Shown: piece by piece, positions 1 to 64,000 of the stretch
How positions within the stretch are numbered: position 1 is the stretch's first letter
Layout: every line of letters starts with the position of its first letter
Source of the DNA: Candidatus Woesearchaeota archaeon
GTDB taxonomy: Archaea > Nanobdellota > Nanobdellia > Woesearchaeales > JACPBO01
Direction: 5' to 3'
DNA length: 64,000 nt
NCBI GenBank assembly: GCA_016180285.1
Contig: JACPBO010000002.1
Location: forward strand, 15,570-79,569
Made by a program: the position numbers and the translations under genes
The notes under the pieces: generated by a model
What the model was told of the DNA's origin: nothing
Database searches by the model: none
What the model saw: the letters and a program-made list of their open reading frames with translations, nothing else

Positions 1-630
1 GAATCTGGCTATATGATTGCTAAAACCGCCTGCAGGCAAGACATCCTCCTGATTGCCCGTCGAATAATCTTTAATTAACGTACCTTCTAACGGGCAGCCA
101 CTAGATTTGGTTATTGCAAATATTGTTAATTTGTTTTTTTCAGCAACTTTGAAGTCTAATGTAAATAATGCGTCATTTTTTATTATCGCAGGTTCAGCTG
201 CAGCATCTTTTTCTTTAGCGCTAAATCGGCATTTGTCATTCTCATACTTCAACGTAAACTCTACAAGCGATATTTCCACATTTCCGCCATTTTCAGTCAG
301 CTCTATTGCATTTCCTGCAGGCAGCCTGTTTTCCAGAGAAGTCATCTTGCATCTGCATTCTTTAAAAGGGCTGAGCTTGCATTCCCTGTATTCTTTAACA
401 AACGTATTGTAAAAATCATAGTTTGTCAATGGCTCTATCTGCTGGTCTTGGCCCGGAATCTTAAACCCAAGGAATGCTTTGATGCCTGCAAATGCTGTGC
501 TGTTCCATAAGAAAATGACAACAATCACAACTAAAATAACGATGATTGCTCTTATAATCGGGCTGAATTGAAAATCGCCCTTTTTGTTTATCCGCCAAAT
601 ATCTTTTTTATTCCTTCCCATAGCTCCCAT
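1..630 (-). CDS. Hypothetical membrane-anchored protein (partial; C-terminus beyond window start)
   Basis: Hand translation of minus strand from ATG at 630..628 runs to position 1 without a stop (~210 aa). N-terminus MGAMGRNKKDIWRINKKGDFQFSPIIRAIIVILVVIVVIFLW: short basic segment plus TM helix, resembling the N-terminus of ORF 769..1644 (MRNKKAIGKTSDIW...). Not in ORF track as a single ORF; start uncertain (alternative Met at 621). Confidence 0.35.
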   Translation of the reverse strand, partial: MGAMGRNKKDIWRINKKGDFQFSPIIRAIIVILVVIVVIFLWNSTAFAGIKAFLGFKIPGQDQQIEPLTNYDFYNTFVKEYRECKLSPFKECRCKMTSLENRLPAGNAIELTENGGNVEISLVEFTLKYENDKCRFSAKEKDAAAEPAIIKNDALFTLDFKVAEKNKLTIFAITKSSGCPLEGTLIKDYSTGNQEDVLPAGGFSNHIARF

Positions 631-738
631 CCTTTTCCCGAAAGCAGGCTGACTATTATCAGCAATGCAAGAAGAATTGCCAACGTAATCAGCAAGCCGC
701 CAAAAGCATTCCATTCAAGCGCTTTCTTGTTTTTCATC
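588..738 (-). CDS. Small membrane protein (49 aa), pilin-like N-terminus
   Basis: Minus-strand ATG at 738..736; MKNKKALEWNAFGGLLITLAILLALLIIVSLLSGKGWELWEGIKKIFGG; basic N-terminus + hydrophobic helix; stop overlaps start of downstream ORF. Below ORF-track cutoff. Confidence 0.25.
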
Positions 739-768
739 TGAATAAGCTGAATCTTGTTTTATTTAAAC

Positions 769-1644
769 TTAACTGAAATAGCTTTCAAACGGATCAACTC
801 CTAAGTCAACACACTTTATTGATAACGGCATATAATCATAAGGAACTAGCATGACCATTGGCGTATATCCTGCCAAATGCCCTGCGGCAATTATGCCGCC
901 AATCCCTGCGCCGATGGCAGCAGAACCGCCAACAGTAATCAAAATGACATTCAAACCAGGCACAAACATCGCAAGGGTAGCCGCTGTTACCAGTCCGCCT
1001 GCTCCTGCTCCCGCGCCAACTCCTCCGCCAATTCCAAGACCTTTCCAAATCCCCTGCCAGTTAGTTTCTTTAGTGGCGTAAAGCACTGTAGCATATCTGA
1101 CTTTTGTTGAAATCTTGGTTTTATCTTCCCTGTAATACTTAATGACCTCGTCTGTTGCCGGAGCTCCATAAAAATATTCATAGTATTTTTCGTCTTTGCC
1201 AAGAACATTGTGCTCTGTAAGGTAAAGCGCAAATCCATCAATGTCCTCGGAAAACCCTTCAAACGTGTTTATTGAGCAGATAGCGCAGAACTCATATTTA
1301 TCTACAAAAGGGTTTAATGGCGGCTTTTCATTTGCTCCAAACTTGTCCCAGCATCTTTTCATTGTCTGGGCAAGCTGCTCCCTCACAGCATCTTTGTTCT
1401 TGGAGTCTTTTATTGTGATTGGAACTGCTTTGCATTCTTTTAAATCCTTTCCCATGCCTGTTTCTGCAGCGATCTTAACTGCAGTCCTGCATTTCTCGTC
1501 TTCGCCAACTCCGCGGGCGCTATTTGCCCATGCAGTAAGCCAGGGAATTCCAAAGAAAGCAAGAACAGCAATGCCAAGTATTAGGCTTACAAGCACAGCA
1601 TTCCATATATCGCTGGTTTTTCCAATCGCCTTTTTATTTCGCAT
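769..1644 (-). CDS. Membrane-anchored protein with class-III-signal-peptide-like N-terminus and glycine-rich C-terminal segment
   Basis: ORF track 291 aa; N-term MRNKKAIGKTSDIWNAVLVSLILGIAVLAFFG (basic residues then TM); C-terminal region GLGIGGGVGAGAGAGGLVTAATLAMFVPGLNVILITVGGSAAIGAGIGGIIAAG is low-complexity Gly/Ala-rich hydrophobic. Confidence 0.5.
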   Translation of the reverse strand: MRNKKAIGKTSDIWNAVLVSLILGIAVLAFFGIPWLTAWANSARGVGEDEKCRTAVKIAAETGMGKDLKECKAVPITIKDSKNKDAVREQLAQTMKRCWDKFGANEKPPLNPFVDKYEFCAICSINTFEGFSEDIDGFALYLTEHNVLGKDEKYYEYFYGAPATDEVIKYYREDKTKISTKVRYATVLYATKETNWQGIWKGLGIGGGVGAGAGAGGLVTAATLAMFVPGLNVILITVGGSAAIGAGIGGIIAAGHLAGYTPMVMLVPYDYMPLSIKCVDLGVDPFESYFS

Positions 1645-1753
1645 TAAAGACTCCTCCTAATTTCATGCCAACAATCACAAGAAGCAGTATAAAGAAAATT
1701 ACCGCAAGTATTATCACAATCAGCTCCTGAGTCATTGATTTTTTTGATTTCAT
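1634..1753 (-). CDS. Small pilin-like TM peptide (39 aa)
   Basis: Minus-strand ATG 1753..1751; MKSKKSMTQELIVIILAVIFFILLLVIVGMKLGGVFNAK; stop overlaps ATG of 769..1644 gene (A-ATG-CGA-AAT-AA). KKS-MTQE-hydrophobic pattern like other class-III-like N-termini in this window. Below ORF-track cutoff. Confidence 0.3.
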   Translation of the reverse strand: MKSKKSMTQELIVIILAVIFFILLLVIVGMKLGGVFNAK

Positions 1754-1853
1754 GCTGGTCTTTTTATTATATTGGCTTTCAAAACAAATAAATATTTAAA
1801 TCTTTGTTAAAATTTAAGTAAATAGGTTTTAAACATGCAATAGTTAAACCAAA

Positions 1854-3605
1854 ATGCTCGAAAAGCTCGTTAGTTCAAAATGGGGGAAACGATTTATTAG
1901 TCTAGCTGGCGGCTTATTCATAGGCGCTTCTATTCTATCCAGCCCAATAACTGCATCTGCTGAAGAAGCTGTATTGACAGTACTCTGCCATGGAATTAAA
2001 GGCAGCTCTGGTGATATGAATAGGATAGAAGATGTTGTCAAAGACCAATCTTATGTGCTGAATGTTGATTACCCGAGCACAGAAAAAAGAATAAAATTTT
2101 TTTCATATGACTTGGATATTGTGATAAGAGATAGGATAAAGCTGCTTGAAAATAAAAATGTCAATGTAAACCGCATTGTTTTTGTTGGCCACAGCATGGG
2201 CGGCCTTGTTGGAAGACACTATATAGAATGCGGCAATGCTAGCTTTGCGGATGTTGTTTCGAAAGTCAAGGCAATTGTCATGATTGGAACGCCAAATCAT
2301 GGGAGCCCATTAGCTGATATTGTGTGCTATCATGCTGCCTTGGCAGGAGAAAGGTATGATGCAATTCCTCCTTCAATAATCGAACAGACAAAAGGCCCGA
2401 AATCTGACCTCTTAAAGATGCCTTCATTAACAGAGCCTCTTCACGCCAAGGGCATCAAAGGTTTCTTGGATGTGCTTACAAAACCTACAACGCTAATCAA
2501 CTTCGTCGATTCTAGCTGGGGAAGAAGAGCAGTTTATGATTTAAACTCAGCTCCAGACGGCTTTATTGAAAGTGAACTGAATAAATTTGGTTTAAAGCCG
2601 GGCGTTTATTATTGCGTTGTTAGAGGAAGTGATAATAATTTTGCAACAGGCTTTTTGATTAAAGGCCCTAGTGATGGCGTTGTCCCTGCTGAAAGTGCAG
2701 ATTTGATTGATAAAGTGAGCAATAAAGAAAATTACAGATTAGAAACTGTGAATGCAAATCATTTGAATATTACTGAAAACAAGGAAGTCATAAGAGTAGT
2801 TAAAGAAATTGTTGAGAGGGGAGGATCTAAAACTATTGTACTGCCTCCTTATGCAAAAATACCCCCTATCCCCAGGGGTTGGAGTTCAGAGGCACGTAAA
2901 GTTGAAATAATCCATAGCGAAAGAAAAGAGACTATTGATTCATTTGTGCATACGCTTTATAAAAACACAGTCGGGATGGAGTTTGTCCTTATTCCACCTG
3001 GACAATTTATCATGAGCAAACTGGATAACAAAGCTGATCGGAGTAGTGTGCAAATAACAAAACCATTTTATGTCGGTAATGTGTATGTAACGAAAGGTCA
3101 ATACGATGCTGTAACGAATAACAAAAACATTATTGACATCTATGGTGAAAATCCTTTTACCGCAAGCGGACCCGTTGAAGCCACTATAGATGATGCTCTA
3201 AATTTTTGCAGCATACTCTCGAAGAAAGAAAAAATAACATATCGTTTACCAATGGAAGCAGAATGGGAATATGTATTTTTCCCAGGACCTGCTACGAAAT
3301 ACTATTTTGAAGTCAATAATAATTATTTTAAAAACAAGGTCAAGACCAGCATCATAACAACGGCTTTATTTGACGAGTCACTAGCCAAAAGGTTAGGCGT
3401 AGATATAAATTGGATAAAATCTATACCTGTAGTGGGGTGTGGTAATAATGTGCAAGAGCTATGCCAAGACTCTGCAAAAGGAGGATATGTCACACGATAT
3501 TTTATCCAGCCAAGCAATACTGACAAACAATCAACAGGGCGCAATGAAATTGATATTAAAAACGCCGCCAATATATTTTTTCGCGTGGTAGTAGAATCAA
3601 AGTAG
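1854..3605 (+). CDS. Secreted PGAP1-like alpha/beta-hydrolase (lipase-like) fused to FGE-sulfatase (SUMF1-like) domain
   Basis: Signal peptide MLEKLVSSKWGKRFISLAGGLFIGASILSSPITASAEE. N-terminal half has HG...GHSMGG...GTPNHGSP (PGAP1-like/DUF676-type nucleophile elbow GHSMGG and downstream TPNHGS motif). C-terminal half FVLIPPGQFIMS...YVGNVYVTKGQY...YRLPMEAEWEYV matches the FGE-sulfatase/DUF323 signature (RLPTEAEWEYA). Confidence 0.7.
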   Translation: MLEKLVSSKWGKRFISLAGGLFIGASILSSPITASAEEAVLTVLCHGIKGSSGDMNRIEDVVKDQSYVLNVDYPSTEKRIKFFSYDLDIVIRDRIKLLENKNVNVNRIVFVGHSMGGLVGRHYIECGNASFADVVSKVKAIVMIGTPNHGSPLADIVCYHAALAGERYDAIPPSIIEQTKGPKSDLLKMPSLTEPLHAKGIKGFLDVLTKPTTLINFVDSSWGRRAVYDLNSAPDGFIESELNKFGLKPGVYYCVVRGSDNNFATGFLIKGPSDGVVPAESADLIDKVSNKENYRLETVNANHLNITENKEVIRVVKEIVERGGSKTIVLPPYAKIPPIPRGWSSEARKVEIIHSERKETIDSFVHTLYKNTVGMEFVLIPPGQFIMSKLDNKADRSSVQITKPFYVGNVYVTKGQYDAVTNNKNIIDIYGENPFTASGPVEATIDDALNFCSILSKKEKITYRLPMEAEWEYVFFPGPATKYYFEVNNNYFKNKVKTSIITTALFDESLAKRLGVDINWIKSIPVVGCGNNVQELCQDSAKGGYVTRYFIQPSNTDKQSTGRNEIDIKNAANIFFRVVVESK

Positions 3606-3660
3606 AGTCTGTAAGATTACGCAAAGAAAGATGTCACTGGATTAAGTACAAATAAACTAG

Positions 3661-4188
3661 TCATCCCCCGCAAATATCCAATCTAAAATATAATAATCCG
3701 GATGCCGACTGCAGGGGCTGGCTTGCACTGTACCATGTTGTGCATTCGCCTTCAGTTATATTCAGCATTGTTTCTGTGCATTTTATTTCATTTGACATTC
3801 TGTTTGCTGTGCATGCTGTGAACTTAAATGCATTGCGTTTAAATGTTTGTTTTAAGGTTTCATCAAGGATGTCTGTGACAATAAAATTAACATGCTGGCA
3901 TGAATCTTCTGTTGCTGCTCCTCTCAAACAGCTTATATGCGCGCTTGATTTTGCGCAGTCTGCATAAAGCTCCCAGATCTCATAATTATTGCAGTCTGTT
4001 GTTGTTCCAAGCAATGTCGACAGCGTATTTGAAGCAAGCTCTGACTTTATGTATCTTTCCCTTGTTGTTGAAGCCGGCTTTGAAATGATATAAACCAGCG
4101 CAAAAAGCAGCACAAACGATATGAGTACAACTACAATGACCAGGCCAAGAACTTCAGTCTGTGATTTTTTATTCAGTCTGGCTGCCAT
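3661..4188 (-). CDS. Type IV pilin-like protein (class III signal peptide)
   Basis: N-term MAARLNKKSQTEVLGLVIVVVLISFVLLFALVYIISK: basic stretch, small residue, Q-x-E, then ~22 hydrophobic residues; cysteine-containing extracellular domain; last gene of a tight minus-strand array (overlaps upstream gene by 16 nt). Confidence 0.55.
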   Translation of the reverse strand: MAARLNKKSQTEVLGLVIVVVLISFVLLFALVYIISKPASTTRERYIKSELASNTLSTLLGTTTDCNNYEIWELYADCAKSSAHISCLRGAATEDSCQHVNFIVTDILDETLKQTFKRNAFKFTACTANRMSNEIKCTETMLNITEGECTTWYSASQPLQSASGLLYFRLDICGG

Positions 4189-4679
4189 GATTGTATTGTC
4201 AAGACTCCGAAATTTTTTCTGTCGTTTACAGCATCATAAATAATGATAGGGATATACGTGAGATAATATGTTGAGTAGTTGGCTGTTTTGTTGTAAAGAA
4301 CCCACTCGCCATCTGGCAGAGTAAGTGCTGGATAAATCTGGTTGATTTTTATTACGCTAAACCTGAAAAGGTCATAATAGTAGCTGTTATTCAAGTCTGG
4401 AGGATTAGGCGCTATTATTTTATTGAATGCCCCGATCTTATACAAATCAAAGCTTATGTAAGTGATATTTTTGTAAGTTTGCTGCAATTCAGGAAGGAAC
4501 TGTATCAGGTTTGCTATTTCAACTGACTGCTGCCTGAATGCCTCTTTTGTGCTTTCTTTTACTTCGCCAGTATAGAATTTCGCATAAAACACCATGCCGA
4601 TAAAGACCATTATGATAAATATGAAGATCACCATTATCGTTTCCCCCATTTTCATCAGCTGGGCTTTTGTTTTTTTCAT
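4173..4679 (-). CDS. Type IV pilin-like protein (class III signal peptide)
   Basis: N-term MKKTKAQLMKMGETIMVIFIFIIMVFIGMVFYAKF; 168 aa; abuts neighbours (4679/4681). Confidence 0.5.
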   Translation of the reverse strand: MKKTKAQLMKMGETIMVIFIFIIMVFIGMVFYAKFYTGEVKESTKEAFRQQSVEIANLIQFLPELQQTYKNITYISFDLYKIGAFNKIIAPNPPDLNNSYYYDLFRFSVIKINQIYPALTLPDGEWVLYNKTANYSTYYLTYIPIIIYDAVNDRKNFGVLTIQSWQPD

Positions 4680-4680
4680 T

Positions 4681-5757
4681 TTAGTAGATCAGAGGGCAGG
4701 AATTTGATTCTGCGTCTAAACTTTGTCGAATTAATGCAGTTGCATCGGCATTTATTGCATTCATTACACTTGTATCTGCTGAACCAAAACCGCCATCTAA
4801 TTTTGATATCATATCATCCAACGCGGTTGTTGTATAATATGAGCAATGTGTTGCATCTGCACCAATAAGCTCATTTCTGTTCTTGTACAGTTCAGCCATT
4901 ATCTTGTATTTCCTGAATGCTTTTTCCATGTTGCATTTGTAATTCTCGGCATCTTCAGCGAATACTGCTCCAATCAAAGAAGGCACTTCAAGAAAAGGAA
5001 GTGCATTACCCGGTTGTACTCGAAAATATTTTGAATTTGCATCATACTCATAAAATTTTACTTCGTCATCATTTATACTTACTGCAGTAATCTGATTTTT
5101 CATTTTATCAAAAAAAGAAGGTGCGTTTGTTATGTCGATCGTGCCTGTAGCAGCATTAAAAAATATAAATTTTATTTCATAATTATTTTTATCCTCCAGT
5201 TTATCGTCACTTTCAACTGTGAGCTTGCTGATATCAATTATCTCTTTTGATATTTTTTCAGGCAGCATATCATAAAACTCTTTTGCCTTGTCCTCTGTTG
5301 TTGCATCCTTGACTAAAATATACCTCACTTCCGGGCTCGTAATATACAGAAAATTCATAATAAAAAATGGCGATTTCCATTTCATTGTGTAAGTAACCAT
5401 CTCTCTCCCCTTTATGTAATCCGGCGAAAACAATACTGTTGTTGCCAATGACTCTGAAACTCCTGTTTTTTCTATGTTAAAAGAGGATGTTGCTTCTTCA
5501 CAGACAAAATTGATTCTTTTATTTGGGGTTCTTATCAGATTTTCCCTGCTTTCCTCTGTGCCGAGCTTTGAGTGCATTATTATTGTCCTCAAATTGTTCC
5601 TTACATCTTTCGCCAAGTTAGTTTCTGCAAGCCCTCTCTGCCAGTTGACAATTGCAATAAAGAATAGAAGTATAAGCGAGCCTGCAATTAGCACAAAGAT
5701 CCAGTTGAACTGAACCTCGATAACAGCTTTTCTGTTAAGATTCCGAGATTTCAACAT
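4681..5757 (-). CDS. Type IV pilin-like protein (class III signal peptide), 358 aa
   Basis: N-term MLKSRNLNRKAVIEVQFNWIFVLIAGSLILLFFIAIV; overlaps upstream gene by 23 nt. Confidence 0.55.
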   Translation of the reverse strand: MLKSRNLNRKAVIEVQFNWIFVLIAGSLILLFFIAIVNWQRGLAETNLAKDVRNNLRTIIMHSKLGTEESRENLIRTPNKRINFVCEEATSSFNIEKTGVSESLATTVLFSPDYIKGREMVTYTMKWKSPFFIMNFLYITSPEVRYILVKDATTEDKAKEFYDMLPEKISKEIIDISKLTVESDDKLEDKNNYEIKFIFFNAATGTIDITNAPSFFDKMKNQITAVSINDDEVKFYEYDANSKYFRVQPGNALPFLEVPSLIGAVFAEDAENYKCNMEKAFRKYKIMAELYKNRNELIGADATHCSYYTTTALDDMISKLDGGFGSADTSVMNAINADATALIRQSLDAESNSCPLIY

Positions 5758-6262
5758 AGTTGCCCCTGCCTGTTATTCTGAATGTGGCTCTGCCAGAAGA
5801 GGCATCTGCGCATAAAAACAAAGGGTTTGCAGAATCTGTAAGATCTGGGTCCGGAATATTGATTTTTCCCGCATAAAATGATTCAACTGATGCCTTGCTT
5901 TTAACCAGAAATATATTTTTCTTAACGCCTGAGCTGATGCTGTTTTTTATTATGGAGTTCAAGCTAGCAGAAGGTGATGAACTGCCTATCAGGCCATCAT
6001 CAACAAAGCATATCTGATTATAACCCGCAGGAAGCTTTAAATCCAGAAGCTCGGAACTGCCTGCCTCTGTTGTTATTGCGCTTATATCCCTCTCCAAGGA
6101 TGTCTTAAACCTTATAAAGTCCGCCTCTGTCGACTTCACCATTAAATCGCGTATCGCCTTGAATCCAAAAATCATAACTAACGCTATAACTAGCAATGCA
6201 AGTATGAAAACAAACACAAGATTTTGAACTTCTGCTTTTGCCATGTTTTTATTCCGCATCAA
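5735..6262 (-). CDS. Type IV pilin-like protein (class III signal peptide)
   Basis: N-term MMRNKNMAKAEVQNLVFVFILALLVIALVMIFGF; overlaps giant gene end (6249) by 14 nt, indicating co-transcription. Confidence 0.55.
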   Translation of the reverse strand: MMRNKNMAKAEVQNLVFVFILALLVIALVMIFGFKAIRDLMVKSTEADFIRFKTSLERDISAITTEAGSSELLDLKLPAGYNQICFVDDGLIGSSSPSASLNSIIKNSISSGVKKNIFLVKSKASVESFYAGKINIPDPDLTDSANPLFLCADASSGRATFRITGRGNYVEISES

Positions 6263-9200
6263 GATTTGACAGGATTTTCTTTGCTTGGGCTGCTGTTATT
6301 AATTTCTGGTCTGCAAGATTCAACAAAAGAGACCTTGCGTCTGATTTTGCGATTTTATCCAGCTTTATCAGCTGCGATAATATTTCTTCTGCAAGTCCTC
6401 TTGTGATTTTCTTGGTTTTAAGAAGATTGGAGAATGTTCTGCTGAGGTCTTGCTTGGCTATTTTCCTTGATTCTGCCAATGCAATCAATTTCTTTGCATA
6501 ATCCCCTTTCAAATTATTCTTTATAACCCCTTTCAATCTTTTAAATGCCTCATCCTTATCTGTTTCTTTCTTTAATGCAGCTGGTTTTTCTTTTGTTTTA
6601 ATCTCTTTTTTCGGTTTTTCAGCCAATATTCTTAATTTAGCAAAAATATCTCCCTTTACTTCAGGCTTTATTTTTGTTATTCCCGGATTTTCTTCTGCAA
6701 CGTCTATTTGTTCAACCTGCTTTTCTTCAGTTTTTGCTTCGGTTGGCTTTTCAGCTATTTTTTCAGGAGTATTTTCTTCTTCAAAGGCATTGAAAACCTT
6801 TTCCCTTTCTTTTTTCTCTGCTGCCCGCTTTATTTCCATGGATCGATGCGCAGGCCTTTGCATAAATCCCGGTTTTGCTTCCGGTCTTGACAGTGTTATT
6901 GGCTGCTGCATTCTTGGCGAATAGTGGGGCTTTTTCTTCTGCAGATAAGGCTTGTAGTAATATTCATAGAATGCATAGCCTCCTCCGCCGAGTGCTGCAA
7001 TTATCAGAACAGCCAATAATATCGGGAACCAATTGAAGCCCCCTGATTTTTCAGGATTTGGTTCAGTTGTTGAGCCGGTTGTTTTTTCAGTGCACTGGCT
7101 ATTAAGGCAGTAGTTTGTTGCGCAATCTCTTGAAATTAAGCATGTTTTTCCAACATGGCATTTGGGGCAGTTTGATCCGCCGCAGTCCTTGTCAGTTTCA
7201 TCATTGTTTTTTACATTGTCGCTGCATGTCTGGTTTATGCATTTTTTATTCGGGCTGCAATAATTTGTTTTGCAGTCACTGTTGGACAGGCAATTTTTAT
7301 CCGGGCTGCATGGGTCGCACCCTCCGCCGCAGTCTATGTCTGTTTCATCTCCGCTTAATTTAGCATCCTTACAGCTGTCGATGTTTTTTTTGCATATTCC
7401 TGACTTGCACTTTAAATTAGTTGCGCAATCGTTGTCTTGTATGCATTTCTTGCCTTCTGGGCAGTCTGAGCAGCTTCCGCCGCAGTCTATGTCTGTTTCA
7501 TCTCCATTCCTGATATCATCGTTGCATGAAGGATTGGCGCATTTCTTAGTTGAATTTGGGCAATAGCCGCTCAGGCAGTCTGAATTTATCAGGCAATTCT
7601 TGCCGCTAATGCAACCCGCGCATTGTTTGCCGCAGTCCACATCTGTTTCTGTGTCGCTTTCAAATAAAAGATCTATGCAATGGCCTGGTAGCTTTGATAT
7701 ATCGACTGTCACGCCATCGCTGGACATAACGTCGCTTGTCCAGTTCGCATAATCAACTGCCTTTACTTTAAATTTGTATGTTCTTAGGTTTGTTAAGTTC
7801 AGCTTTGTTCCATTGCTCTGCATCCAGTTTGGCTCATTGTCTTTCGTTAACCAATACCATTGGTCATCTATTGAGCTTGTTGTCCAATTCACAACCACAT
7901 TCAAATAGCTGTCTTCCAGTAAATATTGATAGTACCATATCCCCGATCCTGCATCAGTGCCGTGCCATTTTGCCTGCAGTCTGTCAGAGAAATATGAGTA
8001 TTGCGTATTATTAGCTAAATTGCTGGAATCATCAACATAGCTCATATTCGGCTTCTTTGTGTCAACTAAGAAAGTGATTGTTACTGGATCAGACCATAAT
8101 CCTGCAGCGATGCACTTCGCATAATATGTGTTTGAGCCTTCCTGCTGACCGGGGGTGTGCTTGTGGCGGTAGCCTGTTGTTTCTGAGAATAAATAGATCA
8201 TTGAAGAGCTGCTAATTCCCCAAAAACATTCTGCATTTTTATTAGTGCCTATATCTATCTTTGTTTGGTTCATATTGCTGTATGCAAGTGTATAAACTGC
8301 TATTGTGATTGGAGCGCTAAGGTTGACTGCAAAGTTTATGGCGGATGTTGCTGATGCCCAACCGGCGAGATTCTCGCATGCAACGTAATATGTATAGCTT
8401 CTCTCTTCCAGCGGAAGGTAAAATATCTGGCGGTGTATTGTATTGAATTGCTTTTGTGCATAGCTTGAGAAGTTCCCTTCCATCAGGGCATAGTTCTGTG
8501 TTGTATTGCTGTATTTGCAGAGTGTTGCCTCGTTTGTCTGAACATTCAATGTGACATTTGGAGGGAATTCCACCACGGGCGATGGGTTTGCATATGCTGT
8601 TATTATTTGCGGAGGCGATGAATCAACTCTTATGATGAAGGTCACATTCACCAGGCCTCTGATGGTATCATTGCATCTTACGTAAAAGTTATGGTTGTTT
8701 TCGTCTGCTAAGTAGATGTTGTATAATTGATGCGCTGTTGAATTTGAACTATCAAAGCCGGCCATGTTGCTGAATGACTGAACCGATATATCAAGGGTTT
8801 GCCTGCATTGCACAGCCTTGTCTGTTAGCAGCGTTATATTGAACCTTTGTGTCGATGAAACATTGTAAGGTGGCTGTATCATTGTTATCACTAATGGAAT
8901 TGCATCGATTTCGAACAAGGTGCGCGAGGATACTGTGTTGCCAGCATAATCGTGTGCTGTTATTACCAGCGTTTTACTGCCATCTAAAAATTGCTGAGAC
9001 TTTGTAAAAAGCTTGTTAGATGATGATGAAAATGTTGAAATGTTTAATGACGCCCCATTGACAGTTACGTCATCCAAGAAAACTTTTTCACTGAAGTTGA
9101 ATATTATTGCCATTGTTGCTTCTAAAGAATAATTGCCATCTTTCGGGCTCTGCAAAGTCACTGTTGGCGGAGTTGTATCAACAACAAATGCTTTTGCAAA

Positions 9201-11498
9201 TACTGTTGGCATTAAAGTTTCAAGATCATCTTTTGCCCTCACTGAAAAAGTATAGCTGCCCTGGCCTAATGCTGCCGTTGGAATAAATGTATATGTTTTA
9301 CGATCGCCTGATGAATTGGTGCTGAATGTTATGTCTGCTGTTGAGCTGTTTATCTTCGATAATATTATCGTTGCAGGCTCATCAAATATCACAGTTATTG
9401 TTGGCAAGGCATTTTTTGTGTAAATAACATCATTTACTTCGGTGCCTTCTGTTATGATTATGTTAAGTATGTGTGGCGGAGTTGGAACTGGTGTAATAAG
9501 TACGCTTTGCACGATTCCAAGATTATGGCTAGGATCTTCTGTGTAATATTTTATTATATTGTTGTCTGACGTTGCCGGGTCATTGTCGCTTGTAAGATTG
9601 AATAAAAATGTCTGGATTGCGCCATCATAGATAGAAACAGTATAATCATTTACATAAAGCTTTAATTGTGTTGTTGAATTGCTGTAAGGATGGCCTGCCG
9701 CGCCGCATTCCGCCTCTCCAGGGCCATAATGGCAAAGATATGTTCTGTAGCTGCCTGGCGCCAAAACACTCCTGCCATAGTCTGATTTGGATGTTTTATC
9801 GTAAATCTGAATGTCCAGATATTCGTATGAGTTGTCTGTTGCCTTTACCGGCACAATTGTTGTTGTTGGATTGAAGTAGTCTGCTTCACAGCTGTTGTTG
9901 CCATCTGCGCAGTCCTGCGCATTATTGTTGTCTGTGTTTTTATGGCACTTGCCATTTATATATTCGCATACCCCTATCTTGCACGAATCTGCGCCTGATG
10001 TTGTAATTCTATTATTTGAATCCAGGGTTATGTGTTGGGTTCCGCATTCTGTTTGCGTATAATTCACGCAGGTCATTGCATTGCAGCTAATAGCTGCTGT
10101 GCCATTGACATAACAGGGATAATTTGCTGTTGATAGTGCTGTAGCTTTTCCCAAAGTGCATATGTCAAATATCTCATTGTATGACTGAAGATTTGAGGCT
10201 GAGCTTGTTCCCTTAAGATTGCATAACTCGCAATTGCTTCTGTCAAGATCAGCGCATACTCCTATTCCGAGTTCTGCAATTGTCGGTATCCATTTGCAGT
10301 TTCCAACGTTGCAGTTGTTGCTGCTGCATGCTGATTCTGACCTGTAATCATAGCAGAGCATGCTTGGGCTGCACTCATAGCAATAGTTTGTAATTGAAGG
10401 CGACCTGTCATAGAAGCAGTATTTTGGAGAAACTGCCCCTTCACAAAGGCTTTTACTAAAGAAAATCCCATATGGATTTGCGCTTGCATTTGAGCATGCC
10501 CCTGCTTTAAGGCATTGCGCTGTTGCTCCTTCTGCCGCGCATATATCTGCATAAGTTGATGAACAGGATGGATCCGGGCCGACTAGCTTGTTGTTATCAT
10601 TGCAAGTATATGCTTTGTTGAAGCGGCTGCCATAACTTGTTTTTGCATTTAATAAAAAGGCATTTTCATCTGCGCTGAATCCTTTTTTATCAGTCAAATA
10701 AGTTTTAAATTCCAGATAGCTTGAATTATGAAGGCAGAATTTGTCGCTGCTAAGCTTATTCCAGCATTCTACATTGCCTGTTGTAGTGTTTAAGTAGCGC
10801 GGATCTGAAGCTCCAGATAAGGAATATTCTGCAACTATCTTGTAAGTGTAGTTTGTGTCCCATAGCACATCGCCGTCAATGTAGAAATTGTTTAGCGTTG
10901 TTGCAATCTGCGTGTATGAAGCGCAGTTGCCCGTAATGCATTTTGAAATGATGTATTGGCTGACAGTGCATGATGCGTAAAAGTTCAGCTGCACTCCAAG
11001 TTCGCCTTTGGGATATGTTGTTGTTGCATTAGGCGGCTGCTTATATGTTACATCATTGCATGCTCCTGTTGGCGGAGGCGGTGGCGGAGTAGTGGCGCAT
11101 ACATCTGTGCACGTTCTTCCGTTATAGGCTGTGAATGTTGAGGTTGATGTTGTTGGGCATTCTGATTCTATCACATAGCTTGTTCCGCCAGGGCAGCAAC
11201 ATCCCACGTTTGTGCATTTTGATATCGCAGAACAACCTTGTGTGCCGCTGTAATAATTGGCATTGCAGTTTGCATAATCTTGCGGGCCATAGCCAGTTGC
11301 AGCAGAATAATAATCAGAGTATGATGCTTCCGGTGTCGGGCAGCAGTTTGCTAATGCTGAGTCTGTGCAGATCCTTGACCCCGCATTTGGATTGTAGCAG
11401 CATTGCTGCGCCTGTGGAAATGTGAATGTAGCCAGTAATGTGATGAATGCTGCTGCGAAAATTACGAACACCGCTAGTTTTATTTTTTTATTTTTCAT
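6249..11498 (-). CDS. Giant (1749 aa) cysteine-rich, N-glycosylated surface adhesin-like protein with C-terminal TM anchor and K/E-rich cytoplasmic tail
   Basis: Signal peptide MKNKKIKLAVFVIFAAAFITLLATFTF; Cys-rich N-terminal region with poly-Pro (PPPPPPTG). Many N-x-S/T sequons; Ig/FN3-like segments (TPPTVTLQSPKDG). Four tandem ~40-aa Cys repeats (NGDETDIDCGGxCxxC...GKxC...DC...C). TM FNWFPILLAVLIIAALGGGGYAFYEYYY, then ~220-aa charged tail with repeated K-[IL]-[ST]-x-x-x-A-x-x-I-L-S-x-L motifs. Confidence 0.8.
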   Translation of the reverse strand: MKNKKIKLAVFVIFAAAFITLLATFTFPQAQQCCYNPNAGSRICTDSALANCCPTPEASYSDYYSAATGYGPQDYANCNANYYSGTQGCSAISKCTNVGCCCPGGTSYVIESECPTTSTSTFTAYNGRTCTDVCATTPPPPPPTGACNDVTYKQPPNATTTYPKGELGVQLNFYASCTVSQYIISKCITGNCASYTQIATTLNNFYIDGDVLWDTNYTYKIVAEYSLSGASDPRYLNTTTGNVECWNKLSSDKFCLHNSSYLEFKTYLTDKKGFSADENAFLLNAKTSYGSRFNKAYTCNDNNKLVGPDPSCSSTYADICAAEGATAQCLKAGACSNASANPYGIFFSKSLCEGAVSPKYCFYDRSPSITNYCYECSPSMLCYDYRSESACSSNNCNVGNCKWIPTIAELGIGVCADLDRSNCELCNLKGTSSASNLQSYNEIFDICTLGKATALSTANYPCYVNGTAAISCNAMTCVNYTQTECGTQHITLDSNNRITTSGADSCKIGVCEYINGKCHKNTDNNNAQDCADGNNSCEADYFNPTTTIVPVKATDNSYEYLDIQIYDKTSKSDYGRSVLAPGSYRTYLCHYGPGEAECGAAGHPYSNSTTQLKLYVNDYTVSIYDGAIQTFLFNLTSDNDPATSDNNIIKYYTEDPSHNLGIVQSVLITPVPTPPHILNIIITEGTEVNDVIYTKNALPTITVIFDEPATIILSKINSSTADITFSTNSSGDRKTYTFIPTAALGQGSYTFSVRAKDDLETLMPTVFAKAFVVDTTPPTVTLQSPKDGNYSLEATMAIIFNFSEKVFLDDVTVNGASLNISTFSSSSNKLFTKSQQFLDGSKTLVITAHDYAGNTVSSRTLFEIDAIPLVITMIQPPYNVSSTQRFNITLLTDKAVQCRQTLDISVQSFSNMAGFDSSNSTAHQLYNIYLADENNHNFYVRCNDTIRGLVNVTFIIRVDSSPPQIITAYANPSPVVEFPPNVTLNVQTNEATLCKYSNTTQNYALMEGNFSSYAQKQFNTIHRQIFYLPLEERSYTYYVACENLAGWASATSAINFAVNLSAPITIAVYTLAYSNMNQTKIDIGTNKNAECFWGISSSSMIYLFSETTGYRHKHTPGQQEGSNTYYAKCIAAGLWSDPVTITFLVDTKKPNMSYVDDSSNLANNTQYSYFSDRLQAKWHGTDAGSGIWYYQYLLEDSYLNVVVNWTTSSIDDQWYWLTKDNEPNWMQSNGTKLNLTNLRTYKFKVKAVDYANWTSDVMSSDGVTVDISKLPGHCIDLLFESDTETDVDCGKQCAGCISGKNCLINSDCLSGYCPNSTKKCANPSCNDDIRNGDETDIDCGGSCSDCPEGKKCIQDNDCATNLKCKSGICKKNIDSCKDAKLSGDETDIDCGGGCDPCSPDKNCLSNSDCKTNYCSPNKKCINQTCSDNVKNNDETDKDCGGSNCPKCHVGKTCLISRDCATNYCLNSQCTEKTTGSTTEPNPEKSGGFNWFPILLAVLIIAALGGGGYAFYEYYYKPYLQKKKPHYSPRMQQPITLSRPEAKPGFMQRPAHRSMEIKRAAEKKEREKVFNAFEEENTPEKIAEKPTEAKTEEKQVEQIDVAEENPGITKIKPEVKGDIFAKLRILAEKPKKEIKTKEKPAALKKETDKDEAFKRLKGVIKNNLKGDYAKKLIALAESRKIAKQDLSRTFSNLLKTKKITRGLAEEILSQLIKLDKIAKSDARSLLLNLADQKLITAAQAKKILSNLDAE
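6940..7660 (-). repeat. Tandem ~150-bp DNA repeats encoding 4 Cys-rich CGG-type modules within the giant gene
   Basis: Near-identical segments, e.g. ccgccgcagtctatgtctgtttcatctcc at ~7321 and ~7471; spurious plus-strand ORFs 7115..7566 echo the periodicity (PPQSMSVSSP twice). Confidence 0.6.
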
Positions 11499-11500
11499 TT

Positions 11501-12724
11501 TTATGATATCGGGGTCTTTACTTCTTGATAATCTGACAGTTCGCCATCTGTTGCATTAACAATTATTTTTAGGCCATTTATTTTGTCATCATTGGTTATA
11601 TTGTAAGGGAACGTCAAGGTTGCGTGTAAATTATTTTTATTATAAACAAAATCAACTGCATCTTCATCCGGGTCATCTGCAACGGGCTTAAATAACAACA
11701 CATCATTTATTTTGATTTCATTGCTTGTATTTGTGATTAAATCGCCCGCATTAAATGATCCCGCAGGATTGCTAATTTTTTGCAATGCAGGCATTCTGTT
11801 TTTCCTTGCAAACCTCATAATATAAGGCTCATTCCATATTTTTGACTGTGTATCCATGATATTTATCAGGTCATCTTTGTTGTAATACTCTGCTGTGACA
11901 ATAACCTGCATTTCGCTGCTGCTCAATGTTCTTGGGTCAAAGCCAATATCTGTCACATCCTTGTTTATTATGTTTTTAACAAAGTCATATATTGTTTTAA
12001 GCCTTACTTTCTGATTTGAATTGAATTTGCTGATCTTTACTTTCTGGCCCGCTGCTGTTTTTGTTATTTCTAATGGAAATACAAGATTAACTGAAACATC
12101 TTTTTTTCCGATAATAGTTGATGTATTCGGCGCTTCTGCAATAACGCTGAATCCCTGCGGCTGAAAAACGCTGAAATCTGTGCAGTTTCGGATATGGTCA
12201 TTCACATATGACTCAAGCTGCCTTTGCAATGAATGAGAGCCTTGGCTCTTATACAGTGGCGGGAATCTGTCTTCCCCATAAACTCTGAATAATGGCGGGT
12301 TGTTCGGGTAATCCTGCCATGGATAAGCTGGCAGCTCAGCTGATAAAGAAAGTATTGAGATGCTTAACGGCATTATTGCATAAGGCACAATATAACTGCC
12401 GTCTTTCAAATAAAATTTGCCTAATTCCGAAGCATCATATTCTTTTATTGTTCCTCCCTGTGATTTGAAAATCACGCCTCCCTGCTTTCCCAATAATTGC
12501 AAAGCATCTGCTGAGACTTTATCAAGGCAGAATGTTACATAATTCTGTATCGGCTTTATTTCCTGCAGCTGCTCTTCTGTCAATTCTGTTTCCCCTCCGG
12601 ATTCTTTTTTTGCAGCATAGCTTATAACATAAAAAACCAACCCGAAGATGATTAAGATGACTATTCCGATTATCATGAAAACCGTTATCTGCGATTTTTT
12701 GCTTTTAATGTTATTTAGTCTCAT
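11501..12724 (-). CDS. Type IV pilin-like protein (class III signal peptide), 407 aa
   Basis: N-term MRLNNIKSKKSQITVFMIIGIVILIIFGLVFYVISY (KKSQ-ITV like KKSQ-TEV of 3661..4188); 3-nt gap to giant gene downstream; overlaps upstream gene by 14 nt. Confidence 0.55.
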   Translation of the reverse strand: MRLNNIKSKKSQITVFMIIGIVILIIFGLVFYVISYAAKKESGGETELTEEQLQEIKPIQNYVTFCLDKVSADALQLLGKQGGVIFKSQGGTIKEYDASELGKFYLKDGSYIVPYAIMPLSISILSLSAELPAYPWQDYPNNPPLFRVYGEDRFPPLYKSQGSHSLQRQLESYVNDHIRNCTDFSVFQPQGFSVIAEAPNTSTIIGKKDVSVNLVFPLEITKTAAGQKVKISKFNSNQKVRLKTIYDFVKNIINKDVTDIGFDPRTLSSSEMQVIVTAEYYNKDDLINIMDTQSKIWNEPYIMRFARKNRMPALQKISNPAGSFNAGDLITNTSNEIKINDVLLFKPVADDPDEDAVDFVYNKNNLHATLTFPYNITNDDKINGLKIIVNATDGELSDYQEVKTPIS

Positions 12725-13439
12725 TTTTATTTTTTATATTTTCAATGATTTCATCAACCAAATGCTCTGGCCAGCCTAGTTTTATAAGGCCTTTTTCAAT
12801 GTGCTCTGCAGTATAGCCTTTTCTGATTGCATCTTCTATGTAATTTTTCAGCTCTTCGTTTTTACCGAGCTGCTTTTTCTCTTCCAGCTTTTTGAAAAAC
12901 TTGTTTCTCATTCTTTCAATGAAAAATATGATCAATGCTATCGCCATTATTACAGCGGCTATTATGATCGAATAAAGGCCTATTCCTGCAAATTGCTTTT
13001 CTTTTGAAGGGCAGTCTTGAGGGCATGATAATGGACTTTCATCCTGTCCGCATATGTTGTTGCCGCACTTCTTTGCATACCTGCCAACATCAATATCAAG
13101 CGCCCTTATGCCGGTTTGATCAAATATTTCAATTCTCTTTCCATTCTCAAAGTATGGTGTTCTAACAGTTGTTTTATTGCCGAACATTGAAAACTTGAAT
13201 GAATCCAGTATTTGGTTGTCAAAAGATGTTATTTCCAGCCTATAGCCATTTTCAGGCTCTACCCTTGCAGGAGCCTTGCCGCCTATTACATAGACGTGAT
13301 CCAGAACAAGCGCATTGCCTTTCAGCTCAAGCGATATTTCATAATGCTTGACTTGGCTCTGAGGCATTGCAGCTTGGACTAGGAATGTGTTTAATAGAAA
13401 AAATACAAAAACCGAGTAAAGTGTTTTATTTCTGGTCAT
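12711..13439 (-). CDS. Type I membrane protein with Cys-rich stalk (CGNNICGQDESPLSCPQDC), TM and conserved cytoplasmic tail motif
   Basis: Signal peptide MTRNKTLYSVFVFFLLNTFLVQAAMP; stalk motif immediately before TM IGLYSIIIAAVIMAIALIIFFI; tail ends NYIEDAIRKGYTAEHIEKGLIKLGWPEHLVDEIIENI, matching the motif in ORF 19719..20381 N-terminus and the 2364-aa protein C-terminus. Confidence 0.6.
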   Translation of the reverse strand: MTRNKTLYSVFVFFLLNTFLVQAAMPQSQVKHYEISLELKGNALVLDHVYVIGGKAPARVEPENGYRLEITSFDNQILDSFKFSMFGNKTTVRTPYFENGKRIEIFDQTGIRALDIDVGRYAKKCGNNICGQDESPLSCPQDCPSKEKQFAGIGLYSIIIAAVIMAIALIIFFIERMRNKFFKKLEEKKQLGKNEELKNYIEDAIRKGYTAEHIEKGLIKLGWPEHLVDEIIENIKNKNETK

Positions 13440-13487
13440 TTTTTTATTTCATGGTTTGTTTTGCAAATATTATTAATGCATGAGCAA

Positions 13488-14066
13488 TTATTTACAATAA
13501 ACAATTGCTCTTCTTTCAAAGGTCCAGCCATTAATGTCAGGACAACACCCGCAATTTCCACTATAGCGCCAAACAGTGTATAGATTAGCAGGGTCATCCT
13601 TGGCTAGCCCATCTGGGCTAGGAGAACCATAATACCACGTGTCATCATCACAAAACCTAGGTCCTACGTAATACCAGTCCTTATAAAAATACCCGCCACG
13701 GCCTCCACCTAAGTGCGTATAATGGGCTACTGCATCTACTGCGCCATCATAAGTTCTTCCAACCACGTCACATAATCTTGCATAATTGCCATTAATTATC
13801 ACATCCGCCTCCCATTCAACTGATGTTGGTAGAGTGCCTGAGAAAAAAAGCGGTATTCGGCCGCCTCCCAGCTCTTTAGCATCTATCGCCTTTTGTAATG
13901 TTTTCTGCATGCCGCTGATATTAACCATCACTTCCCCTGAGCTGTGTCCGAATGTTTCCGGTGATTCTGTATTAAACGCTATGACTAGCCCAAGGCCAAC
14001 TACAGCCAAAACAAAAGCCATTAAAATATACAAATGTTTCTTTGCTATGTTCAGTTTTATTTCCAT
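13488..14066 (-). CDS. Membrane-anchored hypothetical protein with Gly- and Cys-rich ectodomain
   Basis: N-term MEIKLNIAKKHLYILMAFVLAVVGLGLVIAF (signal anchor); C-term ...YSGNCGCCPDINGW; no recognised domain. Confidence 0.45.
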   Translation of the reverse strand: MEIKLNIAKKHLYILMAFVLAVVGLGLVIAFNTESPETFGHSSGEVMVNISGMQKTLQKAIDAKELGGGRIPLFFSGTLPTSVEWEADVIINGNYARLCDVVGRTYDGAVDAVAHYTHLGGGRGGYFYKDWYYVGPRFCDDDTWYYGSPSPDGLAKDDPANLYTVWRYSGNCGCCPDINGWTFERRAIVYCK

Positions 14067-14111
14067 TTTAGCTCACCCTTTTTAGTTTTTAGTTTATCTT
14101 ATGTTTATTCA

Positions 14112-15077
14112 TTATTTTAATTTTGATTTAATTTCTTGCTCACTTGGAAGCTTGATTTTATATTCGGCAACAAAAATTTCCTTTTTTAAACCACCCAATG
14201 CATAATGCACTGTTTCATCATCTTTAGTTTTGCAGATTATTAAGCCAATCGGCAAACGCTGGCCATTCTTCAATTTATTCTCCTTATACCAGTTAAGATA
14301 AGAGTACATCTGGCTCACATGAGAATGCTTAAACTCCTCAGTTTTTATTTCTACCAAAATATAGCACAATAATCCGGCATGGAACAACTCTAAATCAATT
14401 TTATCATAATTGCCTGCGATCAGTATTGGAACCTCTCTTCTGCCAATAAAGAAATCTGAGCCTAGTTCTTGGAGTAATTTTTCAAATTTATTCAATAGGG
14501 CATCTTTAAACTCCGTTTCTTTAGAATTTTCATCTAAGCTTAAAAAATTAAAATGATAGACCTCTTTGAAAATTTGTTCGGGTTCAATGGTTTTTAGAGG
14601 AAGCCTCTTTTTAATGGCTAATGTGCCTTTTTGGGAGGCCTTTTGGTATAGCTTCTTTTTGATTTCCTGATGAACAATTCTGACACTCCAGCCATTTTGA
14701 ATTATTTGTTGCCCATAAAAATCTCTTTCCTCTTTTTTTGCAAGCTTAATTAATTCAACAATGTGGGACCAGCTTAATTGTGCAGACACTGTCTGCACAA
14801 TTGGATATGTTCTGTAGAATTGGACTATCTCAAACATTAATCTCCTAGAAAAGCCTAAATCGTGCGCTAAGTTATCTAAGAGGTATTGCCCATAATCTGC
14901 CCTTTCTTTATGCTGCAATTCTTCCCTTACTATTCTCTCTCCTATCTGCCAGTATGTTTGCACCCTTACATTATCTACTGCCTTATAGGCCTGTGCTTTG
15001 GCCTTGTCAAGCAAAAATCGTATATCTTTAAGTACCTGATCATATTCTTCAATTTTTGATAAATCGGTTTTTTTCAT
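14112..15077 (-). CDS. DUF1016/YhcG-like PD-(D/E)xK nuclease family protein
   Basis: N-terminal ...KAKAQAYKAVDNVRVQTYWQIGERIV... matches the conserved DUF1016 N-domain (YWxIGxxI); C-terminal ...ELFHAGLLCYILVEIKTEEFKHSHVSQMYSYLNWY contains D...E-x-K nuclease-like core. Predicted cytoplasmic, embedded in the surface-protein array. Confidence 0.6.
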   Translation of the reverse strand: MKKTDLSKIEEYDQVLKDIRFLLDKAKAQAYKAVDNVRVQTYWQIGERIVREELQHKERADYGQYLLDNLAHDLGFSRRLMFEIVQFYRTYPIVQTVSAQLSWSHIVELIKLAKKEERDFYGQQIIQNGWSVRIVHQEIKKKLYQKASQKGTLAIKKRLPLKTIEPEQIFKEVYHFNFLSLDENSKETEFKDALLNKFEKLLQELGSDFFIGRREVPILIAGNYDKIDLELFHAGLLCYILVEIKTEEFKHSHVSQMYSYLNWYKENKLKNGQRLPIGLIICKTKDDETVHYALGGLKKEIFVAEYKIKLPSEQEIKSKLK

Positions 15078-15084
15078 GTTTTAT

Positions 15085-15387
15085 TTATTGCTTGGTTTCG
15101 CTTAATTGCTCATTTGTCCTTAAACAAGCTACATCTATGAAATTAAATGTCTGGTTTCCAGCAAACAAGCTTACGGGCTGGCAGTTTCTGGATTGCTGAA
15201 TTATTGAAATAATGCTGTTCTGCAACCCTATATTATAGCCGCTTTGCTGTGCAGCAAAAATCTGTCTGTTATACCACGAATTCCATAACAATCCTGCAAT
15301 TATAACTATTAAGATTGCTATAATGATGTAAAGGATTTTTGTTTTTTCCATCTTTTTCGCCCCTTTGGTTTCAATTTTGTTTTTCAT
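15085..15387 (-). CDS. Small single-TM protein (100 aa)
   Basis: MKNKIETKGAKKMEKTKILYIIIAILIVIIAGLLWNSWY; basic N-terminus plus TM. Confidence 0.4.
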   Translation of the reverse strand: MKNKIETKGAKKMEKTKILYIIIAILIVIIAGLLWNSWYNRQIFAAQQSGYNIGLQNSIISIIQQSRNCQPVSLFAGNQTFNFIDVACLRTNEQLSETKQ

Positions 15388-15388
15388 T

Positions 15389-16678
15389 TTATTTGCAGCA
15401 TATCTTCAGGCTGTAATAATCGCATTTTGCAACATGAGTGTTGTAAACAGGCGATGCTGTTGCCTGCGCTAAGGAGGCGATGCATGTCTCGTCAGCGTTG
15501 CATGCGCCGTCCCTATTCGCGCATTGTGTTGTGCTTGGCGAAACGCAGATATTTGTTGAATATCCTGCTATTGTTGTTGAAGGCTCTGCTGCATGCGCAT
15601 TTGAAGCTGCATTAAGCTTCAATATGGTTGTTCCGCAGCTGTTGCTTGTGAACTTGCTGCTTGGGCAGCAGACTTTGTATGCTGCATCGCATGACTGCGA
15701 TGCATGTGAATTAGTTTCTGCATTCATTGAAAATATGCAAGTCTGCTCTGCTGTGCATGATGCTGAAACTGCGCATTCTGCTGCACCTTCTTCTATTGAA
15801 AAGGGAGTAGATGCTGTATCTGTCAAAACAGGCGTGTTTGAAGTTGCTGTTATTTCTGCTGTATGATCGCCTGAAGGTGCATTTGCCGAATCCCACTCCG
15901 TCATATATTCGTTTCTGCCTTGGCTTGTAAGCACAAGGTCATCTGCCAATCCTGGGCTGTGTATGTCTGCAGCCACGTTCACGCCGGATTGTGTATTATC
16001 AACAACTGTTGCTGTAATTTCGAACATTGTTCCTGATGATGATGTGATTGGAGTAATGCTGATATCTGAAATTTCAAGCTGGTTATTTGAAGGAGTTATT
16101 GTGATTATAACTTTATCTGGCTGGCTGTGAAGCTCGCCATCATAGACTGTTAATTGAAACTCATAAGTTCCTTGTTGCGTTGCTGTGAATGATGGCTTTT
16201 GAGCAGTTGTTGATGATAAGGTTACAGATGTGCCTGAGATTTGCGCCCAACCATAAGTTAGTTGAGCTCCTTCTGGATCAGAACTGCCAGAGCCATCTAA
16301 TTGTGTTATTGTGCTAACAGCAGATGTTCTATCTAGCCCGGCATTTGCTATTGGAGGGGCATTTGCTGTAGAAACTACTACTGTAACAACATCTATCGCG
16401 GTTTTTCCACTACTATCAGTTATAGTCAAAACTGAGTTGTAAGTTCCTGCTGAAGCATATATGTGAGTTGGATTTTGCTCATTGCTCTTTGTTCCATCGC
16501 CAAAGTCCCAGGAATAAGAAGCCACTGGGTTCGCCGATATTGCAAATCCCTTGAAGTCAACTGTGAATGGCTCTTGTCCATTAACTGTTTTTGTCGGGAT
16601 TGTTATTTTGATTAAAAGCAGCAGCATGATTACTGCAAAAACAATTTTCAGGCTGTTTATTATCTTTTTATTTTCCAT
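15389..16678 (-). CDS. Secreted PKD-domain protein with Ig-like repeats and Cys-rich C-terminus
   Basis: N-terminal hydrophobic signal; canonical PKD signature FAISANPVASYSWDFGDGTKSNEQNPTHIYASAGTYNSVLTITDSSG; further beta-rich repeats; C-terminal Cys cluster (CAVSASCTAEQTC...KVCCPSS...KICCK). Confidence 0.8.
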   Translation of the reverse strand: MENKKIINSLKIVFAVIMLLLLIKITIPTKTVNGQEPFTVDFKGFAISANPVASYSWDFGDGTKSNEQNPTHIYASAGTYNSVLTITDSSGKTAIDVVTVVVSTANAPPIANAGLDRTSAVSTITQLDGSGSSDPEGAQLTYGWAQISGTSVTLSSTTAQKPSFTATQQGTYEFQLTVYDGELHSQPDKVIITITPSNNQLEISDISITPITSSSGTMFEITATVVDNTQSGVNVAADIHSPGLADDLVLTSQGRNEYMTEWDSANAPSGDHTAEITATSNTPVLTDTASTPFSIEEGAAECAVSASCTAEQTCIFSMNAETNSHASQSCDAAYKVCCPSSKFTSNSCGTTILKLNAASNAHAAEPSTTIAGYSTNICVSPSTTQCANRDGACNADETCIASLAQATASPVYNTHVAKCDYYSLKICCK

Positions 16679-16679
16679 T

Positions 16680-19600
16680 TCAACCAGTATCCGCTATTGC
16701 GTATAGCATGTCAATTGATCCGCCTGTTCCGGCAATCCTTAATTTTGAAGTGAAGTCCCGCCATAGGTTGAATACTGCATCAGTTACTTTGTCTGCAAAT
16801 GGCTTTGCTGCAATGTAAAATTTGTTATTATCTTTATAGCATATGTACTTATTTGTTTTGTTAACATAATCATCGCATATATTTGTGCCAAATCCGGTGT
16901 AATTTATCACAAGGTATTTTGTTGAAACTCCGGTAGCATCGAGGATGTTTTCTTCTATTAATGCGAAAATTGACTTGTCAGTTGTTTTTAGCATATACAA
17001 ATGGCTGAAATCTTTTGTTTGGTTGATAAATGAGTAGTCAAATGATACCAGATTGCCTCCAAAGTCAAATGACGGCAATATAATGCTATTAATGAGTTGA
17101 TGCAGCGCCAGTATTGGGTTTCCTAATAAGATAAGCGATAATGTTTTAAGATATGCCTGAGTAAGTGTTGTCGGCATTGAAAACGCCGCATTGCTGTAAA
17201 TTAATGTTTTTGATGCATTATTGTACCATATTTTATTGCTGGCGTCGCATGAATGGAATTGGCCGTCATTTGTGGCTGTACAGCCTGATAAACTCAGCAC
17301 ATCAAGGAATTTATAATTTGGAGCATTCAGTTCCTGATTCACTGTTAAGCCAAATAATATGTTATTGTTGTAATTCAAAATACAAACCTGATTTGCGCAT
17401 GGCTGGTTTACCTGGCTGCCAAAAGTGCATTTATTTGAAATATAATCCTGCGCATTCTTTGTTCCAGATATTATGTAATTGTAATAATTCAGGACATTTG
17501 CGTAATTATCGCAGAATAAAGCATATTCGGAGCTTCCCGCTAAATTAATCATTGTTAATGCCAGCTGCTTTGTTCTTGTTGTCCAGTTTCCATTTTCGCA
17601 GTAATGATCCAAGACATATTGTGTATTGTTTATGCACTGCGGCTGTGTGGATGTGAAATAAGCGTCTGGGTTGTTGTTGCTTGCATAACTCCCAGATGGG
17701 TTTACAAGGCATTGCTGCTTCTCGGGGCAGTATCCTGCTTCATTGTTCCATGTCTTTTTCTGATAATCATCCTTCCATTCTCCGCTTAAGCATCGTTTGT
17801 TTTCATATGCCTGAGCAAGAGGATTTCCTGCTTGGTCATCAACACATGATGTTCCGTTCCAGCACTGTGAATCCTGGCAGCAACCTGCTGAACTGTATGA
17901 TGTTGCAAGCGCGGATAGTCCTGAAGGCGATGCTGAAGTGTGATTTTTCATTTGGCCATTATTGTCCAGCCATTCGCTTGAGTAATCGCAGTAAAATCTT
18001 CCCCTGTTTGTGCAGTAACCGTCATTAATTATTAAGTTGCCGGTATGCTGCGTATCTTGCTTTGTTTGCAAACCAGCAGGAATATTGCAGCCATAGAACT
18101 GGCCGTTGAGTGTCATTATGTTCTCGCCGCCTTTTAGAGAGACATCATCAAAGTATGCTGTCTGGCCTGATGCTGCTGAAAGGAATAGCTTAATGTAATA
18201 GGTTTGTTGTGTCGGTGTATAGGTTGAATTGTACAACGCCCATCCTGTGGCTTGCGTGACAGAATTTTGCAGAGCATCGCTTACAAAATTTTTAGAGGCA
18301 TCATATTGCTTTATTTTTGCGTTTATATTGCCGCTGTAGTAATATATCGATCTATATTCCACGTCTCCACTTACAGGTATGAAGTCGCTTTCTATTGATG
18401 CCCCGCTTATTAGTTTGGCTGCTGTTGAGCGAGTTGCGCCGCCATTGAAGGCTTCGATTTCTCCTGTTCTTAACCAATATTTCAGGTTATCAGCATCTAC
18501 CCACTCTGTGAGGCCGCTGTTTTTAAACAACTCGTTTGAGGACAGAATCGTATTGTTTGTTATCTCTCTTTCATCCCAGCAATTTGTGTTCGGGTTAGGA
18601 TTCATCACATCGTTATAATCTTCATGGGGATCTTCTCCGCAGCATAAGCTTCCCGTGTAGCTGAATCCTGCTGATTCGCAGCTTCCAGAAGAGTCATCAA
18701 GATTATTTGACCATATTTTTTTATCTCCTGTATCTATGCAATAATAAGTTGTTTGATCTATCCTTACAGAATCTCCTGTTTTGTTTCTTACTCCTTCAGA
18801 AGTGCCTCTGCAGATTGGTGCTCCGGTTCCATCAGAGTATGCTTGATCATTTCCTTTGCATTCATAAATGTTATAAGCGCCAGAAGCATTGTTAGAGCAT
18901 ATAAACCCATGCGACTGTGTGGTTGTAGATGGTGTTTTGGATACATCAATGTTAGTAAACCCAGGGCAAGCTGTCCAAACTCCATCTTTTGAAACATACA
19001 TTGTATTTGAAACGTTAATAACATCGCCCCTGCAGTCATCTGCCTTGAGCCATTGCCATGTGCTGTTTGCGCATATTATGCTGTTGTCTGATGTTCTATA
19101 ACCCATATCGCCAGAATCATCGCCGCAGCATGCTGATGCTGTGCTGGACCAAGCTCTGAGTGATGGGTTAGCAGCTTCTCCGCCAATTGGACAATTTAAA
19201 CAAGAGCCTTCATTCAAATCGGGATTGTCTGTTGCATCATCGCCGCAGCATTGATTTTTTGTTGTGTCCCAATAAAAGCCCTGAGATGCGCAACTGGCTG
19301 AGCAATTACCCGCCTCTTGCGGGCATTCTGACCAATCACTCCATGTATAGTTTCCTAGGCAATTTCTAGTTTGATTCCCGCAGGAAGTTGATGGGCATGC
19401 TTTGGTATCTATTACATCTGGCGTGGTGCACCCTATATTAGCGCACGTTATTCTACATGCCTCTTCGCCATAATTTGCAGCTGGACCTTCAAAAGGATGA
19501 CAACCATTGGGGTCTATTTCATCGCAGCCATGATTTGATCCAGAACCAATATCTTCACAGGATAACCTTGTATCGTCTGCATCATTGCAAAATACATCAG

Positions 19601-19706
19601 AGCCAGAATCTATCGTGTAAGTCACGTACTCCGCAGAAACAAACTTATTAATGATTAATAAAAACATTACGATTATCACCACCCTTATTATTGTTTTATT
19701 TTTCAT
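16680..19706 (-). CDS. Large (1008 aa) cysteine-rich secreted protein
   Basis: Signal peptide MKNKTIIRVVIIVMFLLIINKFVSAEY; >60 Cys; many N-x-S/T sequons; no C-terminal TM. Confidence 0.7.
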   Translation of the reverse strand: MKNKTIIRVVIIVMFLLIINKFVSAEYVTYTIDSGSDVFCNDADDTRLSCEDIGSGSNHGCDEIDPNGCHPFEGPAANYGEEACRITCANIGCTTPDVIDTKACPSTSCGNQTRNCLGNYTWSDWSECPQEAGNCSASCASQGFYWDTTKNQCCGDDATDNPDLNEGSCLNCPIGGEAANPSLRAWSSTASACCGDDSGDMGYRTSDNSIICANSTWQWLKADDCRGDVINVSNTMYVSKDGVWTACPGFTNIDVSKTPSTTTQSHGFICSNNASGAYNIYECKGNDQAYSDGTGAPICRGTSEGVRNKTGDSVRIDQTTYYCIDTGDKKIWSNNLDDSSGSCESAGFSYTGSLCCGEDPHEDYNDVMNPNPNTNCWDEREITNNTILSSNELFKNSGLTEWVDADNLKYWLRTGEIEAFNGGATRSTAAKLISGASIESDFIPVSGDVEYRSIYYYSGNINAKIKQYDASKNFVSDALQNSVTQATGWALYNSTYTPTQQTYYIKLFLSAASGQTAYFDDVSLKGGENIMTLNGQFYGCNIPAGLQTKQDTQHTGNLIINDGYCTNRGRFYCDYSSEWLDNNGQMKNHTSASPSGLSALATSYSSAGCCQDSQCWNGTSCVDDQAGNPLAQAYENKRCLSGEWKDDYQKKTWNNEAGYCPEKQQCLVNPSGSYASNNNPDAYFTSTQPQCINNTQYVLDHYCENGNWTTRTKQLALTMINLAGSSEYALFCDNYANVLNYYNYIISGTKNAQDYISNKCTFGSQVNQPCANQVCILNYNNNILFGLTVNQELNAPNYKFLDVLSLSGCTATNDGQFHSCDASNKIWYNNASKTLIYSNAAFSMPTTLTQAYLKTLSLILLGNPILALHQLINSIILPSFDFGGNLVSFDYSFINQTKDFSHLYMLKTTDKSIFALIEENILDATGVSTKYLVINYTGFGTNICDDYVNKTNKYICYKDNNKFYIAAKPFADKVTDAVFNLWRDFTSKLRIAGTGGSIDMLYAIADTG

Positions 19707-19718
19707 TTCATTGGTCCA

Positions 19719-20381
19719 CTAATAATTAAAATTTTTCAACAAACACGCGTCTCCTTTTTTAATCAAAAAAATATCAGCACGATCAATCAAGTTGTCTGGC
19801 TTTGCTTCTTTTCTGACTGCATTTTCATAATTCTTGCCTAATTTTGTAAAATCGACTGCCCCATTGCAATACATGTTGATTTTTGCATTAAATTCATCTT
19901 TGGCAATAACAGTTACATTGATTATTCTAAAACTTATGTTGCCTTCGCAAACCGTTCTTAAAATGCCGAATGCTAACTCTTTAAAATCTTTGATCTTATT
20001 AGAATCATCGGGGTTAAAATAGATCTCTCTGAAGCCATCATCGCTCCAAACATCGGCAATATTCTCCAATTTGTTTATGCAGTCTGAAAAATCCTTTTCA
20101 TCAGCCATAATTGAGCTTTCGGGTTTTTTTTGTATGTTTTGGCTGCTGATTATTAAAATAATGGCAAGCAGGATTGTTGTCACAGCAATCGCGCCTACGA
20201 AAGGGATTTTTTTAATGTTTGAAGGTCTTCCTGCTATTTTACCAGATCCTGTTTTATTTAGTGCTTCTTTAACATCTTCCATCTTGTACCCTGTTTTCAA
20301 TAAAGCAGTTTTAATTTGGTCCAAAGAGAATCCTCTGGTCAGCTGCTTTTTTATGTAATTCGCAAGTTTGTCATCAGCCAT
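19719..20381 (-). CDS. Type II membrane protein with N-terminal cytoplasmic conserved motif
   Basis: N-term ANYIKKQLTRGFSLDQIKTALLKTGYKMEDVKEAL (same ~35-aa motif as tails of 12711..13439 and 48231..55325 products), then TM IPFVGAIAVTTILLAIILIISS and ~130-aa ectodomain with Cys. Confidence 0.55.
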   Translation of the reverse strand: MADDKLANYIKKQLTRGFSLDQIKTALLKTGYKMEDVKEALNKTGSGKIAGRPSNIKKIPFVGAIAVTTILLAIILIISSQNIQKKPESSIMADEKDFSDCINKLENIADVWSDDGFREIYFNPDDSNKIKDFKELAFGILRTVCEGNISFRIINVTVIAKDEFNAKINMYCNGAVDFTKLGKNYENAVRKEAKPDNLIDRADIFLIKKGDACLLKNFNY

Positions 20382-20382
20382 T

Positions 20383-20529
20383 TTATACTTTTTTGCCCTT
20401 TTCCTCTTTCTTCAGCTTTTCTTCTATTGCTTCATGGATGAATTGGATAAGCGTCTTGTTCTGTAGAACAGAGTTTAGCTTGGCCTTTTTGTGCAGCTCG
20501 CCATCAATCTCTATATTTATCCTTGTCAT
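20383..20529 (-). CDS. Ribbon-helix-helix (CopG/Arc/MetJ-like) small DNA-binding protein, 48 aa
   Basis: Hand translation: MTRINIEIDGELHKKAKLNSVLQNKTLIQFIHEAIEEKLKKEEKGKKV; MxRINIxIDxELHxKAK is a typical RHH beta-strand/helix-A start. Stop lies 1 nt upstream of the ATG of 19719..20381. Absent from ORF track (short). Confidence 0.5.
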   Translation of the reverse strand: MTRINIEIDGELHKKAKLNSVLQNKTLIQFIHEAIEEKLKKEEKGKKV

Positions 20530-20625
20530 TTGAAATAACTTATTTAACTTAGTTTACTTATTTTAAATAATTAAGTTACTGATAAACGATAATCTGGAAG
20601 TTCTTGTATTTAAATATTGCGGAAA

Positions 20626-21186
20626 TCAACTGAGAAGTTCAAAAAAAGACTTTAAATCGTGCCATCCCCTCATCTCGTAAGGAGATGCAGCAAAAGAAGC
20701 AATCATTGTGCTGACCTTGTACTTCCTGCACAGCTCAATGTTCTGCATCATCCTTCCAATAATCTGCGCCCTAAGCATTCCTTCTGACCTGAGGATTGAA
20801 GTAAATGAAAACCCTATTGTCTTGCCTTTTTCTTTCGCTATTGCGCACAATATGTGGTTTAAGCCTGAATCCCTGTGGTGAATGAAATCCCTTCTGCCAG
20901 TCTCTTCAAATGCGAACACAATGTCTGCTTTTGTTTTTTCAAGAACATATCTGTTGTCCTCTGCTGCCTTGACTAAGATCGTTGCGCCATCTTCTTTTTT
21001 TACTCTTTTGGAATGCTGTATCAGCGCAATATTCAGCTTTATTTTTGTATTTTTCTGTAATTCTTCTAAATTAGCAGCATCTTTTTGATTTTTATAAGTA
21101 AAATACAGCTCATCATAATCCAGCTTTTCAGCTATCTCGATAAATTCTTTTTCATTGTTTGATGGAAAAACAAAATCGATTTTCAT
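20626..21186 (-). CDS. rnp3: RNase P protein component 3 (Rpp30)
   Basis: ~187 aa from MKIDFVF (internal Met of the track ORF; start 2 nt after stop of upstream gene). Motifs IVFAFEETGRRDFIHHRDSGLNHILC...GFSFTSIL...ASPYEMRGWHDL fit the archaeal Rpp30 PHP-like fold. Confidence 0.7.
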   Translation of the reverse strand: MKIDFVFPSNNEKEFIEIAEKLDYDELYFTYKNQKDAANLEELQKNTKIKLNIALIQHSKRVKKEDGATILVKAAEDNRYVLEKTKADIVFAFEETGRRDFIHHRDSGLNHILCAIAKEKGKTIGFSFTSILRSEGMLRAQIIGRMMQNIELCRKYKVSTMIASFAASPYEMRGWHDLKSFFELLS

Positions 21187-21188
21187 TT

Positions 21189-22052
21189 TTATTCCTTGAT
21201 TTTTGACAGCAAATTGCACGTCTGGCATATTGTTCCCTTAGCAGGTTCTCCGCAATTATTGCAGTAATTTATTGCTTTATTTATTTTATTGTTTTTTGTA
21301 TTTTTAATGTCTCTTAAAAAATATAAAACAATGTTTTCCTTTATTTTCGGATTTTTTTCTTCAGATTCATTCAACAAGCCCCTTATAAAATTACGATAAG
21401 CATCATGGCAGCATGGGCATTTCCCGTAATCGACATCAAAGTCCAGTATTTTTGAATATTTAACTATATCTTTTTCTGCTGTTAAGTAGAGTGGTTTAAT
21501 CCTGGGGATGAACTTTTTATCCTTAACAACGCCTGAAATCGGACCAAGCCTTGAATTTAGATCTAATCTATTCCTCAAAAAATTCATCAAGATCGCCTGG
21601 GCTTCATCATCCAGATTATGGCCTGTAACTATCTTGTCAGCTTTCAATTTTCTTGCATATTTATTGATCAGGTAGCGCCTTAGAACACCGCAGATTGTGC
21701 AAGATTTGAGATCAAGTCCTTTTGAATTTAAAACTGATCTTATGTAGCACAGAGAATAGCCGAATTTCTCCCTGAAGGATATGACATGCAGCTCGATATT
21801 TATCTTTTTGCAGAAGCCCCTTATTTTCTCCAGGTTCTGCTTCGTATATTTTCCGATCAATACATCTACGGTTATCGCTTCAACATTATAGCCCAGTTTT
21901 TTTAGCAAATAAAGGATGGCTGTTGAATCCTTGCCTCCGGATACTGCTACAAAGATCTCCTCTTTTTTATTCAGCAGATTGAATTTTTTTATTGTTTTTT
22001 TTATTTTATTCTCAAAATTTTTAATAAAGTTTTTTTCTTTATTGTTTTTCAT
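21189..22052 (-). CDS. tRNA-thiolation PP-loop ATPase (TtcA/NcsA/TtuA family) with Cys cluster / Zn-ribbon
   Basis: PP-loop VAVSGGKDS; conserved Cys (CPCCHDA; C-terminal CNNCGEPAKGTICQTC). Start assigned to internal Met MKNNKEKNF (track ORF extends upstream into AT-rich non-coding sequence). Lies next to the iscS/iscU operon. Confidence 0.8.
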   Translation of the reverse strand: MKNNKEKNFIKNFENKIKKTIKKFNLLNKKEEIFVAVSGGKDSTAILYLLKKLGYNVEAITVDVLIGKYTKQNLEKIRGFCKKINIELHVISFREKFGYSLCYIRSVLNSKGLDLKSCTICGVLRRYLINKYARKLKADKIVTGHNLDDEAQAILMNFLRNRLDLNSRLGPISGVVKDKKFIPRIKPLYLTAEKDIVKYSKILDFDVDYGKCPCCHDAYRNFIRGLLNESEEKNPKIKENIVLYFLRDIKNTKNNKINKAINYCNNCGEPAKGTICQTCNLLSKIKE

Positions 22053-22330
22053 ATTGTGAGTTAAAAATGCATTTTTCTTTATAAAAGTATTTAAAAAATG
22101 AAATATGAACTGCAAAACAATAAAACTTAAATAATAGCTCAACTTTTATCTGCTTATGGGCCATATTTTGCATATTTCGATGAGATGGGTTCTTAATAGA
22201 TGTGGCTCTTTTATGTATACAGCCACTACAACAGGTTGTTAAGAGCCCGATTAAATCCGGGTTCTTGCAGCTTTTTTTGGGCGTTAAAATTCCATTCTTT
22301 TTCTGCAAACCTGGAACAAGAGGTGAAAAT

Positions 22331-22657
22331 GTGAAACCGCAAATAAGCGAAGGTTGTATTTTATGCAGTGAGCAGATAACCCAGCCAGTTTGCTTCAATT
22401 GCCTGGCCAAGGAGATGGCATGCTGGTTAGATGAAAGAAACAAGGCATTAGTGCCATTGCTGATCAGCAGATCCAATATATTTAAAGTTTACAATCACAA
22501 AGCAGCAAGATGCATTATTTGCGGCGGAAATATGAATGTATGCGCGCATTGCTTCAGCAGGGAGATTCATGAATGGCTGAGTGAAGGCTATCCGGATATT
22601 GCTGAAGAATTCAAAGAATATTTTAATTTTGATCTGAGAAATGAATGTTGCCGCTAG
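22331..22657 (+). CDS. Small double zinc-ribbon protein
   Basis: Putative GTG start preceded by aGGTGA; CxxC...CxxC pairs (CILC...CFNC; CIIC...CAHC) plus terminal CC. Start codon uncertain. Confidence 0.4.
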   Translation: MKPQISEGCILCSEQITQPVCFNCLAKEMACWLDERNKALVPLLISRSNIFKVYNHKAARCIICGGNMNVCAHCFSREIHEWLSEGYPDIAEEFKEYFNFDLRNECCR

Positions 22658-23049
22658 CTTTTTCTTTTCCTTTTCTCATAATCCTTTATTGCATTCAAAA
22701 GAGCTTCCTCGCCAAGAAGGCTGCAGTGATATTTTATCTTAGGAAGCCCTTTCAGCGCATCTGCGATTCTTTTATTGGTGATTTTTTTGGCTTCTTCTAT
22801 TGTCTTGCCTTTTGCAAGATCGGCGAGCATATCAGAGACAGCTAGAGCTGCTGTGCAACCCAAAGTTTTGAACTTTATATCCTTAATTATTTCCTGGCCT
22901 TTTTTATTTTTTTCTACTTTGATGTAAAGCATTAGAATATCCCCGCAGGTGGGATTGCCTACTTTTCCGATTCCGTCTGCATTTTTAATTTCACCCACAT
23001 TCTTCGGATGCAGGAAATGTTTCATGACTTCCTTCGAATATTCAAACAT
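22654..23049 (-). CDS. iscU: Fe-S cluster assembly scaffold IscU/NifU-like
   Basis: HFLHPKNVGEIKNADGIGKVGNPTCGDILMLYIKV... with the three conserved Cys and LGCTAALAVS; 131 aa. Confidence 0.9.
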   Translation of the reverse strand: MFEYSKEVMKHFLHPKNVGEIKNADGIGKVGNPTCGDILMLYIKVEKNKKGQEIIKDIKFKTLGCTAALAVSDMLADLAKGKTIEEAKKITNKRIADALKGLPKIKYHCSLLGEEALLNAIKDYEKRKRKS

Positions 23050-23050
23050 C

Positions 23051-24211
23051 TTATCCTCTCCAGAAAGGGCTTGCCTTTCTTAATTCTTCAACTGCTTTTG
23101 GCAAAACTTCCAAAACATGTTCAATCTCTTTTTCTGTGTTGTCTTTTCCCAAAGTCAATCTTAATGACCCGTGGGCATCCTCTTGCCTTAAGCCAAGAGC
23201 CAGCAAAACATGGCTTGGCTTCAGCGATTTCGAAGAGCATGCGCTTCCGGTGGATGCAGCAACTCCCTTATCATCCAGTTTCATGACAATGCCCTCCCCT
23301 TCAACATATTTGAAAATAAAGTTCGCATTGTTGCTCAGCCTTTTTGCAGGATGACCATTCAGGAATGTTTCGGGGATTTTTAAAACTCCTTTGATTAGCT
23401 CATCCCTCAGCGTCCTGATTTTTTTGTTATTTTTCTCAAAATCCTTCTGCGCAATCTCAACAGCCTTTGCGAATCCAACGATGCCTGCAATGTTTTCTGT
23501 GCCGGATCTTAATCCGAACTCGTGGCCTCCGCCGTGCAGGAAAGTCCCTATTTTTTTCTTATGGTCTTTTTTAACATACAATGCCCCCACGCCTTTAGGC
23601 CCGTATATCTTATGTGCGCTCAATGACATCATATCAATATTTTGCTTTTTTACATCAATTCTTTCCTTGCAATAGCTCTGGACAGCATCCGTATGAAACA
23701 ACACATTTTTTTCTCTGCAGATTTTCCCTATTTTTCCGATGTCCTGCACTGTGCCGATTTCATTGTTCGCGTGCATTATCGTAACAAGCAAAGTTTTTTC
23801 ATTTATTGAGTCTTTTAACTGGTCAAAATTTATAAGGCCGTATTTGTCAACATCGAGGTAAGTTACTTTCGCCCCAGTTTTTTCAAGAAATTTACATGTG
23901 TTTATAACAGCATCATGCTCTATTTTGCTCGTTATTATGTGGTTTTTCTCTCTGTTAGTAAAAAACAGCTCTTTGATTGCTATGTTGTCGCTTTCTGTTC
24001 CTCCTGATGTAAAAATAATTTCTTCAGGCAGCGCATTTATTGACTTTGCTATTGTTTCCCTGCTTTTCTCCAGAGCTTGTTTCGCTTCTCTCCCGAAAGA
24101 ATGCAGTGAATTTGCATTTCCGTATTTCTCGCTAAAATACGGCAGCATGGCTGCTAAAACTTCCTTTGCTACAGGCGTTGTAGCTGCATGGTCTAAATAT
24201 GTTCTTTTCAT
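23051..24211 (-). CDS. iscS: Cysteine desulfurase (IscS/NifS, class V aminotransferase)
   Basis: YLDHAATTP...; PLP-lysine motif SLSAHKIYGPKGVGALYV; active-site GSACSS. Start taken at MKRTYLD (4-nt overlap with arsR stop). Confidence 0.9.
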   Translation of the reverse strand: MKRTYLDHAATTPVAKEVLAAMLPYFSEKYGNANSLHSFGREAKQALEKSRETIAKSINALPEEIIFTSGGTESDNIAIKELFFTNREKNHIITSKIEHDAVINTCKFLEKTGAKVTYLDVDKYGLINFDQLKDSINEKTLLVTIMHANNEIGTVQDIGKIGKICREKNVLFHTDAVQSYCKERIDVKKQNIDMMSLSAHKIYGPKGVGALYVKKDHKKKIGTFLHGGGHEFGLRSGTENIAGIVGFAKAVEIAQKDFEKNNKKIRTLRDELIKGVLKIPETFLNGHPAKRLSNNANFIFKYVEGEGIVMKLDDKGVAASTGSACSSKSLKPSHVLLALGLRQEDAHGSLRLTLGKDNTEKEIEHVLEVLPKAVEELRKASPFWRG

Positions 24212-24510
24212 TTTTTCTTTATGCAAACCTTGCCGCAATATTCGCTTGCATGCTTTTCAACTAGCTCAAGCAGCGGAAGCATTGTTTTTTTATTTAGCGA
24301 GTATATCTTGTTTTTTCCCTTTCTTACTGATTCTACAAAATGGCACTCTATTAATTTTCTTAAGTTGTGGCTTACTTTGCTTTGCTCTTCTTTTATTGCG
24401 CCGCATATCTCATTAACGCTAAGGTCCTTGATCCTCAATGCTTCAAGTATTCTCCACCTTGTTTTATTTGAGAATGCATCAAAAAACAAAGCGTATGAAC
24501 TGCATTTCAT
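24208..24510 (-). CDS. ArsR/SmtB-family HTH transcriptional regulator
   Basis: FDAFSNKTRWRILEALRIKDLSVNEICGAIKEEQSKVSHNLRKL is a typical ArsR wHTH; first gene of the arsR-iscS-iscU operon. Confidence 0.8.
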   Translation of the reverse strand: MKCSSYALFFDAFSNKTRWRILEALRIKDLSVNEICGAIKEEQSKVSHNLRKLIECHFVESVRKGKNKIYSLNKKTMLPLLELVEKHASEYCGKVCIKKK

Positions 24511-24524
24511 ATGAAATGTACATC

Positions 24525-24550
24525 ATATGTTATATATAAAGGTTGTGGAT
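24525..24550 (-). promoter_or_regulatory. TATA/BRE-like promoter of arsR-iscS-iscU operon
   Basis: Minus-strand reading cctTTATATATAacatatg ~20-30 nt upstream of the arsR ATG at 24510. Confidence 0.4.
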
Positions 24551-24641
24551 TTAAACAACCCAAGCAATAAAGAATCAGAATATTCCGGCATAGTGTGTCT
24601 TCCGCTTTTTGATTCCCTTATTTATGTAAACTAAACCTGCT

Positions 24642-25382
24642 TTATCGGATCATATCAATACTTCTAACAGCATCATCAAAAAGGATACTATCCGTCTTAA
24701 CATATAACGTTACTGGTTTGTTGCCCCTCCCTTCTCTTTTGGCAGCTAAAAAACTGATAACATTGTTTTCAAGGCTTTTATCTCTATCACATATAGGTAA
24801 AAGAGTTAAATGTGTTAATCCGGTTTCTTTTGCAACCTGCGGTATTCTAATAAACAAATTCTGAAAAATGCTAGGTTCCTTCTCTTCCCCAGCATCATAG
24901 CTATACCCTTGGCTCATCATACAATCAATTGCAGCCTCAGAAGTAAAATTATATTTCTCTTGAAGATAGTTAAAAAGATCTTCAAATTTTTGTCTATCCT
25001 TTCCTACAGCTTCCGTTCTTTTTATAATATCCTCACTCATATCACGCAACTTTTGAGCTTCTCCGTTCCTTTCTAAAATAGCTTTTAATTCACCATTAAA
25101 CCTAAGCCCGCTACCATGCAATATTCCAGCAGTTATCCCCTCTTTTGCCATTATGCTCGTTCTACTCTCTCCATAAACACTACCAGAACTATGGAAATTA
25201 TCAAAAATGTTCACAATCTCGCCCTTCATCATCCTATTAGTATAATCACCTGTCTTTCTTATTATTTCAATTAATTGATTTTTATTGCTGAATTTATTGT
25301 CATAAAAACCGAATATTATTTGATAATCATCTTTAAGGTAAGTCTCTCCATAAATTATTCCTTTCGTTATCTCGGTTTTCAT
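24642..25382 (-). CDS. Hypothetical protein (246 aa), no recognisable domain
   Basis: Long ORF with normal composition; no signal peptide or TM. Confidence 0.45.
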   Translation of the reverse strand: MKTEITKGIIYGETYLKDDYQIIFGFYDNKFSNKNQLIEIIRKTGDYTNRMMKGEIVNIFDNFHSSGSVYGESRTSIMAKEGITAGILHGSGLRFNGELKAILERNGEAQKLRDMSEDIIKRTEAVGKDRQKFEDLFNYLQEKYNFTSEAAIDCMMSQGYSYDAGEEKEPSIFQNLFIRIPQVAKETGLTHLTLLPICDRDKSLENNVISFLAAKREGRGNKPVTLYVKTDSILFDDAVRSIDMIR

Positions 25383-25569
25383 TTTTTAATCCCCCTTAAG
25401 TTCCAGACTGTCTGGAGTGGTTTATTCTAAACCAATTCCTTTTTTAAATATAATTACTCAATACTTTATAAACATTGTTGCCATATGATGTATCTATTAC
25501 ATCCTATGTTTTCCACCAGAAACCAAGGGGGTTTATGAACTGTAATATAGCCATTTAAAAACAAAAGTA

Positions 25570-25604
25570 TTTATAAACTAGTGCCATTTATAAACTTTAT
25601 AAAC
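25570..25604 (+). promoter_or_regulatory. Three direct TTTATAAAC TATA-like boxes upstream of the TBP gene
   Basis: TTTATAAAC at 25570, 25587 and 25596; the last is ~27 nt from the ATG at 25631. Confidence 0.45.
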
Positions 25605-25630
25605 AATATTAACGTAATGGGGGTGTTTTT

Positions 25631-26206
25631 ATGGCTAAAAAAGCTAAAAAGATCGAAAAAAAGGTAGAAAGAGACATAAAAGTGGTGAATATAGTGGTTT
25701 CTACATCTTTAGAGCACGATATTCCGCTTGAAAAGATGGCTGCAACACTTGCCAATACGGAATACAATCCTGAGCAGTTTCCTGGGCTTGTAATAAGGAT
25801 AAAAGACCCTAAAACCTCTGCTTTGATCTTTAGCTCTGGAAAAGTTGTTTGCACCGGCGCAAGAAGCATGGATAAGGTAGATGAAAGCATTAAAAAGATA
25901 ATAAAAAGCCTTGAAAAAATCAATATCAAGATAACAATCCAGCCAAAAGTGAATATACAAAACATTGTTGCTTCCGGCAGCGTTGGTATGGATCTTAACT
26001 TAAATGTGCTTGCAATGAAGCTGGACAACACTGAGTATGAGCCAGAGCAATTTCCAGGATTGGTTTACAAGCTGGCTGCTGCAAAGGCAACATTTTTGCT
26101 TTTCAGCAATGGAAAGGTTGTTTGCACAGGAACCAAAAGCGAGGAAGAAGTTCACAACGCTCTTGACAAATTAATAGCAACGCTAAAGAAAGTCATGAAA
26201 AAATAA
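25631..26206 (+). CDS. tbp: TATA-box binding protein
   Basis: Two TBP direct repeats (NIVVSTSLEHDIPLEKMA...FPGLVIRIKDPKTSALIFSSGKVVCTGA and NIVASGSVGMDLNLNVLAM...FPGLVYKLAAAKATFLLFSNGKVVCTGT). Confidence 0.95.
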   Translation: MAKKAKKIEKKVERDIKVVNIVVSTSLEHDIPLEKMAATLANTEYNPEQFPGLVIRIKDPKTSALIFSSGKVVCTGARSMDKVDESIKKIIKSLEKINIKITIQPKVNIQNIVASGSVGMDLNLNVLAMKLDNTEYEPEQFPGLVYKLAAAKATFLLFSNGKVVCTGTKSEEEVHNALDKLIATLKKVMKK

Positions 26207-26212
26207 TTTGAA

Positions 26213-29200
26213 ATGGAAGCAAGCGAACAGATAAGAAGATTTGGTGAATTTTTTGATTTGATTTATGGGGCGGCAATAGTTGAAAACCTAAGAAAAGGCA
26301 ATAAATTCTTGATTGTTGACTTTGCAGAGCTGATAAAATTTGATCCAGAGCTTGCAGAGCAGCTTTTGGAAGAGCCCGATGAAGTGGTAAGGGCTGCTGA
26401 GCTTGCTATTGAAGAGTCGGGTCGTGAAGGTGATCTGAAAAAATTCAAGGTGCGTTTCAGAAATCTGCCTAAAACCCAGCAGATCATGATCAGAAACATA
26501 AGAAGCAACCACATAGGAAAACTGTTTTGGACAGAGGGCATTGTGAGGCAGAAATCTGATGTAAGGCCCCAGGCAGTTGTTGCGAAATTTGAATGCCCCG
26601 CTTGCGGAAATACTATTTCGGTTCCACAGCTCGATAAAAAATTTCGCGAGCCAAGCAGGTGCGGCTGCGGAAAAAAAGGAAGATTTAAGCTGTTAAGCAA
26701 GGAGCTTGTTGATGTGCAGGGTATTGTTTTGGAAGAAGCACCGGAAGATTTGGAAGGTGGGGACCAGCCAAAAAGGATGCAGATTTTTCTGCAGTGTGAT
26801 TTGGTCAGCCCTTTAAGCGAGAAGAGAACAAGCCCCGGAAGCAAAATACGCATTGGCGGCATTATAAAAGAAGTGCCCATAACATTGCAGACAGGCGGCC
26901 AATCCACAAGGTTTGATTTGCTGATTGAAGCCAATTGCATTGAAGGTGTAGAAGAGAATTTCTCCGACATCACAATAAGCCATGAAGAATTAAAGGCAAT
27001 CAAAGAACTTGCAGAAGACCCAAAAATCTATGCAAGGCTTATAAACTCGATTGCGCCAAGCATATATGGTCATGATAGAATAAAAGAGGCCCTTATTCTG
27101 CAGTTAATGGGAGGATTAAAGAAGGAAAGAAAAGACGGCGTATCAATAAGAGGCGATATCCACATTTTACTTATTGGAGATCCTGGGAGCGGAAAAAGCC
27201 AATTGCTCAAGAGGGTTTCAAAAATCTCTCCTAAAGGAAGGTATGTCAGCGGCAAGGGAGTCAGCGGAGCCGGTTTGACCGCAACTGTTGTGAAAGACGA
27301 ATTCCTGCGCGGCTGGAGCCTTGAAGCTGGCGCGCTTGTTTTGGCAAATAAGGGATTGTGTGTTACTGGCGATACAGCTATTCTACTCGCCAACGGAAGT
27401 GTTATTCCGATGAAACAAGTTTATGAAGAGCACCTTAAAGGAAAAGAGGTCTGTGTTCAATCCTTGGATGCAAAAACATTCAAAATATGCGAACAAAAAG
27501 TTTTAGGTGTTTCGCGCAGAATTGCAGAGAAACTTTTTGAAATTAAGTTTGACACTGGAGATAAACTGCATATAACGCCAGAGCACCCTCTTCCTGTTTG
27601 GGACAACGGCCTTCGTTGGGTGCCTTGCGGAAGATTAAAATCCGGTGCTTCAGTGGTTTTGCCTACGGAATTTATTTCAAAAAAAGATGTTAAAAATATC
27701 CTTCTTCTTGAACTTTGCGGCATGATTGCAACAGATGGGCATTTAACAAAGAAAAAATATGGCATAAGCTTTTATTCAACTAAAGAGTGGATGATTGAAA
27801 GAATAAAATATCTTGTTAACGCCTGTTTTGGAAAAGAGATGCATGTTCATAAAAATAACCGCGGGTCTCTGCATGCGCATATAGGTTCTAAAGAGATTCA
27901 TGAGAAAATAAAAAATTTTGGGATACCTGTTGGCAAGAAAAATGGTTTGACAGATAATGTTCTGTTAAATCTTTCACATGATGACATCAAGGCATTCATT
28001 ATCGGTGCGGTAAATGGAGATGGATCAATTTCAAATAGAAAAGGCGGCGGAATCGTTTCTCTAATAACGCAGAATTTCCAAACCGCTGAAACTTACAGAA
28101 AACTATTGCGCAAGATTGGCCTGATTGGCAGAATAAGAAAAATAAATTCAAGGGGCGGTGGAATAGTAAAAGAAGGCACATACACCATATTCCATGTTTG
28201 CATTACCGGCAGAGAAAATATTGCGAGGTTATGGGACTCGCGCCTTGAGCCAGCAAAACTTGCTGCGCTGAATAAGATTCTTAAACGCAGATCCATGGAC
28301 GGAAGAATTCCTCATGTTAATGATCTGATTGAGAGTGTAAGAGTTGAACTAAAACACGGTCAAAAACAAGCATTGTATATGAACAGCATAAAACAAAGTC
28401 AGCTTGATGGCGGATATGGTGTTAGAAGAGGAACTTTGCAAAGAGCATTGGGGGCATTGGCTGCTTTGCTGATATTGCCTGCAAATTCTTTGCAAACGTT
28501 GAAAAATGTGGCGCAGGATAGCGTACACATAGGCAAAATAACAGGCATAAGTGATATTCCTCCTGCAGAAGTATTTAACCTGCAAACCGATGCAAAAGAA
28601 GGCCCCAATTATATTGCAAATTTTATACCTGTTCATAACTGTATGATCGACGAGCTCGACAAGATGTCTACGGAAGACAGAAGCGCGATGCACGAGGCAT
28701 TGGAGCAGCAATCAGTGAGCATCTCAAAAGCAAATATACAGGCAACATTAAGGGCTGAAACAACTGTTTTGGCTGCTGCTAATCCTAAATTCGGAAGGTT
28801 TGACCCTTATGGCGAGCCTATTTCCAAACAAATCAATTTGCCCACTACATTGATCAACAGGTTTGATTTGATTTTTGCAATAAAGGATCTTCCGCATCCT
28901 GACAGAGATGAAAAAATGGCGAAGTTCATTCTAGGGATGCATCAAAATCCTGATGTTGAGAATGTTGAATTGGATACAAAACTTTTGAGAAAATATATTG
29001 CTTATGCTAGGCAGAATGTGCATCCTAAGCTTTCTGATGGCGCAAGCGATGAAATACAAAGCTACTATCTCAAGATGAGGGCTTCCGGCACTGTTGAAGG
29101 TGAGATGAAATCAATACCGATATCCGCAAGGCAGCTGGAAGCGTTAGTCAGGCTATCTGAAGCTTCAGCAAAAGTAAGGCTGAGCGATGCAGTAACAAAA

Positions 29201-29512
29201 AAGGATGCGAAAAGGGCGATTGACATACTGCATTATTGCCTGAGCGAGATTGCGCTTGATAAAGAAACCGGCCAGATCGACATCGATAGAATCTCCACAG
29301 GCATTCCAAGTTCAGAGAGAAGCAAAATAACAATAATAAAAGAACTAATAGACAGGTTAAGTGAAAGGTCAAAGCAGATTGCTGTTCAGGATTTGGTTGA
29401 CATGGCTAAAGAGAAGAATATTGATGAAAGTGATGTGGATGAAGTCATTGAAAGGCTGAAACGTTCTGGCGACATCTTCGAACCTAAGCCTAGTTTAATC
29501 CAAAAGATTTAG
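26213..29512 (+). CDS. mcm: MCM replicative helicase (intein-containing precursor, 1099 aa)
   Basis: N-terminal Zn finger CPACGN...CGCG; Walker A LLIGDPGSGKSQLLK; Walker B region interrupted (ALVLANKGL | intein | CMIDELDKM); arginine-finger/sensor region downstream; exteins ~672 aa. Confidence 0.95.
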   Translation: MEASEQIRRFGEFFDLIYGAAIVENLRKGNKFLIVDFAELIKFDPELAEQLLEEPDEVVRAAELAIEESGREGDLKKFKVRFRNLPKTQQIMIRNIRSNHIGKLFWTEGIVRQKSDVRPQAVVAKFECPACGNTISVPQLDKKFREPSRCGCGKKGRFKLLSKELVDVQGIVLEEAPEDLEGGDQPKRMQIFLQCDLVSPLSEKRTSPGSKIRIGGIIKEVPITLQTGGQSTRFDLLIEANCIEGVEENFSDITISHEELKAIKELAEDPKIYARLINSIAPSIYGHDRIKEALILQLMGGLKKERKDGVSIRGDIHILLIGDPGSGKSQLLKRVSKISPKGRYVSGKGVSGAGLTATVVKDEFLRGWSLEAGALVLANKGLCVTGDTAILLANGSVIPMKQVYEEHLKGKEVCVQSLDAKTFKICEQKVLGVSRRIAEKLFEIKFDTGDKLHITPEHPLPVWDNGLRWVPCGRLKSGASVVLPTEFISKKDVKNILLLELCGMIATDGHLTKKKYGISFYSTKEWMIERIKYLVNACFGKEMHVHKNNRGSLHAHIGSKEIHEKIKNFGIPVGKKNGLTDNVLLNLSHDDIKAFIIGAVNGDGSISNRKGGGIVSLITQNFQTAETYRKLLRKIGLIGRIRKINSRGGGIVKEGTYTIFHVCITGRENIARLWDSRLEPAKLAALNKILKRRSMDGRIPHVNDLIESVRVELKHGQKQALYMNSIKQSQLDGGYGVRRGTLQRALGALAALLILPANSLQTLKNVAQDSVHIGKITGISDIPPAEVFNLQTDAKEGPNYIANFIPVHNCMIDELDKMSTEDRSAMHEALEQQSVSISKANIQATLRAETTVLAAANPKFGRFDPYGEPISKQINLPTTLINRFDLIFAIKDLPHPDRDEKMAKFILGMHQNPDVENVELDTKLLRKYIAYARQNVHPKLSDGASDEIQSYYLKMRASGTVEGEMKSIPISARQLEALVRLSEASAKVRLSDAVTKKDAKRAIDILHYCLSEIALDKETGQIDIDRISTGIPSSERSKITIIKELIDRLSERSKQIAVQDLVDMAKEKNIDESDVDEVIERLKRSGDIFEPKPSLIQKI
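27359..28639 (+). mobile_element. Intein (427 aa) with LAGLIDADG homing-endonuclease domain inside mcm
   Basis: Begins CVTGDTAILLANG (Cys1, block A) and ends ...FIPVHN followed by extein Cys (CMIDELDKM); two LAGLIDADG-like blocks LLELCGMIATDGHL and FIIGAVNGDGSIS. Coordinates derived by frame counting from 26213. Confidence 0.85.
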
Positions 29513-29513
29513 C

Positions 29514-30161
29514 ATGGCAAATGAAATAAAAAGGTTGGTGGCATACAAGGCAAAAATTTCTAGTTTGATCAATGGAAAATACTTCAAGGAAGAGGGCTGG
29601 GCATCTAATTATGTCCTTGCAGAAGATGGCAGGAAACTATCAAGAGTTAATATCATAGGGATTGTTGTTGCAAAAAATCTTGACCAGAATGCAAATCAAG
29701 GTGAAATCTTGGTTGATGATGGCTCTGCAAAGATCGGCCTGAGAAGTTTTGAAAAGAGCGAAGCTTTGGAAAATGCAAAGATTGGCGATATTATATTGGT
29801 TATTGGGCGGCCAAGGGAGTTTGGAAATGAAAAATACATCCTTGCTGAAATATTGAAAACATTGAATAACAAGGATTGGCTGGAATTAAGAAGGTTAGAA
29901 TTGGGCATCGAAGAAAAATCAAAAGAAATTTCAGATGATGATGTTGAGGAGATTATCGCGGATGTTATTGAAAACGTGCCTGGCGATTCTCAAACACAGG
30001 TGATCAGCATTATAAAGAAGCTTGACAAAGGCAATGGAGCAGACTATGATGAAGTTGTTCTTAATTCAAAAAACAGCTCTTGTGAGGAGATCATAACTCG
30101 CCTCTTGAAGCAAGGCGACATCTTTGAAATAAGAGCCGGCAAGCTGAAAGTTCTAGAATAG
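29514..30161 (+). CDS. RPA32-like OB-fold protein with C-terminal winged-helix-like region
   Basis: RVNIIGIVVAKNLDQNANQGEILVDDGSAKIGLRSFEK...IGDIILVIGRPREF resembles an RPA/SSB-type OB-fold; acidic C-terminal helical region; immediately downstream of mcm. Assignment tentative (a GINS-type subunit not excluded). Confidence 0.4.
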   Translation: MANEIKRLVAYKAKISSLINGKYFKEEGWASNYVLAEDGRKLSRVNIIGIVVAKNLDQNANQGEILVDDGSAKIGLRSFEKSEALENAKIGDIILVIGRPREFGNEKYILAEILKTLNNKDWLELRRLELGIEEKSKEISDDDVEEIIADVIENVPGDSQTQVISIIKKLDKGNGADYDEVVLNSKNSSCEEIITRLLKQGDIFEIRAGKLKVLE

Positions 30162-31004
30162 TTTTGGCGTCAGATAAATCTCAATGAAGGCTGCTAGAAT
30201 TAGAAATCCTACTGCAAGCAGCAGCAGGTCTGACACATCCATAAGTATGCTGAAAAACTTCTTTGTCTGAAAATGGCGCCTTATGACTGCTACAGATATT
30301 ATCCCGCCAGCCAGAGCGCCGTATATGTATGCTATTATTTCAGGCAGTCCATGTATAAAATACCGAAGCAAGCCCAAGGAAATTATTTGAAAATATGCGA
30401 ATGCATTTGCAGATCCTAATGTTAATGCATAATGCGCAACATTCGTTCTTATGAAATTTCCTATTGCAGTTGCTATTACTGAAGCATTCCATGTTAAGAT
30501 GAATATTGCCCCGGAGCCATAAATAAACGAGAATAATATGCAAAAAGCCAGCACTTTCAGGTTATTCATAAGTATTTTTGAGAATAAAGTAATTTGTGCA
30601 ACAGCATTTCCTGCTATCTGGTTATTGACGCTGGTTATTGTCTGCGCTTGTTTTTGAAATAAGAACGCCACTGTAGAAGATGGCAGGACAGTATACCAAA
30701 AAACGAATGCAACAGTCATTCCTAAAAAAAGAAACAAAAAAATCAATATTGCCTTTGAATGCTGCTTTAGGCGCTGTTTTTCATTCGCCAAATCAATATC
30801 TTTGAATTCCTCCAGTTTCAGAGTATTGTAAATTATCGGCAATGCTGCCATCACCGCAAAAAATACCATGACCATGCTTGCTTCTTTTTCAAAAATCCAC
30901 AATGAAAGAAATATTGCCGCAGATGTATAAACTAAGCCAACAAAAAACATCTCCCAGGGCTGCTTTTCTGCCTTCATTGGGAATATTATTGATTCCAGTA
31001 CCAT
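30153..31004 (-). CDS. Polytopic membrane protein, SpoIIM/DUF95-like
   Basis: Six or more predicted TM helices; NNLKVLAFCILFSFIYGSGAIFILTWNASVI and FIHGLPEIIAYIYGALAGGIIS are reminiscent of the DUF95 family. Confidence 0.4.
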   Translation of the reverse strand: MVLESIIFPMKAEKQPWEMFFVGLVYTSAAIFLSLWIFEKEASMVMVFFAVMAALPIIYNTLKLEEFKDIDLANEKQRLKQHSKAILIFLFLFLGMTVAFVFWYTVLPSSTVAFLFQKQAQTITSVNNQIAGNAVAQITLFSKILMNNLKVLAFCILFSFIYGSGAIFILTWNASVIATAIGNFIRTNVAHYALTLGSANAFAYFQIISLGLLRYFIHGLPEIIAYIYGALAGGIISVAVIRRHFQTKKFFSILMDVSDLLLLAVGFLILAAFIEIYLTPKLF

Positions 31005-31101
31005 GAACTGTTTAACTAATCGGAATTATTTAAATATCTTTTGATTGAAAAAGGGCAAATAAACATTACATTTAAAAAAAGGACTAGATTTCTCTTGTTT
31101 C

Positions 31102-31509
31102 ATGGACTATGAAGAACTGCTTGACAAGGCCAGGAAAGAAATGCCTAGCGCTGTATTCGAGAAGGAACGATTTGAACTGCCCAAGGTTGTCGGCCATATA
31201 CAGGGCAATAGGACTGTAATCGGCAATTTTTATCAGATTGCAGACATATTGAGAAGGGATGCTGCGCATCTGGTAAAATACATTCTGAAAGAGCTGGCTA
31301 CTCCCGGTGAACTGACTAAAACAGCTTTGATAATAGGCACAAAGATCAGTGCTTCTAGGATCAATGAAAAAATCAGGCAGTATGCTTACGAGTATGTCTT
31401 GTGCGGTGAATGCGGAAAACCAGACACGCAGATCATCAAAGAAGGCAATGTTCCGTTCCTGAAATGCACTGCCTGCGGCGCAAAGCACGCTTTAAAAGGA
31501 AGAGTATGA
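31102..31509 (+). CDS. eif2b: Translation initiation factor 2 subunit beta (aIF2-beta)
   Basis: Core domain plus C-terminal C4 zinc ribbon VLCGECGKPDTQIIKEGNVPFLKCTACGA; 135 aa. Confidence 0.9.
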   Translation: MDYEELLDKARKEMPSAVFEKERFELPKVVGHIQGNRTVIGNFYQIADILRRDAAHLVKYILKELATPGELTKTALIIGTKISASRINEKIRQYAYEYVLCGECGKPDTQIIKEGNVPFLKCTACGAKHALKGRV

Positions 31510-31510
31510 T

Positions 31511-31804
31511 ATGATAACAAAGCAGCATAAGGCCAAAGACGGCAGATTAATCTTAAGTTTGTGCGATTCTGGTCTTATCGGACATGTATTCGAAGAAGGG
31601 GATCTGCAGCTCGATCTTGCATCTGATTTTTACAAAGGTGAAGAGCTTGACGAAAGTAAAATTTGCATCTTGATTAGAAAAGCCAACACACTCATCTTTA
31701 TTGGTAATGATGCTGTCAAGTTCGGATTGGATCATAACTTGGTCCTTGAAAAAAACGTTAGGCGCATATGCAATGTGCCTTATGCAGAAACGATAATAGC
31801 GTGA
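31511..31804 (+). CDS. Small conserved hypothetical protein (97 aa) co-transcribed with aIF2-beta
   Basis: Starts 2 nt after the eif2b stop; possibly DUF424-like (not verified). Confidence 0.35.
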   Translation: MITKQHKAKDGRLILSLCDSGLIGHVFEEGDLQLDLASDFYKGEELDESKICILIRKANTLIFIGNDAVKFGLDHNLVLEKNVRRICNVPYAETIIA

Positions 31805-34800
31805 TCAGCCAAACCATTTTCCTAATCCTGTTTGCTTGTCTTTCTGCTTTCCAAACACGCCCTCTATCATCCTTTTTGTAAGCTCCAATGTTTGTTTTAG
31901 ATATGGAGGGAGGTTGTATTTTTCAGCTAATGAAAGTGTTGGCTCCAGATACTTTACAACGCTCCCTTCAGATACCGTGAATATTATTTTACCGCCGCAT
32001 TTTGTGCACTTGCCTATTAATGGCGGCCTTCTGAATTTTTCATTGCACTTTACACACCTAAATTGCTGTGTTGAAAATTTTCTAAGGTTGCCCCTTATGT
32101 CCCTTAGCAAATGCTTTTCTATAACAAGACGTGCAACGTCTACAGCATTAACTGCCCTTATCCTTTCAGCCAGGTCCATTTGGCCCTTAAGCTTTTCCTC
32201 CATTGAAGGGAGTGTTTTATATGCGGAGCACATCACTCCCGAATTTATGCTCGAAACATCATGCGTAAAGCCTAAGCCTTCGTACTGCGCTGCTGTTCCA
32301 AGCCGCTTGCCTAATTTCTCTATTTCCACTTCCCAGGGATATTTGTATTTTGATGCTGCATCATAAAGCTCTAAAGGATATTTCCGGGCAACATCCATTC
32401 CATGCACCATGTCATCAACTTCGCCAGGTATAAGCTTGGTTGTCAAAACAAGCGGGCTGTCCATCGTCCTGCCGCCGCGCTTATCTGGCAAAAACTGTCT
32501 TGAGAAATTAAGCAAAGCATCCATCAGCAGCATTATGCAGCATTCATCGCCATCGCAGTCGCGGCGCAAAGCTGCATGCCAAAGCGGATGCGCATAGCAT
32601 CCCTGGGTTTCTGAGAATCCTATTACGCGGCCAATCATCCCTGCCGAAATATGCGGCGCGAGCCCGATAACAATGCTGCCGATCAAATCTTCCTTGTTTT
32701 TAAAATTATAAAAAGGCTGCTGGCCATACATTACAGCTAAAAGCTCATCAACAAAATTTGCCATTCTCATCAAAACAATGTCTGCGGTTTCATCAAGCGC
32801 TTCCTGCCCCGAAGGAAGGATAATGTCCTGAGGCCTGAGCTCAATTATCTGGTTTCCTGATTCCAATTCTTTTCCAAAAATATCTTTTTCATACCCAAGC
32901 TCTTTCAGCTTCTTCAGCGATGTTTTGATCTCTCTCTGCTTAAAATGAGTTATTGGCAATTCAGTCATGTCATACCTTATCGTGCCGTCCTTGTTTACAT
33001 AAACATCGTGCTTTGCCCTGATGATTCCTTTCAGTATGTTCTCAGGAATATGATCTTTATTTGACGTTCCTCTGACGCCTTTGATGAGATCAGGCGTGGT
33101 CTTTGTTTTCAGCTTGTTGTTCAAAACAGCATCAAAAAGCTCGTTTATGTTTACATCCTGTGTTTTGAATGTTGATGCGGGGCCGTGTTTCTTGCATACT
33201 TGCTCTTCTATGTTTCCGCATATTCTGCAGAAAAATTTTTTCTTCGTTTTTTTGTCGCACGTCTCGCAGACCGACAGAACTGTCTCTTTGTTGCAATGGC
33301 CGCAATAATAGATTGGAAGATCCGCCCTTACCTTTCCGATTTCTGACGCTGACTGGAACGACCGCAATCTCCCGCCTTCTTCCCCGACGGGAAATAACAC
33401 CTGCGGGCTGCCAGTGAGCTTCCTCATTTTTGATTTTTCAGGCCTGCCCATTCTTGCGCCAATGAATGTTCCTGCCTTATCCCTCAGATTTATACTGGAT
33501 ATTGAGTTTATTATCTCTAAAGGGTTTTTTTCTTTATTTTTTTTTGTGAATTCCTCTAATTCTGAAATTTTATCATTTGAAGTTATGTTTAAGCTGGCTA
33601 AGATGGATTCTGCTTCTTCTTTTTCAATAACAACAAATTCTTCATTAACTGATAGGTGTGGCGCGCCAACCAGCTCGAGTATCCTTTTCGCATCTTCCTT
33701 GAAAGGCAGAACTATCTTTATTATTTTTTCTTCCTTAATAATGCTGGCTTTCTTGAACCATTCTAAAAATAGAAGAAATTGGTCTGTTGATATCGCAGTC
33801 CAATAATAACTGAAGCTGGGGTGAAGGGGGATGTTTAATTTTCTTGATATGTTTATCGCATCTGATGCTGAAATTTTTTCCGAAGGGTTTTTTAATATCT
33901 TGGCCAATATTGCTGATGGCACTTCTGCAAGATCGGATAGTTTTTCAACATCCAGCGAGCCGAATAAATCTACAGTTGCTTTTTCAAGCTCTTGCGCATA
34001 CCATTCCTCGCAATATCCTGCAGGAACAAGTGCATGCCCATTCTCAGAAAAATCTCCATAATTTATCAATATATCACCTAAAAAAAGTATCTCTCCTATG
34101 TTTCCTAAATTGTCTTTTGCTTCCTCTTCAGTATTTATTTTTATAACGTTGCCGTTGGTTAATTTCACTATCGGCCCGTCTATTGCATCGCAGCTGGTTA
34201 CTGCAGTTGCTTTTCCTGGCCGCTCTATTTTCAGTTGCGTGCCTACGGCCACATATTTGTTCAGAATGCGCATCGTTGCAGGATGAATTGCCGCTGCGCT
34301 GAACCCGGATGTTCTTGATCGCCCATAACGCAGACGAAATCCTCCTGCTGCTGAAGGGTGGGACAGCACAGGCCTGCCGGCAACTAAATCCGCGATATAT
34401 GTGTAATTCGGAGTGACTTTTAATGTCTTTTCCTTCTCCTCTGTTCCTGCTTTCTTCTTCTTTTGCAGCTCCAAAAATTTTTCTAGGAATGACCAGTCTA
34501 TGCCGAACTCTTTTTGGAATTTTTGCAGTTTCTTCCATAATTTTGGGGCTTTTAACGTCAGCATAGACACAACAAGGCAGACGCCGCTGCGAATTTTGTT
34601 TGTCGAGATTCTGTCCAGGTCTTTATAATTGCTGACTTCGATTTTTTCTGTGGGGTCGCCATCAACTTCGACTGTAAGATTTTTCACCAAAAGGGCAATT
34701 TCCTCTTTGCTCGGCTTATATTGGAGGTTTGTTACAAATTCGTGATAGTCGTAGAGCTCAGTTATTGTCCTGTTTATTTCTTTTTCATCCGGGTCATACA

Positions 34801-35356
34801 CATCATAACCCATTTTTTTTCTTACATAATCTGCTATCACAACGGAAACTGATGCTCCTGTTCCCCCTGCCCCTCTTACTGGCCCAGCGTAACTAACCGC
34901 AAGATAATCCTTGCCATCTCTTCTCTTTTTTATTTTTAATTCCACAAAACCCTCTAAAGGAGCGGAAACTATGCCGAGGGTGTGGTATGCGAACCCCACT
35001 CTTATCCCGGTCTCCATTGCCTCTTTCCTATCGCCGAATTTACAGAATTTTTCCTGCGCAACTTCTTCTGCTATTTTTAATGCAACCTCCCATGCAAGAG
35101 CGCCATGCTCTCTTTCCAGCTCCCGTATCCGTTTTATCATTCCGGAACCCAGAAGCTTTGGAGTAACTGCGGATATGAGGCCTTCTACACGCTCAGCCAT
35201 ATCATGAGCCAAGGGAATGTCTACTTTTTCTTCAGGGTCATATCCTTTTTTCCTCGCTTCATTGGCCACCTTATAGGCTGCGCTTAATTGATTCTCTATT
35301 GCCTCAAAGTATTCCTGCATTTCTTTGCTTTCTGATTCCTTAGTCATCTTAACCAA
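31805..35356 (-). CDS. polC: DNA polymerase II (PolD) large subunit DP2
   Basis: 1183 aa; N-terminal MVKMTKESESKEMQEYFEAIENQLSAAYKVANEARKKGYDPEEKVDIPLAHDMAERVEGL...; Zn-finger cluster CGHCNKETVLSVCETCDKKTKKKFFCRICG; C-terminal Cys module CVKCNEKFRRPPLIGKCTKCGGK; no intein (length typical). Confidence 0.95.
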   Translation of the reverse strand: MVKMTKESESKEMQEYFEAIENQLSAAYKVANEARKKGYDPEEKVDIPLAHDMAERVEGLISAVTPKLLGSGMIKRIRELEREHGALAWEVALKIAEEVAQEKFCKFGDRKEAMETGIRVGFAYHTLGIVSAPLEGFVELKIKKRRDGKDYLAVSYAGPVRGAGGTGASVSVVIADYVRKKMGYDVYDPDEKEINRTITELYDYHEFVTNLQYKPSKEEIALLVKNLTVEVDGDPTEKIEVSNYKDLDRISTNKIRSGVCLVVSMLTLKAPKLWKKLQKFQKEFGIDWSFLEKFLELQKKKKAGTEEKEKTLKVTPNYTYIADLVAGRPVLSHPSAAGGFRLRYGRSRTSGFSAAAIHPATMRILNKYVAVGTQLKIERPGKATAVTSCDAIDGPIVKLTNGNVIKINTEEEAKDNLGNIGEILFLGDILINYGDFSENGHALVPAGYCEEWYAQELEKATVDLFGSLDVEKLSDLAEVPSAILAKILKNPSEKISASDAINISRKLNIPLHPSFSYYWTAISTDQFLLFLEWFKKASIIKEEKIIKIVLPFKEDAKRILELVGAPHLSVNEEFVVIEKEEAESILASLNITSNDKISELEEFTKKNKEKNPLEIINSISSINLRDKAGTFIGARMGRPEKSKMRKLTGSPQVLFPVGEEGGRLRSFQSASEIGKVRADLPIYYCGHCNKETVLSVCETCDKKTKKKFFCRICGNIEEQVCKKHGPASTFKTQDVNINELFDAVLNNKLKTKTTPDLIKGVRGTSNKDHIPENILKGIIRAKHDVYVNKDGTIRYDMTELPITHFKQREIKTSLKKLKELGYEKDIFGKELESGNQIIELRPQDIILPSGQEALDETADIVLMRMANFVDELLAVMYGQQPFYNFKNKEDLIGSIVIGLAPHISAGMIGRVIGFSETQGCYAHPLWHAALRRDCDGDECCIMLLMDALLNFSRQFLPDKRGGRTMDSPLVLTTKLIPGEVDDMVHGMDVARKYPLELYDAASKYKYPWEVEIEKLGKRLGTAAQYEGLGFTHDVSSINSGVMCSAYKTLPSMEEKLKGQMDLAERIRAVNAVDVARLVIEKHLLRDIRGNLRKFSTQQFRCVKCNEKFRRPPLIGKCTKCGGKIIFTVSEGSVVKYLEPTLSLAEKYNLPPYLKQTLELTKRMIEGVFGKQKDKQTGLGKWFG

Positions 35357-36947
35357 ATCTCAATATCTTGATTTTTCTTGTTTGCAAATTTACTATAGGA
35401 ACCCTTGCCGGCTCCGGGTGGTGCCCCACCTTTTCCTGAAATGATGTTTTTGACTGCCAGCAAGAGCCGCAGATCATAGTTATATTTTTGTAAGCTGCCA
35501 CGCAGGTTTTATGAATATGGCCTGTGGCGAAAAAATCAGGTATCATCTCAATCACAAGGGAATCTTTATTTGCATCGGGCATGTAGAGTGTTGACGTGTG
35601 CGTTGGCGCAAGATGCCTTCTTCTTAATAGGAAGGACATTATAAGGTCTGCCCTGTCATAGCCTCCGTTTCTCCTTATTGAATCAACATGGGCAACATAA
35701 TAATCGAAAGAATAACCATGATAAAGCAGCACATCAAATCCTGAAAAGTCTTTTGTCTCGTGTATCCTTACAACAGAGGGGTTTGATACCATAGTTACAT
35801 TTGGCAATTGCCAAATTGCTCCTGCGAAATCCTTGTAAAGCTGCGGCTGCGGTTCAGCAATGCGCATTGCATCATGATTCCCCGGGCAAATAATAATTTG
35901 GATGTTTTTGGGGATTTGCTGAAGCAATTCTGCGCATTTATTGTACTGAGCATAAATGTCCTTGATTTCAAGTTCAGAATCTTGCTCCGGATAAACGCCT
36001 ACGCCATCAACAAGATCGCCGATAATGAAGAGATATTTTATTTTTCTGGCTATCTCTTGCTGCGCTTCGTCGCCAAGGCCTCCATTGATCCAGTTTAGGA
36101 ACTTGTTGAATTCTTCAGGAAGAAACTGTTTTGAGCCAACATGCAGATCTGATAAAAAGATGGCATATGCCTCATCTGGAGATTTTTTAAGTTCTCTTGT
36201 GAGGGGCACCTCCGGCCAAATGATATCGTCTGCAAACACTATTCTGTTGCCATTGACGCCAACTATGCCAATAATCTCATCCAGAACAATATTTAGCGCT
36301 TCAGCATATAATTCTGGCTTGTTTTTATTCACAAGCACTTTTATTTCACCTGTCGGGTCTTCAACAGCAAGCACGAGGTTTTTGTTTTTTGTCTGCGCTA
36401 TTTCTTTAACTATGCCTATCAATGATATCTCGCTTCTGTCTTTTTTTGACACTATCTTGCTAATAGAAGTGAGGTTTTTGATCTCTTGTCTGTTTCGAAG
36501 TATTTTTTCAAGCGCTTTGTGCCTCGCATTAAAAAATGATGCAAAATCCTGTGCTTCTCTTTGTTTTAGGTCATCAACATACGAAAAGAGCACCTTAACG
36601 CCGTTGTTTGGGGGTGCGATTTCTTCCTCTCTTTTTTCTTTTGACAAAAACTCCAGGAATTGCCCGTATATTTTTGCATTTTCGTTTTTTTCAAATTTAG
36701 TTGCTGCTTTTTCGAATTCCTTCCAGTTGAGCTCTATGCCTTTGTTTTCATCCAGTATTTTGGTTATGTCTCTGTTCAGAATAAGAATTTCTTCAAAAAA
36801 TTCTTTATTTTTTAGGTTTTCATGGAACTTGTTCAGGTCTATGTCCTTTATCGCCCCGAATATATCTGGGTTTAACAGAATGCCTTTATCGTAAAAAAAT
36901 CTGACAATTCTCTTTTTATTTTCCAGTTCGTTATCCATTTTAGGCAA
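35349..36947 (-). CDS. polB: DNA polymerase II (PolD) small subunit DP1 (calcineurin-like phosphoesterase)
   Basis: Metallophosphatase motifs DLHVGS, GDLVDG, GNHD, GH; N-terminal DP1 domain; overlaps DP2 start by 8 nt. Confidence 0.9.
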   Translation of the reverse strand: MPKMDNELENKKRIVRFFYDKGILLNPDIFGAIKDIDLNKFHENLKNKEFFEEILILNRDITKILDENKGIELNWKEFEKAATKFEKNENAKIYGQFLEFLSKEKREEEIAPPNNGVKVLFSYVDDLKQREAQDFASFFNARHKALEKILRNRQEIKNLTSISKIVSKKDRSEISLIGIVKEIAQTKNKNLVLAVEDPTGEIKVLVNKNKPELYAEALNIVLDEIIGIVGVNGNRIVFADDIIWPEVPLTRELKKSPDEAYAIFLSDLHVGSKQFLPEEFNKFLNWINGGLGDEAQQEIARKIKYLFIIGDLVDGVGVYPEQDSELEIKDIYAQYNKCAELLQQIPKNIQIIICPGNHDAMRIAEPQPQLYKDFAGAIWQLPNVTMVSNPSVVRIHETKDFSGFDVLLYHGYSFDYYVAHVDSIRRNGGYDRADLIMSFLLRRRHLAPTHTSTLYMPDANKDSLVIEMIPDFFATGHIHKTCVAAYKNITMICGSCWQSKTSFQEKVGHHPEPARVPIVNLQTRKIKILRFG

Positions 36948-36966
36948 GAAGAGCTATTCTTGGGTA

Positions 36967-38190
36967 TCAAGATAAGTCTAACTCTTCCTCTAATATCTTT
37001 CTTATTTTTGGCTGTGTTGTTGGGGGTATTGAGAGGGATATTTCTCTTGTCCTCCCATAACGGCCCTTTGATATTATCTTTGTACTTATAACGCCAAGCA
37101 TATCCAATTCAGCTATAATATCTGACATCCTTCTTTGCGTTAATGGCCTCAACCCAATCTTTGAGCACATTTTTTTATAAAGGTCATAAACTTCTCCTGT
37201 AAAAACAAGCTCCTTCCTATTTGAGCAGACAGCAACTATTGAATAAAGCGAGAGTTGGAATTGCTTGGGCTGTGTTTTCACGATATCAATTACCCTGTCA
37301 TGGTCTATCTTGTCTTGCGCTTCATCAATGTGCTCGATTTTTAATATTGTTTCGTCTTTTCTCTCAGCTATTTCGCCAGCCACCCTCAGCAACTCAACTG
37401 CCCTTCTTGCATCTCCGTGCTCTCCTGCAGCGTATGCAGCGCATTTTTCAATTACTCCTATCCCTATTGCTCCCTGCCTGAATGCCTTTTTTGCCCTCTC
37501 TCTCAATATATCCTGCAGCTGCAGCGCATTATATGATGGGAAAAATATTTCCTCCTCGCTTAAAGAGCTTTTGATCCTGGGGTCAAGGTTGTCTGTAAAA
37601 AGCAGGTCATTGGATATGCCGATAAGTGAAATCTGGGATTTTTTAAGCTCTGTGTTTATTCTGGTTAGATTATACAGGATTTCGTCCCCTGCTTTTTTAA
37701 CTAACTGGTCTATTTCATCCAAAACAAGCAGCAGCATCTGATCTTTTTGTTCCATTATGTTAAAAAATATTTTATAAATTTCATCTGTCGGCAATCCCGT
37801 AGATGGCACTTCTTTGCCTAAAGCTCTGATCAGCTGGGCAACAAGTCTGTATTCTGTATCGGCCACTTTTTTCAGCTTGCAGTTGATGAAAACGGGGGTT
37901 ATTGGTATTTTTTCCCGGTTAGCTATGCTTGATAAGTGGTTGATTATATTTATTGTTGAAAGTGTTTTTCCGCTTCCGGTTTTTCCATACAAAAAAAGAT
38001 TTGATGGTTTTTCTAATTTAAGCGCCGGAGCAAGGATTTCTGCCATCTGGCTTATCTGTTCTTCTCTGTGCTGTACTGTGTCTGGCGCATATGTCGGCTG
38101 CAAAAAACTTTTTTGAGAAAAAATTTTAGATTCTTTTTTCAAAAATCTTTCAAAAAAAATATTTATGTTGTTGTTGCTCTTTTTTGCCAT
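36967..38190 (-). CDS. cdc6: Orc1/Cdc6 replication initiator (AAA+ plus winged helix)
   Basis: Walker A LFLYGKTGSGKTLS; Walker B LLVLDEIDQL; sensor/wH C-terminus. Start placed at MAKKSNNN (internal Met of track ORF) with TATA-like box ~30 nt upstream. Confidence 0.9.
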   Translation of the reverse strand: MAKKSNNNINIFFERFLKKESKIFSQKSFLQPTYAPDTVQHREEQISQMAEILAPALKLEKPSNLFLYGKTGSGKTLSTINIINHLSSIANREKIPITPVFINCKLKKVADTEYRLVAQLIRALGKEVPSTGLPTDEIYKIFFNIMEQKDQMLLLVLDEIDQLVKKAGDEILYNLTRINTELKKSQISLIGISNDLLFTDNLDPRIKSSLSEEEIFFPSYNALQLQDILRERAKKAFRQGAIGIGVIEKCAAYAAGEHGDARRAVELLRVAGEIAERKDETILKIEHIDEAQDKIDHDRVIDIVKTQPKQFQLSLYSIVAVCSNRKELVFTGEVYDLYKKMCSKIGLRPLTQRRMSDIIAELDMLGVISTKIISKGRYGRTREISLSIPPTTQPKIRKILEEELDLS

Positions 38191-38244
38191 TTTACGTATT
38201 TCCAAAAGAAGTGTAGCTTTAAATATTTTTTCATAATTAAAAAT

Positions 38245-38392
38245 ACACACCCCCTTATTTCTATTGGAAACTATAGTTTTATTTTTTAGTTTTTTATTGT
38301 TATTTTATTATTTACTATATTGAAAATAAATATAAATATAATATAAAAACAAAAAAACATAAAAACAAACTCCATAAGAAATAAAGGGGTCC
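38245..38392. promoter_or_regulatory. Predicted replication origin (oriC): two inverted ORB-like elements flanking an AT-only DUE
   Basis: ORB-like 1 (bottom strand) at ~38247..38271: GTTTCCAATAGAAATAAGGGGGTGTG. ORB-like 2 (top strand) at ~38370..38391: CTCCATAAGAAATAAAGGGGT. Both fit the archaeal ORB pattern TCCA-N-GAAA-N-GGGG(T) and are in inverted orientation around a ~90-bp 100% A/T segment (38281..38369). Confidence 0.55.
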
Positions 38393-38488
38393 CACCAAAC
38401 ATTTCATTACTATATGATAGTCAAAAATAGAAACATTTAAATATATGTGTTGCTTTCTAAAGGAAATAAGGTGATGGGGAGTTGAAAA

Positions 38489-39307
38489 ATGATAGTTCAA
38501 AAAAGTTTTTTGAATAAGTTGAAGGATTTTGGTTTGAATAGTTATGAAGCTAAGTTATGGACGGCGTTGCTTTCTCGCGGCGTTTCTACTGCTGGCGAGT
38601 TAAGCGATATTGCCGGCGTTCCAAGAAGCAGAAGCTACGATGTTCTTGAAAGTTTAGAGAAAAAAGGATTTATAATTATGAAGGTGGGGAAACCAATCAA
38701 ATACCTCGCTGTAAAGCCGGAAGAAGTCGTTGATCGCGTTAAAAAAAGAATAAGGGAAGATGCAGTTAAGGAAGAGGAAATTCTCGAGGAGATCAAAAAA
38801 ACAAACACACTTAGTGAATTGAATCTATTGCACAAGCAGGGCATTGAGCTTGTCGATCCGACTGATTTAAGCGGCAGTATAAGAGGCAGAGACAATATCT
38901 ACAACCACCTCGATTTTATGATAAAGGGCGCTGAAAAATCCGTTGTTTTGGTGACAAGTGCAGATGGCCTTGTTAGAAAATCAAAAGAGCTGAGAAAAAC
39001 ACTGGAAAAAGCAAAAGAAAGGGGAGTTAAGATAAAGATAGCTGCGCCTTTGGGCAAAGAAGCGCAGGAAGCTTATAAAAATTTAAAAGGAATCGCAGAG
39101 CTTAAGCACATAAACGATCCGCAGGCAAGATTTGCTATTGTCGACGGCAAGAGCCTTTTGTTTATGTTGATGGATGACAAAAATGTCCACCCAAGCTACG
39201 ATGTTGCTGTTTGGGTTGCAACACCTTATTTTGCATCTGCATTTGAAAGCTTCTTCAACAATAGCTGGCAGAAACTGGATGCGGCTGAAAAGGCGCTTAA
39301 CAAATAA
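38489..39307 (+). CDS. TrmB-family transcriptional regulator
   Basis: N-terminal FGLNSYEAKLWTALLSRGVSTAGELSDIAGVPRSRSYDVLESLEKKGFI matches the TrmB HTH domain; SD aaGGTGAtgg upstream. Confidence 0.85.
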   Translation: MIVQKSFLNKLKDFGLNSYEAKLWTALLSRGVSTAGELSDIAGVPRSRSYDVLESLEKKGFIIMKVGKPIKYLAVKPEEVVDRVKKRIREDAVKEEEILEEIKKTNTLSELNLLHKQGIELVDPTDLSGSIRGRDNIYNHLDFMIKGAEKSVVLVTSADGLVRKSKELRKTLEKAKERGVKIKIAAPLGKEAQEAYKNLKGIAELKHINDPQARFAIVDGKSLLFMLMDDKNVHPSYDVAVWVATPYFASAFESFFNNSWQKLDAAEKALNK

Positions 39308-39368
39308 TTTTAGAGATAAATATGCGCGCCTTCACAGGCAGATATTGCTTATTTGCTTAAGAGGACTG

Positions 39369-40157
39369 ATGAGCATAACACAAACAGCATTTGATCTGAC
39401 AAATTATCTGGCAGGAAAGAATCCTAAAAATCTAAGCAGTGAAGACATCAGTGGGCTGCGAATTCAATTAAGTCAGTTAGAAGAAACATGCATTGGATCT
39501 GACAAACCACTCAGAGAAAATTTAAAAGGACAAATAGTTCTGGTGGATTACCCGCAATTAAACCTTAGCTTTTTAGAAATGTCGCAAGAAACAGAATTTG
39601 ATGGAAAAAAAGCACGCATACCGAAATTCGGAGTTTACGAGATTGACGTTTCAACTATGCAAGTATATGATGCACAACTATATATCGGTCGCAATCATCT
39701 TCCCAAATGTTTTGGTGGCGGGTGGGAATGCAGTTTAAACGACACAAATGAAATACCCGGTTCTTTTTTCGTGTATATTATAAGAAGCATTTTTGGCCCT
39801 TTTGATGAAGCAAGACTGGGCATCGAATCATCAGGAGAATATTGGTGGGTGGGAGGGATAGTTCCTGAAAAAGAATTTAAAACAAAATATGGCAAGGGGC
39901 TGCGCGGCAAAACAATAAAGAGCGGATTTTATGGAAGCATTCCAACAGAAACGCAAGAAAAGATAAGCGAAGCTGAGAAAACCAACTATTTTGACGGGTT
40001 TTTTATTATTGCAGAAACAAGCCCAGAAGATTGGACCGATGAGCCCGCATCAGAAAACAAAAACACAGCCGCATCTAAGAACGCAATAGCTGTTGGAACT
40101 CAGGGTGAAAATGCATTTTATTTAGATAAGTTTAACCCGGATCTTAAAACATCATAG
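39369..40157 (+). CDS. Hypothetical protein
   Basis: Start set at MSITQTAFDL (first Met after the trmB stop; track ORF begins inside trmB in another frame); no recognised motif. Confidence 0.4.
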   Translation: MSITQTAFDLTNYLAGKNPKNLSSEDISGLRIQLSQLEETCIGSDKPLRENLKGQIVLVDYPQLNLSFLEMSQETEFDGKKARIPKFGVYEIDVSTMQVYDAQLYIGRNHLPKCFGGGWECSLNDTNEIPGSFFVYIIRSIFGPFDEARLGIESSGEYWWVGGIVPEKEFKTKYGKGLRGKTIKSGFYGSIPTETQEKISEAEKTNYFDGFFIIAETSPEDWTDEPASENKNTAASKNAIAVGTQGENAFYLDKFNPDLKTS

Positions 40158-40287
40158 GATTTCTCAGCATTACCTGATGCAACGAAACTTAGCTAATACA
40201 TGCCCTCCATGGTTGAAGGGATTCGGCGCTTTCAAACGCCGCGCATAAACCACAATCTTTTTATATTTACTTCTGTTTCTCCAATAA

Positions 40288-41445
40288 ATGGAAGATCAAA
40301 AAACCAACGGCGAAGTCAAAAAGATAGATTCTATCATATATGGATATACAACCAACACAAATGCGCTTGAGGATGAAAATAAATTATTGAAAGAAACAGT
40401 TTCAAAGTTTAAGGAAGAGCTGGAAACATTCAAGAAAATTCCTTTTTTGGTTGCTGAAGTAAAGGATATGGTAGAGAAGAATGCTATAATAAGGCTGCAG
40501 AACGGCAACGAGTTCTTTGTCAACATTTCAAGAGAATGCGGTGAAATTTTTCCTGGCGATTCTGTTCTTATGGAGCAGAAGAATCTCACAATATTGAAGA
40601 AAGTTCCGGTTTCAAAGGTTTTTAATGTTGAAAAATTTGTCATAATTGAGAAGCCCACCATCACATGGAAAGATGTTGGCGGCTTAGAAGCTCAGGCAAG
40701 AGAGATACAGGAAGTGATTGAATTGCCTCTTAAAAATCCTGAACTGTTCAAGAAAGTAGGGATACAGCCGCCCAAAGGGATGTTGTTTTACGGACCGCCT
40801 GGAACAGGCAAGACATTATTGGCGAAGGCAGTTGCATCTTCAACAAATTCAACTTTTATAGAAGTTGTCGGGTCTGAGTTAGTCCAGAAATTCATCGGAG
40901 AAGGAGCAAAGCTGGTTAAGGAGATTTTTCAGTTAGCCCGGGAAAAAGCGCCATCTGTGATTTTTATAGATGAGCTTGATGCGCTGGCTGCAACAAGGAT
41001 CGATATCGGAACATCCGGCGAGAGAGAAGTGCAAAGAACATTTATGCAGCTTCTTTCCGAAATAGATGGCTTTAAGCCTCTGGGCAATGTTAAAGTTATA
41101 GGGTGCACAAACAGGAAAGATATTTTAGACCCTGCGATTACAAGGCCCGGAAGGCTTGACAGATTGATCAAAATCCCGATTCCAAATAAAGAAGCAAGGA
41201 CTGAGATCTTTAAAATACATACGAGAGAAATGACACTTGACAAAGGAATAGATGTCGGCTTGATTGTTAAAGGCATGGATGGATTTTCAGGGGCAGAAAT
41301 AAAGGCATCCTGCACAGAAGCAGGGTATTTTGCAATAAGGGACAAAAGAACAAAGGTTGTTAAAGAAGATTTTGCAAAGGCGGTCGCAAAAGTGAAGGCA
41401 GAAGAGAAGCTCGAAGGCGAAGATTATATGAAGATGTTCGGGTAG
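40288..41445 (+). CDS. pan: Proteasome-activating nucleotidase PAN (AAA+ ATPase)
   Basis: N-terminal coiled coil, OB segment, Walker A GPPGTGKTLLAKAVA, Walker B VIFIDELDA, second region of homology; C-terminal ...MKMFG. Confidence 0.9.
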   Translation: MEDQKTNGEVKKIDSIIYGYTTNTNALEDENKLLKETVSKFKEELETFKKIPFLVAEVKDMVEKNAIIRLQNGNEFFVNISRECGEIFPGDSVLMEQKNLTILKKVPVSKVFNVEKFVIIEKPTITWKDVGGLEAQAREIQEVIELPLKNPELFKKVGIQPPKGMLFYGPPGTGKTLLAKAVASSTNSTFIEVVGSELVQKFIGEGAKLVKEIFQLAREKAPSVIFIDELDALAATRIDIGTSGEREVQRTFMQLLSEIDGFKPLGNVKVIGCTNRKDILDPAITRPGRLDRLIKIPIPNKEARTEIFKIHTREMTLDKGIDVGLIVKGMDGFSGAEIKASCTEAGYFAIRDKRTKVVKEDFAKAVAKVKAEEKLEGEDYMKMFG

Positions 41446-41601
41446 AAAATTTGTAAAATGTTGGAATTTTCCATCCAGTCTGTGACTGGTGGCGCATTTC
41501 GTGTACTTGCATCAGGAAAATTCCGAGCATGCTCAAAAACCACCCGATGCGACATATTACGGTCACATTCCACCGATCTTTGATTGGTGGTTTTTGAAAT
41601 T

Positions 41602-42033
41602 TTATTTTTGTTTTTTTATGATTTCTTGTAAAGTGTGACTGGCTTCTGAAATAATCCTTGGCTCCTCCATCTTATTTGGGAGTTTGACTATTATGCAATC
41701 AGGTAGTTTGCCTTTTAAAATGAAAATAATACTTCTATTAGAACCCATAAATAAAATATGTTTTTTTCTAAATTCTAAAACCGTGATGGGTGCTGGAAAA
41801 AGATTCTGATATTTTTGTTTCATTGCCATTTTTGCATCTTCCACATTGCATTCTTCAATAGCGGCGACATAGATTTCTGATGGATGAAGTTCTTCTCTGA
41901 TTATAAAAACATCACTTGGTTTAAGACCATACATCTTAAGAACAGTATAAACTGATTTTTTAACCCTTTCTTTGTCAATTTTTACATCTTTCAATAAATC
42001 ATCCAGTTGTTCTTCATTCATACATCTCACCAA
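41602..42033 (-). CDS. Hypothetical protein (143 aa)
   Basis: Clean ORF; no recognisable motif. Confidence 0.4.
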   Translation of the reverse strand: MVRCMNEEQLDDLLKDVKIDKERVKKSVYTVLKMYGLKPSDVFIIREELHPSEIYVAAIEECNVEDAKMAMKQKYQNLFPAPITVLEFRKKHILFMGSNRSIIFILKGKLPDCIIVKLPNKMEEPRIISEASHTLQEIIKKQK

Positions 42034-42144
42034 ATTAATGATTAATTGGCGCGTACTCTCAAGTTACATCCGTCAGCCATCTCCTTTCGGTAAGCTTGGG
42101 TGTTCACACGGTCATCATACACGCCAAAGACAACAGAATATGGT

Positions 42145-43242
42145 TCAATTTATAAGTTTACCCCTCTTCAAAAGTGCCTCTAACACTTCCTGCTTTTCTG
42201 AAGCATATGCAAACCCTATTTTATTATAGAATTTTAAGAGGTTTTCTTTTCCTTTGATATAAAATCTTCCACAAAATTCTCTGCCTTTCTGTTTGCGTAA
42301 TTGGATATGTGAAGTTGCAATGCCAAAATGAGCCAACATAGCTCTTATTTGATTTAGAAACTCAAGCAAGTTGGTCACATGGTTTTTGTTTTTGGATAAT
42401 ACAAACTGGATTCTCCATACGTTGTTTTGCGGTTTTGAACCTTCATTTCCATAAATTATCGACAAGAATGTTTTCTTAATTTTATCAGGGCCATTATAAA
42501 TCCAGTCCGGAATTAAAAATGGAGTGAATACCTTATTGCCGCATGGCACACCCAAATAAATAAGCAATTCAGCAAAACCTTTGCTGCAAAAAACAATTCT
42601 AAAGCAAAATTGGTTGTATTTTAGAGATAGATATTCTCCTTTAAAAATAGAATTGAAATACAATCTAAATTCAACAGCATCTTTATTTTGATTAAAATCA
42701 TACTCTGCTTGCTGTAAGTTTTTTCTTACATGGCCATCACCCATTAAGAAACCAATGTTGGTAACTAAAAAATTTAGAACATGTTCATCATAGAACAGAG
42801 TTAAACCATATTTCTTAACAAAACCAAACTCCCCTATTTCATCAAAATTTAGCTTATGGTTTATTTCTAGATTCTCAAATGTATCCTCAAGTATTAACTC
42901 TTTAATATTCTCTTTATGCTCTAGGTCTGAAGGGACCAAGTAATCATCGTATATTCTTCTCAGTTTTACTCTATTAGAGACGCTGTAAAAATATCCAGAC
43001 TTTAGTTGTGTTGGTGTTCTTATTATTTTATTTTTTGCGTAAAGCCTCGTCATTATTGTAGAAATTGCACTATTGCAAGTGTTGTCTTTATAAATTTCGT
43101 TATAGATATTAGCCATACTCTTAATACCAAAAACCATATCAGGATGTAGCATTAAAATATCATAAACTCTTTTGGATTTTGAACCAATTAACTCTAAATT
43201 CTTAATCTGCATTTTCTGATTGTTGGAGTTCATCTTACGCAC
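42145..43242 (-). CDS. HTH-containing protein with LAGLIDADG-like motifs (possible free-standing homing-endonuclease-like/DNA-binding protein)
   Basis: N-terminal wHTH-like KRVYDILMLHPDMVFGIKSMANIYNEI; central NIGFLMGDGHV and LSIIYGNEGSK resemble LAGLIDADG blocks; divergent from the palindrome-bearing intergenic region. Confidence 0.35.
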   Translation of the reverse strand: MRKMNSNNQKMQIKNLELIGSKSKRVYDILMLHPDMVFGIKSMANIYNEIYKDNTCNSAISTIMTRLYAKNKIIRTPTQLKSGYFYSVSNRVKLRRIYDDYLVPSDLEHKENIKELILEDTFENLEINHKLNFDEIGEFGFVKKYGLTLFYDEHVLNFLVTNIGFLMGDGHVRKNLQQAEYDFNQNKDAVEFRLYFNSIFKGEYLSLKYNQFCFRIVFCSKGFAELLIYLGVPCGNKVFTPFLIPDWIYNGPDKIKKTFLSIIYGNEGSKPQNNVWRIQFVLSKNKNHVTNLLEFLNQIRAMLAHFGIATSHIQLRKQKGREFCGRFYIKGKENLLKFYNKIGFAYASEKQEVLEALLKRGKLIN

Positions 43243-43342
43243 ACTCTTTTCTCCTTTTCATAGCAATTTCTCATTTAAATACCCTCTGTGCGCGCCTGTC
43301 CAGTGGGTTTGCCACCAATAAACCGATATATTTAAATCTTTA

Positions 43343-43440
43343 TACTTACAATGTAAGTAAAACTTAGAAAGATTATTAAACTATACTCACAATGTAAGTA
43401 AAAAACAGCAACATTTTTAATGAAATACTTACATTGACAG
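43343..43440. repeat. Three spaced copies of a 17-bp palindrome TACTTACA-A-TGTAAGTA (putative operator array)
   Basis: Perfect palindrome at 43343..43359; one-mismatch copy TACTCACA-A-TGTAAGTA at 43384..43400; half-site copy TACTTACA-T-TGACAG at 43426..43440. Centres ~41-42 bp apart; TATATATA box follows at 43441..43448, ~50 nt before the ATG at 43498. Confidence 0.6.
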
Positions 43441-43497
43441 TATATATAGGGAAAAATCAAGATTTTTAGTTAATAAAAGTATAGAAACTAAGGCATT

Positions 43498-43782
43498 ATG
43501 CCTTCAAAAAAAGAGAAAGGCCTTATTGAACGAAAAAAAGTCCATTTAAAGCCTAAAGAGTTGAAAGATAGACCTATTTCTTTTAGTCCATACTCTGAAT
43601 TGAAGATTCCTTCAACAATATTTCTTGACCGCGACGTAAGCATTCTTGAAGCGGTTGTTGAATATTTGAAAGATAAAGTCGGCATGACATATCACGAGAT
43701 TGCAGTTCTTCTTGAGCGGGATGATCGCACAATCTGGACCTCCTATAGCCGCGTAAAGAAAAAAAGAGTGAAGAATGTTTGA
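43498..43782 (+). CDS. Small sigma-70 region-4-like/LuxR-like HTH protein (94 aa)
   Basis: C-terminal MTYHEIAVLLERDDRTIWTSYSRVKKKR resembles the sigma-70 r4 HTH (xxEIAxxLgxsxxTVxxxxxRAxKK); paralog at 55315..55548; overlaps giant gene start by 8 nt. Confidence 0.55.
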   Translation: MPSKKEKGLIERKKVHLKPKELKDRPISFSPYSELKIPSTIFLDRDVSILEAVVEYLKDKVGMTYHEIAVLLERDDRTIWTSYSRVKKKRVKNV

Positions 43783-46700
43783 TCTGAAGAGAAAAAAAGA
43801 GGAGCAGAATGAGCTTGAAGATCTTGTTAGCAAGGACTATCATAGAATTGAAGAAGATAAAGTTAAAGAAAAAGCAATAAAGAAATACAAGCCTGAATTT
43901 GTGGTTGCTCTTTTATTGATTGTAGCATCAATGCTTATTTTCAGGGCCGCTTACACTGGCTTGTTTATTTATGGCGAGGCAGGTTATTCTAAAGAGCTTA
44001 ATTTGACATTTAATGAAACAGCAACTTACAATCTATTTTTAAACGCAAGCCCGCTTTCTTTAAAGCTTTCTGGCTCCGTAGTCGGGAATGGTTATGCTAA
44101 GGTTTATTTGTTGGATAATGGAATCAGAAAATTGATTGTTGATAGCTCTCAATTGCAAACTTCTTATGATTTAATAACTGCTTATGCTATTGCTGAAGAA
44201 TTTTTGAACGAAACAAATATTCCGGAGAATATTACAAACACAACTGAAGCAATAAACCAAACAACAAATGCGGCAGAGAACATTGCGGAAATTGCAAATC
44301 AAACAAATTTAACCGAAACAAGCCCGACTTTGCCTGAAAACATAACAGAACCCGCCAATCAAACAGAAAACATCGCAATAAATCGTGCTCCCGTATGGAT
44401 TTTTGATGCCGATTCATTTATTGTGGCTGGAAATTTAACAATAAACCTTTCGCAGTATTTTATTGATCTTGACAATGATTCTATTTCTTACATTGTTTCA
44501 GAGCCTGAAAACGTGCTTATTTTAAAAGAATTTGAAATGATAACCTTGGCGCCAGATGCAAATATCGTCGGGAATAGAACAATTAAGATATTTGCTTCTG
44601 ATCTAAAAAACACAACTGAAAAAGAAGTTACACTGGTTATTAACACAACAAAAGAGGCTGCTGAAACTGCTCCTGAAAACATAACAATTCCCGTAAAAGT
44701 GTTTGACAGCATTTGTGTTGATACGTGTTTCTTAACAGGCGTTGGCAGAAATATAACTTTATTGATCGAAATAGAGAATGCAACACTGAACTTAACAAAA
44801 TTAGAATATGATGCAAAACCTGAAAATATAACTGCCAATAACCCGCCGCAATGCAGCCTGATCCCAAATGTCAATATTTCTAAAAATGAGCTTTCTACAA
44901 TATGGCTGGATAAATACTGCTCAGATGCCAATGATGATACTTTGAGTTATGATGTTTCTCTTAGTTCAAAAGAAGTTGATACAATGATCACAAAAGATAT
45001 GGTTACGTTTATTCCGAGAAAGAATTTTGTCGGAACAACATTCATGTCCTTCGTAGTGAATGATTCTAAGAACATAACTTTCACAAATATAATTGTCATT
45101 AATGTAACAGGCAACATAACTGAGAAAAAAAGAAATGCAACGATTAATCTAAAAAACAATAAAAAAGAAAAAACAGGCAGTTATAGCTTAACAAACAACA
45201 GCGACGAAACATTTGATTTGGAGCTCAGCAATCTGCCTGGCTTTGGAGTTTTAGAGAAGAAAAAGGAATCCAGAATAAATATTAAAAAAATAAAAGAACT
45301 GAAAGACGCCGATGTTTTAATTGATGCAATAGAAGACAACAGAATAGGAACAGATGTATTTGCAATAAATGAAACCCTTGATTTTGAAAGCGCAGCAATA
45401 ACTTTAGCTAAGAATTCTGATGTGAATTCAGTGTTTTACTGCTCTGATTTTGATTTTGAAACCTTGTCTTGCTCAAATTGGCAGAAAACAGACATTCCAT
45501 TTACAGATAATGGAAATACAATAACATTCAATGTAACTCATTTCTCGGCTTATGCTGGCGGTTTGACAATAATAAATGTATACAGCCATCCTTCTTTATA
45601 TGGAAACTGGATAGTTGGCTTTAATACTACAGGAGCCGCTAATTTGACAATAACAGCTACAAGAGAGAGCAATTACACCAACATCTACACGAGATGGAGC
45701 AATGAAAGCGAAGATTCTGGATTGTACGATTTAAGATTTCTCGAAGTAAAGTGCGGCAATCAGACTATGAATTACGAATGGCAAGGAACAAACTGCTTTG
45801 AGCAGGAGTGCAGCGTATTTATTGCCAACTATTCATGTAATGAAACTGCGCAAGAGATAAGCAAAGTTTTGACGGCAAAAAGGCACGTCTTGAAGTTTGA
45901 GTTTGGCGGGCAGATTGCATATGCTTACAATGCCGTTGGAAACGAAAGCTCAGATTCAGGAACAGACGAGTGGAGGATGTTTGGCAGATACCTTAATCAG
46001 ACGCGTTATACAAACTCAGCAGCTCCTACAAATCTGGCTAATGCAAAGATTATAACATTTTCAAGTACAAGTACTATTCAGTCTTCTCCTGCTGTTGCCA
46101 ACGGCTATGTGTATGTTGGCAGTGATGATGCCAAGCTATACCAGCTTAATGCTTCTAATATCAGCCAGCAAGTAGCGAGTTTTTCAGCAGCCGGCGCTAT
46201 TTATTCCTCGCCTGCTGTTGCTGATGGCTATGTTTATATTCTGAATTACAATACAACAATATACCAACTCAATGCCTCAAATGTCAGCCAGAAGATAGCA
46301 AGCTTTTCAACTGGCGGAGGCTTTTATAATACACAATCTTCTCCTGTTGTTTCCAATGGCTTTGTCTATGTTGGAAGCTCGCTAGGAGTGTTATATCAGC
46401 TTAATGCATCCAATGTCAGCCAAAAAATAGCAAATTTCACAGCCGGCGATGGCATGTATACTGTGCCTGCTGTTGCCAATGGCTTCGTGTATGCAGGAAG
46501 CAATGATGCTAAATTATACCAGCTTAATGCATCCAATGTCAGCCAGCAGATAGCAAATTTCTCAGCCGGAGTCTTTTATTCTTCTGCTGCAGTTGCCAAT
46601 GGATTTGTATATGTGGGAAACGATGATGGTAATCTATACCAGCTTAACGCATCAAATGTCAGCCAAAAAATAGCAAATTATTCAACTGGCGGGGCCATTA

Positions 46701-48193
46701 GATCTTCACCTGCAGTTGCTAACGGCTATGTGTATGTTGGAAGCAACGATAACAGAACATATCAGCTTAATGCAACCAATGTTAGTTTGTTAATCGCAAG
46801 CTATACAGCAAATAATAACATCCAATCTTCTCCTGCTGTTACTGACAGTTATGTATTCATTGGCAGCTACGATGATAAGCTATACCAGCTTAATGCAACC
46901 AATATTAGCATATTGGTGTCAAGCTATACAACTAGCGGCGATGTTATCTCTTCTCCTGCAGTTGCTAATGGCTCTGTTTATGTTGGAAGTCTTGATTGGA
47001 AACTATACCAGTTTATATTGGATGTAACTTACCCATCCATCAACTTCACACAGCCGCCAACACCTCCTAATGGCACAACAACAAAAAACACCTCTGTCCA
47101 GATAAACATAAGCATTACAAATGCCTCTGATTTGGCAGAGTTCAAATGGAACTGGAACGGAACAAATTACACTTTCTACAACGCTTCTTTAGTATTGATG
47201 ATGAACTTCGACAATGTTTCTTCAATTGGAGAGAGTGCGACAAATGCCGTTGATGTCAGCAAATACGGAAATAATGGGACTCTTACAAATGGAGCTGTTT
47301 GGAATTGCAGTAGCGGAAAATATGGATGTGCCTTGCAATTCGATGGTATTAATGATTTAGTCAGTATTCCTGACAGCTCTAGTTGGGACTTTGGTAATCG
47401 TGATTTCACAGTGAATCTTTGGGTGAATTTCAAAAATCTTAGTTATGCCTCATTTATTGACCAATTTTGGTCTGTAAGAGCATGGGTTATCGGATATAAT
47501 GCAACTGCGTTATATTTCCGTTATAGTACAGACGGGACTACTGTTAACGGAGATCATACTGTTCCATGGTCCGCAAATAATAATACTTGGTACTACATTA
47601 CTGCTCTCCGCTCTGGATCAAATATTCGGCTTTATGTTGATGGCTCGCAAATTGGTTCTGACTTTAATGCAGGAACTGATGTAATTTATAATTCAAATAA
47701 GGCGCTTTGGGTAGGTTGCGCCCATACAGGGGGCGGTGGCGATACCCCGGGTTTTTGTCTCAACGGTTCAATCGACGAAATCCGCATCTGGAACAGAAGC
47801 CTAAGTGCAGCAGAAATTAACCAATCATACATGTCAAATCTGTACAAATACGACACAGACAAATGGGCGTTCTATACAAATCAGACTAATTTGACAAATG
47901 GAAGTTACACATATTTTGGTTATGTAAAAGATATAACTGGGAATTCAAACCAGACCGAAGTCAGAACATTGACAATAGGAAACACAGCGCCTACAGCTAC
48001 AAACATAATTCTAAATTCAACAGATTCGCTGAACAGGACAAATGGGACTTTACAAGGATTCTGGACTTTTTCAGATGCTGATGGCGACACGCAACAGAAT
48101 AATGAAACAATGTGGTACAACAACAGCGTAGAAATCGTAAGTTTGAGAAATAACAAAGAACGAAAACTGGACTTTCTCTGTAAGGGTCTATGA
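43775..48193 (+). CDS. Giant surface protein, N-terminal segment (1472 aa): signal-anchor, ~12 PQQ-like beta-propeller repeats, LamG/ConA-like lectin domain; likely 5' part of a frameshifted ~3850-aa gene
   Basis: N-terminal TM FVVALLLIVASMLIFRAAYTGLFIYG. Repeated SSPAVANG[YF]VYVGSxDxKLYQLNASNVSQ units (PQQ-like). LamG-like signature ...LYVDGSQIGS...IDEIRIWNRSLSAAEINQSY. Extremely rich in N-x-S/T sequons. Ends abruptly inside an FN3/Ig-like repeat also present in the downstream ORF. Confidence 0.8.
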   Translation: MFDLKRKKEEQNELEDLVSKDYHRIEEDKVKEKAIKKYKPEFVVALLLIVASMLIFRAAYTGLFIYGEAGYSKELNLTFNETATYNLFLNASPLSLKLSGSVVGNGYAKVYLLDNGIRKLIVDSSQLQTSYDLITAYAIAEEFLNETNIPENITNTTEAINQTTNAAENIAEIANQTNLTETSPTLPENITEPANQTENIAINRAPVWIFDADSFIVAGNLTINLSQYFIDLDNDSISYIVSEPENVLILKEFEMITLAPDANIVGNRTIKIFASDLKNTTEKEVTLVINTTKEAAETAPENITIPVKVFDSICVDTCFLTGVGRNITLLIEIENATLNLTKLEYDAKPENITANNPPQCSLIPNVNISKNELSTIWLDKYCSDANDDTLSYDVSLSSKEVDTMITKDMVTFIPRKNFVGTTFMSFVVNDSKNITFTNIIVINVTGNITEKKRNATINLKNNKKEKTGSYSLTNNSDETFDLELSNLPGFGVLEKKKESRINIKKIKELKDADVLIDAIEDNRIGTDVFAINETLDFESAAITLAKNSDVNSVFYCSDFDFETLSCSNWQKTDIPFTDNGNTITFNVTHFSAYAGGLTIINVYSHPSLYGNWIVGFNTTGAANLTITATRESNYTNIYTRWSNESEDSGLYDLRFLEVKCGNQTMNYEWQGTNCFEQECSVFIANYSCNETAQEISKVLTAKRHVLKFEFGGQIAYAYNAVGNESSDSGTDEWRMFGRYLNQTRYTNSAAPTNLANAKIITFSSTSTIQSSPAVANGYVYVGSDDAKLYQLNASNISQQVASFSAAGAIYSSPAVADGYVYILNYNTTIYQLNASNVSQKIASFSTGGGFYNTQSSPVVSNGFVYVGSSLGVLYQLNASNVSQKIANFTAGDGMYTVPAVANGFVYAGSNDAKLYQLNASNVSQQIANFSAGVFYSSAAVANGFVYVGNDDGNLYQLNASNVSQKIANYSTGGAIRSSPAVANGYVYVGSNDNRTYQLNATNVSLLIASYTANNNIQSSPAVTDSYVFIGSYDDKLYQLNATNISILVSSYTTSGDVISSPAVANGSVYVGSLDWKLYQFILDVTYPSINFTQPPTPPNGTTTKNTSVQINISITNASDLAEFKWNWNGTNYTFYNASLVLMMNFDNVSSIGESATNAVDVSKYGNNGTLTNGAVWNCSSGKYGCALQFDGINDLVSIPDSSSWDFGNRDFTVNLWVNFKNLSYASFIDQFWSVRAWVIGYNATALYFRYSTDGTTVNGDHTVPWSANNNTWYYITALRSGSNIRLYVDGSQIGSDFNAGTDVIYNSNKALWVGCAHTGGGGDTPGFCLNGSIDEIRIWNRSLSAAEINQSYMSNLYKYDTDKWAFYTNQTNLTNGSYTYFGYVKDITGNSNQTEVRTLTIGNTAPTATNIILNSTDSLNRTNGTLQGFWTFSDADGDTQQNNETMWYNNSVEIVSLRNNKERKLDFLCKGL
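46060..47000 (+). repeat. Tandem ~120-bp near-identical DNA repeats encoding PQQ-like blades
   Basis: Recurrent strings such as taccagcttaatgcatccaatgtcagcca at ~46390, 46510, 46630. Confidence 0.6.
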
Positions 48194-48230
48194 TGGAACA
48201 GACTGGAGCAGCTGGGTTAATTCCAGCGTT

Positions 48231-51200
48231 TTGGCAATTGCAAACACAATGCCTGTTGCATCAAACATTCAAACAAACAATACCTTGCCAATTACAAATG
48301 AATTTGTTGCATTTAATGCAACATGGACAGATGCCGATCTGAATGATTTAAAGGGCTATATTTTTTCATCCAACTTCAATGGAACTTGGGCGAATGAAAC
48401 ACCAATCTCTTTTGGCGGGACAACGAATTACAGCAATTATTCAAAGCAAGTTCCGTCAACTTATGGAGAATATCAATGGAGGATTTATGCTAATGATTCT
48501 GACGGGGCATGGAATGATACGGAGATACAATACATAACAATTATTTCAAATTCAAGCGAATGGCCAATGTTCCATCACAACATAGTGCATACAGGCCATA
48601 CTTCTTCAGCAAGTCCAACAATAAACAACACAAGATGGATTTTTATAACGCAGGGTTCAGCACAATCGTCGCCAGCTATTGTAAACGGGGTTGTTTACAT
48701 TGGATCTAACGACAACAGAACCTACGCATTAAATGCTTCAACAGGAGCCCATATCTGGAATTTCTCAACAAAAAATAGCGTAATATCTTCTCCTGCTGTT
48801 GCAAACAATATTGTTTATGTTGGATCGTATGATAACAACACTTATGCATTGAACGCTTCTACTGGGGCCCATATCTGGAATTTCTCAACCAATGGCAGCA
48901 TAGACTCTTCTCCAGCAGTTGTTAATGCCATAATGTATGTTGGCTCAAGGGATAAAAAGATTTATGCACTGAATGCGTCTACTGGAGCACATATTTGGAA
49001 CTTTACAACCGGCAATAGCATAATCTATTCTTCGCCAACAATTGCCAAAGGGATTTCATACATTGGCTCAAATGATGGCAAAACTTACGCATTAAATGCT
49101 TCAACAGGCGCTCACATCTGGAACTTTTCACCTTCCAGTACAGGCGTGGTTCCGACAACAATAGTCTTTAATGATGTTGCTTATACTGCAAGCAATAACT
49201 TATATGCATTGAACGCTTCCACTGGAGCGCATATTTGGAATTACTCGGCTGCCAGCGGATCAATTGAATCATCTCCGGCAATTGACAATGGCGTTGTGTA
49301 CCTTGGCGATTTATCTAATATGCTCAACATGGTTAATGCAACCAGCGGTGCATCTATAAGAAATGTAACAGTAGCTGATATGATAGATTTTTCTTCTCCA
49401 GCAATAGCAAATAGCATCATTTATTTCGGGGATATCTCTGGCAAGTTTTACGCAATAAATGCATCCAATGGGGTTAATGTTTGGAACTACACCAGCGGCA
49501 ACCAGCAAATAATATCCTCGCCCGCAATAGCAGATGGTGTTGTTTATGTTGGCGCCGATAACGGGATAATATATGCTTTCGGTTCAAACAGAGCGCCAAC
49601 AGCAACGAACATAATTTTGAATTCAACAGATCCCCAGAACAGGACAAACGGCACTTTAAGCGGCTTCTGGACGTTTTCCGAACAGGATTACAACGATACG
49701 CAGCAATTAAATGAAACAACATGGTATAACAACAGCGTAGAAGTTACGCAATTTAGAAACATAACATCCATAGGCAGAAATGCAACTAAAAATCAGAACT
49801 GGACTTTTTCAGTTAGAGTCTATGACGGAGAAGACTGGAGTAATTGGAGTAACTCTTCAACTATCACAATACAAAATACTGCTCCAACACAATCCACTCC
49901 AATCATAAACTCTTCAATGGGCTTGAATAAGACAAACGAAACATTATACTGCTTCAATCAGTCAACAGCCGACATAGATGGCGATGCAATATCAAACAAG
50001 ATAAGGTGGCTCAATAATTCCGCTGCAATCATCGCATTGGAAAATTTAACATCAATAAGCCATGGCAACACAACAAAGAACGAAAACTGGACTTGTGAAA
50101 TAACGCCTTTTGACGGAACTGCATACGGAACGGCATTAAACTCTTCAATTTTGACAATAGCAAATTTGGCCCCAACAGCAACAAACATAATTTTGAACTC
50201 ATCTATGAAGTTGAATAAGACAAATGAAACGCTTCAAGGATTCTGGACTTTTTCAGATGCTGATGGCGACACGCAACAGAATAATGAAACAATGTGGTAC
50301 AACAACAGCGTAGAAATCGTAAGTTTGAGAAATGACATAGATGGCGATACGATAACAAACAGAATAAGATGGCTCAATAATTCAATCGCTGTTGCATCGC
50401 TGGAAAACCAAACTTCAATTGGTCATGGCAACACAACAAAACTGCAGAACTGGACTTGCGAAGTAACACCTTATGATGGAACTGATCATGGAACAGCATT
50501 GAATTCTTCAATATTAACAATAGCAAACTCAATTTCGGCTACAAGCAATGTTACAACCTACCCAACACTCGCTTACAAAAACAACACTTTGAACTGCTCT
50601 GCTGTTTATAATGATGCAGACAATGATATCGGAACAGTTTATTTCAGCTGGTATAAAAATAATGCAAGGCAAAATAGTTATACAACTTCGCTTGTAGCAG
50701 GCAATGGGGCTGGAGGGTATGCTGAAGGCAATGTTACTAGTGCAATGTTTAATTATCCCGGTCACCTTGCTGTTGACTCAGCAGGAAACACACTTTATCT
50801 GACAGATTACTTCAATGCCAAAGTTAGAAAAGTAAATTTAACAACAAATACAACCTCGCTTATTTCAGGCGGTTTTGTTGGTTCTTGGGGCATTGTTTTG
50901 TTCAATGATACGACACTTTATGTCAGCGACTGGGATAATTGCACAATACAAAAAATAAATTTAGCAATGAATGCGACTTCTACTGTAGCAGGAAATGGCA
51001 CTTGCGGATATGCAGAAGGAACAGGAAGCAGCGCAATGTTTAACAACCCAAGTGGCCTTGCTGTAAATTCAAACGGCACTTTCTTGTATGTTGCAGATTA
51101 CAGCAATAACAGAATAAGAAGAATTGATTTAACCACAAACACAACATCTCTGATCGCAGGCAATGGAACAGCAGGATACACAGAAGGTGTGGGAAATCAA

Positions 51201-54200
51201 ACAAAGTTTAACAATCCTTACGCAGCCACAATTAGTCCGGACAATCATTACTTGTACATCTCAGACTCAGGGAGTCATAGGATCAGACGCATTGATTTAA
51301 CCACAAACACAACATCTCTGATCGCAGGCAATGGAACAAGAGGATATCTGGAAGGAACAGGAATTAATGCAATGCTTAATGGCCCTGATCAAACATCGAT
51401 GAATTCAGAAGGAACAATGCTTTATTTCATTGAACCATCGGGCAATAGAGTCAGGGCAATCAATTTAACCACAAACACAACCTTGCTTGTTGCAGGCAAT
51501 GGAACTCCCGACTATTTGGAAGGCAGTTTTATCAATGTAATGGTTTCTGGGGAGGGTCTTGTTTCAAACCCAAGCGGAACGAAACTTTACATATCTGATA
51601 GCAATAACAACAGAATTCGCGTCATCAATCTAAATAACTCATACGACGCTACAGTTGCCAATGTTACAAGCGGAACATTAGCATGGACAAACATTTTTGT
51701 GCCCTCATCTGCATTAACCAAGAATGACAACTGGACTTGCAGCGCAATAGCATATGATGGAACCATATTTAGCAATTGGGTAAATTCCAGCAGCGTAATG
51801 ATCAACAACTCAGCACCAATCCTGAACTCTTCAATCTCAGCTCAAAACTGGAGTGAAGGCGGATCAGCAACAATCAATCTTTCGCTTTATTTCACAGACA
51901 TAGATAATGACAATCTGATTTATAATTCAACAATGCCGTCCGACATCACAATATCTATAAACCAGACATCAAAGATTGCAGCATTAACAGCAGTCGGCTC
52001 GTGGTATGGTGAAAATTTCATAACATTCAATGCAACAGACGGCTCTTTAAATGCAACAAGCAACAACATAACATTGACCCTCTCAAATATAATAAGATGC
52101 GGTGATGGAATAAAAGAAGGCTCTGAAGAATGCGATGACGGCAATACAGTAAGCGGCGATGGGTGTTCTGCATCATGCGCAATAGAAGGTAGCGGCGGTG
52201 GAGGGTCGGGAGGAGGCGGCGGAGGAGTAACCCCGCCAGCGCAGCCTACTCAGCCGCCGCCTGAACAGCCGCCTCAGCCAACTCCTGAAGAGCAGCCGCC
52301 AGAACTTCCTCCAGAACAGCCGCCGCAAGTGGAATTTCCGGAAACCATAACTCAGCCGCAGACAATAATAATAGCAGGAGCTACATCAACCATCAACACA
52401 GTACCGTGCTTCAACTACACAGAAAACAAAACACTTGCATTAAAGCAAAGCAATATAACTAAAGCGATGAATATCCCAAAAGGCTACTCTGTTTTAATCA
52501 ATCCCTTCAGCCCGGACTGCGCAAAAGGATCTTTAACTTTAACATTCAACATTCCAAATAACTATGTTGATGTAAACGCATTAAAATGCAAAGGCGATGA
52601 ATGCTCCCCGGCAATAATAGAGGAAACAACAAAGCTGAAATGCGGCGGGAAAATAGTGAAGGAATTCAGGCGAAACACATCATACCTGGAGCCAATATTA
52701 ATGCCTATCAACATTACAAAAACTGACATGATTATAAAATATGAAAAAGATACTATTGAAAGCGGAAAATACAAAATAAAATTCTTGAATGAAATCAACC
52801 AGAAAGTCAGCATTTCAATGCCTTCTGAAGCAGTAAGAGAGCCAGAAAACACAAACTTGAAGATTATAGCAACTCCTTTGATTGTAACATTCGAAAACAG
52901 AACAGCAATCAATGCAGTTATCTCGTTGCCTTACATCTTGGGCAAAAACATTGAAAATGACAGCATTGCAATATACATTAAAATAAATGAAACATGGAAC
53001 CATATAGGCGGCGACATAAATTATGAAGAAAACAAAATAACAGCAACAATGAATAATTTGGAAGAATTCTTGGACGAAAACAACCAGGCAACAATAGCCG
53101 TAATGGGGATTATCTGCTTATACTGCGAAAAATCTGAATTAAATAAGGTTTATGATCCTAAAACAAGCAGGGAAGCAGTAATTCTGGTTCATGGCTTTGA
53201 AAGAAGCCCGGAAAGATTCAATGACATAATAAATGACATCAAATTAACAAGGCAGCCATGGCAGACATGGACATTCGCATACCCTTCTTCAAAAACAATA
53301 GAGGAAAATGGAAAGCAATTTGCAGAGCTGCTCGAGCTTAACATCAACGAATATGATAACCTCTACTTTGTTGCGCATTCATTAGGCGGGCTAATAACGC
53401 AGCAGGCGCTTTATTACGGCTATGAGCATAATTACAGCTTTGTAAATAAGGCAAGAAAGGCAGTTTTAATAGCATCGCCGAACAAAGGATCTATCTCAGA
53501 AGGAGTTTACAGAAATTTATATAATTTCCTTATGAACAGCAAGACAGCGGAATTGTTCAACATAAAGGGGGCCGTGGTCAAAGAATTAGTCTACGGCAAA
53601 GCAATCCCAGAAGTTCCGGGTATGGAATACAAGGTAATAGCCGGAACAAAAAGCTACGGCTTTGTAAAAATAACAAAAAGCAATGATGGCTTAGTAACAG
53701 TTGAAAGCGCGCAGACAGTTGGTGGAAAGATAATAAATAACAGCTGCGAGAATTACTGGGCCATCAATGTAACGCATACAGATATTCTGGATAATATTGA
53801 ATCAAAGCAGATCATAGAAAGGATAATCGCAGAGGAAGTTGCCAAAGTTGTCGGAAGCGGAAAATCCCTTTTAGGCAGCAATCAATATATAGAATTGAAT
53901 ATCCCGGAATGCAGTTATGAAGACACATATGTTATTGTCGGCAAAGAAATAAAGGAAGAAAAATTGCCGGACATAACAGGATGCAGCTGCGGAAATGGCT
54001 ATTGCGGCCTGGATGAAACAGCAGCAAGCTGTCCGCAAGACTGCGCAAGAATAATTTCCAAGGAAAACATTGAGCTTATAGCGTTGCTGGCATTGGCTGT
54101 TGTGTTGTTGATGTCTTTAATGGCGGCATTAACAGCGCTTTACAAGAAGATAAGAAGGCACAAGATAGGAAGGCCATTGAGATACACATTACTTACTTTA

Positions 54201-55325
54201 ATAACTGCAGGCGCAGCAATATACCTTGCAAAGAGCTATTTTGTTGACGACAAATATCAGTTTTTAGGCAATGCAGTTGCAATGATTTTGGCTTTGGCTG
54301 TTTTCTTCATTCTGTTCTTCTTCTCATCAAAGTTGCTTAACTTGATTTTAAAGCACACAAGGATAAAGCAGGCTAAAATCCCAATCAAAGCTAAACCGAA
54401 ATTGCAGCATAAACTATTGCCTGATTTCAAAAATCTCATCAAAGTCCTGCACGAAAATCTGGCAATCCGGCTGCGAAACTATGAAAATAAAAGAAAATTA
54501 TTGAAGTCATTAAAAGAAAAGAAGCTTCAGGAATTAAGAGCCAAAAAAGAATTAGAGAGAAAAAGAAGAGCAGCAGAGCAGGAGAAGGTAAGGCTCTTAA
54601 AAGAGCAGGAAAGAATAAGAAAACTGGAAGAGCAGGAAAGACTTAAGAAATTAGAAGAAGAAAGAAAGAAAAGAGAGCTTGAAGAAAAAGAAAGATTAAA
54701 AACATTTAAAGAAATAGAAAAACAAAGAATTCTGGAAGACATAAGAAAATTAAAAGCAATAAAAACCAAGGTTTCTGATGCGGCTATTCTGCTCAAAGAG
54801 AATGTCAATAAGGCAAAACAGCTCTATCTTGAGATTCTTGAGAATTACAAAAAGCTTGCTGCAGGCAAGAGAAAAGATGTTTACAATGAAGTAATCGGCT
54901 TGTATGATAAACTCAAAGAAGCAGCAAGGCTTGAAAAATACATTAAAAATACATTAAACGCAGTTATTGATAAGAAACTTACAATTGATCAGTTAAAATC
55001 TGCATTGAGGCAGAAAGGATGGAATAAAGACGCCATAGAAGCGGCATTGGCAGCAGCAAAGCAGGAATTCTACAGAGAGAGAATAAAAGAAGTAACAGAC
55101 AAGATTGAGGCTGCAAAGAAAGAATACTGCAAGCCAATCTACAACAACATCATAGATGTATATGCATATCTTGGCCTAGATGATCTATTTGAGGCAAAGA
55201 GGCTGTATCTGAGAACTCTAGAACTCTATGCCAGATCGCCGTCTTATGTTCAAGCTGAAGTTTACAATGACTTGCAGAAGCTCTATCGCCTGCTGTTCAA
55301 GAGAGGAATGGGGAATGCCAAATAA
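48231..55325 (+). CDS. Giant surface protein, C-terminal segment (2364 aa): PQQ and NHL beta-propellers, Ig/FN3-like repeats, Cys-rich module, Pro-rich linker, PGAP1-like alpha/beta-hydrolase domain, CGNGYCG stalk, TM, coiled-coil K/E-rich cytoplasmic tail
   Basis: No N-terminal signal peptide (starts at a TTG inside a repeat). PQQ-like SSPAIVNGVVYIGSNDNRTYALNASTGAHIWNF x~8. NHL-like GNGTxGYxEG...FNNPxGLAV...YVADxxNNRIRRIDLTTNTTSLIAGNGT x~5. CGDGIKEGSEECDDGNTVSGDGCSASC. PPAQPTQPPPEQPPQPTPEEQPPELPPEQPP. Lipase-like VILVHGF...FVAHSLGG...IASPNKGS. CSCGNGYCGLDETAASCPQDC then TM IALLALAVVLLMSLMAALTALY. Coiled coil KKLQELRAKKELERKRRAAEQEK... Tail motif LTIDQLKSALRQKGWNKDAIEAAL. Confidence 0.8.
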   Translation: MAIANTMPVASNIQTNNTLPITNEFVAFNATWTDADLNDLKGYIFSSNFNGTWANETPISFGGTTNYSNYSKQVPSTYGEYQWRIYANDSDGAWNDTEIQYITIISNSSEWPMFHHNIVHTGHTSSASPTINNTRWIFITQGSAQSSPAIVNGVVYIGSNDNRTYALNASTGAHIWNFSTKNSVISSPAVANNIVYVGSYDNNTYALNASTGAHIWNFSTNGSIDSSPAVVNAIMYVGSRDKKIYALNASTGAHIWNFTTGNSIIYSSPTIAKGISYIGSNDGKTYALNASTGAHIWNFSPSSTGVVPTTIVFNDVAYTASNNLYALNASTGAHIWNYSAASGSIESSPAIDNGVVYLGDLSNMLNMVNATSGASIRNVTVADMIDFSSPAIANSIIYFGDISGKFYAINASNGVNVWNYTSGNQQIISSPAIADGVVYVGADNGIIYAFGSNRAPTATNIILNSTDPQNRTNGTLSGFWTFSEQDYNDTQQLNETTWYNNSVEVTQFRNITSIGRNATKNQNWTFSVRVYDGEDWSNWSNSSTITIQNTAPTQSTPIINSSMGLNKTNETLYCFNQSTADIDGDAISNKIRWLNNSAAIIALENLTSISHGNTTKNENWTCEITPFDGTAYGTALNSSILTIANLAPTATNIILNSSMKLNKTNETLQGFWTFSDADGDTQQNNETMWYNNSVEIVSLRNDIDGDTITNRIRWLNNSIAVASLENQTSIGHGNTTKLQNWTCEVTPYDGTDHGTALNSSILTIANSISATSNVTTYPTLAYKNNTLNCSAVYNDADNDIGTVYFSWYKNNARQNSYTTSLVAGNGAGGYAEGNVTSAMFNYPGHLAVDSAGNTLYLTDYFNAKVRKVNLTTNTTSLISGGFVGSWGIVLFNDTTLYVSDWDNCTIQKINLAMNATSTVAGNGTCGYAEGTGSSAMFNNPSGLAVNSNGTFLYVADYSNNRIRRIDLTTNTTSLIAGNGTAGYTEGVGNQTKFNNPYAATISPDNHYLYISDSGSHRIRRIDLTTNTTSLIAGNGTRGYLEGTGINAMLNGPDQTSMNSEGTMLYFIEPSGNRVRAINLTTNTTLLVAGNGTPDYLEGSFINVMVSGEGLVSNPSGTKLYISDSNNNRIRVINLNNSYDATVANVTSGTLAWTNIFVPSSALTKNDNWTCSAIAYDGTIFSNWVNSSSVMINNSAPILNSSISAQNWSEGGSATINLSLYFTDIDNDNLIYNSTMPSDITISINQTSKIAALTAVGSWYGENFITFNATDGSLNATSNNITLTLSNIIRCGDGIKEGSEECDDGNTVSGDGCSASCAIEGSGGGGSGGGGGGVTPPAQPTQPPPEQPPQPTPEEQPPELPPEQPPQVEFPETITQPQTIIIAGATSTINTVPCFNYTENKTLALKQSNITKAMNIPKGYSVLINPFSPDCAKGSLTLTFNIPNNYVDVNALKCKGDECSPAIIEETTKLKCGGKIVKEFRRNTSYLEPILMPINITKTDMIIKYEKDTIESGKYKIKFLNEINQKVSISMPSEAVREPENTNLKIIATPLIVTFENRTAINAVISLPYILGKNIENDSIAIYIKINETWNHIGGDINYEENKITATMNNLEEFLDENNQATIAVMGIICLYCEKSELNKVYDPKTSREAVILVHGFERSPERFNDIINDIKLTRQPWQTWTFAYPSSKTIEENGKQFAELLELNINEYDNLYFVAHSLGGLITQQALYYGYEHNYSFVNKARKAVLIASPNKGSISEGVYRNLYNFLMNSKTAELFNIKGAVVKELVYGKAIPEVPGMEYKVIAGTKSYGFVKITKSNDGLVTVESAQTVGGKIINNSCENYWAINVTHTDILDNIESKQIIERIIAEEVAKVVGSGKSLLGSNQYIELNIPECSYEDTYVIVGKEIKEEKLPDITGCSCGNGYCGLDETAASCPQDCARIISKENIELIALLALAVVLLMSLMAALTALYKKIRRHKIGRPLRYTLLTLITAGAAIYLAKSYFVDDKYQFLGNAVAMILALAVFFILFFFSSKLLNLILKHTRIKQAKIPIKAKPKLQHKLLPDFKNLIKVLHENLAIRLRNYENKRKLLKSLKEKKLQELRAKKELERKRRAAEQEKVRLLKEQERIRKLEEQERLKKLEEERKKRELEEKERLKTFKEIEKQRILEDIRKLKAIKTKVSDAAILLKENVNKAKQLYLEILENYKKLAAGKRKDVYNEVIGLYDKLKEAARLEKYIKNTLNAVIDKKLTIDQLKSALRQKGWNKDAIEAALAAAKQEFYRERIKEVTDKIEAAKKEYCKPIYNNIIDVYAYLGLDDLFEAKRLYLRTLELYARSPSYVQAEVYNDLQKLYRLLFKRGMGNAK

Positions 55326-55548
55326 AACAATAAAAACAGAGGAAAGAATGTCCAAAGTAGGCATACCAGTCTCCATATTAAAGGACAGAAAATTAAGCGC
55401 ATTAGAAGCGATAAGCGAATATCTTAAAGAAACCCTTAATATGAACTATCATGAAATTGCTGTTTTGATGAACAGAGATGATAGAACCATCTGGACTGTT
55501 TATAGCAGGGCAAAGAAAAAAAGAAATACAGCATTAGCCAATAATTGA
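55315..55548 (+). CDS. Small sigma-70 region-4-like HTH protein, paralog of 43498..43782
   Basis: MPNKTIKTEERMSKVGIPVSILKDRKLSALEAISEYLKETLNMNYHEIAVLMNRDDRTIWTVYSRAKKKR; ~60% identical to the upstream paralog over the C-terminal 45 aa; ATG 11 nt before the giant-gene stop. Confidence 0.55.
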   Translation: MPNKTIKTEERMSKVGIPVSILKDRKLSALEAISEYLKETLNMNYHEIAVLMNRDDRTIWTVYSRAKKKRNTALANN

Positions 55549-55791
55549 TTTCTCGCGCGAGATATAATCTGATCTTGATATCTTGTTGTTGATGTATTGT
55601 ATCTGTAGGTCTTTTAAGGAATCTCCTGTAGCAGCAGTTTTGCAGATTTCAGCAGCTTGCGTTGGCTGCAGATCTGTTGATATACTTTGTATATAATTCT
55701 TGCCAAGGCTCATAACTATTGCTCCAAGCGCTATTGCAAAAGCTATCAGTAAAACAGTTGCTATCAACGGTGATAATGCCCTCTTGTTCAT
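55534..55791 (-). CDS. Archaeal type IV pilin (DUF361-type class III signal peptide), 85 aa
   Basis: MNKRALSPLIATVLLIAFAIALGAIVM: canonical archaeal prepilin N-terminus (KRA-LSPLIATVLLIA) recognised by PibD/EppA-type peptidases; 3' end overlaps the convergent HTH gene by 15 nt. Confidence 0.75.
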   Translation of the reverse strand: MNKRALSPLIATVLLIAFAIALGAIVMSLGKNYIQSISTDLQPTQAAEICKTAATGDSLKDLQIQYINNKISRSDYISREKSIIG

Positions 55792-56093
55792 TTTTTAAGA
55801 CCTTTTACGTATTCTTTCTGCAAAAGAACCATATAAATAAAAAGAGCGATCATCACCATCTCAAAAATCGGAAAGATAAAAGATGGAAAAGAAAACACAC
55901 CCAAAGATCTTAAAACAGTCATGATCTCTTCCACAACAAATATGAGCACAACTATGAACAGCAATTGCCAGGGCTTTTGAAAAATAAGCTTATTTGGTAT
56001 TCTGAATAAATTATAAAACAAGACAAGCAATATCGTGACAAATGCCAGATTATAAAGCGGCGCCACCAATGCAATCGATTCATATATTCCCAT
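55788..56093 (-). CDS. Small polytopic membrane protein, paralog B
   Basis: 101 aa, 3 predicted TM helices; shares ...LxxxWxxLxxVLIFxVEEIxxxLRSxGxxSxP... with 56095..56394; 4-nt overlap with the pilin gene. Confidence 0.5.
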   Translation of the reverse strand: MGIYESIALVAPLYNLAFVTILLVLFYNLFRIPNKLIFQKPWQLLFIVVLIFVVEEIMTVLRSLGVFSFPSFIFPIFEMVMIALFIYMVLLQKEYVKGLKK

Positions 56094-56094
56094 T

Positions 56095-56394
56095 TTAGAC
56101 CTTTGTTGTGTATTTGCTTACAATTATCTGCTGCGTTAAAGCATAAATCAAAAACCCGAGCATTAGTGACGGAACAACATGAGTTAAGTGCGGAGTTGAG
56201 TAAATGCCGAAAGATCTTAATGCCCCTAAAATCTCTTCAACTGCGAACAAGATCAAAACCATTATCAAAGGACGCCATGCCCTTAAATGTTTCTTGGCCC
56301 CGGATATCTTAAAAAGAGTGCTTGCTGCAATGCCAGCAACAATTATCAAAAAGACATTTGCGATCTGCAGTACGCCTTCAGCATATCCTATCAT
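56095..56394 (-). CDS. Small polytopic membrane protein, paralog A
   Basis: 99 aa; HLRAWRPLIMVLILFAVEEILGALRSFGIYSTP aligns with QKPWQLLFIVVLIFVVEEIMTVLRSLGVFSFP of the downstream paralog. Confidence 0.5.
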   Translation of the reverse strand: MIGYAEGVLQIANVFLIIVAGIAASTLFKISGAKKHLRAWRPLIMVLILFAVEEILGALRSFGIYSTPHLTHVVPSLMLGFLIYALTQQIIVSKYTTKV

Positions 56395-56442
56395 CTATTC
56401 ACCTCTTTTTAATATTGCCTCACCATATATATTTAAATATTG

Positions 56443-57270
56443 CTATTTTGCCTCGAAATCTATGCAAACCCTGAATTCCCTCGGCTTGTACTGCCCGCAT
56501 TTGACGATGTTCATTATTTCATAAGGCCTTTTTAGTTTTTTACAAACCTTATCGATCTTTCCAATGCCTTTCTCAAATTCGCCTTCTTTCAAAAAATCAT
56601 AGAAATGGATTATTGCCCTTTTTTTTGCTGCGGATAATGCAAGATCCAGAAAATTCTCAGCCCCCTTCGGCAATGGCATTAAAATTCTGTCAAATTTTTT
56701 ATTTAGTTCTGGAACAACCTTTTTAGCATCGCCTTTAAAAAGCCTTATGTTTTTTGTCTTGTTCAATAAAATATTTTCCTGCTGGTATTCGCAGGCAATC
56801 GGGTTTATTTCTATCGAGTAAATCTCTTTTGGCTTTGAGTTTTTGGATATAACAACCGGATATGGCCCAACACCCGAGAACATTGCCAGAATCGTCTCGT
56901 TTTCCCTGACTTGCTTGGATATTCTCAGCCTTTCATTGCTTAATCTTGGCGAGAAATAGCATTTTTCAGCATCAAGCCTTAACATGCAGCTGCTTTCCAT
57001 ATGTTCTGTTGTTTTTCTTTTTTCTCCTGCCATGATCTTTAAAGTTGGCGTCCTGTATATTCCGGAGTATTTCTTTGTTTTCTTGCATATGACTTTTATG
57101 TTTTTAAACAAATTCAATAAAGTTTCCCCTATTAGCCTTTCTTTTTTATTCAATTCAATAGGAAAGTCAGCAAATATCAAGATGTCGCCGACTATGTCGA
57201 ATGAGGACGGCAACAAGCCTAGTTGTTTTTTAGTCAGCTTGTTTTTTAACGAGTCTTTCAAGATAGGCAT
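56443..57270 (-). CDS. trm5: tRNA (guanine37-N1)-methyltransferase Trm5/TYW2-family class I SAM methyltransferase
   Basis: N-terminal FDIVGDILIF; SAM-binding AMFSGVGPYPVVIS; C-terminal RVCIDF. Confidence 0.75.
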   Translation of the reverse strand: MPILKDSLKNKLTKKQLGLLPSSFDIVGDILIFADFPIELNKKERLIGETLLNLFKNIKVICKKTKKYSGIYRTPTLKIMAGEKRKTTEHMESSCMLRLDAEKCYFSPRLSNERLRISKQVRENETILAMFSGVGPYPVVISKNSKPKEIYSIEINPIACEYQQENILLNKTKNIRLFKGDAKKVVPELNKKFDRILMPLPKGAENFLDLALSAAKKRAIIHFYDFLKEGEFEKGIGKIDKVCKKLKRPYEIMNIVKCGQYKPREFRVCIDFEAK

Positions 57271-57345
57271 TTCTGTATAGAAAAAACAAAGATTTATATA
57301 TATTATGTATCTCGGAATAAAAATAAGATAAACTGAGGTGAAATA

Positions 57346-58152
57346 ATGAAAAAAAGTCTTGTTTTTGGAATTTTAGCTTTATTGGTCATGATGGTTGTTT
57401 TTGCGGGATGTTCAAAAAAAACAGGAGGAGCATATACATTCGCCAATGGGTATTTAAGAGTCGATAGCACCGCTCCAGTTGCAGGCGATTTTGTAACGAG
57501 CAGCGGAAAAAACATCATAATAGGTGATTACGGAACCGGAGCAGGAATTAATTTTAACAACATAGCACCTGGGCAACAATTTGTATTTGCAACAGCAGGT
57601 GTCCCTAGACTAAACGTAGATAGTAATGGCAATGTTGGAATTGGGACTGCGCCGACAGGAGGAAGACTCGAGATAACCAGCGGCGGCAACCCCTCTCCTA
57701 ACATCCAGATTAACAGCGCTGAGGGCAGAGGCATAAAAATAGACAAGACAGGCGGAGGGGAGACACTTCTTTATCTTACACAGAATGATGTTTATAACAA
57801 TCAGTTTCTTGAAGCATATGGTGGCGGAGAAACTCCATTATTAGCAAGAATTGATGGTAAAGGAGGGGCTTATTTTGCAGGCAATGTCGGCATCGGTACA
57901 ACAGCACCTAATTCTAAGTTAGAAGTTAAAGGTGATAGTAGTGGCAACCATATTTTTAGTGCCGTAACTAATAGCGGGTCTAGTGGGCTTACAGTCTACT
58001 CAAATGGCAACCTATACACAGGTGCAAAGGAGATGCAGTTTGGTGCATATGGGGCTAGATTAAGAATGTATAGCAGCAATAAGACAGAGTGGTGCTGTGG
58101 ACCAAGTAATACTGGAGCATGGACTTGCAGCAAGAGTGAAGGGGAATGTTAA
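57346..58152 (+). CDS. Glycine-rich secreted/lipoprotein-like protein with GNVGIGTxAP repeats
   Basis: Signal peptide with lipobox-like LLVMMVVFAGCSKK; repeats NGNVGIGTAPTGGRLEI / GNVGIGTTAPNSKLEV reminiscent of tail-fibre/collagen-like Gly-rich repeats; C-terminal CCGPS...C. SD GAGGTGA before ATG. Confidence 0.5.
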   Translation: MKKSLVFGILALLVMMVVFAGCSKKTGGAYTFANGYLRVDSTAPVAGDFVTSSGKNIIIGDYGTGAGINFNNIAPGQQFVFATAGVPRLNVDSNGNVGIGTAPTGGRLEITSGGNPSPNIQINSAEGRGIKIDKTGGGETLLYLTQNDVYNNQFLEAYGGGETPLLARIDGKGGAYFAGNVGIGTTAPNSKLEVKGDSSGNHIFSAVTNSGSSGLTVYSNGNLYTGAKEMQFGAYGARLRMYSSNKTEWCCGPSNTGAWTCSKSEGEC

Positions 58153-58158
58153 ATCTTT

Positions 58159-59193
58159 TTAGAGAAACTCACCCAACCCCTTTTGCTTTTTTTCTTCTTT
58201 CTTCTTGATCAAGCTTTTCAAAGAGCTTTCAACCCTCTCTTTAGAGAAATTGTGCTTTTCAGCCAAAATCTCTTTTATCTTTTCTTCATCAACAGCATTC
58301 CATTTCAGCTTATAGTCATCTGTTACAGGCATGTTTTTGAACAAATCGAATATGACTCTCCATTCAACATTGAAGAAATCAGCCCATTTTGAATCTTTGA
58401 ACATCTTGTCAAAATCCTTGCCATATTCTTTTACAAGCTTTAATGCGTTTTTCGGCCCGATTCCCTTGATTCCGCCATTGTTGTAATCAGTTCCGATAAG
58501 CATAGCTAAAGCAATTAACTGCTCCCTATCAATGCCCAATTCATTCAATGTTTCAGCAAGCGTTATCAGCTCAGGCTGTATCGTCACATAACCGAGCTTG
58601 TTCGTTTTCTTCCTTTTCCCGGCAACGCTTAAGCTCCTCACGAGCCTTGTTGCTCCGAACAATAAGCTGTCTGCATCCTGCGATGCCGAGCAGTAAGCAT
58701 TCCCTTTTGCAGCAATGTGCGCTGCCTGGGCTTCTCCTTCTGAAGGCGCATCAACAACAGGCAATCCAAGCGCAGTGATCAGCTCTTTCGCTTCACTGAT
58801 CATCTCGCCTGTCAATCTTGATGTTCTGGAAGCATATTTCTTCATCTCTTCAATATCTTCCTTTTCAACTGCAATATTGTATTTTTTTTCAGCCTCAATT
58901 TTTGCCTGCTTTCTTTTTTCTCTTTCTTCTTCTTTCAGTGCAGGAGCTTTCCCGTCAAAAACATAAACAAGCTTTAGCCCCTCATCCATTAGGTTAGCTG
59001 TTCTTGAGAATAACCCGACAAGATGCGAGGTTATATTGCCGGAAGAATCCATTAAAGGCGTTCCATCTCTTTGCCTTATTGTTGTCAAAAACTGGTAAAG
59101 CCAGTTAGGCGCATCAACTGCAATAATTCTGTTTTTCAGATCTCCTATTTTTATCTCTTTTTTAACCAACAGCTCAGTTATTGCAACGCCCAT
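58159..59193 (-). CDS. fen: Flap endonuclease 1 (FEN-1)
   Basis: N-domain MGVAITELL...IAVDAPNWLYQFLTTIRQRDGTPLMDSSGNITSHL...YVFDGKAPALK; I-domain; H3TH LIGTDYN; C-terminal PIP-like QKGLGEFL. Confidence 0.9.
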   Translation of the reverse strand: MGVAITELLVKKEIKIGDLKNRIIAVDAPNWLYQFLTTIRQRDGTPLMDSSGNITSHLVGLFSRTANLMDEGLKLVYVFDGKAPALKEEEREKRKQAKIEAEKKYNIAVEKEDIEEMKKYASRTSRLTGEMISEAKELITALGLPVVDAPSEGEAQAAHIAAKGNAYCSASQDADSLLFGATRLVRSLSVAGKRKKTNKLGYVTIQPELITLAETLNELGIDREQLIALAMLIGTDYNNGGIKGIGPKNALKLVKEYGKDFDKMFKDSKWADFFNVEWRVIFDLFKNMPVTDDYKLKWNAVDEEKIKEILAEKHNFSKERVESSLKSLIKKKEEKKQKGLGEFL

Positions 59194-59198
59194 TTTAA

Positions 59199-60158
59199 TT
59201 ATAGCTTCTTGACATTCATTCCTTTAAACTCATTCTGCAGCATTAAAGATGCCTTTTTATTCAGGTCGCCGGTTGCCAATATCAAAACAGGCAGTTTTTT
59301 TACTTGGCCCTGAATAAATGCTGTGCTTAAATCAGCCTCGCTAATATTCTTCTTATCTCTTGCCTTGCAGTAGTATTCTAAAGTTCCAACAGCAGATGGA
59401 ACTCTTATAACAAGATCCAGCTCTAATTTTTTCTTTATGATTTTGTATTCAAGAATTTCAATCTTCTTTTCAGCGCAGTATTTTTTGATTTTTTCAAAAA
59501 ATTCGTCCTTTGTTTCTTTTTCAGGCTCTTTCAGCTTCTCAGCTTCCAATTTTCTCTGGATCACATCCTTCCTTTTCATCTCCTCTAATTTTTTCATCTC
59601 AAGATCAATCTTCCTCGCTTTTTCTTCTACAGCTCCTCTTTTTTGCTCAAGATCATGTTCTTCAGCAGATTTTTCTTCTTTGACAATTTTTATTTCTGGC
59701 TTTTCTCTGGCAGGATTTAGAATATTTTTTATTAATTCATCAGCCTCATTCTGCGGGGTTAAATACCATTTCCAGAACACTTTTTGCGCTTCTCCTTCAT
59801 TGACAGCCACGGGAACAGCAAAATCCTTCATCAGCTTTAATGACACCCTTATAACGGGCTCTAAGATTGCTTCATCAAGCACTTTTTTATCCTTGAGCAT
59901 GTCATAGGCAATTTTTTCCTTATCATTAAGCTGGTTATAGTAATTCTGCAATTTGTATTCCTGCCCCGGAGCATAATAAAGCGGCGAGCCTCCGACTTTA
60001 ATGCTAGAGATCTTGATGAGCTTTCTTCCAGCCAAGTCAGACAGTATTGCGGCAGCAAACAGCGTGTTAGAATTGATCTCCTTGGAAATAACAATCGGCA
60101 GCAAAGGGCCTCTCATTCTTACGATCTGCAGCACTTTATCCGGAGTATCTGATGGCAT
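59199..60158 (-). CDS. Winged-helix / coiled-coil protein with PD-(D/E)xK-like C-terminal region (hypothetical)
   Basis: N-terminal wH-like DKVLQIVRMRGPLLPIVISKEI; central K/E coiled coil; C-terminal LDLVIRVPSAVGTLEYYCKARDKK (D...E-x-K). Function unknown. Confidence 0.4.
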   Translation of the reverse strand: MPSDTPDKVLQIVRMRGPLLPIVISKEINSNTLFAAAILSDLAGRKLIKISSIKVGGSPLYYAPGQEYKLQNYYNQLNDKEKIAYDMLKDKKVLDEAILEPVIRVSLKLMKDFAVPVAVNEGEAQKVFWKWYLTPQNEADELIKNILNPAREKPEIKIVKEEKSAEEHDLEQKRGAVEEKARKIDLEMKKLEEMKRKDVIQRKLEAEKLKEPEKETKDEFFEKIKKYCAEKKIEILEYKIIKKKLELDLVIRVPSAVGTLEYYCKARDKKNISEADLSTAFIQGQVKKLPVLILATGDLNKKASLMLQNEFKGMNVKKL

Positions 60159-60193
60159 GAATATAGAAAGTTGTTACGAGTTTATATACTTTT

Positions 60194-60778
60194 TTATGGC
60201 CTTACCCATCTAATCTCCCAATAGCTCACATCTGCCTCGTCATCCACAACTCCGATAAGAAGCCTTTTCTTTGTGGAATGCGCAACCCTGTTCTTGGCGG
60301 CAAACTCATACCATGTCAGGCTTTCGCCTTCATGCACGGGATAAACAATCCATTTTGCATGATCCTCTCCTGGCTTTACACCGCGGTCATAAATGCGGAA
60401 ATCTGCGCCGAACTTTAATGCTGTCTTTATTATGTAGCCTCTGTCCCTTATATCCTTGAAAACGCAGTATCTTATCCAGAAATTAGGCTCTACTTTTTTT
60501 GCTTTTTTAAGAAAGTTATCGAAACTAACTTCTTTGTTCCGGTCATCAGTAACCTTCAACCTTCCTTTCTCCATTAAATAAAGCCCTTCAAGAAGGGAGA
60601 GCTGAACTTTATTGTTTGCGAGAACAACGCCATATCTGCTCTGGTTGTAAAGTTCGCGGCTAGCATCGCTGTCTTCTGTGATGATCCTCTCTCTTGAAAA
60701 AATAGCTGTGACTGCTTCTCTTGGCTTTTTCTCAATTTGCCGTTCCTTGTTCTGATCTTCTTTGCTTTCCTCAGCCAT
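60194..60778 (-). CDS. endA: tRNA-splicing endonuclease EndA
   Basis: Catalytic C-domain DIRDRGYIIKTALKFGADFRIYDRGVKPGEDHAKWIVYPV matches the EndA signature (RGYxVKxGxKFGxDFxVY...H). Confidence 0.85.
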   Translation of the reverse strand: MAEESKEDQNKERQIEKKPREAVTAIFSRERIITEDSDASRELYNQSRYGVVLANNKVQLSLLEGLYLMEKGRLKVTDDRNKEVSFDNFLKKAKKVEPNFWIRYCVFKDIRDRGYIIKTALKFGADFRIYDRGVKPGEDHAKWIVYPVHEGESLTWYEFAAKNRVAHSTKKRLLIGVVDDEADVSYWEIRWVRP

Positions 60779-60888
60779 ATGTTTGTTTATTGTCAGTTCC
60801 TTTAAAAAGATTTCTTTTTTTGTTCAACATTTCCAATAACACACTTTCAGAAAACATAGTTGCCTAATAGAAACGATTTGAAAAAGAG

Positions 60889-62223
60889 TTATCGCTTCAC
60901 AAGGAAACTGCCTTTATGATTTACAGGCAGCGCTATTGGCCCTTCTCCCTCTTCATAGACATAGTCTGAGGCTCCCACAATTGCCACTGGCCTGATTGCA
61001 TTGCCGTTCTTATCGAACTCGTAGGCGATTTTAGAATCTTGCAGAAAAAGGCTCCCGGTTGTTTCATCTCCGTACGCGTTAATATACACTGAAAAAGTAT
61101 CGGTGCAGTCGAATGAGCAAGTGAACTGATTAATGCCGACTCCGAGTTCCTGGAGTTTCTTGCCGCCGATAGACGCGTCGACTGTTGTCACAGGAATATT
61201 GCCACAGGCTGAAGAGGGCTGCCCGAGCTTGAAAGACACAGTACCGCTGCGGCCATCCTTCAGATCAAAGAATCCTTTCCATTCGCTATTCCAGTAAGCG
61301 CTGCAGGGAAGCGGATTCAGGGGTTGTTTTGGCTGCTTGTCATCTTCCTCGCAGAAAACAACTAAATCGTAGCCTCCTTCTTCAAATTCAGGGTGCTTAA
61401 TGCTGATGTTAATTGGGGCATAATACCCGCCAAGCCGTTCCAGCCACTCTGTGTCGCCAGGAAACGAAAGGCCGGAAAGCCAGGCTTCTGGACGGGCAAG
61501 ATCGCTGCTGCTGTAGTAATAAGTGAAAACAACTTTTGTCTTGAAAGGCTGGCCTTCTTCGCGATAGCAGGAAGACAATCTGTAAGTGAGATCTGTCTTG
61601 GACCAAGAGTCGCATGCAAGGCTGCTTTGGAGGAGATCACCGGCTGAGACAGATGTTGATATCATTTCCAAATATGTGCCCACAGGCCCCCACGCCTCGC
61701 CAGTTACTGTAACTTCATACTGCCAATTCGTCCAGTCATCCCCGCCTATTTTCTTGCAAGCTTTAGTTTCTTTGTCCACTTTGATGTCGAGCTCCTCATT
61801 TTCACCGCCACCTTCACCAGCTTCAACGCTCTTGCCAAACAGCTGCCCGCATATGCTAGCATGACTTTCAACATTTTTAAGGGAATCTTCAGCTTGCATA
61901 AGGCGTTTTTTATCATCTTCTATATCAATGCCCGCCTGCATCAGCATGGCTTGTTTATTCTCAATGTAATTCTTTAACTTCAGGATTTCTTCCTTGAGCT
62001 TGTCGCTTAGCAGCTGCCTGTCTTCGCATTCCTTGCGCAGCACAGCCATCTCACTAGAGTCGATGTTATTGTCTTTGATGGCTTCAAGATAGTCATTGCT
62101 GAGCTTGATGGCAGTTTCGTTGGCATTGTCGCTGGCAGTTGCGACAGCATTGATAGTCTCACCATGTTCCTTCAGAAGCTTTTCACCTTGCGCTTTCTGA
62201 TCTGAGCATCCTGCTATAAGCAA
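60889..62223 (-). CDS. Secreted lipoprotein-like hypothetical protein (444 aa from TTG)
   Basis: Track start is TTG (MLIAGCSDQ) sitting on a lipobox; upstream in-frame sequence encodes a full lipoprotein signal peptide (see findings); N-terminal coiled coil, Cys-containing C-terminal domain. Confidence 0.5.
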   Translation of the reverse strand: MLIAGCSDQKAQGEKLLKEHGETINAVATASDNANETAIKLSNDYLEAIKDNNIDSSEMAVLRKECEDRQLLSDKLKEEILKLKNYIENKQAMLMQAGIDIEDDKKRLMQAEDSLKNVESHASICGQLFGKSVEAGEGGGENEELDIKVDKETKACKKIGGDDWTNWQYEVTVTGEAWGPVGTYLEMISTSVSAGDLLQSSLACDSWSKTDLTYRLSSCYREEGQPFKTKVVFTYYYSSSDLARPEAWLSGLSFPGDTEWLERLGGYYAPINISIKHPEFEEGGYDLVVFCEEDDKQPKQPLNPLPCSAYWNSEWKGFFDLKDGRSGTVSFKLGQPSSACGNIPVTTVDASIGGKKLQELGVGINQFTCSFDCTDTFSVYINAYGDETTGSLFLQDSKIAYEFDKNGNAIRPVAIVGASDYVYEEGEGPIALPVNHKGSFLVKR

Positions 62224-62327
62224 AGCTAAGAATAAACAGAAGATTATTATTTTTGCGTTTGCTTTTGGTATTATGTGCTTGATTACGATTTTAATACTTA
62301 TGATTTAAGTCTTTAAAAAGATTTCTT

Positions 62328-63218
62328 ATGGAAATCGTATTTTTAGGGACATCCTGCATGGTGCCGACCAAGGAAAGGAATCACAGCGCGCTTCTGCTTA
62401 CTTACAAGAACGAAGGCATTTTAGTTGACTGCGGAGAGGGAACGCAAAGGCAGCTGAGAATAGCAGACATCAGGCCCACAAGAATTACGAAGATACTGAT
62501 AAGCCACTGGCACGGAGATCATGTTCTTGGTCTTCCGGGCTTACTGCAGACATTGAGCGCAAGCGGGTATCCTGGAACACTGGAGATTTACGGGCCAGCA
62601 GGAACAAAAAAACGATTTAAGGCAATGTTTCAGGCTTTTGTCTTTGACTGCAACATAGACTTAAAAATAAGCGAGATAAAGAAAAGAAAATTCTTTGAAA
62701 ATGAGGACTTTTATCTGGAAGCCCTGGAGTTAGAGCACAAAATCAAATCATTCGGCTTTAATTTCATTGAAAAAGACAGGAGAAAAGTTGACATTGCCGC
62801 AGTAAAGAAGCTTGGCATTCCGCAGGGCCCATTAGTTGGAAAGCTGCAGCAGGGAGAGAATATAATCTTCAAAAACAAAAAAATAACTCCAAAAGAAGCA
62901 ACATTCATTGAAAAGGGAAAGAAGATAACAATAATAAATGACACTGTTCTGTGCAAATCCTGCTATGATCTGGCAAAAGACGCTGATTTGCTGATCTGCG
63001 AAGCTGCTTACACTTCAAAACTTGAAGAAAAAGCTCAGGAATACAAGCACCTTACAGCAAAGCAGGCAGCATTATTGGCGGGCAAGTCAAACGTCAAAAA
63101 ACTGATAATAACGCATTTCAGCCAGAGATACAAAACAACAGAAGAGCTGTTTGAAGATGCGAAAGAAGCTTTTGACAATGTTTTGTGCGCGTATGATTTT
63201 ATGAAAGTAGAGATTTAA
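62328..63218 (+). CDS. rnz: Ribonuclease Z (tRNA 3' processing, metallo-beta-lactamase fold)
   Basis: MEIVFLGTSCMVP...ALLL...ILVDCGEGTQRQL...ILISHWHGDHVLGLPGLL (HxHxDH motif); 296 aa. Confidence 0.9.
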   Translation: MEIVFLGTSCMVPTKERNHSALLLTYKNEGILVDCGEGTQRQLRIADIRPTRITKILISHWHGDHVLGLPGLLQTLSASGYPGTLEIYGPAGTKKRFKAMFQAFVFDCNIDLKISEIKKRKFFENEDFYLEALELEHKIKSFGFNFIEKDRRKVDIAAVKKLGIPQGPLVGKLQQGENIIFKNKKITPKEATFIEKGKKITIINDTVLCKSCYDLAKDADLLICEAAYTSKLEEKAQEYKHLTAKQAALLAGKSNVKKLIITHFSQRYKTTEELFEDAKEAFDNVLCAYDFMKVEI

Positions 63219-63237
63219 TATAAGGCGAAAAAATAAT

Positions 63238-63807
63238 ATGGGTATTACAAAAGAACAAACTGGACAAATAGCGCAATTCTGTTTGGATTTGTATAAGAAA
63301 CTAGACTTTGCCCACAATATCGAACATATGGATAGAACTGTTAAAATCGCAGAATTTATTGCCAAAACAGAAAAAGCAGATCTAGAAATAGTCAGACTAG
63401 GGTCGATGGTGCACCAATTTCATGACAATATAGATGAATTAAAAATTTTTTTAAATAAAATAAATCTAAAGCCGGACATGATAAAAAAATTAGTTGAATG
63501 TGCTGAATTTAGGCCATTTAAAGACACATCAAAGAAACAAGCTTCAATAGAAGCCAAAATCGTATTTGACGCTGACGCACTTCAAGCATTAGGCCCCGAA
63601 GGAATCATCAGGGAAATAACTTGCAATATCAAAACAAAAAACAAACCGCTAAATAAAAGCATCCAAGATGCCAGATACATTGAAAATTTGTTCTATAATG
63701 CCTTGCAAACAAAAACAGCAAAGAAAATGATTAAAGAACCTCATGAATTGATGAAAAAATTCTGGTCGGTTTATGATACCTGGGAAGAAATGTTTGCTCA
63801 AAACTAA
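63238..63807 (+). CDS. HD-domain phosphohydrolase
   Basis: FAHNIEHMDRTVKIAEFIA...GSMVHQFHD (H...H...HD metal-binding pattern); 189 aa. Confidence 0.7.
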   Translation: MGITKEQTGQIAQFCLDLYKKLDFAHNIEHMDRTVKIAEFIAKTEKADLEIVRLGSMVHQFHDNIDELKIFLNKINLKPDMIKKLVECAEFRPFKDTSKKQASIEAKIVFDADALQALGPEGIIREITCNIKTKNKPLNKSIQDARYIENLFYNALQTKTAKKMIKEPHELMKKFWSVYDTWEEMFAQN

Positions 63808-63817
63808 GTTCCCTCAA

Positions 63818-64000
63818 CTAAGATTTTGCAGCCAGCTTTATATCGTCTGCCTTTACTGTCCTTCTTCCTGCATGCATTGAAAACTTGATCGCCTGCTGCG
63901 CAATGTCATCAGCGATCTCTTCCAGAACAGCCTTCATTGCAGCCTTCGCCTTGTCAGAAACTCTTTCTGCGCCTGCATTTTTCAGGATCTTCTCCATTGC
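63818..64000 (-). CDS. Archaeal histone (HMf-like), partial (N-terminus beyond window end)
   Basis: Hand translation of minus strand: ...MEKILKNAGAERVSDKAKAAMKAVLEEIADDIAQQAIKFSMHAGRRTVKADDIKLAAKS*; aligns with HMfB IGRIIKDAGAERVSDDA...KLARHAGRKTIKAEDIELA. Confidence 0.8.
   Translation of the reverse strand, partial: AMEKILKNAGAERVSDKAKAAMKAVLEEIADDIAQQAIKFSMHAGRRTVKADDIKLAAKS

What the first reader, a model, noticed from the sequence alone, without database searches (positions are those of the whole stretch)
38191..38488. Predicted oriC between cdc6 and trmB: inverted ORB-like elements around a 100% A/T unwinding element
Archaeal origins typically lie next to orc1/cdc6 and consist of inverted Origin Recognition Boxes (ORB/mini-ORB with a G-string) flanking an AT-rich DUE. 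Here GTTTCCAATAGAAATAAGGGGGTG (bottom strand, ~38247..38271) and CTCCATAAGAAATAAAGGGGT (top strand, ~38370..38391) face each other across 38281..38369, which contains only A and T. The replisome genes polD-small, polD-large and (across tbp) mcm cluster within 12 kb.
Basis: partly seen in the sequence, partly recalled or inferred. Interest (0 to 1): 0.6.

Follow-up and report, generated by a model that had tools for sequence, protein, structure and literature searches.

The report
Replication origin beside archaeal cdc6 gene
A 148-base stretch next to the replication-initiator gene of an uncultivated Woesearchaeota (DPANN) archaeon has the sequence hallmarks of a standard archaeal chromosome origin, and dozens of related genomes share the layout, so this is a sound but unsurprising origin prediction with two small new details.

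Summary
Two inverted Origin-Recognition-Box (ORB) elements sit at 38246-38270 (-) and 38369-38393 (+). They flank a 98-nt spacer that is 92% A+T, not 100% as claimed, and is the most AT-rich stretch of the window. On one side lies the orc1/cdc6-polD(small)-polD(large) operon, on the other a TrmB-family regulator gene.

The ORBs match the published archaeal consensus. The initiator is closest to the two Orc1 proteins crystallised on ORB DNA. In 55 of 61 related Woesearchaeota loci an inverted ORB pair lies upstream of cdc6, and in 53 of 55 it encloses the most AT-rich 60-mer of the locus. The pair occurs with or without the trmB neighbour.

I therefore read this as a canonical oriC1-type origin (confidence about 0.8), a new member of a known kind. 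GC skew within 64 kb is dominated by gene orientation and decides nothing. No functional data exist.

Two extras emerged:
- A 16-bp palindrome (38311-38326) sits exactly midway in the spacer and is conserved in 34 of 55 relatives.
- A further ORB (25510-25534) lies upstream of tbp-mcm. It is conserved in about 50 of 73 related loci, often as direct pairs 83-85 nt apart. This suggests Orc1 also regulates helicase expression.

The parts
38246..38270 (-). ORB-L (cdc6-proximal origin recognition box): TTTCCAATAGAAATAAGGGGGTGTG, with the G-string pointing toward cdc6
   Evidence: PWM score 31.2 bits. It matches the 22-nt Methanomassiliicoccales ORB consensus at 16 of 22 positions. It is identical in three close relatives. 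An equivalent '+' ORB lies about 40-180 nt upstream of cdc6 in nearly all of the 80 related loci.
38271..38368 (.). AT-rich spacer, the putative duplex unwinding element (98 nt, about 92% A+T). The left arm 38271-38310 is T-rich (28 T, 8 A) and the right arm 38327-38368 is A-rich (31 A, 8 T).
   Evidence: It is the most AT-rich stretch of the window. In 53 of 55 related loci the most AT-rich 60-mer of the roughly 9-kb locus lies between the inverted ORBs.
38311..38326 (.). Central near-palindrome TTTACTATATTGAAAA (family TTTWC-WATATW-GWAAA), at the midpoint of the spacer
   Evidence: This is the only exact match in the window. Exactly one copy occurs in 34 of 55 ORB-flanked spacers, against 0.25 expected. 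Of 9 copies elsewhere in 635 kb, 7 are also just upstream of cdc6.
38369..38393 (+). ORB-R (cdc6-distal origin recognition box): ACTCCATAAGAAATAAAGGGGTCCC, with the G-string pointing toward trmB
   Evidence: PWM score 28.0 bits. In close relatives the TCCA, GAAA and GGGG blocks are conserved while the outer flank diverges. An equivalent '-' ORB is present in 55 of 61 related loci.
38218..38225 (-). TATA-like box (TATTTAAA on the cdc6 strand) of the cdc6-polD operon, about 28 nt upstream of the ATG and about 20 nt from ORB-L
   Evidence: Read directly from the sequence. It is invariant in close relatives. Calling it a promoter is an inference.
36967..38190 (-). orc1/cdc6 initiator gene (407 aa)
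   Evidence: Pfam Cdc6_C, Cdc6_lid and AAA domains. The closest solved structures are S. solfataricus Orc1-1 (2qby_A, E 1e-105) and A. pernix ORC1 (2v1u_A, E 1e-99), with the ISM 'TGL', HTH 'TQRR' and wing 'GRYGRT' motifs conserved.
35349..36947 (-). DNA polymerase D small subunit (DP1), directly downstream of cdc6
   Evidence: Pfam DNA_pol_E_B and Metallophos. The cdc6-DP1 linkage holds in 80 of 80 related loci.
31805..35356 (-). DNA polymerase D large subunit (DP2)
   Evidence: Pfam PolC_DP2 N-terminal, central and catalytic domains.
38489..39307 (+). TrmB-family transcription regulator, the divergent neighbour. It is not a constant part of the origin module.
   Evidence: Pfam TrmB and Regulator_TrmB. 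It is the neighbour in only 29 related loci. The ORB pair is present in 30 loci that lack it.
25510..25534 (+). Extra-origin ORB (TTTCCACCAGAAACCAAGGGGGTTT) about 40 nt upstream of the TATA-like boxes of the tbp-mcm operon
   Evidence: PWM score 24 bits. It is the third of only 3 pattern matches in the window. It is conserved upstream of tbp in 49 of 73 metagenomic loci, with 62 of 63 hits on the tbp strand.

Best explanation
Window 38246-38393 is the chromosomal replication origin (oriC1 type) of a Woesearchaeota archaeon.

Proposed mechanism:
1. Monomers of the adjacent Orc1/Cdc6 bind the two inverted ORBs. This step is inferred from motif identity and from conserved DNA-contact residues.
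2. Their opposed polarity brackets the 98-bp, 92% A+T spacer, to which MCM is recruited and where the duplex opens. This is inferred by analogy with the Sulfolobus oriC1 ORB3-DUE-ORB2 module and with Aeropyrum Ori1.
3. A conserved 16-bp palindrome at the exact centre of the spacer is probably the binding site of an additional dimeric factor, or the nucleation point for melting. This is inferred from conservation only.
4. The cdc6-proximal ORB lies about 20 nt from the TATA-like box of the cdc6-polD operon. Initiator occupancy therefore probably also feeds back on transcription of the initiator and polymerase genes. This too is inferred.
For: 1. Anatomy. Two consensus-type ORBs lie in inverted orientation around the most AT-rich stretch of the window. 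The whole 148-nt module is an imperfect palindrome: as ssDNA it folds at -22.9 kcal/mol, z = -4.2, with 0 of 200 shuffles as good.
2. Position. The module lies immediately upstream of the only orc1/cdc6 gene, which heads a cdc6-DP1-DP2 operon. This is the gene order next to the experimentally mapped Pyrococcus oriC (PMC4010727 and PMC1904270).
3. Motif identity. The Woesearchaeota consensus is tTTCCAtaGGAAAT.AAGGGGTg. The published archaeal ORB consensus is CTTCCAGTGGAAACGAAAGGGGT and the Methanomassiliicoccales consensus is GTTCCAGTGGAAATGG-AGGGGTA (PMC4153887).
4. Cognate initiator. The best PDB matches are the two Orc1 proteins solved on ORB DNA. The residues aligned with the ISM Gly-Leu, the HTH Arg and the wing Arg are conserved (residue roles from PMC3089459) and are invariant in 26 Woesearchaeota homologues.
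5. Conservation.
 - In 635 kb from 80 related genomes there are 143 PWM hits, against 0-3 in shuffles. Of these, 129 lie within 700 nt upstream of cdc6.
 - 55 of 61 loci have the proximal-plus/distal-minus pair.
 - Spacers run 90-999 nt and average 80.5% AT, against 62.7% for the loci.
 - In 53 of 55 the most AT-rich 60-mer of the locus lies inside the pair.
6. The pair tracks cdc6, not trmB. It is present in 30 loci that lack the TrmB neighbour.
7. Phylogenetic footprint in relatives whose Cdc6 is 90-92% identical. ORB core positions are kept while the outer flank of ORB-R diverges.
8. Gene co-orientation in the window is maximal for a breakpoint at 37.75-38.75 kb (76.6%). This is weak support.
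9. Size. The minimal functional S. islandicus oriC1 is a 130-bp ORB3-DUE-ORB2 unit in which both ORBs are essential (PMC12141716). The module here is 148 bp.
10. ORC1/Cdc6 is reported among the single-copy orthogroups conserved across complete Nanobdellota genomes (bioRxiv 10.64898/2026.05.13.725050). That is compatible with one cdc6-linked origin.
Against: - There is no functional evidence of any kind: no marker frequency, no Orc1 binding, no unwinding data.
- GC skew gives no independent support. Per-gene skew is explained by gene orientation (coefficient about 0.11). The residual left/right effect at 38 kb is small and of the unexpected sign (-0.044), and it is driven by two giant genes. 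The window-wide cumulative minimum lies at about 25 kb, another divergent gene junction.
- ORBs are not exclusive to this site. A conserved ORB also lies upstream of tbp-mcm without any DUE. So ORBs in this lineage can act as non-origin, probably regulatory, sites.
- Only two ORBs are present. There is no mini-ORB cluster of the Pyrococcus kind: TCCA-N3-GAAA occurs 8 times against 4.1 expected.
- In some archaea (Thermococcales, Haloferax) canonical origins are dispensable or conditionally used (PMC11005403). Sequence hallmarks therefore do not prove that the origin is used.
Confidence: 0.8

Rival explanations
1. The region is an Orc1-responsive (or other-factor) divergent promoter region only. 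On this reading the ORBs are transcriptional operators of a replication-gene regulon (cdc6-polD and tbp-mcm), and replication does not start here.
For: - The same motif, in the same orientation relative to the downstream gene and at a similar distance from TATA-like boxes, is conserved upstream of tbp-mcm, where there is no inverted partner and no extreme AT tract.
- ORB-L sits about 20 nt from the cdc6 TATA-like box.
- Non-origin genomic binding sites and transcriptome effects of Orc1 proteins are reported in Sulfolobus (PMC3607249).
Against: - The cdc6 site has features that the tbp site lacks and that a promoter does not need. These are a second, inverted ORB 90-999 nt away, the most AT-rich 60-mer of the locus between the two ORBs in 53 of 55 genomes, and a central palindrome.
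- The best 60-mer AT content is 93.7% inside the pairs, 85.4% elsewhere in the cdc6 loci, and 84.1% near the tbp ORBs.
- Regulation and origin function are not exclusive of each other.
Confidence: 0.09
2. The region is a genuine origin by ancestry but dormant or dispensable. Most replication in this organism would then start elsewhere or by recombination-dependent initiation.
For: Origin-independent or conditional initiation is documented in Thermococcales (PMC11005403), and dormant origins in Haloferax (PMC4595724, listed). Nothing in the window shows that this origin is used.
Against: - All three elements (two ORBs, the AT tract and the palindrome) are under strong purifying conservation across genomes whose Cdc6 is only 57-66% identical.
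- The initiator is reported among the single-copy orthogroups conserved across complete Nanobdellota genomes.
- No second orc1/cdc6 gene or ORB pair exists in the 64 kb.
Confidence: 0.08
3. The resemblance is chance or non-specific: an ordinary AT-rich divergent intergenic region with a fortuitous inverted repeat, or a small mobile-element terminal repeat.
For: Intergenic regions in this 39% GC genome are generally AT-rich. Other divergent junctions reach 78-87% AT in their best 60-mer.
Against: - The pattern TCCA-N3-GAAA-N4-GGGG has 0.01 expected matches per window and 3 observed.
- Conservation of position, orientation and partner is seen in 55 of 61 genomes.
- The module has no other copies in the window, so it is not a repeated mobile element.
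- There is no Rfam hit, no tRNA and no credible ORF.
Confidence: 0.01

Closest known systems
Sulfolobus/Saccharolobus oriC1 (ORB3-DUE-ORB2 module bound by Orc1-1)
   Same: - Two inverted ORBs flank a highly AT-rich DUE next to the orc1-1 gene.
- The compact size is comparable: 130 bp there (PMC12141716) and 148 bp here.
- The initiator here is most similar to Sso Orc1-1 (2qby_A, E 1e-105).
- A sequence-specific motif lies midway between the ORBs.
   Different: - Sulfolobus has a third ORB (ORB1); only two are found here.
- The central motif is different. The Sulfolobales ucm is ATTATACAAAC and binds UBP. Here it is a 16-bp palindrome, TTTWCWATATWGWAAA, and the ucm is not present above chance.
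- The dyad part of the window's ORBs is degenerate (AGAAA rather than GGAAA).
- ORB polarity relative to the DUE could not be compared with the tools available.
Pyrococcus/Thermococcales oriC (the first mapped archaeal origin)
   Same: The origin lies directly upstream of a cdc6-dp1-dp2 gene cluster. Two long ORBs form an inverted repeat with AT-rich regions (PMC1904270 and PMC4010727).
   Different: - Pyrococcus ORBs are 34 bp, with 10 nt between GGAAA and the G-string (TTCCAGTGGAAATGAAACTCTGGGGGG). The gap here is 4 nt.
- Pyrococcus has many 13-bp mini-ORBs and a second ORB cluster inside dp1. Neither is seen here.
Aeropyrum pernix Ori1 (four 22-bp ORBs, AT-rich region between ORB2 and ORB3)
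   Same: - Short ORBs bracket the AT-rich region that becomes nuclease-sensitive on ORC1 binding.
- ORC1 prefers T-rich single strands (PMC8287685), and the spacer here has strongly T-rich and A-rich arms.
- The initiator here aligns to ApeORC1 (2v1u_A) at E 1e-99.
   Different: There are four ORBs there and two here. There is no evidence here for unwinding or ssDNA binding.
Predicted ORB pairs of Methanomassiliicoccales and the pan-archaeal ORB consensus (Pelve et al. 2013, as quoted in PMC4153887)
   Same: The ORB architecture is the same, TTCCA-N2-GGAAA-N4-GGGGT. Identity to the Methanomassiliicoccales consensus is 16 of 22 for ORB-L and 15 of 22 for ORB-R. The ORBs occur as inverted pairs beside orc1/cdc6.
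   Different: Those ORB pairs are described as lying downstream as well as upstream of orc1/cdc6, with spacings of 39-256 nt. No central palindrome is reported there.
Non-origin DNA binding and transcriptional roles of archaeal Orc1/Cdc6 proteins (Sulfolobus Orc1-2 DNA-damage regulator; non-origin ChIP-seq sites of the Sulfolobus Orc1/Cdc6 proteins)
   Same: This is the closest precedent for the tbp-mcm upstream ORBs: Orc1-family proteins occupying promoter regions away from origins (PMC3607249; PMC9738581, listed).
   Different: - Here the motif at the promoter is the full origin-type ORB, not a distinct regulator motif.
- The organism appears to have a single Orc1.
- The target is the tbp-mcm operon.
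- I found no description of such sites in the searched literature.

Membership tests
Archaeal oriC1-type (Orc1/ORB) replication origin | Located adjacent to an orc1/cdc6 initiator gene | tested here: met
   The module 38246-38393 ends 56 nt upstream of the cdc6 ATG at 38190. Cdc6 is identified by Pfam and by PDB similarity.
Archaeal oriC1-type (Orc1/ORB) replication origin | Two or more ORB elements matching the archaeal ORB consensus (TTCCA..GGAAA...GGGGT) | tested here: met
   ORB-L matches the published 22-nt consensus at 16 of 22 positions and ORB-R at 15 of 22. The pattern has 3 matches in the window against 0.01 expected.
Archaeal oriC1-type (Orc1/ORB) replication origin | ORBs in inverted orientation flanking an AT-rich duplex unwinding element | tested here: met
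   The ORBs lie on opposite strands with their G-strings outward. The 98-nt spacer is 91.8% AT and is the most AT-rich stretch in 64 kb.
Archaeal oriC1-type (Orc1/ORB) replication origin | Cognate initiator of the Orc1-1 type with ORB-contacting wH and ISM residues | tested here: met
   The best PDB hits are 2qby_A and 2v1u_A. The ISM 'TGL', HTH 'TQRR' and wing 'GRYGRT' motifs are conserved and invariant in 26 homologues. Residue numbering is inferred from the alignment.
Archaeal oriC1-type (Orc1/ORB) replication origin | Arrangement conserved in related genomes | tested here: met
   55 of 61 loci have the inverted pair. In 53 of 55 the pair encloses the locus-wide AT maximum. Close relatives align base for base.
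Archaeal oriC1-type (Orc1/ORB) replication origin | Nucleotide-skew inflection at the site | tested here: inconclusive
   The raw cumulative skew has local minima at about 25 kb and about 38 kb, both at divergent gene junctions. After removing the gene-orientation effect, no origin-type signal remains. A 64-kb window is too short for this test.
Archaeal oriC1-type (Orc1/ORB) replication origin | Specific binding of Orc1/Cdc6 to the ORBs (footprint, EMSA, ChIP) | not testable with these tools
   This needs recombinant protein or ChIP. The organism is uncultivated.
Archaeal oriC1-type (Orc1/ORB) replication origin | Replication actually initiates here (marker frequency, 2D gels, initiation-point mapping, ARS activity) | not testable with these tools
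   No read-depth data and no whole chromosome are available. The window's own Cdc6 is not on record in the contig index.
Thermococcales-type oriC | cdc6-dp1-dp2 cluster directly downstream of the origin | tested here: met
   (80 of 80 related loci keep cdc6-DP1).
Thermococcales-type oriC | Multiple 13-bp mini-ORBs in oriC and a second ORB cluster inside dp1 | tested here: not met
   TCCA-N3-GAAA occurs 8 times in the window against 4.1 expected, with none clustered. No PWM hit lies in dp1.
Sulfolobales/Desulfurococcales ucm-UBP origin module | 11-bp ucm (ATTATACAAAC) within the DUE | tested here: not met
   The DUE has only a 2-mismatch match, one of 52 such matches in the window. The central conserved motif here is a different 16-bp palindrome.

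The most novel reading that the evidence does not exclude
Woesearchaeal origins may be tripartite (ORB - central TTTWC-WATATW-GWAAA palindrome - ORB). On this reading the palindrome is the binding site of an unidentified dimeric origin factor that plays the positional role of the Sulfolobus ucm/UBP pair. In addition, the single Orc1/Cdc6 of these reduced-genome archaea would double as a transcription factor. It would bind phased ORBs (83-85 bp apart) upstream of the tbp-mcm operon, tying helicase and TBP supply directly to initiator status.
Probability: 0.35. Interest if true: 0.6.

Novelty: new member of a known kind. Interest (0 to 1): 0.4.

Why it matters
DPANN archaea are uncultivated, so their replication biology is known only from gene inventories. 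The one recent study of complete Nanobdellota genomes that I found rotates them to ORC1/Cdc6, and a term search of its text found no mention of ORB, oriC or GC skew.

A sequence-defined origin model (ORB PWM, AT tract and central palindrome) would give several practical benefits:
- a principled zero coordinate for these genomes;
- an anchor for growth-rate estimates from metagenomic coverage (peak-to-trough ratio);
- an explanation for why many Woesearchaeota MAG contigs break just upstream of cdc6;
- concrete DNA substrates for biochemistry with recombinant Orc1.

The conserved ORBs upstream of tbp-mcm, if bound by Orc1, would be a simple and testable case of an archaeal initiator controlling expression of its own helicase.

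Tried and rejected
- GC skew as evidence. Per-gene regression shows that the inflection at 38 kb is a gene-orientation effect. The residual is small and of the wrong sign. I rejected it as support or refutation.
- A third ORB at 38454-38478 (I8; 15.7 bits). It is not conserved as an ORB in close relatives: GAAA becomes TAAA in L081, and the conserved part is the GGTGAT Shine-Dalgarno sequence of trmB. Rejected.
- The central palindrome as the operator of the neighbouring TrmB regulator. Its presence is independent of TrmB adjacency (17/25 against 17/30, Fisher p = 0.42), and it lies beyond ORB-R, about 110 nt from the trmB TATA-like box. Not supported.
- The Sulfolobus ucm in the spacer. It is not present above chance.
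- A mini-ORB cluster or ORBs in dp1, as in Pyrococcus. Absent.
- A non-coding RNA or small ORF in the intergenic region. There is no Rfam hit at gathering threshold or at E <= 1, no tRNA, and only low-complexity ORFs.
- tbp-upstream as a second origin. There is no inverted partner, no palindrome and no extreme AT tract. Rejected in favour of a regulatory site.
- Provenance of the window. Its own Cdc6 is not in the contig index.
- ORB polarity relative to the DUE in validated origins. The key paper (PMC4724246) is not held, so this was left untested.
Full report
**Observation**

The intergenic region 38191-38488 (298 nt, 78% A+T) lies between an orc1/cdc6 gene on the minus strand and a TrmB-family regulator gene on the plus strand. 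The cdc6 gene runs 36967-38190. Its start is the ATG at 38190, which aligns with the conserved Met1 of its homologues. The upstream GTG at 38250 listed by the ORF finder is not the start.

They are TTTCCAATAGAAATAAGGGGGTGTG on the minus strand at 38246-38270 (ORB-L) and ACTCCATAAGAAATAAAGGGGTCCC on the plus strand at 38369-38393 (ORB-R). Their shared 19-mer has no other match in 64 kb at up to three mismatches (0.16 expected). The generic pattern TCCA-N3-GAAA-N4-GGGG has three matches against 0.01 expected.

The claim that 38281-38369 is 100% A/T is wrong. Seven of its 89 bases are G or C, so it is 92.1% A+T. The stretch is still the most AT-rich 98-mer of the window, at 91.8% against 86.7% for the runner-up. 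The best 60-mer of this intergenic region reaches 95% AT. No other intergenic region exceeds 86.7%.

**Organism and gene context**

The Cdc6 protein is 90-92% identical to proteins annotated as coming from Candidatus Woesearchaeota (DPANN/Nanobdellota) MAGs. Downstream of cdc6 on the same strand are the small and large subunits of DNA polymerase D. Further along, at 25.6-29.5 kb on the plus strand, lies tbp, followed directly by an intein-containing mcm.

The cdc6-DP1-DP2 order next to the origin is the classical Pyrococcus arrangement (PMC4010727 and PMC1904270).

**Finer anatomy**

The 148-nt module 38246-38393 is symmetric:
- ORB-L;
- a 40-nt T-rich arm (28 T, 8 A);
- a 16-nt near-palindrome, TTTACTATATTGAAAA, at 38311-38326;
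- a 42-nt A-rich arm (31 A, 8 T);
- ORB-R.

The TCCA ends of both ORBs face inward and the G-strings face outward. As a single strand the module folds into one long imperfect hairpin (-22.9 kcal/mol, z = -4.2, none of 200 shuffles as stable).

ORB-L ends about 20 nt from a TATA-like box (TATTTAAA on the cdc6 strand, 38218-38225), which lies 28 nt upstream of the cdc6 ATG. ORB-R is followed by a small palindrome (ACTATATGATAGT, 38409-38421), a second TTTAAATA box (38436-38443), a GGTGAT ribosome-binding site and the trmB ATG. The promoter assignments are my inference. There is no Rfam family, tRNA or credible ORF in the region.

**Is it an ORB?**

Sixty sites matching the 12 fixed bases of the pattern were collected from the window and 80 related loci. 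They show strong conservation at positions the pattern leaves free: T/C before TCCA, T/C after GAAA, AA before GGGG and T after it. The resulting consensus is tTTCCAtaGGAAAT.AAGGGGTg.

This is the architecture of the published pan-archaeal ORB consensus CTTCCAGTGGAAACGAAAGGGGT and of the Methanomassiliicoccales consensus GTTCCAGTGGAAATGG-AGGGGTA (PMC4153887 Table 2). ORB-L matches the latter at 16 of 22 positions and ORB-R at 15 of 22. Pyrococcus ORBs share the TTCCAGTGGAAAT core but place the G-string 10 nt away instead of 4.

The initiator fits the motif. Its best solved relatives are S. solfataricus Orc1-1 (2qby_A, E 1e-105) and A. pernix ORC1 (2v1u_A, E 1e-99), the two proteins crystallised on ORB-type DNA. 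The residues aligned with the ISM Gly-Leu, the HTH Arg and the wing Arg that matter for binding are conserved. They are invariant among 26 Woesearchaeota homologues.

Eighty genome loci encoding Cdc6 proteins 57-66% identical to the window's were fetched. A 25-nt ORB weight matrix gives 143 hits of at least 16 bits in their 635 kb, against 0-3 in composition-preserving block shuffles. Of these hits, 129 lie within 700 nt upstream of cdc6.

The matrix was trained on these same loci. The non-circular count from the fixed pattern alone tells the same story: the pattern matches 49 of the 80 cdc6 loci, almost always upstream of cdc6.

Of 61 loci with at least 1.2 kb of upstream sequence, 55 show the window's architecture. 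One ORB lies on the cdc6 strand about 40-180 nt before the ATG, and an inverted ORB lies further upstream. Spacers range from 90 to 999 nt (median 277) and average 80.5% AT, against 62.7% for the loci. In 53 of 55 the most AT-rich 60-mer of the whole roughly 9-kb locus lies between the two ORBs.

cdc6-DP1 linkage holds in 80 of 80 loci, but trmB is the upstream neighbour in only 29. Thirty loci have the ORB pair without it. The module therefore belongs to cdc6, not to trmB.

Three close relatives (L081-L083) are fully syntenic. In them ORB-L is identical. ORB-R keeps the TCCA, GAAA and GGGG blocks while its outer flank diverges.

**A conserved element inside the spacer**

K-mer enrichment in the 55 spacers revealed a palindrome, TTTWC-WATATW-GWAAA. 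With at most one mismatch it occurs exactly once in 34 of 55 spacers, against 0.25 expected from shuffles. Of nine copies elsewhere in 635 kb, seven also lie just upstream of cdc6, in loci where a pair had not been scored.

In spacers of 300 nt or less it sits near the middle (mean relative position 0.48). In the window the single exact copy lies at the exact centre. Its presence is independent of the TrmB neighbour (p = 0.42).

It differs in sequence from the Sulfolobales ucm (ATTATACAAAC), which is not present here above chance. It does occupy the same position as the ucm, midway between the inverted ORBs, where in S. islandicus the ucm is essential and binds the protein UBP (PMC12141716).

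There is also a modest conserved strand asymmetry. The cdc6-distal half of the spacer is T-rich on the cdc6 strand in 42 of 55 loci (p = 1e-4), and the two halves differ (p = 6e-5). The preference of A. pernix Orc1 for T-rich single strands (PMC8287685) makes this worth noting. I attach no mechanism to it.

**What does not help**

GC skew cannot decide the matter in 64 kb. Raw cumulative skew has local minima at about 25 kb and about 38 kb, and both are divergent gene junctions. In a per-gene regression, gene orientation explains the skew (coefficient about 0.11). The residual side effect at 38 kb is -0.044, the opposite of the usual leading-strand G excess, and it is driven by two giant genes at 43.8-55.3 kb.

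Gene co-orientation is maximal for a breakpoint at 37.75-38.75 kb: 76.6% of coding bases, against 73.3% at 25.5 kb. This is consistent with an origin but weak. The whole chromosome, read depth and protein binding are all out of reach here.

**ORBs outside the origin**

The third pattern match in the window, TTTCCACCAGAAACCAAGGGGGTTT at 25510-25534 (+), lies about 40 nt upstream of three TTTATAAA boxes that precede tbp-mcm.

In 80 metagenomic loci found with the TBP protein, 74 keep mcm right after tbp. There are 63 ORB hits against 0-2 in shuffles, and 62 of them lie on the tbp strand. Forty-nine of the 73 loci with enough upstream sequence have a hit within 400 nt of the TBP match, and more do so further up where TBP has a long Lys-rich N-terminal extension. 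Eleven loci carry two direct ORBs, and in ten of these the spacing is 83-85 nt.

These regions have no inverted partner, no palindrome and only ordinary promoter-level AT content: the best 60-mer averages 84%, against 94% in the cdc6 spacers. I read them as Orc1 operator sites rather than a second origin.

They matter for the main question in two ways. They show that an ORB alone does not define an origin in this lineage. By contrast, they also highlight what is origin-specific at cdc6: the inverted pair, the extreme AT tract and the palindrome. Non-origin binding sites of Orc1 proteins have been reported in Sulfolobus (PMC3607249). I found no description of ORBs at tbp-mcm in the searched literature.

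**Mechanism and confidence**

The best-supported reading is a canonical oriC1-type origin. Orc1/Cdc6 monomers would bind the two inverted ORBs with opposed polarity and recruit MCM to the intervening AT-rich element, where melting starts. The proximal ORB next to the cdc6 promoter would allow autoregulation of the cdc6-polD operon.

What the data show directly is the motifs, their significance, their conservation and the type of initiator. Binding, unwinding, MCM loading and actual use are inferred by analogy with Sulfolobus, Aeropyrum and Pyrococcus.

| Reading | Confidence |
|---|---|
| Functional oriC1-type origin | about 0.8 |
| Purely regulatory Orc1 site | about 0.09 |
| Conserved but little-used origin | about 0.08 |
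| Chance resemblance | about 0.01 |

**Novelty and score**

An oriC next to cdc6 with inverted ORBs and a DUE is exactly what specialists would expect, so this is a new member of a known kind. The only study of complete Nanobdellota genomes I found rotates them to ORC1, and a term search of its text found no mention of ORB, oriC or GC skew. The prediction and its lineage-wide model are therefore useful.

The central palindrome and the phased ORBs upstream of tbp-mcm are small new observations that can be tested directly. Overall interest is 0.4.

Noticed in passing
window 25510-25534 (+); related loci L084-L163: A full origin-type ORB lies upstream of the tbp-mcm operon. It is conserved in about 50 of 73 related metagenomic loci, always on the tbp strand, often as two direct copies 83-85 nt apart, and about 35-60 nt upstream of TTTATAAA boxes. 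There is no DUE-like AT tract and no inverted partner. The arrangement suggests that Orc1/Cdc6 regulates tbp-mcm transcription.
   Followed up: partly
window 38311-38326; spacers of L001-L080: A 16-bp palindrome of the family TTTWC-WATATW-GWAAA sits at the centre of the ORB-flanked spacer. It is present once in 34 of 55 related origins and almost nowhere else. It is positionally analogous to the Sulfolobus ucm but has a different sequence.
   Followed up: yes
L005, L006, L007, L012, L014, L017, L018, L019, L022, L030, L042, L049, L055, L079 (contig ends): Fourteen of the 80 genome contigs carrying cdc6 end 98-263 nt upstream of the cdc6 start, inside or at the edge of the AT-rich spacer. Assemblies of these MAGs seem to break systematically at the origin, probably through low coverage or low complexity of the 90-100% AT tract.
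   Followed up: partly
window 38409-38421 and 38436-38443: The perfect small palindrome ACTAT-ATG-ATAGT lies 15 nt upstream of the trmB TATA-like box. It is invariant in three close relatives. From memory it resembles TACT...AGTA-type TrmB operators, so it may be the autoregulatory site of the TrmB-family gene. A partial direct repeat of it (ATGATAGTTCAAAAAAG) overlaps the trmB start codon at 38489-38505 (D8).
   Followed up: no
L105, L118, L154, L160 (about 250-270 nt upstream of tbp) and 29 of the cdc6 loci: A TrmB-family regulator gene is the divergent neighbour of ORB-bearing regions in two different contexts: upstream of cdc6 in about half of the genomes, and upstream of tbp in a few. This may be coincidence or a functional link to replication genes.
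   Followed up: no
window 26213-29512 (+) and 42145-43242 (-): The MCM gene carries an intein with a LAGLIDADG homing-endonuclease domain inserted in the ATPase domain. A separate 365-aa ORF has a weak LAGLIDADG_3 match.
   Followed up: no
window 39174-40157 (+): A 327-aa ORF with no Pfam hit overlaps the 3' end of trmB by 134 nt. It lies in a gap of variable length between trmB and the AAA ATPase gene: 981 nt here, 425 nt in L081 and L082, and 79 nt in L083. It may be an insertion or a spurious ORF.
   Followed up: no
window 43775-48193 and 48249-55325 (+): Two very large ORFs lie here. The first (1472 aa) has beta-propeller/PQQ and LamG-type domains, and the second is about 2358 aa. Their own codon-position composition dominates the residual GC3 skew of the right half of the window. 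Any skew-based origin call on short contigs of such genomes would be distorted by genes like these.
   Followed up: no

What the first reader, a model, noticed from the sequence alone, without database searches (positions are those of the whole stretch)
43343..43448. Array of three 17-bp palindromes TACTTACA-A-TGTAAGTA spaced ~41 bp apart upstream of the giant-adhesin operon promoter
A perfect 8-1-8 palindrome at 43343..43359, a one-mismatch copy at 43384..43400 and a half-site copy at 43426..43440 directly precede a TATATATA box (43441..43448). The ~4-helical-turn spacing places them on one DNA face, typical of cooperative operator sites for a dimeric HTH regulator. The operon begins with a small sigma-70-r4-like HTH gene and the locus is flanked divergently by an HTH/LAGLIDADG-like gene, giving obvious candidate binders.
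Basis: seen in the sequence. Interest (0 to 1): 0.58.

Follow-up and report, generated by a model that had tools for sequence, protein, structure and literature searches.

The report
Conserved operator array before archaeal surface-protein operon
The three palindromes are real and are copies of a DNA motif kept almost unchanged across many tiny DPANN archaea, where it sits inside the promoters of a small DNA-binding protein gene and of giant cell-surface protein genes, so it is very probably that protein's binding site and offers a first testable gene switch for these uncultured organisms.

Summary
TACTTACAATGTAAGTA (43343), a 1-mismatch copy (43384) and a full-length 2-mismatch copy (43426) lie 41 and 42 bp apart; 0.23 such matches are expected per window.

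The window is a Woesearchaeota-like (DPANN) archaeal chromosome. Two close relatives keep the palindrome upstream of the same small HTH gene, with 2 and 4 copies, and lack the LAGLIDADG gene.

A scan of 185,579 genomes found the 17-mer in about 61 archaeal loci, as arrays of 1-8 sites. In 24 of these it lies directly upstream of a gene of this HTH family; in none of 59 bacterial loci does it. Three of three independently chosen operon-leading HTH genes also carry it.

Each palindrome sits 4-5 bp downstream of an A-rich/TATA element, covering about -18 to -2 of a core promoter. The repeat is therefore a tandemly duplicated promoter-operator module.

The HTH has a sigma-region-4-like fold and no curated family. 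It forms about 2,200 clusters with 1-4 tandem domains, some fused to the cytoplasmic tail of giant surface proteins.

Most likely mechanism: autorepression of the HTH/giant-surface-protein operon by promoter occlusion. Binding, repression and transcription starts are inferred, not shown.

The parts
43331..43338 (.). TATA-like box 1 (TTTAAATC, 7/8 to TTTAWATA), 4 bp before site 1. It is part of the conserved ATATTTAAAT (43328-43337). On the minus strand it reads TTTAAATA preceded by AAAGA, and it is the likely TATA box of the divergent transcript (sRNA-like element in relatives, LAGLIDADG gene here).
   Evidence: Sequence. Conserved in L005 and L006. TATA-to-palindrome gap of 4-5 bp is the clade-wide mode.
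43343..43359 (.). Operator site 1, perfect 8-1-8 palindrome TACTTACAATGTAAGTA.
   Evidence: Identical in L005 and L006 and in about 61 archaeal loci.
43373..43380 (+). TATA-like box 2 (TTATTAAA, weak, 5/8), preceded by AGAAAG, 3 bp before site 2.
   Evidence: Sequence; the pattern of the promoter-operator module.
43384..43400 (.). Operator site 2, TACTCACAATGTAAGTA (1 mismatch).
43413..43422 (+). TATA-like box 3 (ATTTTTAATG, 6/8), 3 bp before site 3. Conserved in L005 and L006.
43426..43442 (.). Operator site 3, TACTTACATTGACAGTA (2 mismatches in the right arm). It covers the BRE position and the first 2 bp of the TATATATA box.
   Evidence: The same variant occurs in L006. In L005 the copy has decayed further (TACTTACAAAAGCAGTA).
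43441..43448 (+). TATATATA, the strongest TATA box (7/8) and the one nearest the gene; no palindrome follows it. Predicted start about 43471-43473.
   Evidence: Conserved in L005 and L006. The TATA-to-start distance was calibrated on window genes.
43470..43477 (+). TTAATAAA, an alternative TATA-like box 20 nt before the ATG (would give a leaderless mRNA).
   Evidence: the leaderless geometry of other window genes. Weak, inferred only.
43498..43782 (+). HTH1, 94 aa. The N-terminal 35 residues are disordered; the core is a sigma-region-4-like helix-turn-helix. Candidate binder; its stop overlaps the start of the next gene.
43775..48193 (+). Giant surface protein, part 1 (1472 aa): short cytoplasmic N-terminus, TM helix at residues 42-60, conserved membrane-proximal domain, beta-propeller and LamG domains.
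48147..55325 (+). Giant surface protein, part 2 (2364 aa from 48231; the frame is open from 48147 and overlaps part 1, so the two are probably one gene split by a frameshift). Beta-propeller, NHL and Ig-like domains, TM segments at residues 1949-2033, then a charged tail of about 330 aa.
55315..55548 (+). HTH2, 77 aa, paralog of HTH1 (64% identity over the core). Its start overlaps the stop of the giant gene. It is the unfused counterpart of the C-terminal HTH domains fused to giant proteins in other genomes.

Best explanation
The palindromes are operator sites for a small sigma-region-4-like HTH regulator family specific to DPANN archaea. In the window that family is encoded by the first gene of the operon (43498-43782) and its paralog at the operon's end (55315-55548). 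The 41/42-bp repeat is a tandemly duplicated promoter-operator module: an A-rich BRE-like stretch, a TATA-like box, a 3-5 bp gap, then the 17-bp dyad. Each dyad therefore covers about -18 to -2 of a core promoter. In this lineage the last, degenerate dyad also covers the BRE and the first 2 bp of an extra strong TATATATA box. A dimer of the HTH, or a single chain with tandem domains in relatives, binds the dyad and blocks TFB/TBP binding or RNA polymerase recruitment. This autorepresses the operon that encodes the HTH and a giant membrane-anchored surface protein. Shown here: the sites exist, are non-random and are conserved across a phylum-level clade; they are linked to this gene family; and they have a fixed position relative to TATA boxes. 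Inferred: that this protein is the binder, that the effect is repression, and where transcripts start.
For: (1) Only 3 sites occur in 64 kb against 0.23 expected.
(2) In relatives with 91% and 86% identical HTH proteins the dyad is invariant while the spacers diverge, and copy number is 2 and 4.
(3) The genome scan found the exact 17-mer in about 61 archaeal loci (GC 0.28-0.58), as arrays of 1-8 sites. Bacterial hits (59) were single copies apart from one Agromyces pair and are roughly what chance would give.
(4) In 24 of 53 archaeal loci (TruD coding hits excluded) the array lies within 450 bp upstream of a gene of the HTH family, correctly oriented; this was so in 0 of 59 bacterial loci.
(5) Reciprocal test: three of three HTH genes chosen by protein similarity alone that lead a transcription unit have perfect dyads upstream.
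(6) With sites oriented by the HTH gene, 44% have a TATA box scoring 7/8 or better 2-8 bp upstream, against 3% on the mirrored side and 3% at control positions; the modal gap is 4-5 bp. In L016, L026, L074 and L092 the ATG follows the last dyad within 0-6 nt.
(7) Window genes such as PAN have a TATA box starting about -30 from the ATG. That puts the predicted start 1-2 nt after each dyad.
(8) The recognition helix is nearly invariant (RDDRTIWTxYxR), matching the nearly invariant operator.
(9) Tandem 2-, 3- and 4-domain family members exist. The two-domain model is confident (pTM 0.77), which fits a dyad operator.
(10) According to PMC5512572, archaeal repressors act at or downstream of the promoter and activators act upstream of the BRE, usually at weak promoters. 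Here the TATA boxes are close to consensus.
Against: There is no binding, footprint or expression data and no mapped transcription start for any DPANN promoter. The link between motif and HTH gene would also arise if the HTH gene were merely a target of some other regulator. In the window lineage the unit TATA boxes 2 and 3 are weak (5-6/8). TATA box 1 fits the minus strand better, so here the sites could act mainly from upstream of the TATATATA promoter. Three tandem-domain HTH genes inside giant-protein operons, and the window's HTH2, have no nearby site. Taxon labels of the 'binchicken Methanosarcinales' bins were not verified. The fold match to sigma region 4 is weak statistically (Foldseek E 0.04-0.7).
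Confidence: 0.65

Rival explanations
1. The same HTH protein binds the dyads but acts positively. It would be an activator, or a promoter-specificity factor recalling bacterial sigma region 4, that helps TBP/TFB or RNA polymerase use these modules, with tandem copies raising output.
For: The fold is closest to the -35-binding sigma region 4. Every dyad is paired with its own TATA box at a fixed distance, as a core promoter element would be. In the window the unit TATA boxes 2 and 3 deviate from consensus, and activators are associated with weak promoters (PMC5512572).
Against: A protein bound at about -18 to -2 occupies DNA that RNA polymerase and TFB must engage. Known archaeal activators bind upstream of the BRE. 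Across loci the paired TATA boxes are mostly near consensus. There is no sigma region 2 or any other polymerase-binding domain.
Confidence: 0.15
2. The dyads are operators for a different, unlinked transcription factor of these archaea, and the HTH/giant-protein operon is merely one of its targets.
For: About half of the archaeal arrays have no HTH gene next to them. They sit before large surface proteins, a conserved 320-aa protein, or housekeeping genes. No binding data exist.
Against: No other regulator gene recurs next to the arrays. The HTH family is the only recurrent neighbour, and its recognition helix is conserved to the same extreme degree as the motif. Six of six operon-leading HTH genes examined carry the sites.
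Confidence: 0.1
3. The divergent LAGLIDADG-like protein (42145-43242) binds or cleaves the palindromes, either as a homing-endonuclease target or as a WhiA-like regulator.
For: It is adjacent and divergent. LAGLIDADG enzymes recognise pseudo-palindromic sites of about 20 bp. Pfam LAGLIDADG_3 matches it.
Against: The gene is absent from L005 and L006, which keep the dyads, and from all 120 scan loci. It looks like an insertion of about 1.2 kb between a conserved promoter and an sRNA-like element, and it resembles intein endonucleases.
Confidence: 0.02
4. The repeats are not protein operators but replication-origin ORB elements, a mobile miniature element, or RNA/DNA hairpins such as terminators or processing sites.
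For: Orc1/Cdc6 lies 5 kb away. The array as a whole folds better than shuffles (z = -3.9). The symmetric variant TACCTACATTGTAGGTA would keep hairpin pairing.
Against: Cdc6 is near the array only in the window and its closest relative. The Cdc6-upstream region has its own, different G-string inverted repeats. Single hairpins are weak (-4.9, -1.5, -0.9 kcal/mol), and most variant copies break pairing rather than compensate. Arrays always sit at gene 5' ends with a TATA box on the upstream side, with no terminal repeats or target duplications.
Confidence: 0.03

Closest known systems
Archaeal promoter-occluding repressors with palindromic operators at or just downstream of the TATA box (NrpR at nif/glnA, LrpA, Phr, MDR1, TrmB; virus SSV1 F55)
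   Same: Dyad operator placed between the TATA box and the start site or overlapping BRE/TATA; multiple operators per promoter; autoregulation of the regulator's own gene. F55 binds repeated sites that overlap the start site and BRE (PMC5569661). NrpR operators lie downstream of the TATA box (PMC5512572).
   Different: An unrelated protein fold and family (sigma-r4-like rather than wHTH, Lrp, RHH or TrmB). The operator sequence is kept nearly identical across a phylum-level clade. The whole promoter-operator unit is tandemly duplicated with strain-level copy-number variation. The targets are giant surface proteins.
Bacterial sigma-70 region 4 / ECF sigma domain 4, and LuxR/GerE-type HTH domains
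   Same: Best structural matches of the modelled core: SigR, SigH, SigD and SigE region 4, then QscR, RcsB and VqmA. Weak sequence resemblance to Pfam Sigma70_r4_2.
   Different: Below the Pfam threshold for the window proteins. No sigma region 2 and no receiver or ligand domain. Archaeal host with TBP/TFB-type promoters. Stand-alone domain of 60-90 aa, or 2-4 tandem copies.
AvtR of Acidianus filamentous virus 6 (two tandem RHH motifs in one chain that mimic a dimer)
   Same: Relatives of the window protein carry two or four tandem DNA-binding domains in one chain, a covalent pseudo-dimer suited to a dyad site, as described for AvtR (PMC5569661).
   Different: A different fold (HTH, not RHH) and a cellular rather than viral protein. 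The window's own proteins are single-domain.
Membrane-tethered transcription factors (bacterial ToxR/CadC; Sulfolobus ArnR; recalled from my own knowledge, not tested)
   Same: In P0119 and P0116 four HTH domains follow a C-terminal hydrophobic segment and a poly-basic stretch at the end of a giant surface protein. In the window HTH2 overlaps the stop codon of the giant gene, whose tail follows TM segments.
   Different: The tethered partner is a surface protein of thousands of residues, not a small periplasmic sensor. The window has separate genes. No evidence yet for signalling or release.
EarA, activator of the archaellum (fla) operon in Methanococcus maripaludis
   Same: A small archaeal regulator that controls an operon for a cell-surface structure through short repeated sites at the promoter (PMC5512572).
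   Different: EarA acts as an activator from upstream of a weak BRE. No sequence relationship was found, and the site position here is downstream of the TATA box.

Membership tests
Sigma-70 region 4 (Pfam PF08281 Sigma70_r4_2) / sigma factors | Score at or above Pfam's gathering threshold (25.7 bits) | tested here: not met
   HTH1 scores 18.2 bits and HTH2 18.6 bits. The tandem homolog P0015 scores 26.3 bits for the whole protein, but no single stretch passes. NCBIfam sigma models score 16-20 bits against cut-offs of 136-524.
Sigma-70 region 4 (Pfam PF08281 Sigma70_r4_2) / sigma factors | Presence of sigma region 2 (core-polymerase binding, -10 recognition) in the same protein | tested here: not met
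   The 94-aa protein consists of a disordered N-terminus and one HTH domain. No other domain was found.
Sigma-70 region 4 (Pfam PF08281 Sigma70_r4_2) / sigma factors | Region-4-type helical HTH fold | tested here: inconclusive
   The top Foldseek PDB hits are ECF sigma region 4 (5fgm E=0.039, TM 0.64 normalised to the target; 2h27 bound to -35 DNA), but no hit reaches E<=0.001.
LuxR/GerE-type dimeric HTH regulators | Sequence match to GerE/LuxR HTH models; dimer on a roughly 20-bp inverted repeat | tested here: not met
   No GerE hit in Pfam. Only weak fold hits to QscR, RcsB and VqmA (E 0.5-0.7). The dimeric state cannot be tested here.
Archaeal promoter-occluding autorepressor/operator systems (a mechanistic class) | Operator overlaps the core promoter (BRE/TATA or the TATA-to-start interval) | tested here: met
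   A TATA box scoring 7/8 or better lies 2-8 bp upstream of 44% of gene-oriented sites, against 3% for the mirrored side and for controls. Site 3 overlaps TATATATA by 2 bp. Start sites are predicted, not mapped.
Archaeal promoter-occluding autorepressor/operator systems (a mechanistic class) | The regulator gene lies directly downstream of its operator (autoregulation) | tested here: met
   24 of 53 scan loci, plus the window, L005, L006, L129, L130 and L131.
Archaeal promoter-occluding autorepressor/operator systems (a mechanistic class) | Specific binding of the protein to the operator and reduced transcription | not testable with these tools
   Needs EMSA or footprinting and in vitro transcription.
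Archaeal replication-origin ORB repeats | Repeats flank an AT-rich unwinding element next to orc1/cdc6, and this is conserved across genomes | tested here: not met
   Cdc6 is near the array only in the window and L005. The cdc6-upstream region 38250-38490 has different inverted repeats.
LAGLIDADG homing-endonuclease target / WhiA-like regulator site | Co-occurrence of the site with the LAGLIDADG gene | tested here: not met
   The gene is found only in the window's own strain (L001-L003) and is absent from all other loci that carry the site.
Membrane-tethered transcription factors | TM segment and DNA-binding domain in one polypeptide | tested here: inconclusive
   Seen in the homologs P0119 and P0116 (hydrophobic segment, RRKRKKK, then 4 HTH domains), read from the sequence only. 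In the window the HTH genes are separate ORFs.

The most novel reading that the evidence does not exclude
The HTH modules and the giant surface proteins form one signalling device. The DNA-binding domains are held at the membrane by the giant protein's cytoplasmic tail, either fused to it as in P0119/P0116 or as separate overlapping genes as here. Engagement of the giant ectodomain, for example contact with a host cell, would change their access to the promoter-operator modules. That would be contact-dependent control of adhesin expression in episymbiotic archaea, functionally recalling anti-sigma/sigma pairs or membrane-tethered transcription factors, with tandem-repeat copy number tuning the response between strains.
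Probability: 0.2. Interest if true: 0.8.

Novelty: new variant of a known kind. Interest (0 to 1): 0.62.

Why it matters
Almost nothing is known about gene regulation in DPANN archaea, which are mostly uncultured and depend on contact with host cells. Their giant surface proteins are the prime candidates for that contact. This work pairs a very well conserved 17-bp DNA site with an uncharacterised family of small DNA-binding proteins (about 2,200 clusters). The pairing gives a concrete hypothesis that a gel-shift experiment on synthetic DNA and recombinant protein can test without culturing the organism. The motif can also be used to predict which genes are co-regulated in hundreds of genomes. 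The tandemly duplicated promoter-operator units, whose copy number differs between close strains, and the fusions of the DNA-binding domains to giant surface proteins point to a way of tuning or sensing surface-protein expression that has not been described in archaea. If binding is not confirmed, the finding is still a strikingly conserved promoter element of unknown reader.

Tried and rejected
- **Rfam scans** of the window (gathering) and of L005/L006 (E<=1) found no known RNA family at or near the array.
- **tRNA scan** found none in the window, so there is no tRNA-linked integration site.
- **Bacterial sigma-70 promoter/terminator scan** is uninformative for an archaeon.
- **PDB sequence search** with the family profile found nothing below E=0.1.
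- **Foldseek with the tandem model** added nothing beyond sigma region 4.
- **NCBIfam** gave no family.
- **Literature searches** for the motif string, for Woesearchaeota with palindrome and transcription, and for DPANN surface proteins with promoter returned nothing relevant.
- **Helical phasing** was rejected as a general feature.
- **Origin/ORB, LAGLIDADG target and hairpin readings** were rejected.
- **Intragenic hits.** About 7 loci have the 17-mer inside a TruD/Pus7-like gene, where it encodes YLQCKY. I removed them from the operator counts. Whether they are functional remains open.
- **Weaker sites in the window.** With up to 5 mismatches there are no further convincing sites, including upstream of the other large genes and of the 320-aa homolog at 59199-60158.
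- **Not used:** the metagenome-contig scan and the viral scans.

Full report
**Observation.**
- TACTTACAATGTAAGTA at 43343-43359
- TACTCACAATGTAAGTA at 43384-43400
- TACTTACATTGACAGTA at 43426-43442

The third is a full-length copy with two right-arm mismatches. Its last 2 nt overlap TATATATA (43441-43448). No other match with up to 3 mismatches exists in the 64 kb window. Shuffles give a mean of 0.23 matches and never reach 3. The repeated unit is longer than the dyad: 39 nt at 82% identity, with a period of 41/42 bp.

**Context.**
The window is an archaeal chromosome. It encodes Orc1/Cdc6 (36967-38250), PolD DP1 and DP2, an MCM with an intein, a TrmB regulator, a PAN-type proteasomal ATPase (40288-41445), FEN1 and tRNA-splicing endonuclease. 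Homologs of the small HTH protein are labelled Woesearchaeota or Nanoarchaeia. The 'TATATATA box' must therefore be read as a TBP-type TATA box.

The array lies in the 255-bp gap between a LAGLIDADG-like gene (42145-43242, minus strand) and a 94-aa HTH gene (43498-43782). The HTH stop overlaps the start of a 1472-aa protein. That is followed by a 2364-aa protein and then a second small HTH gene (55315-55548), 64% identical to the first over the core.

**Close relatives.**
Two contigs encode HTH proteins 91% (L005) and 86% (L006) identical to the window's.
- L005 has no LAGLIDADG gene; the PAN gene is the upstream neighbour.
- L006 has a HEPN/nucleotidyltransferase pair and a dCMP deaminase instead.

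Both keep the dyad. L005 has one perfect copy plus a decayed one next to TATATATA. L006 has three perfect copies 42 bp apart plus the same 2-mismatch copy next to TATATATA. So copy number is 2, 3 and 4 in three close strains. The dyad stays constant while the spacers drift, and the LAGLIDADG gene is a strain-specific insertion.

**Clade-wide distribution.**
- About 61 loci are archaeal: Woesearchaeota or Nanoarchaeota by title, plus low-GC 'binchicken' bins labelled Methanosarcinales, whose labels I did not verify.
- About 59 are bacterial and, apart from one Agromyces pair, single copies. My own estimate of the chance expectation for a 16-base pattern in 596 Gb is on the order of 100 or more.
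- In the archaeal loci, counting copies with up to 2 mismatches, array sizes are 1 (20 loci), 2 (17), 3 (13), 4 (4), 5 (1) and 8 (1).
- Spacing runs from about 31 to 83 bp, with modes at 36, 42, 45-46 and 73, so it is not helically phased.
- Several arrays are perfect recent tandem duplications (L042, L096, L124).
- About seven archaeal hits fall inside a TruD/Pus7-like gene, where the 17-mer encodes YLQCKY. I excluded these.

**Link to the HTH family.**
I built a profile from the short homologs and searched all loci with it.
- In 24 of the 53 remaining archaeal loci the array lies within 450 bp upstream of a family member in the right orientation. None of the bacterial loci has such a gene.
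- Reciprocal test: I fetched six homologs chosen only by protein similarity. The three that lead a transcription unit (L129, L130, L131) all have perfect dyads upstream.
- The three tandem-domain genes embedded between giant-protein genes (L127, L128, L132) have none within 3 kb, like the window's HTH2.
- Together with the window, L005 and L006, six of six operon-leading genes carry the sites.

**Promoter geometry.**
Each dyad is preceded by an A-rich stretch and a TATA-like octamer.
- With sites oriented by the HTH gene, which is independent of the TATA box, 44% have a match of 7/8 or better to TTTAWATA ending 2-8 bp upstream. The figure is 3% on the mirrored side and 3% at random nearby positions. 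The modal gap is 4-5 bp.
- Ordinary window genes (PAN and others) have TATA boxes starting about -30 from the ATG, the leaderless pattern. The predicted start is therefore 1-2 nt after each dyad.
- Consistent with that, in L016, L026, L074 and L092 the ATG follows the last dyad within 0-6 nt.

The dyad thus covers about -18 to -2 of a core promoter, and an array is a row of promoter-operator modules.

In the window lineage:
- Box 1 (TTTAAATC, 43331-38) is strong, but its flanks fit the minus strand better.
- Boxes 2 and 3 are weak.
- An additional strong TATATATA follows the last, degenerate dyad.

**The protein.**
- The core (IPxxIFxDRxLSxLExxxEYLKxxxxLSYHEIAVLLNRDDRTIWTxYxRxKKK) is nearly invariant.
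- The AlphaFold model is confident for residues 35-94, with a disordered N-terminus.
- The best structural matches are ECF sigma region 4 (including SigE region 4 on -35 DNA), then LuxR-type domains and KorA. All are statistically weak, E 0.04-0.7.
- No PDB sequence match falls below E 0.1. Pfam Sigma70_r4_2 is below threshold. No NCBIfam family matches.
- An exhaustive profile search finds 2,202 clusters at 50% identity (1,998 at E<=1e-10). They carry 1, 2, 3 or 4 tandem domains.
- The two-domain homolog models as a defined unit (pTM 0.77) with short strands at both IPxxIF segments. That is a covalent pseudo-dimer suited to a dyad.
- Some members are the C-terminal end of giant proteins. P0119 and P0116 have an N-terminal anchor, a huge ectodomain, a hydrophobic segment, a poly-basic stretch and then four HTH domains.

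**The targets.**
- Genes downstream of the arrays or of the HTH genes are large proteins (550 to over 1,700 aa) with LamG, FG-GAP or lamin-tail domains, or with no Pfam match.
- Nine share the window protein's N-terminal region: a charged N-terminus, one TM helix, an ITGF/L motif and a conserved 'LNLTFNET…SLKLSG' domain.
- In the window, the two giant ORFs overlap out of frame at about 48147-48193 and are probably one gene of about 3,800 aa.
- The second giant ORF has TM segments at residues 1949-2033, followed by a charged tail of about 330 aa. The stop codon of that tail overlaps HTH2.
- A conserved 320-aa protein of unknown function is a recurrent array neighbour elsewhere (L052, L091, L111, L125). 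Its window homolog (59199-60158) has no site.

**Mechanism and rivals.**
- *Most likely reading:* autorepression by promoter occlusion. By published accounts, archaeal repressors bind at the promoter or just downstream and prevent TBP/TFB binding or polymerase recruitment. Activators bind upstream of the BRE, typically at weak promoters (PMC5512572). F55 and NrpR are precedents for repeated operators over the start site and BRE.
- *What is not shown:* binding, the sign of the effect, and start sites.
- *Positive role, like a sigma factor:* this is the main rival.
- *An unlinked regulator:* possible, but no other gene recurs next to the arrays.
- *LAGLIDADG, origin and hairpin readings:* contradicted by distribution, by the separate origin-like repeats at 38250-38490, and by weak, non-compensated hairpins.

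**Novelty.**
The kind of element, operators in an archaeal core promoter with an autoregulated small HTH, is known. What I found no description of is:
- this protein family;
- the near-invariance of its site across a phylum-level clade of varied GC content;
- the tandem duplication of whole promoter-operator units, with copy number differing between strains;
- the physical or genetic coupling of the HTH domains to giant surface proteins.

The literature library searched is incomplete, so an earlier description cannot be excluded.

Noticed in passing
window 42050-42127 (minus strand); L005 5787-5855 (-); L006 about 3975-4050 (-): A conserved element of about 78 nt with the layout of a C/D-box sRNA: terminal 7-9-bp stem, AUGAUGA next to the 5' arm, CUGA-like box next to the 3' arm, and a conserved internal GUGAACACCCA. 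The terminal stem keeps pairing through a G-C to A-U double change in the window copy. Rfam has no match. In L005 and L006 it starts about 21 nt downstream of the minus-strand TATA box that abuts palindrome 1.
   Followed up: partly
window about 42131-43315: The LAGLIDADG-like gene (42145-43242) is an insertion of about 1.2 kb placed exactly between that conserved promoter and the sRNA-like element. It is absent in L005 and L006 and resembles intein homing endonucleases (RtcB and RFC inteins). The stretch between the PAN gene and the HTH operon is a hotspot for insertions: ORF143 (41602-42033) here, and a HEPN/nucleotidyltransferase pair plus dCMP deaminase in L006.
   Followed up: partly
window 48147-48231: The 1472-aa and 2364-aa ORFs overlap in different frames. 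The second has no start-proximal signal or TM segment, and its frame is open from 48147. The two are probably one gene of about 3,800 aa interrupted by a frameshift, which could be real, programmed or an assembly error.
   Followed up: partly
L047, L070, L075, L080, L093, L113, L057 (TruD/Pus7-like genes): The exact 17-mer (20 nt identical) lies inside a pseudouridine synthase gene and encodes YLQCKY in proteins only 45-67% identical. In L057 the same DNA sits at the same alignment position in another reading frame, followed 36 bp later by a 1-mismatch copy. TruD genes not selected through the motif have other residues there. Selection at the DNA level cannot be separated from ascertainment bias.
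   Followed up: partly
window 38250-38490: The gap between orc1/cdc6 and the TrmB gene holds inverted repeats with G-strings (ACCCCCTTATTTCTATTGGAAAC / CTCCATAAGAAATAAAGGGGT / GGAAATAAGGTGATGGGGAG) around a very AT-rich stretch. This is probably the replication origin, with ORB-like elements.
   Followed up: no
P0115-P0263; P0119 and P0116: Many family members have four tandem HTH domains in which odd and even domains differ (RDQRTIWT versus RNQKNIWT). Some are fused to the C-terminus of giant surface proteins after a hydrophobic segment and a poly-lysine/arginine stretch.
   Followed up: partly
window 59199-60158 (minus strand); L052, L091, L111, L125: A conserved protein of about 320 aa (starts MLQNIPKEKILE, no Pfam or NCBIfam match) has the palindrome array directly upstream in four other genomes. 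Its window homolog, which lies between FEN1 and the tRNA-splicing endonuclease, has none.
   Followed up: partly
window 26213-29512: The MCM gene carries an intein with a LAGLIDADG_3 endonuclease domain (residues about 392-809). This is a second LAGLIDADG element in the window besides the free-standing gene.
   Followed up: no
L011 7887-7925 (Agromyces sp.): The only bacterial locus with two copies of the 17-mer, 22 bp apart, in a genome of 71% GC. This is unlikely to be chance and was not examined.
   Followed up: no
L016 4768; L130 2967: A symmetric variant of the operator, TACCTACATTGTAGGTA, with both arms changed at mirrored positions, occurs next to perfect copies in two unrelated loci. 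This fits recognition by a symmetric dimer.
   Followed up: no

What the first reader, a model, noticed from the sequence alone, without database searches (positions are those of the whole stretch)
43498..55548. Paired paralogous sigma-70-region-4-like mini-HTH genes bracketing the giant adhesin locus
The 94-aa product at 43498..43782 and the 77-aa product at 55315..55548 share ...LEA[VI][VS]EYLK[DE]..[MN].YHEIAVL[LM].RDDRTIWT.YSR.KKKR. Each overlaps the giant gene (8 nt at the 5' end; 11 nt at the 3' end). The helix-turn-helix resembles bacterial sigma-70 r4/LuxR C-terminal HTH, unusual as a stand-alone small protein in archaea. Such bracketing could act as a dedicated activator/anti-activator pair or a switch for surface-antigen expression.
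Basis: partly seen in the sequence, partly recalled or inferred. Interest (0 to 1): 0.55.

Follow-up and report, generated by a model that had tools for sequence, protein, structure and literature searches.

The report
Mini-HTH regulators of giant surface genes
Two small paralogous DNA-binding proteins flank a giant cell-surface protein gene in a DPANN (Woesearchaeota-type) archaeon. They belong to a large, essentially uncharacterised family that comes with its own conserved DNA operator. In other genomes the same domain is fused to the cytoplasmic end of such giant proteins, so this is most likely the dedicated control module for these presumed host-contact proteins.

Summary
ORFs 43498..43782 (94 aa) and 55315..55548 (77 aa) are paralogs (64% identity over 58 aa, E 8e-27). 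They overlap the giant coding region by 8 and 11 nt. The "giant gene" is two ORFs that split one repeat domain at about 48147-48160, so it is one roughly 3,850-aa gene carrying a frameshift.

Both small proteins have a sigma-70-region-4-like helix-turn-helix and no sigma region 2. The family is large (2,169 clusters at 50% identity) and appears confined to Woesearchaeota/Nanoarchaeota.

- **Linkage:** family genes sit directly upstream of, directly downstream of, or fused to the C-terminus of giant membrane-anchored surface proteins.
- **Operator:** a 17-bp palindrome, TACTTACAWTGTAAGTA, lies in arrays upstream of operon-leading family genes. The window has three copies (43343, 43384, 43426).
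- **Position:** the promoter-proximal copy lies between a BRE/TATA element and the predicted transcription start.
- **Covariation:** operator symmetry tracks protein architecture. Canonical domains go with palindromes; divergent-plus-canonical two-domain proteins go with asymmetric sites that keep the TACTTACA half.

Best reading: autoregulatory, probably repressing, DNA-binding proteins of the operon. The activator/anti-activator idea is not supported. Nothing has been tested experimentally.

The parts
43330..43359 (+). Promoter-operator unit 1: TATA-like ATTTAAAT (43330-43337) followed by a perfect 17-bp palindrome TACTTACAATGTAAGTA (43343-43359).
   Evidence: 0 mismatches; 3 matches in the window against 0.2 expected by chance. 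Sequence read.
43372..43400 (+). Promoter-operator unit 2: TATA-like ATTATTAA (43372-43379) followed by the palindrome TACTCACAATGTAAGTA (43384-43400, 1 mismatch). It starts 41 nt after site 1.
   Evidence: This unit is absent in close relative L162 and there is one more unit in L166.
43400..43442 (+). Proximal promoter-operator unit: an A-rich BRE-like stretch, then TATA-like ATTTTTAA (43413-43420), then the degenerate operator TACTTACATTGACAGTA (43426-43442, 2 mismatches). The transcription start is predicted at about 43442-43446. That prediction is an inference.
   Evidence: The geometry matches the consensus of 35 proximal sites, which have an A-rich stretch and TTTAWATA at -14..-7 relative to the site. 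The unit is conserved in L162 and L166.
43498..43782 (+). p1: the leading 94-aa sigma4-like HTH gene. Its first ~35 residues are a basic N-terminal extension; the remainder is one canonical family domain.
43775..48193 (+). Giant surface-protein gene, 5' part (1472 codons). It encodes a cytoplasmic basic N-terminus, a TM helix (residues 42-56), then an N-glycosylation-sequon-rich ectodomain with PQQ-type beta-propeller and laminin-G-like domains.
   Evidence: 5.8 sequons per 100 aa.
48147..48160 (+). Frameshift junction. It needs a +1 shift, or equivalently reflects a 1-nt insertion, in the A-rich GAGAAATAACAAAGAAC. It splits one repeat domain between the two ORFs.
48147..55325 (+). Giant surface-protein gene, 3' part. 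The frame is open from 48147 and the first start codon is at 48231. It encodes PQQ and NHL propellers, Ig-like and Cys-rich repeats, C-terminal TM helices (about 54051-54311), and a ~330-aa K/E-rich coiled-coil tail with no sequons. The tail is inferred to be cytoplasmic.
55315..55548 (+). p2: the trailing 77-aa sigma4-like HTH gene. It overlaps the giant gene's stop by 11 nt and has no operator of its own.

Best explanation
p1 and p2 are sequence-specific DNA-binding proteins of a Woesearchaeota-wide family built from a ~55-aa sigma-70-region-4-like HTH.

**Proposed mechanism**
- The canonical domain reads the half-site TACTTACA.
- Dimers (p1 homodimers, p2 homodimers or p1/p2 heterodimers) bind the 17-bp palindrome TACTTACAWTGTAAGTA.
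- The window has three such sites at 41-42-bp intervals upstream of p1. Each follows a TATA-like element.
- The promoter-proximal site fills the interval between BRE/TATA and the predicted transcription start. Occupancy there should block RNA polymerase recruitment.
- The proteins would therefore autorepress the operon p1 - giant surface protein - p2. The upstream sites would add cooperativity.
- p1 is translationally coupled to the start of the giant gene, and p2 to its end.

**Link to the giant protein**
In other lineages the same domain is the cytoplasmic C-terminal tail of the giant protein itself. That suggests p2 is a detached version of this tail, and that output of the operon is tied to production of the giant protein.

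**Shown versus inferred**
- Shown: paralogy, fold, family size, gene linkage, fusions, operator conservation and position, and covariation with protein architecture.
- Inferred: that these proteins bind these sites, the sign of regulation, co-transcription, and any role for p2 beyond dosage.
For: 1. **Fold.** Pfam Sigma70_r4_2 hits appear in both window proteins and in 32 of 47 family members. The AF2 model has pLDDT 83.9. Foldseek hits are almost exclusively sigma region 4, including DNA-bound structures 2h27 and 6jhe.
2. **Operator enrichment.** There are 197 matches to the palindrome core in 1.21 Mb from 81 sources. Of these, 148 lie in the 600 nt upstream of a family gene, which is 4.8% of the sequence. 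Shuffled sequence gives 42 matches in total. All 17 positions are 85-99% conserved.
3. **Window specificity.** The window has exactly one array in 64 kb, and it lies at the p1 promoter.
4. **Reciprocal test.** A metagenome scan for paired palindromes, blind to proteins, returned 59 loci. In 27 of them a family gene has two or more sites directly upstream. All complete ones but one (L103) carry only canonical DNA-reading helices.
5. **Covariation.** Operon-leading single-domain genes have 2 or more palindromes in 23 of 25 cases, and tandem canonical proteins in 10 of 13. Two-domain proteins with a divergent first recognition helix have essentially no palindromes. Instead, 19 of 33 have 2 or more asymmetric, forward-oriented TACTTAYATRATAT sites that keep the TACTTACA half; the background rate is 0.03 per 450 nt. 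The fused-tail clade has a third asymmetric variant that keeps TAAGTA.
6. **Promoter geometry.** Across 35 proximal sites, an A-rich stretch plus TTTAWATA lies at -14..-7 relative to the site. The start codon often follows the site within 0-20 nt. From established knowledge of archaeal repressors such as MDR1, LrpA and Phr, binding between TATA and the start site blocks polymerase recruitment.
7. **Internal genes lack sites.** Family genes located inside operons, after giant genes, have no sites. p2 has none either.
8. **Linkage to giant genes.** 29 of 93 family genes are directly followed by an ORF of 1000 aa or more, against 66 of 921 such ORFs in the background (odds ratio 5.9, p 2e-10). 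41 of 93 overlap the next gene by 4 nt.
Against: - There is no binding or expression data of any kind.
- The covariation rests on a few clades (palindromic; asymmetric class H; fused clade). It amounts to perhaps three independent events rather than dozens.
- About 12 DPANN-like loci have arrays with no adjacent family gene. These lie before giant genes, before pilin-like genes, before a TrpRS gene, and in one case between convergent genes. L015 and L023 have a second array before a RIO kinase-KH-TopoVI operon. So the sites are not exclusive to this operon type, and another factor could bind them.
- In the window the proximal site is the most degenerate of the three (2 mismatches) and lies 55 nt from the ATG. 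The transcription start is only predicted.
- The giant gene is frameshifted here. In this genome the module may control a pseudogene, or the assembly may be wrong.
- Nothing distinguishes the roles of p1 and p2.
Confidence: 0.65

Rival explanations
1. Membrane coupling or tethering. The main job of the HTH is not classical soluble-repressor control. Instead it physically links the promoter DNA to the giant protein's cytoplasmic end. This could serve signalling (host contact changes DNA binding, or proteolysis releases the HTH). It could also hold the gene at the membrane for co-translational insertion, or act in a centromere-like way. p2 would dock onto the giant protein's coiled-coil tail.
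For: At least 16 of the 150 best family representatives are proteins of 655-5919 aa. The six whose sequences were read, five of them such long proteins, include 1704-5919-aa proteins with 2-4 HTH repeats at the extreme C-terminus, directly after a TM helix and an RKRKK stop-transfer stretch. One such protein occurs on two independent contigs with archaeal neighbours. These fused genes have operator-like repeats that abut their own start codon. Trailing HTH genes follow giant proteins with C-terminal TM helices and long charged tails in L004, L028 and L038; L029 and L031 have charged tails with no TM detected in the last 500 aa. The window's tail has no glycosylation sequons in 330 aa.
Against: p1 and most family members are free-standing and precede the giant gene. 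No interaction between p2 and the tail has been tested. No protease or partition NTPase is conserved nearby. The site position between TATA and the start fits transcriptional control. This reading is compatible with, rather than exclusive of, the best explanation.
Confidence: 0.25
2. One reading: p1 and p2 form an activator/anti-activator pair, or a bistable switch for surface-antigen expression.
For: Two paralogs sit at opposite ends of one operon. Operator unit number varies among close relatives, with 2, 3 and 4 sites, which could tune expression. The frameshift lies in an A-rich stretch.
Against: Both paralogs have the same canonical recognition helix and the same fold, so neither looks like an antagonist. 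The operator lies downstream of TATA, which is repressor geometry, not upstream of it as for typical archaeal activators. Bracketing was seen nowhere else that the fetched DNA could show it. The frameshift is not in a long homopolymer or simple repeat.
Confidence: 0.08
3. The palindrome arrays are bound by some other factor, or are tandemly duplicated promoter units without a dedicated repressor. The HTH proteins would act elsewhere.
For: Arrays occur without an adjacent family gene in about 12 loci and before a housekeeping operon. In the window each unit carries its own TATA-like element. Across loci, 33 of 100 distal units do.
Against: No other regulator is conserved next to the arrays; TrmB lies about 4 kb away in the window only. 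Site symmetry follows the architecture of this family in three clades. Family genes in trans could serve the orphan arrays, and at least two genomes carry two family loci.
Confidence: 0.1
4. They are true sigma factors, or sigma-like initiation factors, acquired from bacteria.
For: Sources name some members 'sigma24 family protein'. PMC8204110 lists sigma-70 factors as prevalent in Woesearchaeota.
Against: No sigma region 2 is present in any form. The proteins are one to four copies of region 4 only. The targets are palindromes placed after an archaeal-type BRE/TATA. The window encodes archaeal replication proteins.
Confidence: 0.02

Closest known systems
Sigma-70 region 4 / ECF sigma domain 4 (Pfam PF08281 Sigma70_r4_2)
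   Same: Same small helical HTH fold. It gives the best sequence-profile and structure matches.
   Different: There is no region 2 and no bacterial polymerase context. The domain is used alone or as 2-4 tandem copies. It recognises a palindrome after an archaeal TATA box rather than a -35 element. The window proteins score below Pfam's gathering threshold.
GerE / LuxR-FixJ C-terminal HTH regulators (stand-alone GerE of Bacillus; RcsB)
   Same: From general knowledge, this is the closest working analogue: a ~75-aa stand-alone tetrahelical HTH that binds inverted repeats as a dimer. RcsB appears among the structural matches.
   Different: No Pfam GerE hit at E<=1. The lineage is archaeal. The operators come in arrays, and the domain can be fused to giant membrane proteins.
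'Sigma-70 factors' reported as prevalent in Woesearchaeota (fam00359; Castelle et al. 2021, PMC8204110)
   Same: Probably the same proteins: same lineage and same Pfam-type annotation. That paper states that no anti-sigma factors were found and that the mechanism is unclear.
   Different: The identity of fam00359 with this family could not be checked, because the supplement does not hold the term. That paper gives no operator, no link to giant genes and no fusions.
Archaeal repressors that bind between TATA and the start site (MDR1, LrpA, Phr; general knowledge)
   Same: The operator occupies the same position relative to BRE/TATA and the start site. Autoregulation is likewise expected.
   Different: The protein families are unrelated (DtxR, Lrp/AsnC, wHTH). 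Here there is no ligand-binding domain.
Membrane-anchored one-component regulators (ToxR, CadC, TcpP; general knowledge)
   Same: The fused forms place a DNA-binding domain on the cytoplasmic side of a transmembrane protein that has a large external part.
   Different: Those regulators have an N-terminal winged HTH and a small periplasmic sensor. Here 2-4 C-terminal sigma4-like repeats follow a 1,300-5,500-aa ectodomain. The window's own proteins are not fused.
Giant surface proteins of DPANN archaea (for example, large Woesearchaeota/Pacearchaeota proteins in PMC8204110; 'giant proteins' of nanohaloarchaea in PMC10266531)
   Same: The regulated gene is of this kind: thousands of residues, membrane-anchored, with propeller, lectin-like and Ig-like domains.
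   Different: No murein transglycosylase domain was found here. An adhesin function is inferred, not shown.

Membership tests
Sigma-70 family sigma factor | Region 2 domain (core binding, -10 recognition) | tested here: not met
   Pfam and NCBIfam scans of p1 and p2 give only region-4-type partial matches. The Pfam scan of 47 members shows the same. The multi-domain and fused members whose sequences were read consist of repeats of the same region-4-like unit.
Sigma-70 family sigma factor | Region 4 HTH | tested here: met
   Sigma70_r4_2 E 0.002 and 0.001 for the window proteins; 32 of 47 members at E<0.01. Foldseek top hits are sigma region 4.
Sigma-70 family sigma factor | Acts with bacterial core RNA polymerase at -35/-10 promoters | not testable with these tools
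   Context argues against it: archaeal BRE/TATA elements precede the sites, and the neighbours are archaeal replication genes.
Pfam PF08281 Sigma70_r4_2 (formal membership) | Score at or above the gathering threshold (25.7 bits) | tested here: not met
   p1 scores 18.2 bits and p2 19.1 bits. Some relatives have precomputed PF08281 hits.
GerE / LuxR-type HTH (PF00196) | Sequence match to the GerE profile | tested here: not met
   No PF00196 hit at E<=1. The only link is structural resemblance to RcsB at ranks 38 and 50.
GerE / LuxR-type HTH (PF00196) | Dimer binding to inverted repeats | not testable with these tools
   Suggested by the perfect 17-bp palindrome.
Autoregulatory archaeal repressor (functional class) | Operator upstream of its own gene, between TATA and the transcription start | tested here: met
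   Proximal-site geometry holds across 35 loci and in the window. The start site is predicted, not mapped.
Autoregulatory archaeal repressor (functional class) | Protein binds that operator and lowers transcription | not testable with these tools
   Only comparative evidence is available: enrichment and architecture-to-symmetry covariation.
Membrane-tethered transcription regulator (ToxR/CadC-like, functional class) | DNA-binding domain and TM segment in one polypeptide | tested here: not met
   p1 and p2 are separate small proteins with no TM segment. The feature is met by relatives P0118, P0123, P0137, P0145 and P0263.
Plasmid/chromosome partition centromere-binding protein (ParR/omega/AspA-like) | Adjacent partition NTPase (ParA/ParM) | tested here: not met
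   No such gene was found among the Pfam-scanned ORFs next to the module in the window, nor among the genes called in L162 and L166.
Anti-phage defence or phage protein families | Match to PADLOC or PHROGs profiles | tested here: not met
   PADLOC: none. PHROGs: only E>0.03 noise.

The most novel reading that the evidence does not exclude
Giant surface proteins of Woesearchaeota are one-protein transmembrane signalling devices. A sigma4-like HTH reads a dedicated operator at the protein's own promoter, and possibly at other surface-protein promoters. The HTH is either fused as the cytoplasmic tail or made as a translationally coupled mini-protein, like p2, that docks on the tail. Host contact or assembly state of the giant ectodomain would then feed back directly on transcription. 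In a cell of a few hundred nanometres, a membrane-held repressor can still reach the chromosome. This would be a new kind of membrane-tethered transcription control in archaea. It would also explain the 'sigma factors without anti-sigma factors' noted in DPANN genomes.
Probability: 0.2. Interest if true: 0.85.

Novelty: new variant of a known kind. Interest (0 to 1): 0.68.

Why it matters
DPANN archaea are thought to live attached to hosts, and their giant surface proteins are the prime candidates for that contact. How these genes are controlled is unknown. A published survey left 'sigma-70 factors' in Woesearchaeota unexplained (PMC8204110).

This analysis turns that puzzle into a concrete, testable module:
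- a defined protein family;
- a defined 17-bp operator with a known half-site;
- a defined promoter geometry;
- a genetic, and sometimes covalent, link to the giant proteins.

The motif can be used to map the regulon in any Woesearchaeota genome. The proteins are small enough for direct binding and structural work without cultivating the organism.

Tried and rejected
- **Helical phasing of operator spacing.** The spacings looked like multiples of 10.5. A Rayleigh test on 98 spacings gives p 0.24 at period 10.5, so the claim was dropped. The modal spacing is simply 41-46 bp.
- **TATATATA at 43441-43448 as the TATA box.** I first read it this way. Alignment of 35 proximal sites places the conserved BRE/TATA upstream of the site instead.
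- **Ortholog groups for leading versus trailing copies.** BLAST among 150 domain sequences shows no separation; the domain is too short and too conserved.
- **PDB by sequence.** No relative found.
- **Viral contigs.** The 17-mer gives only 22 isolated single hits and no arrays, which I judge to be chance level.
- **PADLOC and PHROGs.** Nothing.
- **Rfam on 42900-56600.** Only a sub-threshold spurious hit. An RNA-hairpin reading of the palindromes is also unlikely, because the operators in two other clades are not palindromic.
- **Checking the frameshift in relatives.** L162, L166 and L163 do not reach the junction.
- **Bracketing in other genomes.** The 10-kb flanks never show both ends of the giant genes that precede a trailing HTH.
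- **Literature.** No paper holds the 13-mer or links Woesearchaeota HTH proteins to giant genes.
- **IS30-type transposase HTH.** One source uses this name. There is no catalytic domain in the family proteins, and related loci show the same leading/trailing placement next to surface-protein genes.
Full report
**1. What is in the window**

The two small ORFs exist as described: 43498..43782 (94 aa, called p1 here) and 55315..55548 (77 aa, p2). They are clear paralogs, with 37/58 identities and E 8e-27. A tblastn of both against the window finds no third copy.

The giant ORF's ATG (43775) lies 8 nt inside p1. p2's ATG (55315) lies 11 nt inside the end of the giant coding region.

The "giant gene" is two ORFs in different frames, 43775..48193 and 48231..55325. 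The second frame is open back to 48147. The last residues of ORF1 plus the first residues of that frame rebuild one copy of a repeat domain (D-x-DGD...W-x-NN...W-x-F-x-V...DG...I-x-N-x-x-P). An intact copy of this domain occurs later in the protein. So this is one gene of about 3,850 codons with a 1-nt frameshift near 48147-48160. Near-identical internal repeats make an assembly error possible. No related contig reaches the junction.

The encoded giant protein has these parts:
- a short basic N-terminus and a TM helix;
- an ectodomain of about 3,400 aa with 5-6 N-glycosylation sequons per 100 aa, containing PQQ-type and NHL beta-propellers, a laminin-G-like domain, and Ig-like and Cys-rich repeats;
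- C-terminal TM helices;
- a 330-aa K/E-rich coiled-coil tail with no sequons, which I infer to be cytoplasmic.

Neighbouring genes include PolD, Orc1/Cdc6, TrmB, a PAN-like AAA ATPase, FEN1 and Trm5. Together with the relatives found below, these place the window in a DPANN archaeon of the Woesearchaeota type.

**2. What the small proteins are**

Pfam gives only weak Sigma70_r4_2 matches: E 0.002 and 0.001, at 18-19 bits against a 25.7-bit threshold. The match recurs in 32 of 47 family members, with a best E of 7.8e-6.

An AlphaFold2 model of p2, built on a 47-sequence family alignment, is confident (pLDDT 83.9) and all-helical. Its best ~50 Foldseek matches in the PDB are nearly all sigma region 4, including the DNA-bound structures 2h27 and 6jhe, plus a few LuxR-type regulators. 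The E-values are weak (0.02 or worse), as expected for a 60-residue domain. No sigma region 2 is present anywhere in the family. These are not sigma factors.

The family is large:
- 114 close relatives in the 90%-identity clustered protein collection;
- 211 confirmed loci among GTDB species representatives;
- 2,169 clusters at 50% identity, of which 1,940 have E<=1e-10.

Record titles say Woesearchaeota, Nanoarchaeota or Nanoarchaeia. A block of MAGs labelled "Methanosarcinales" includes a complete 774-kb chromosome, and I take that label to be a placeholder (this is an inference).

The core sequence IPxSIFxDRxxSxLEAxVEYLKDxxxLSYHEIAVLLNRDDRTIWTxYxRAKKKR is highly conserved. Architectures range from one to four tandem copies.

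**3. Link to giant surface proteins**

I called ORFs in 80 related loci with my own ORF caller and a family HMM. Of 93 family genes:
- 29 are immediately followed on the same strand by an ORF of 1000 aa or more, many of them running off the 10-kb flank at over 3,300 aa;
- 9 immediately follow such an ORF.

In the background, 66 of 921 ORFs are that long (odds ratio 5.9, p 2e-10). This is conservative, because the background includes the giant genes themselves. In addition, 41 of 93 family genes overlap the next gene by 4 nt.

Proteins encoded right after family genes often carry an N-terminal TM helix followed by an [I/Y]TG[F/L]-type motif: 23 of 75 against 36 of 808 in the background.

Trailing family genes like p2 follow giant proteins with C-terminal TM helices and long charged tails in L004, L028 and L038. 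L029 and L031 have charged tails but no TM helix detected in the last 500 aa. In L012, L016, L053 and L065 the trailing gene follows a giant protein that ends in an Ig-like domain.

The strongest link comes from fusions. At least 16 of the 150 best family representatives are proteins of 655-5919 aa. I read six representative sequences, five of them such long proteins; the sixth, P0115 (307 aa), is a stand-alone four-repeat protein. The long ones include proteins of 1704-5919 aa that carry 2-4 HTH repeats at the extreme C-terminus. These repeats come directly after a TM helix and an RKRKK stretch (for example ...GAWTIRILMVALAFRRKRKKDKERNYVIPISIF...). One of these proteins occurs on two independent contigs among archaeal genes.

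Bracketing as such was not seen elsewhere. In six loci, a giant gene that follows a family gene ends inside the fetched DNA, and none of these is followed by a second family gene. The 5' ends of giants that precede trailing copies were never within reach.

**4. A conserved operator**

Upstream of p1 lie three copies of a palindrome, found nowhere else in the 64 kb (3 matches against 0.2 expected):

| Site | Coordinates | Sequence | Mismatches |
|---|---|---|---|
| 1 | 43343-43359 | TACTTACAATGTAAGTA | 0 |
| 2 | 43384-43400 | TACTCACAATGTAAGTA | 1 |
| 3 | 43426-43442 | TACTTACATTGACAGTA | 2 |

The same 17-mer, with every position 85-99% conserved, occurs in arrays of 2-12 copies upstream of family genes across dozens of species. 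Of 197 core matches in 1.21 Mb, 148 fall in the 600 nt upstream of a family gene. That region is 4.8% of the sequence, and shuffles give 42 matches overall.

Close relatives of the window differ by whole 41-43-bp units: L162 has two sites, the window three and L166 four.

As a reciprocal test I scanned metagenome contigs for two palindromes 7-37 nt apart. This returned 59 loci:
- In 27, a family gene has two or more sites directly upstream, and one further locus has a family gene near its array. In all complete cases but one (L103) the gene is built only of canonical domains.
- Some are high-GC bacterial contigs where the pair sits beside a TetR gene. This is an unrelated convergence.
- Some are satellite-like repeats.
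- About 12 are DPANN-like loci where the array directly precedes a giant ORF with no HTH gene (L122, L135, L139), precedes pilin-like small proteins (L149), or precedes other genes.

L015 and L023 have a second array before a RIO kinase-KH-TopoVI operon. The 17-mer in viral contigs gives only isolated hits, which I judge to be chance.

**5. Covariation of protein architecture and operator symmetry**

| Protein class | Palindromic sites upstream | Asymmetric sites upstream |
|---|---|---|
| Single-domain, operon-leading | 2 or more in 23 of 25 | none |
| Two canonical domains, operon-leading | 2 or more in 10 of 13 | essentially none (no locus has 2 or more) |
| Class H (~165-200 aa) | almost none | 2 or more in 19 of 33 |
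| Canonical genes internal to operons | none | none |

Class H proteins have a changed first recognition helix (RNEIALAVTYRNAKKK) followed by a canonical second domain. Their sites read TACTTAYATRATAT, are all in the forward orientation, and keep the TACTTACA half. The background rate for this motif is 0.03 per 450 nt.

The fused-tail clade has alternating domain types. Its giant genes are preceded by 2-4 forward copies of ACAYAWATARTAAGTA, which keeps TAAGTA, and the last copy touches the ATG.

This pattern is what one expects if the canonical domain reads TACTTACA. The caveat is that these classes are clades, so the number of independent events is small.

**6. Promoter geometry**

I aligned 35 promoter-proximal sites. 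An A-rich stretch followed by TTTAWATA lies at -14..-7 from the site (24 of 35 within one mismatch). This matches an archaeal BRE/TATA. With the usual distance of about 26 nt from TATA centre to transcription start, the 17-bp site fills roughly -17..-1.

In many loci the start codon follows within 0-20 nt. An example is TACTTACATTGTAAGTA-TTG, which encodes the MVLAK... N-terminus seen in database proteins.

In the window, ATTTTTAA (43413-43420) precedes site 3, so the predicted start is about 43442-43446, with a ~55-nt leader. Sites 1 and 2 also follow TATA-like octamers, so the array is a tandem repeat of promoter-operator units.

From established knowledge of archaeal repressors (MDR1, LrpA, Phr), a protein bound between TATA and the start site blocks polymerase recruitment. 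I therefore favour negative autoregulation. The sign of regulation is an inference.

**7. Mechanism proposed**

p1 is made from the 5' end of the transcript and is translationally coupled to the giant gene. p2 is coupled to the giant gene's end. Both carry the canonical reading helix, so homo- or heterodimers should bind the three palindromes and shut down the operon.

The fusions suggest that the trailing copy is a detached version of a cytoplasmic HTH tail. The amount or state of the giant protein may therefore be coupled to repression. Whether p2 docks on the coiled-coil tail is open.

I put about 0.65 on [quoted passage not shown]. Within that, I put about 0.6 on repression.

**8. Comparison with what is known**
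- The fold is sigma region 4. The closest working analogue is a stand-alone GerE-type HTH that binds inverted repeats as a dimer (general knowledge).
- Membership in the sigma-70 family fails on region 2. Formal Pfam membership fails on score. GerE fails on sequence.
- The fused forms resemble ToxR/CadC-type membrane-anchored regulators in logic only.
- Castelle et al. (PMC8204110) reported sigma-70 factors prevalent in Woesearchaeota, with no anti-sigma factors and an unclear mechanism. These are probably the same proteins, but I could not verify that.
- No searchable paper contains the operator 13-mer or links these proteins to giant genes.

**9. Verdict**

It is a lineage-wide regulator-operator module tied to giant surface proteins. 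It is not a peculiar pair, and not an activator/anti-activator switch. It is a new variant of a known kind (an autoregulated HTH repressor), with an unusual covalent link to giant membrane proteins in some lineages. All functional statements remain computational.

Noticed in passing
window 55534..55791 (-), also 55788..56093 (-) and 56095..56394 (-): The 85-aa ORF begins MNKRALSPLIATVLLIAFAIALGA. From general knowledge, this is an archaeal class III (type IV pilin-like) signal peptide. The ORF converges on p2 and overlaps its 3' end by 15 nt. Two more small ORFs with no Pfam hits follow on the same strand. The same trio is called on contigs L163-L165.
   Followed up: partly
window 41602..43242 (-): A LAGLIDADG-domain ORF (365 aa) and a 143-aa ORF lie between the PAN-like AAA gene and the p1 promoter. 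Close relative L162 has nothing there. L166 has a HEPN/nucleotidyltransferase pair and a dCMP deaminase instead. This looks like a variable insertion spot next to the operator array.
   Followed up: partly
window 43898..43960; loci L003, L005-L007, L009, L014, L017, L018, L023, L052 and others: Surface proteins encoded after family genes share an N-terminal TM helix followed by an [I/Y]TG[F/L][A/V]-type motif: 23 of 75 against 36 of 808 background ORFs. The window's giant protein has ...MLIFRAAYTGLFIYG. This may be a lineage-specific signal or processing motif.
   Followed up: partly
window 48080..48130 and about 50250..50300: The giant gene contains identical 17-aa stretches (DADGDTQQNNETMWYNN) about 2.2 kb apart. 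Such repeats make misassembly possible and weaken any reading of the frameshift as biological.
   Followed up: no
L110, L111, L116, L136, L143, L145 (metagenome contigs, GC 0.59-0.68): The same 13-bp palindrome occurs as pairs 21-31 bp apart beside TetR-family genes in high-GC bacterial contigs. This is apparently an unrelated operator that converged on the same sequence.
   Followed up: no
L015 4150-4530; L023 4496-4530: A second palindrome array (7 and 2 copies) lies between a divergent DnaG-like gene and an operon whose products look like a RIO kinase, a KH-domain protein, and topoisomerase VI subunits B and A. I identified these from N-terminal sequences by eye. The motif is therefore not restricted to surface-protein operons.
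   Followed up: partly
L153 1465-1580: A four-site array lies between the 3' ends of two convergent genes, next to a Trm5-FEN1 pair. The window has the same synteny just downstream of p2. A promoter role is not obvious for this array.
   Followed up: no
L016 10007..10431; L038 3283..3667; L053 5172..6956: Some genomes carry two single-domain family genes in a row, or separated by one gene, after a giant gene. In L016 a palindrome lies between the two.
   Followed up: no
window 36967..38489: An Orc1/Cdc6 gene lies beside PolD genes and is divergent from TrmB. The 240-nt intergenic region could hold a replication origin. It was not examined.
   Followed up: no
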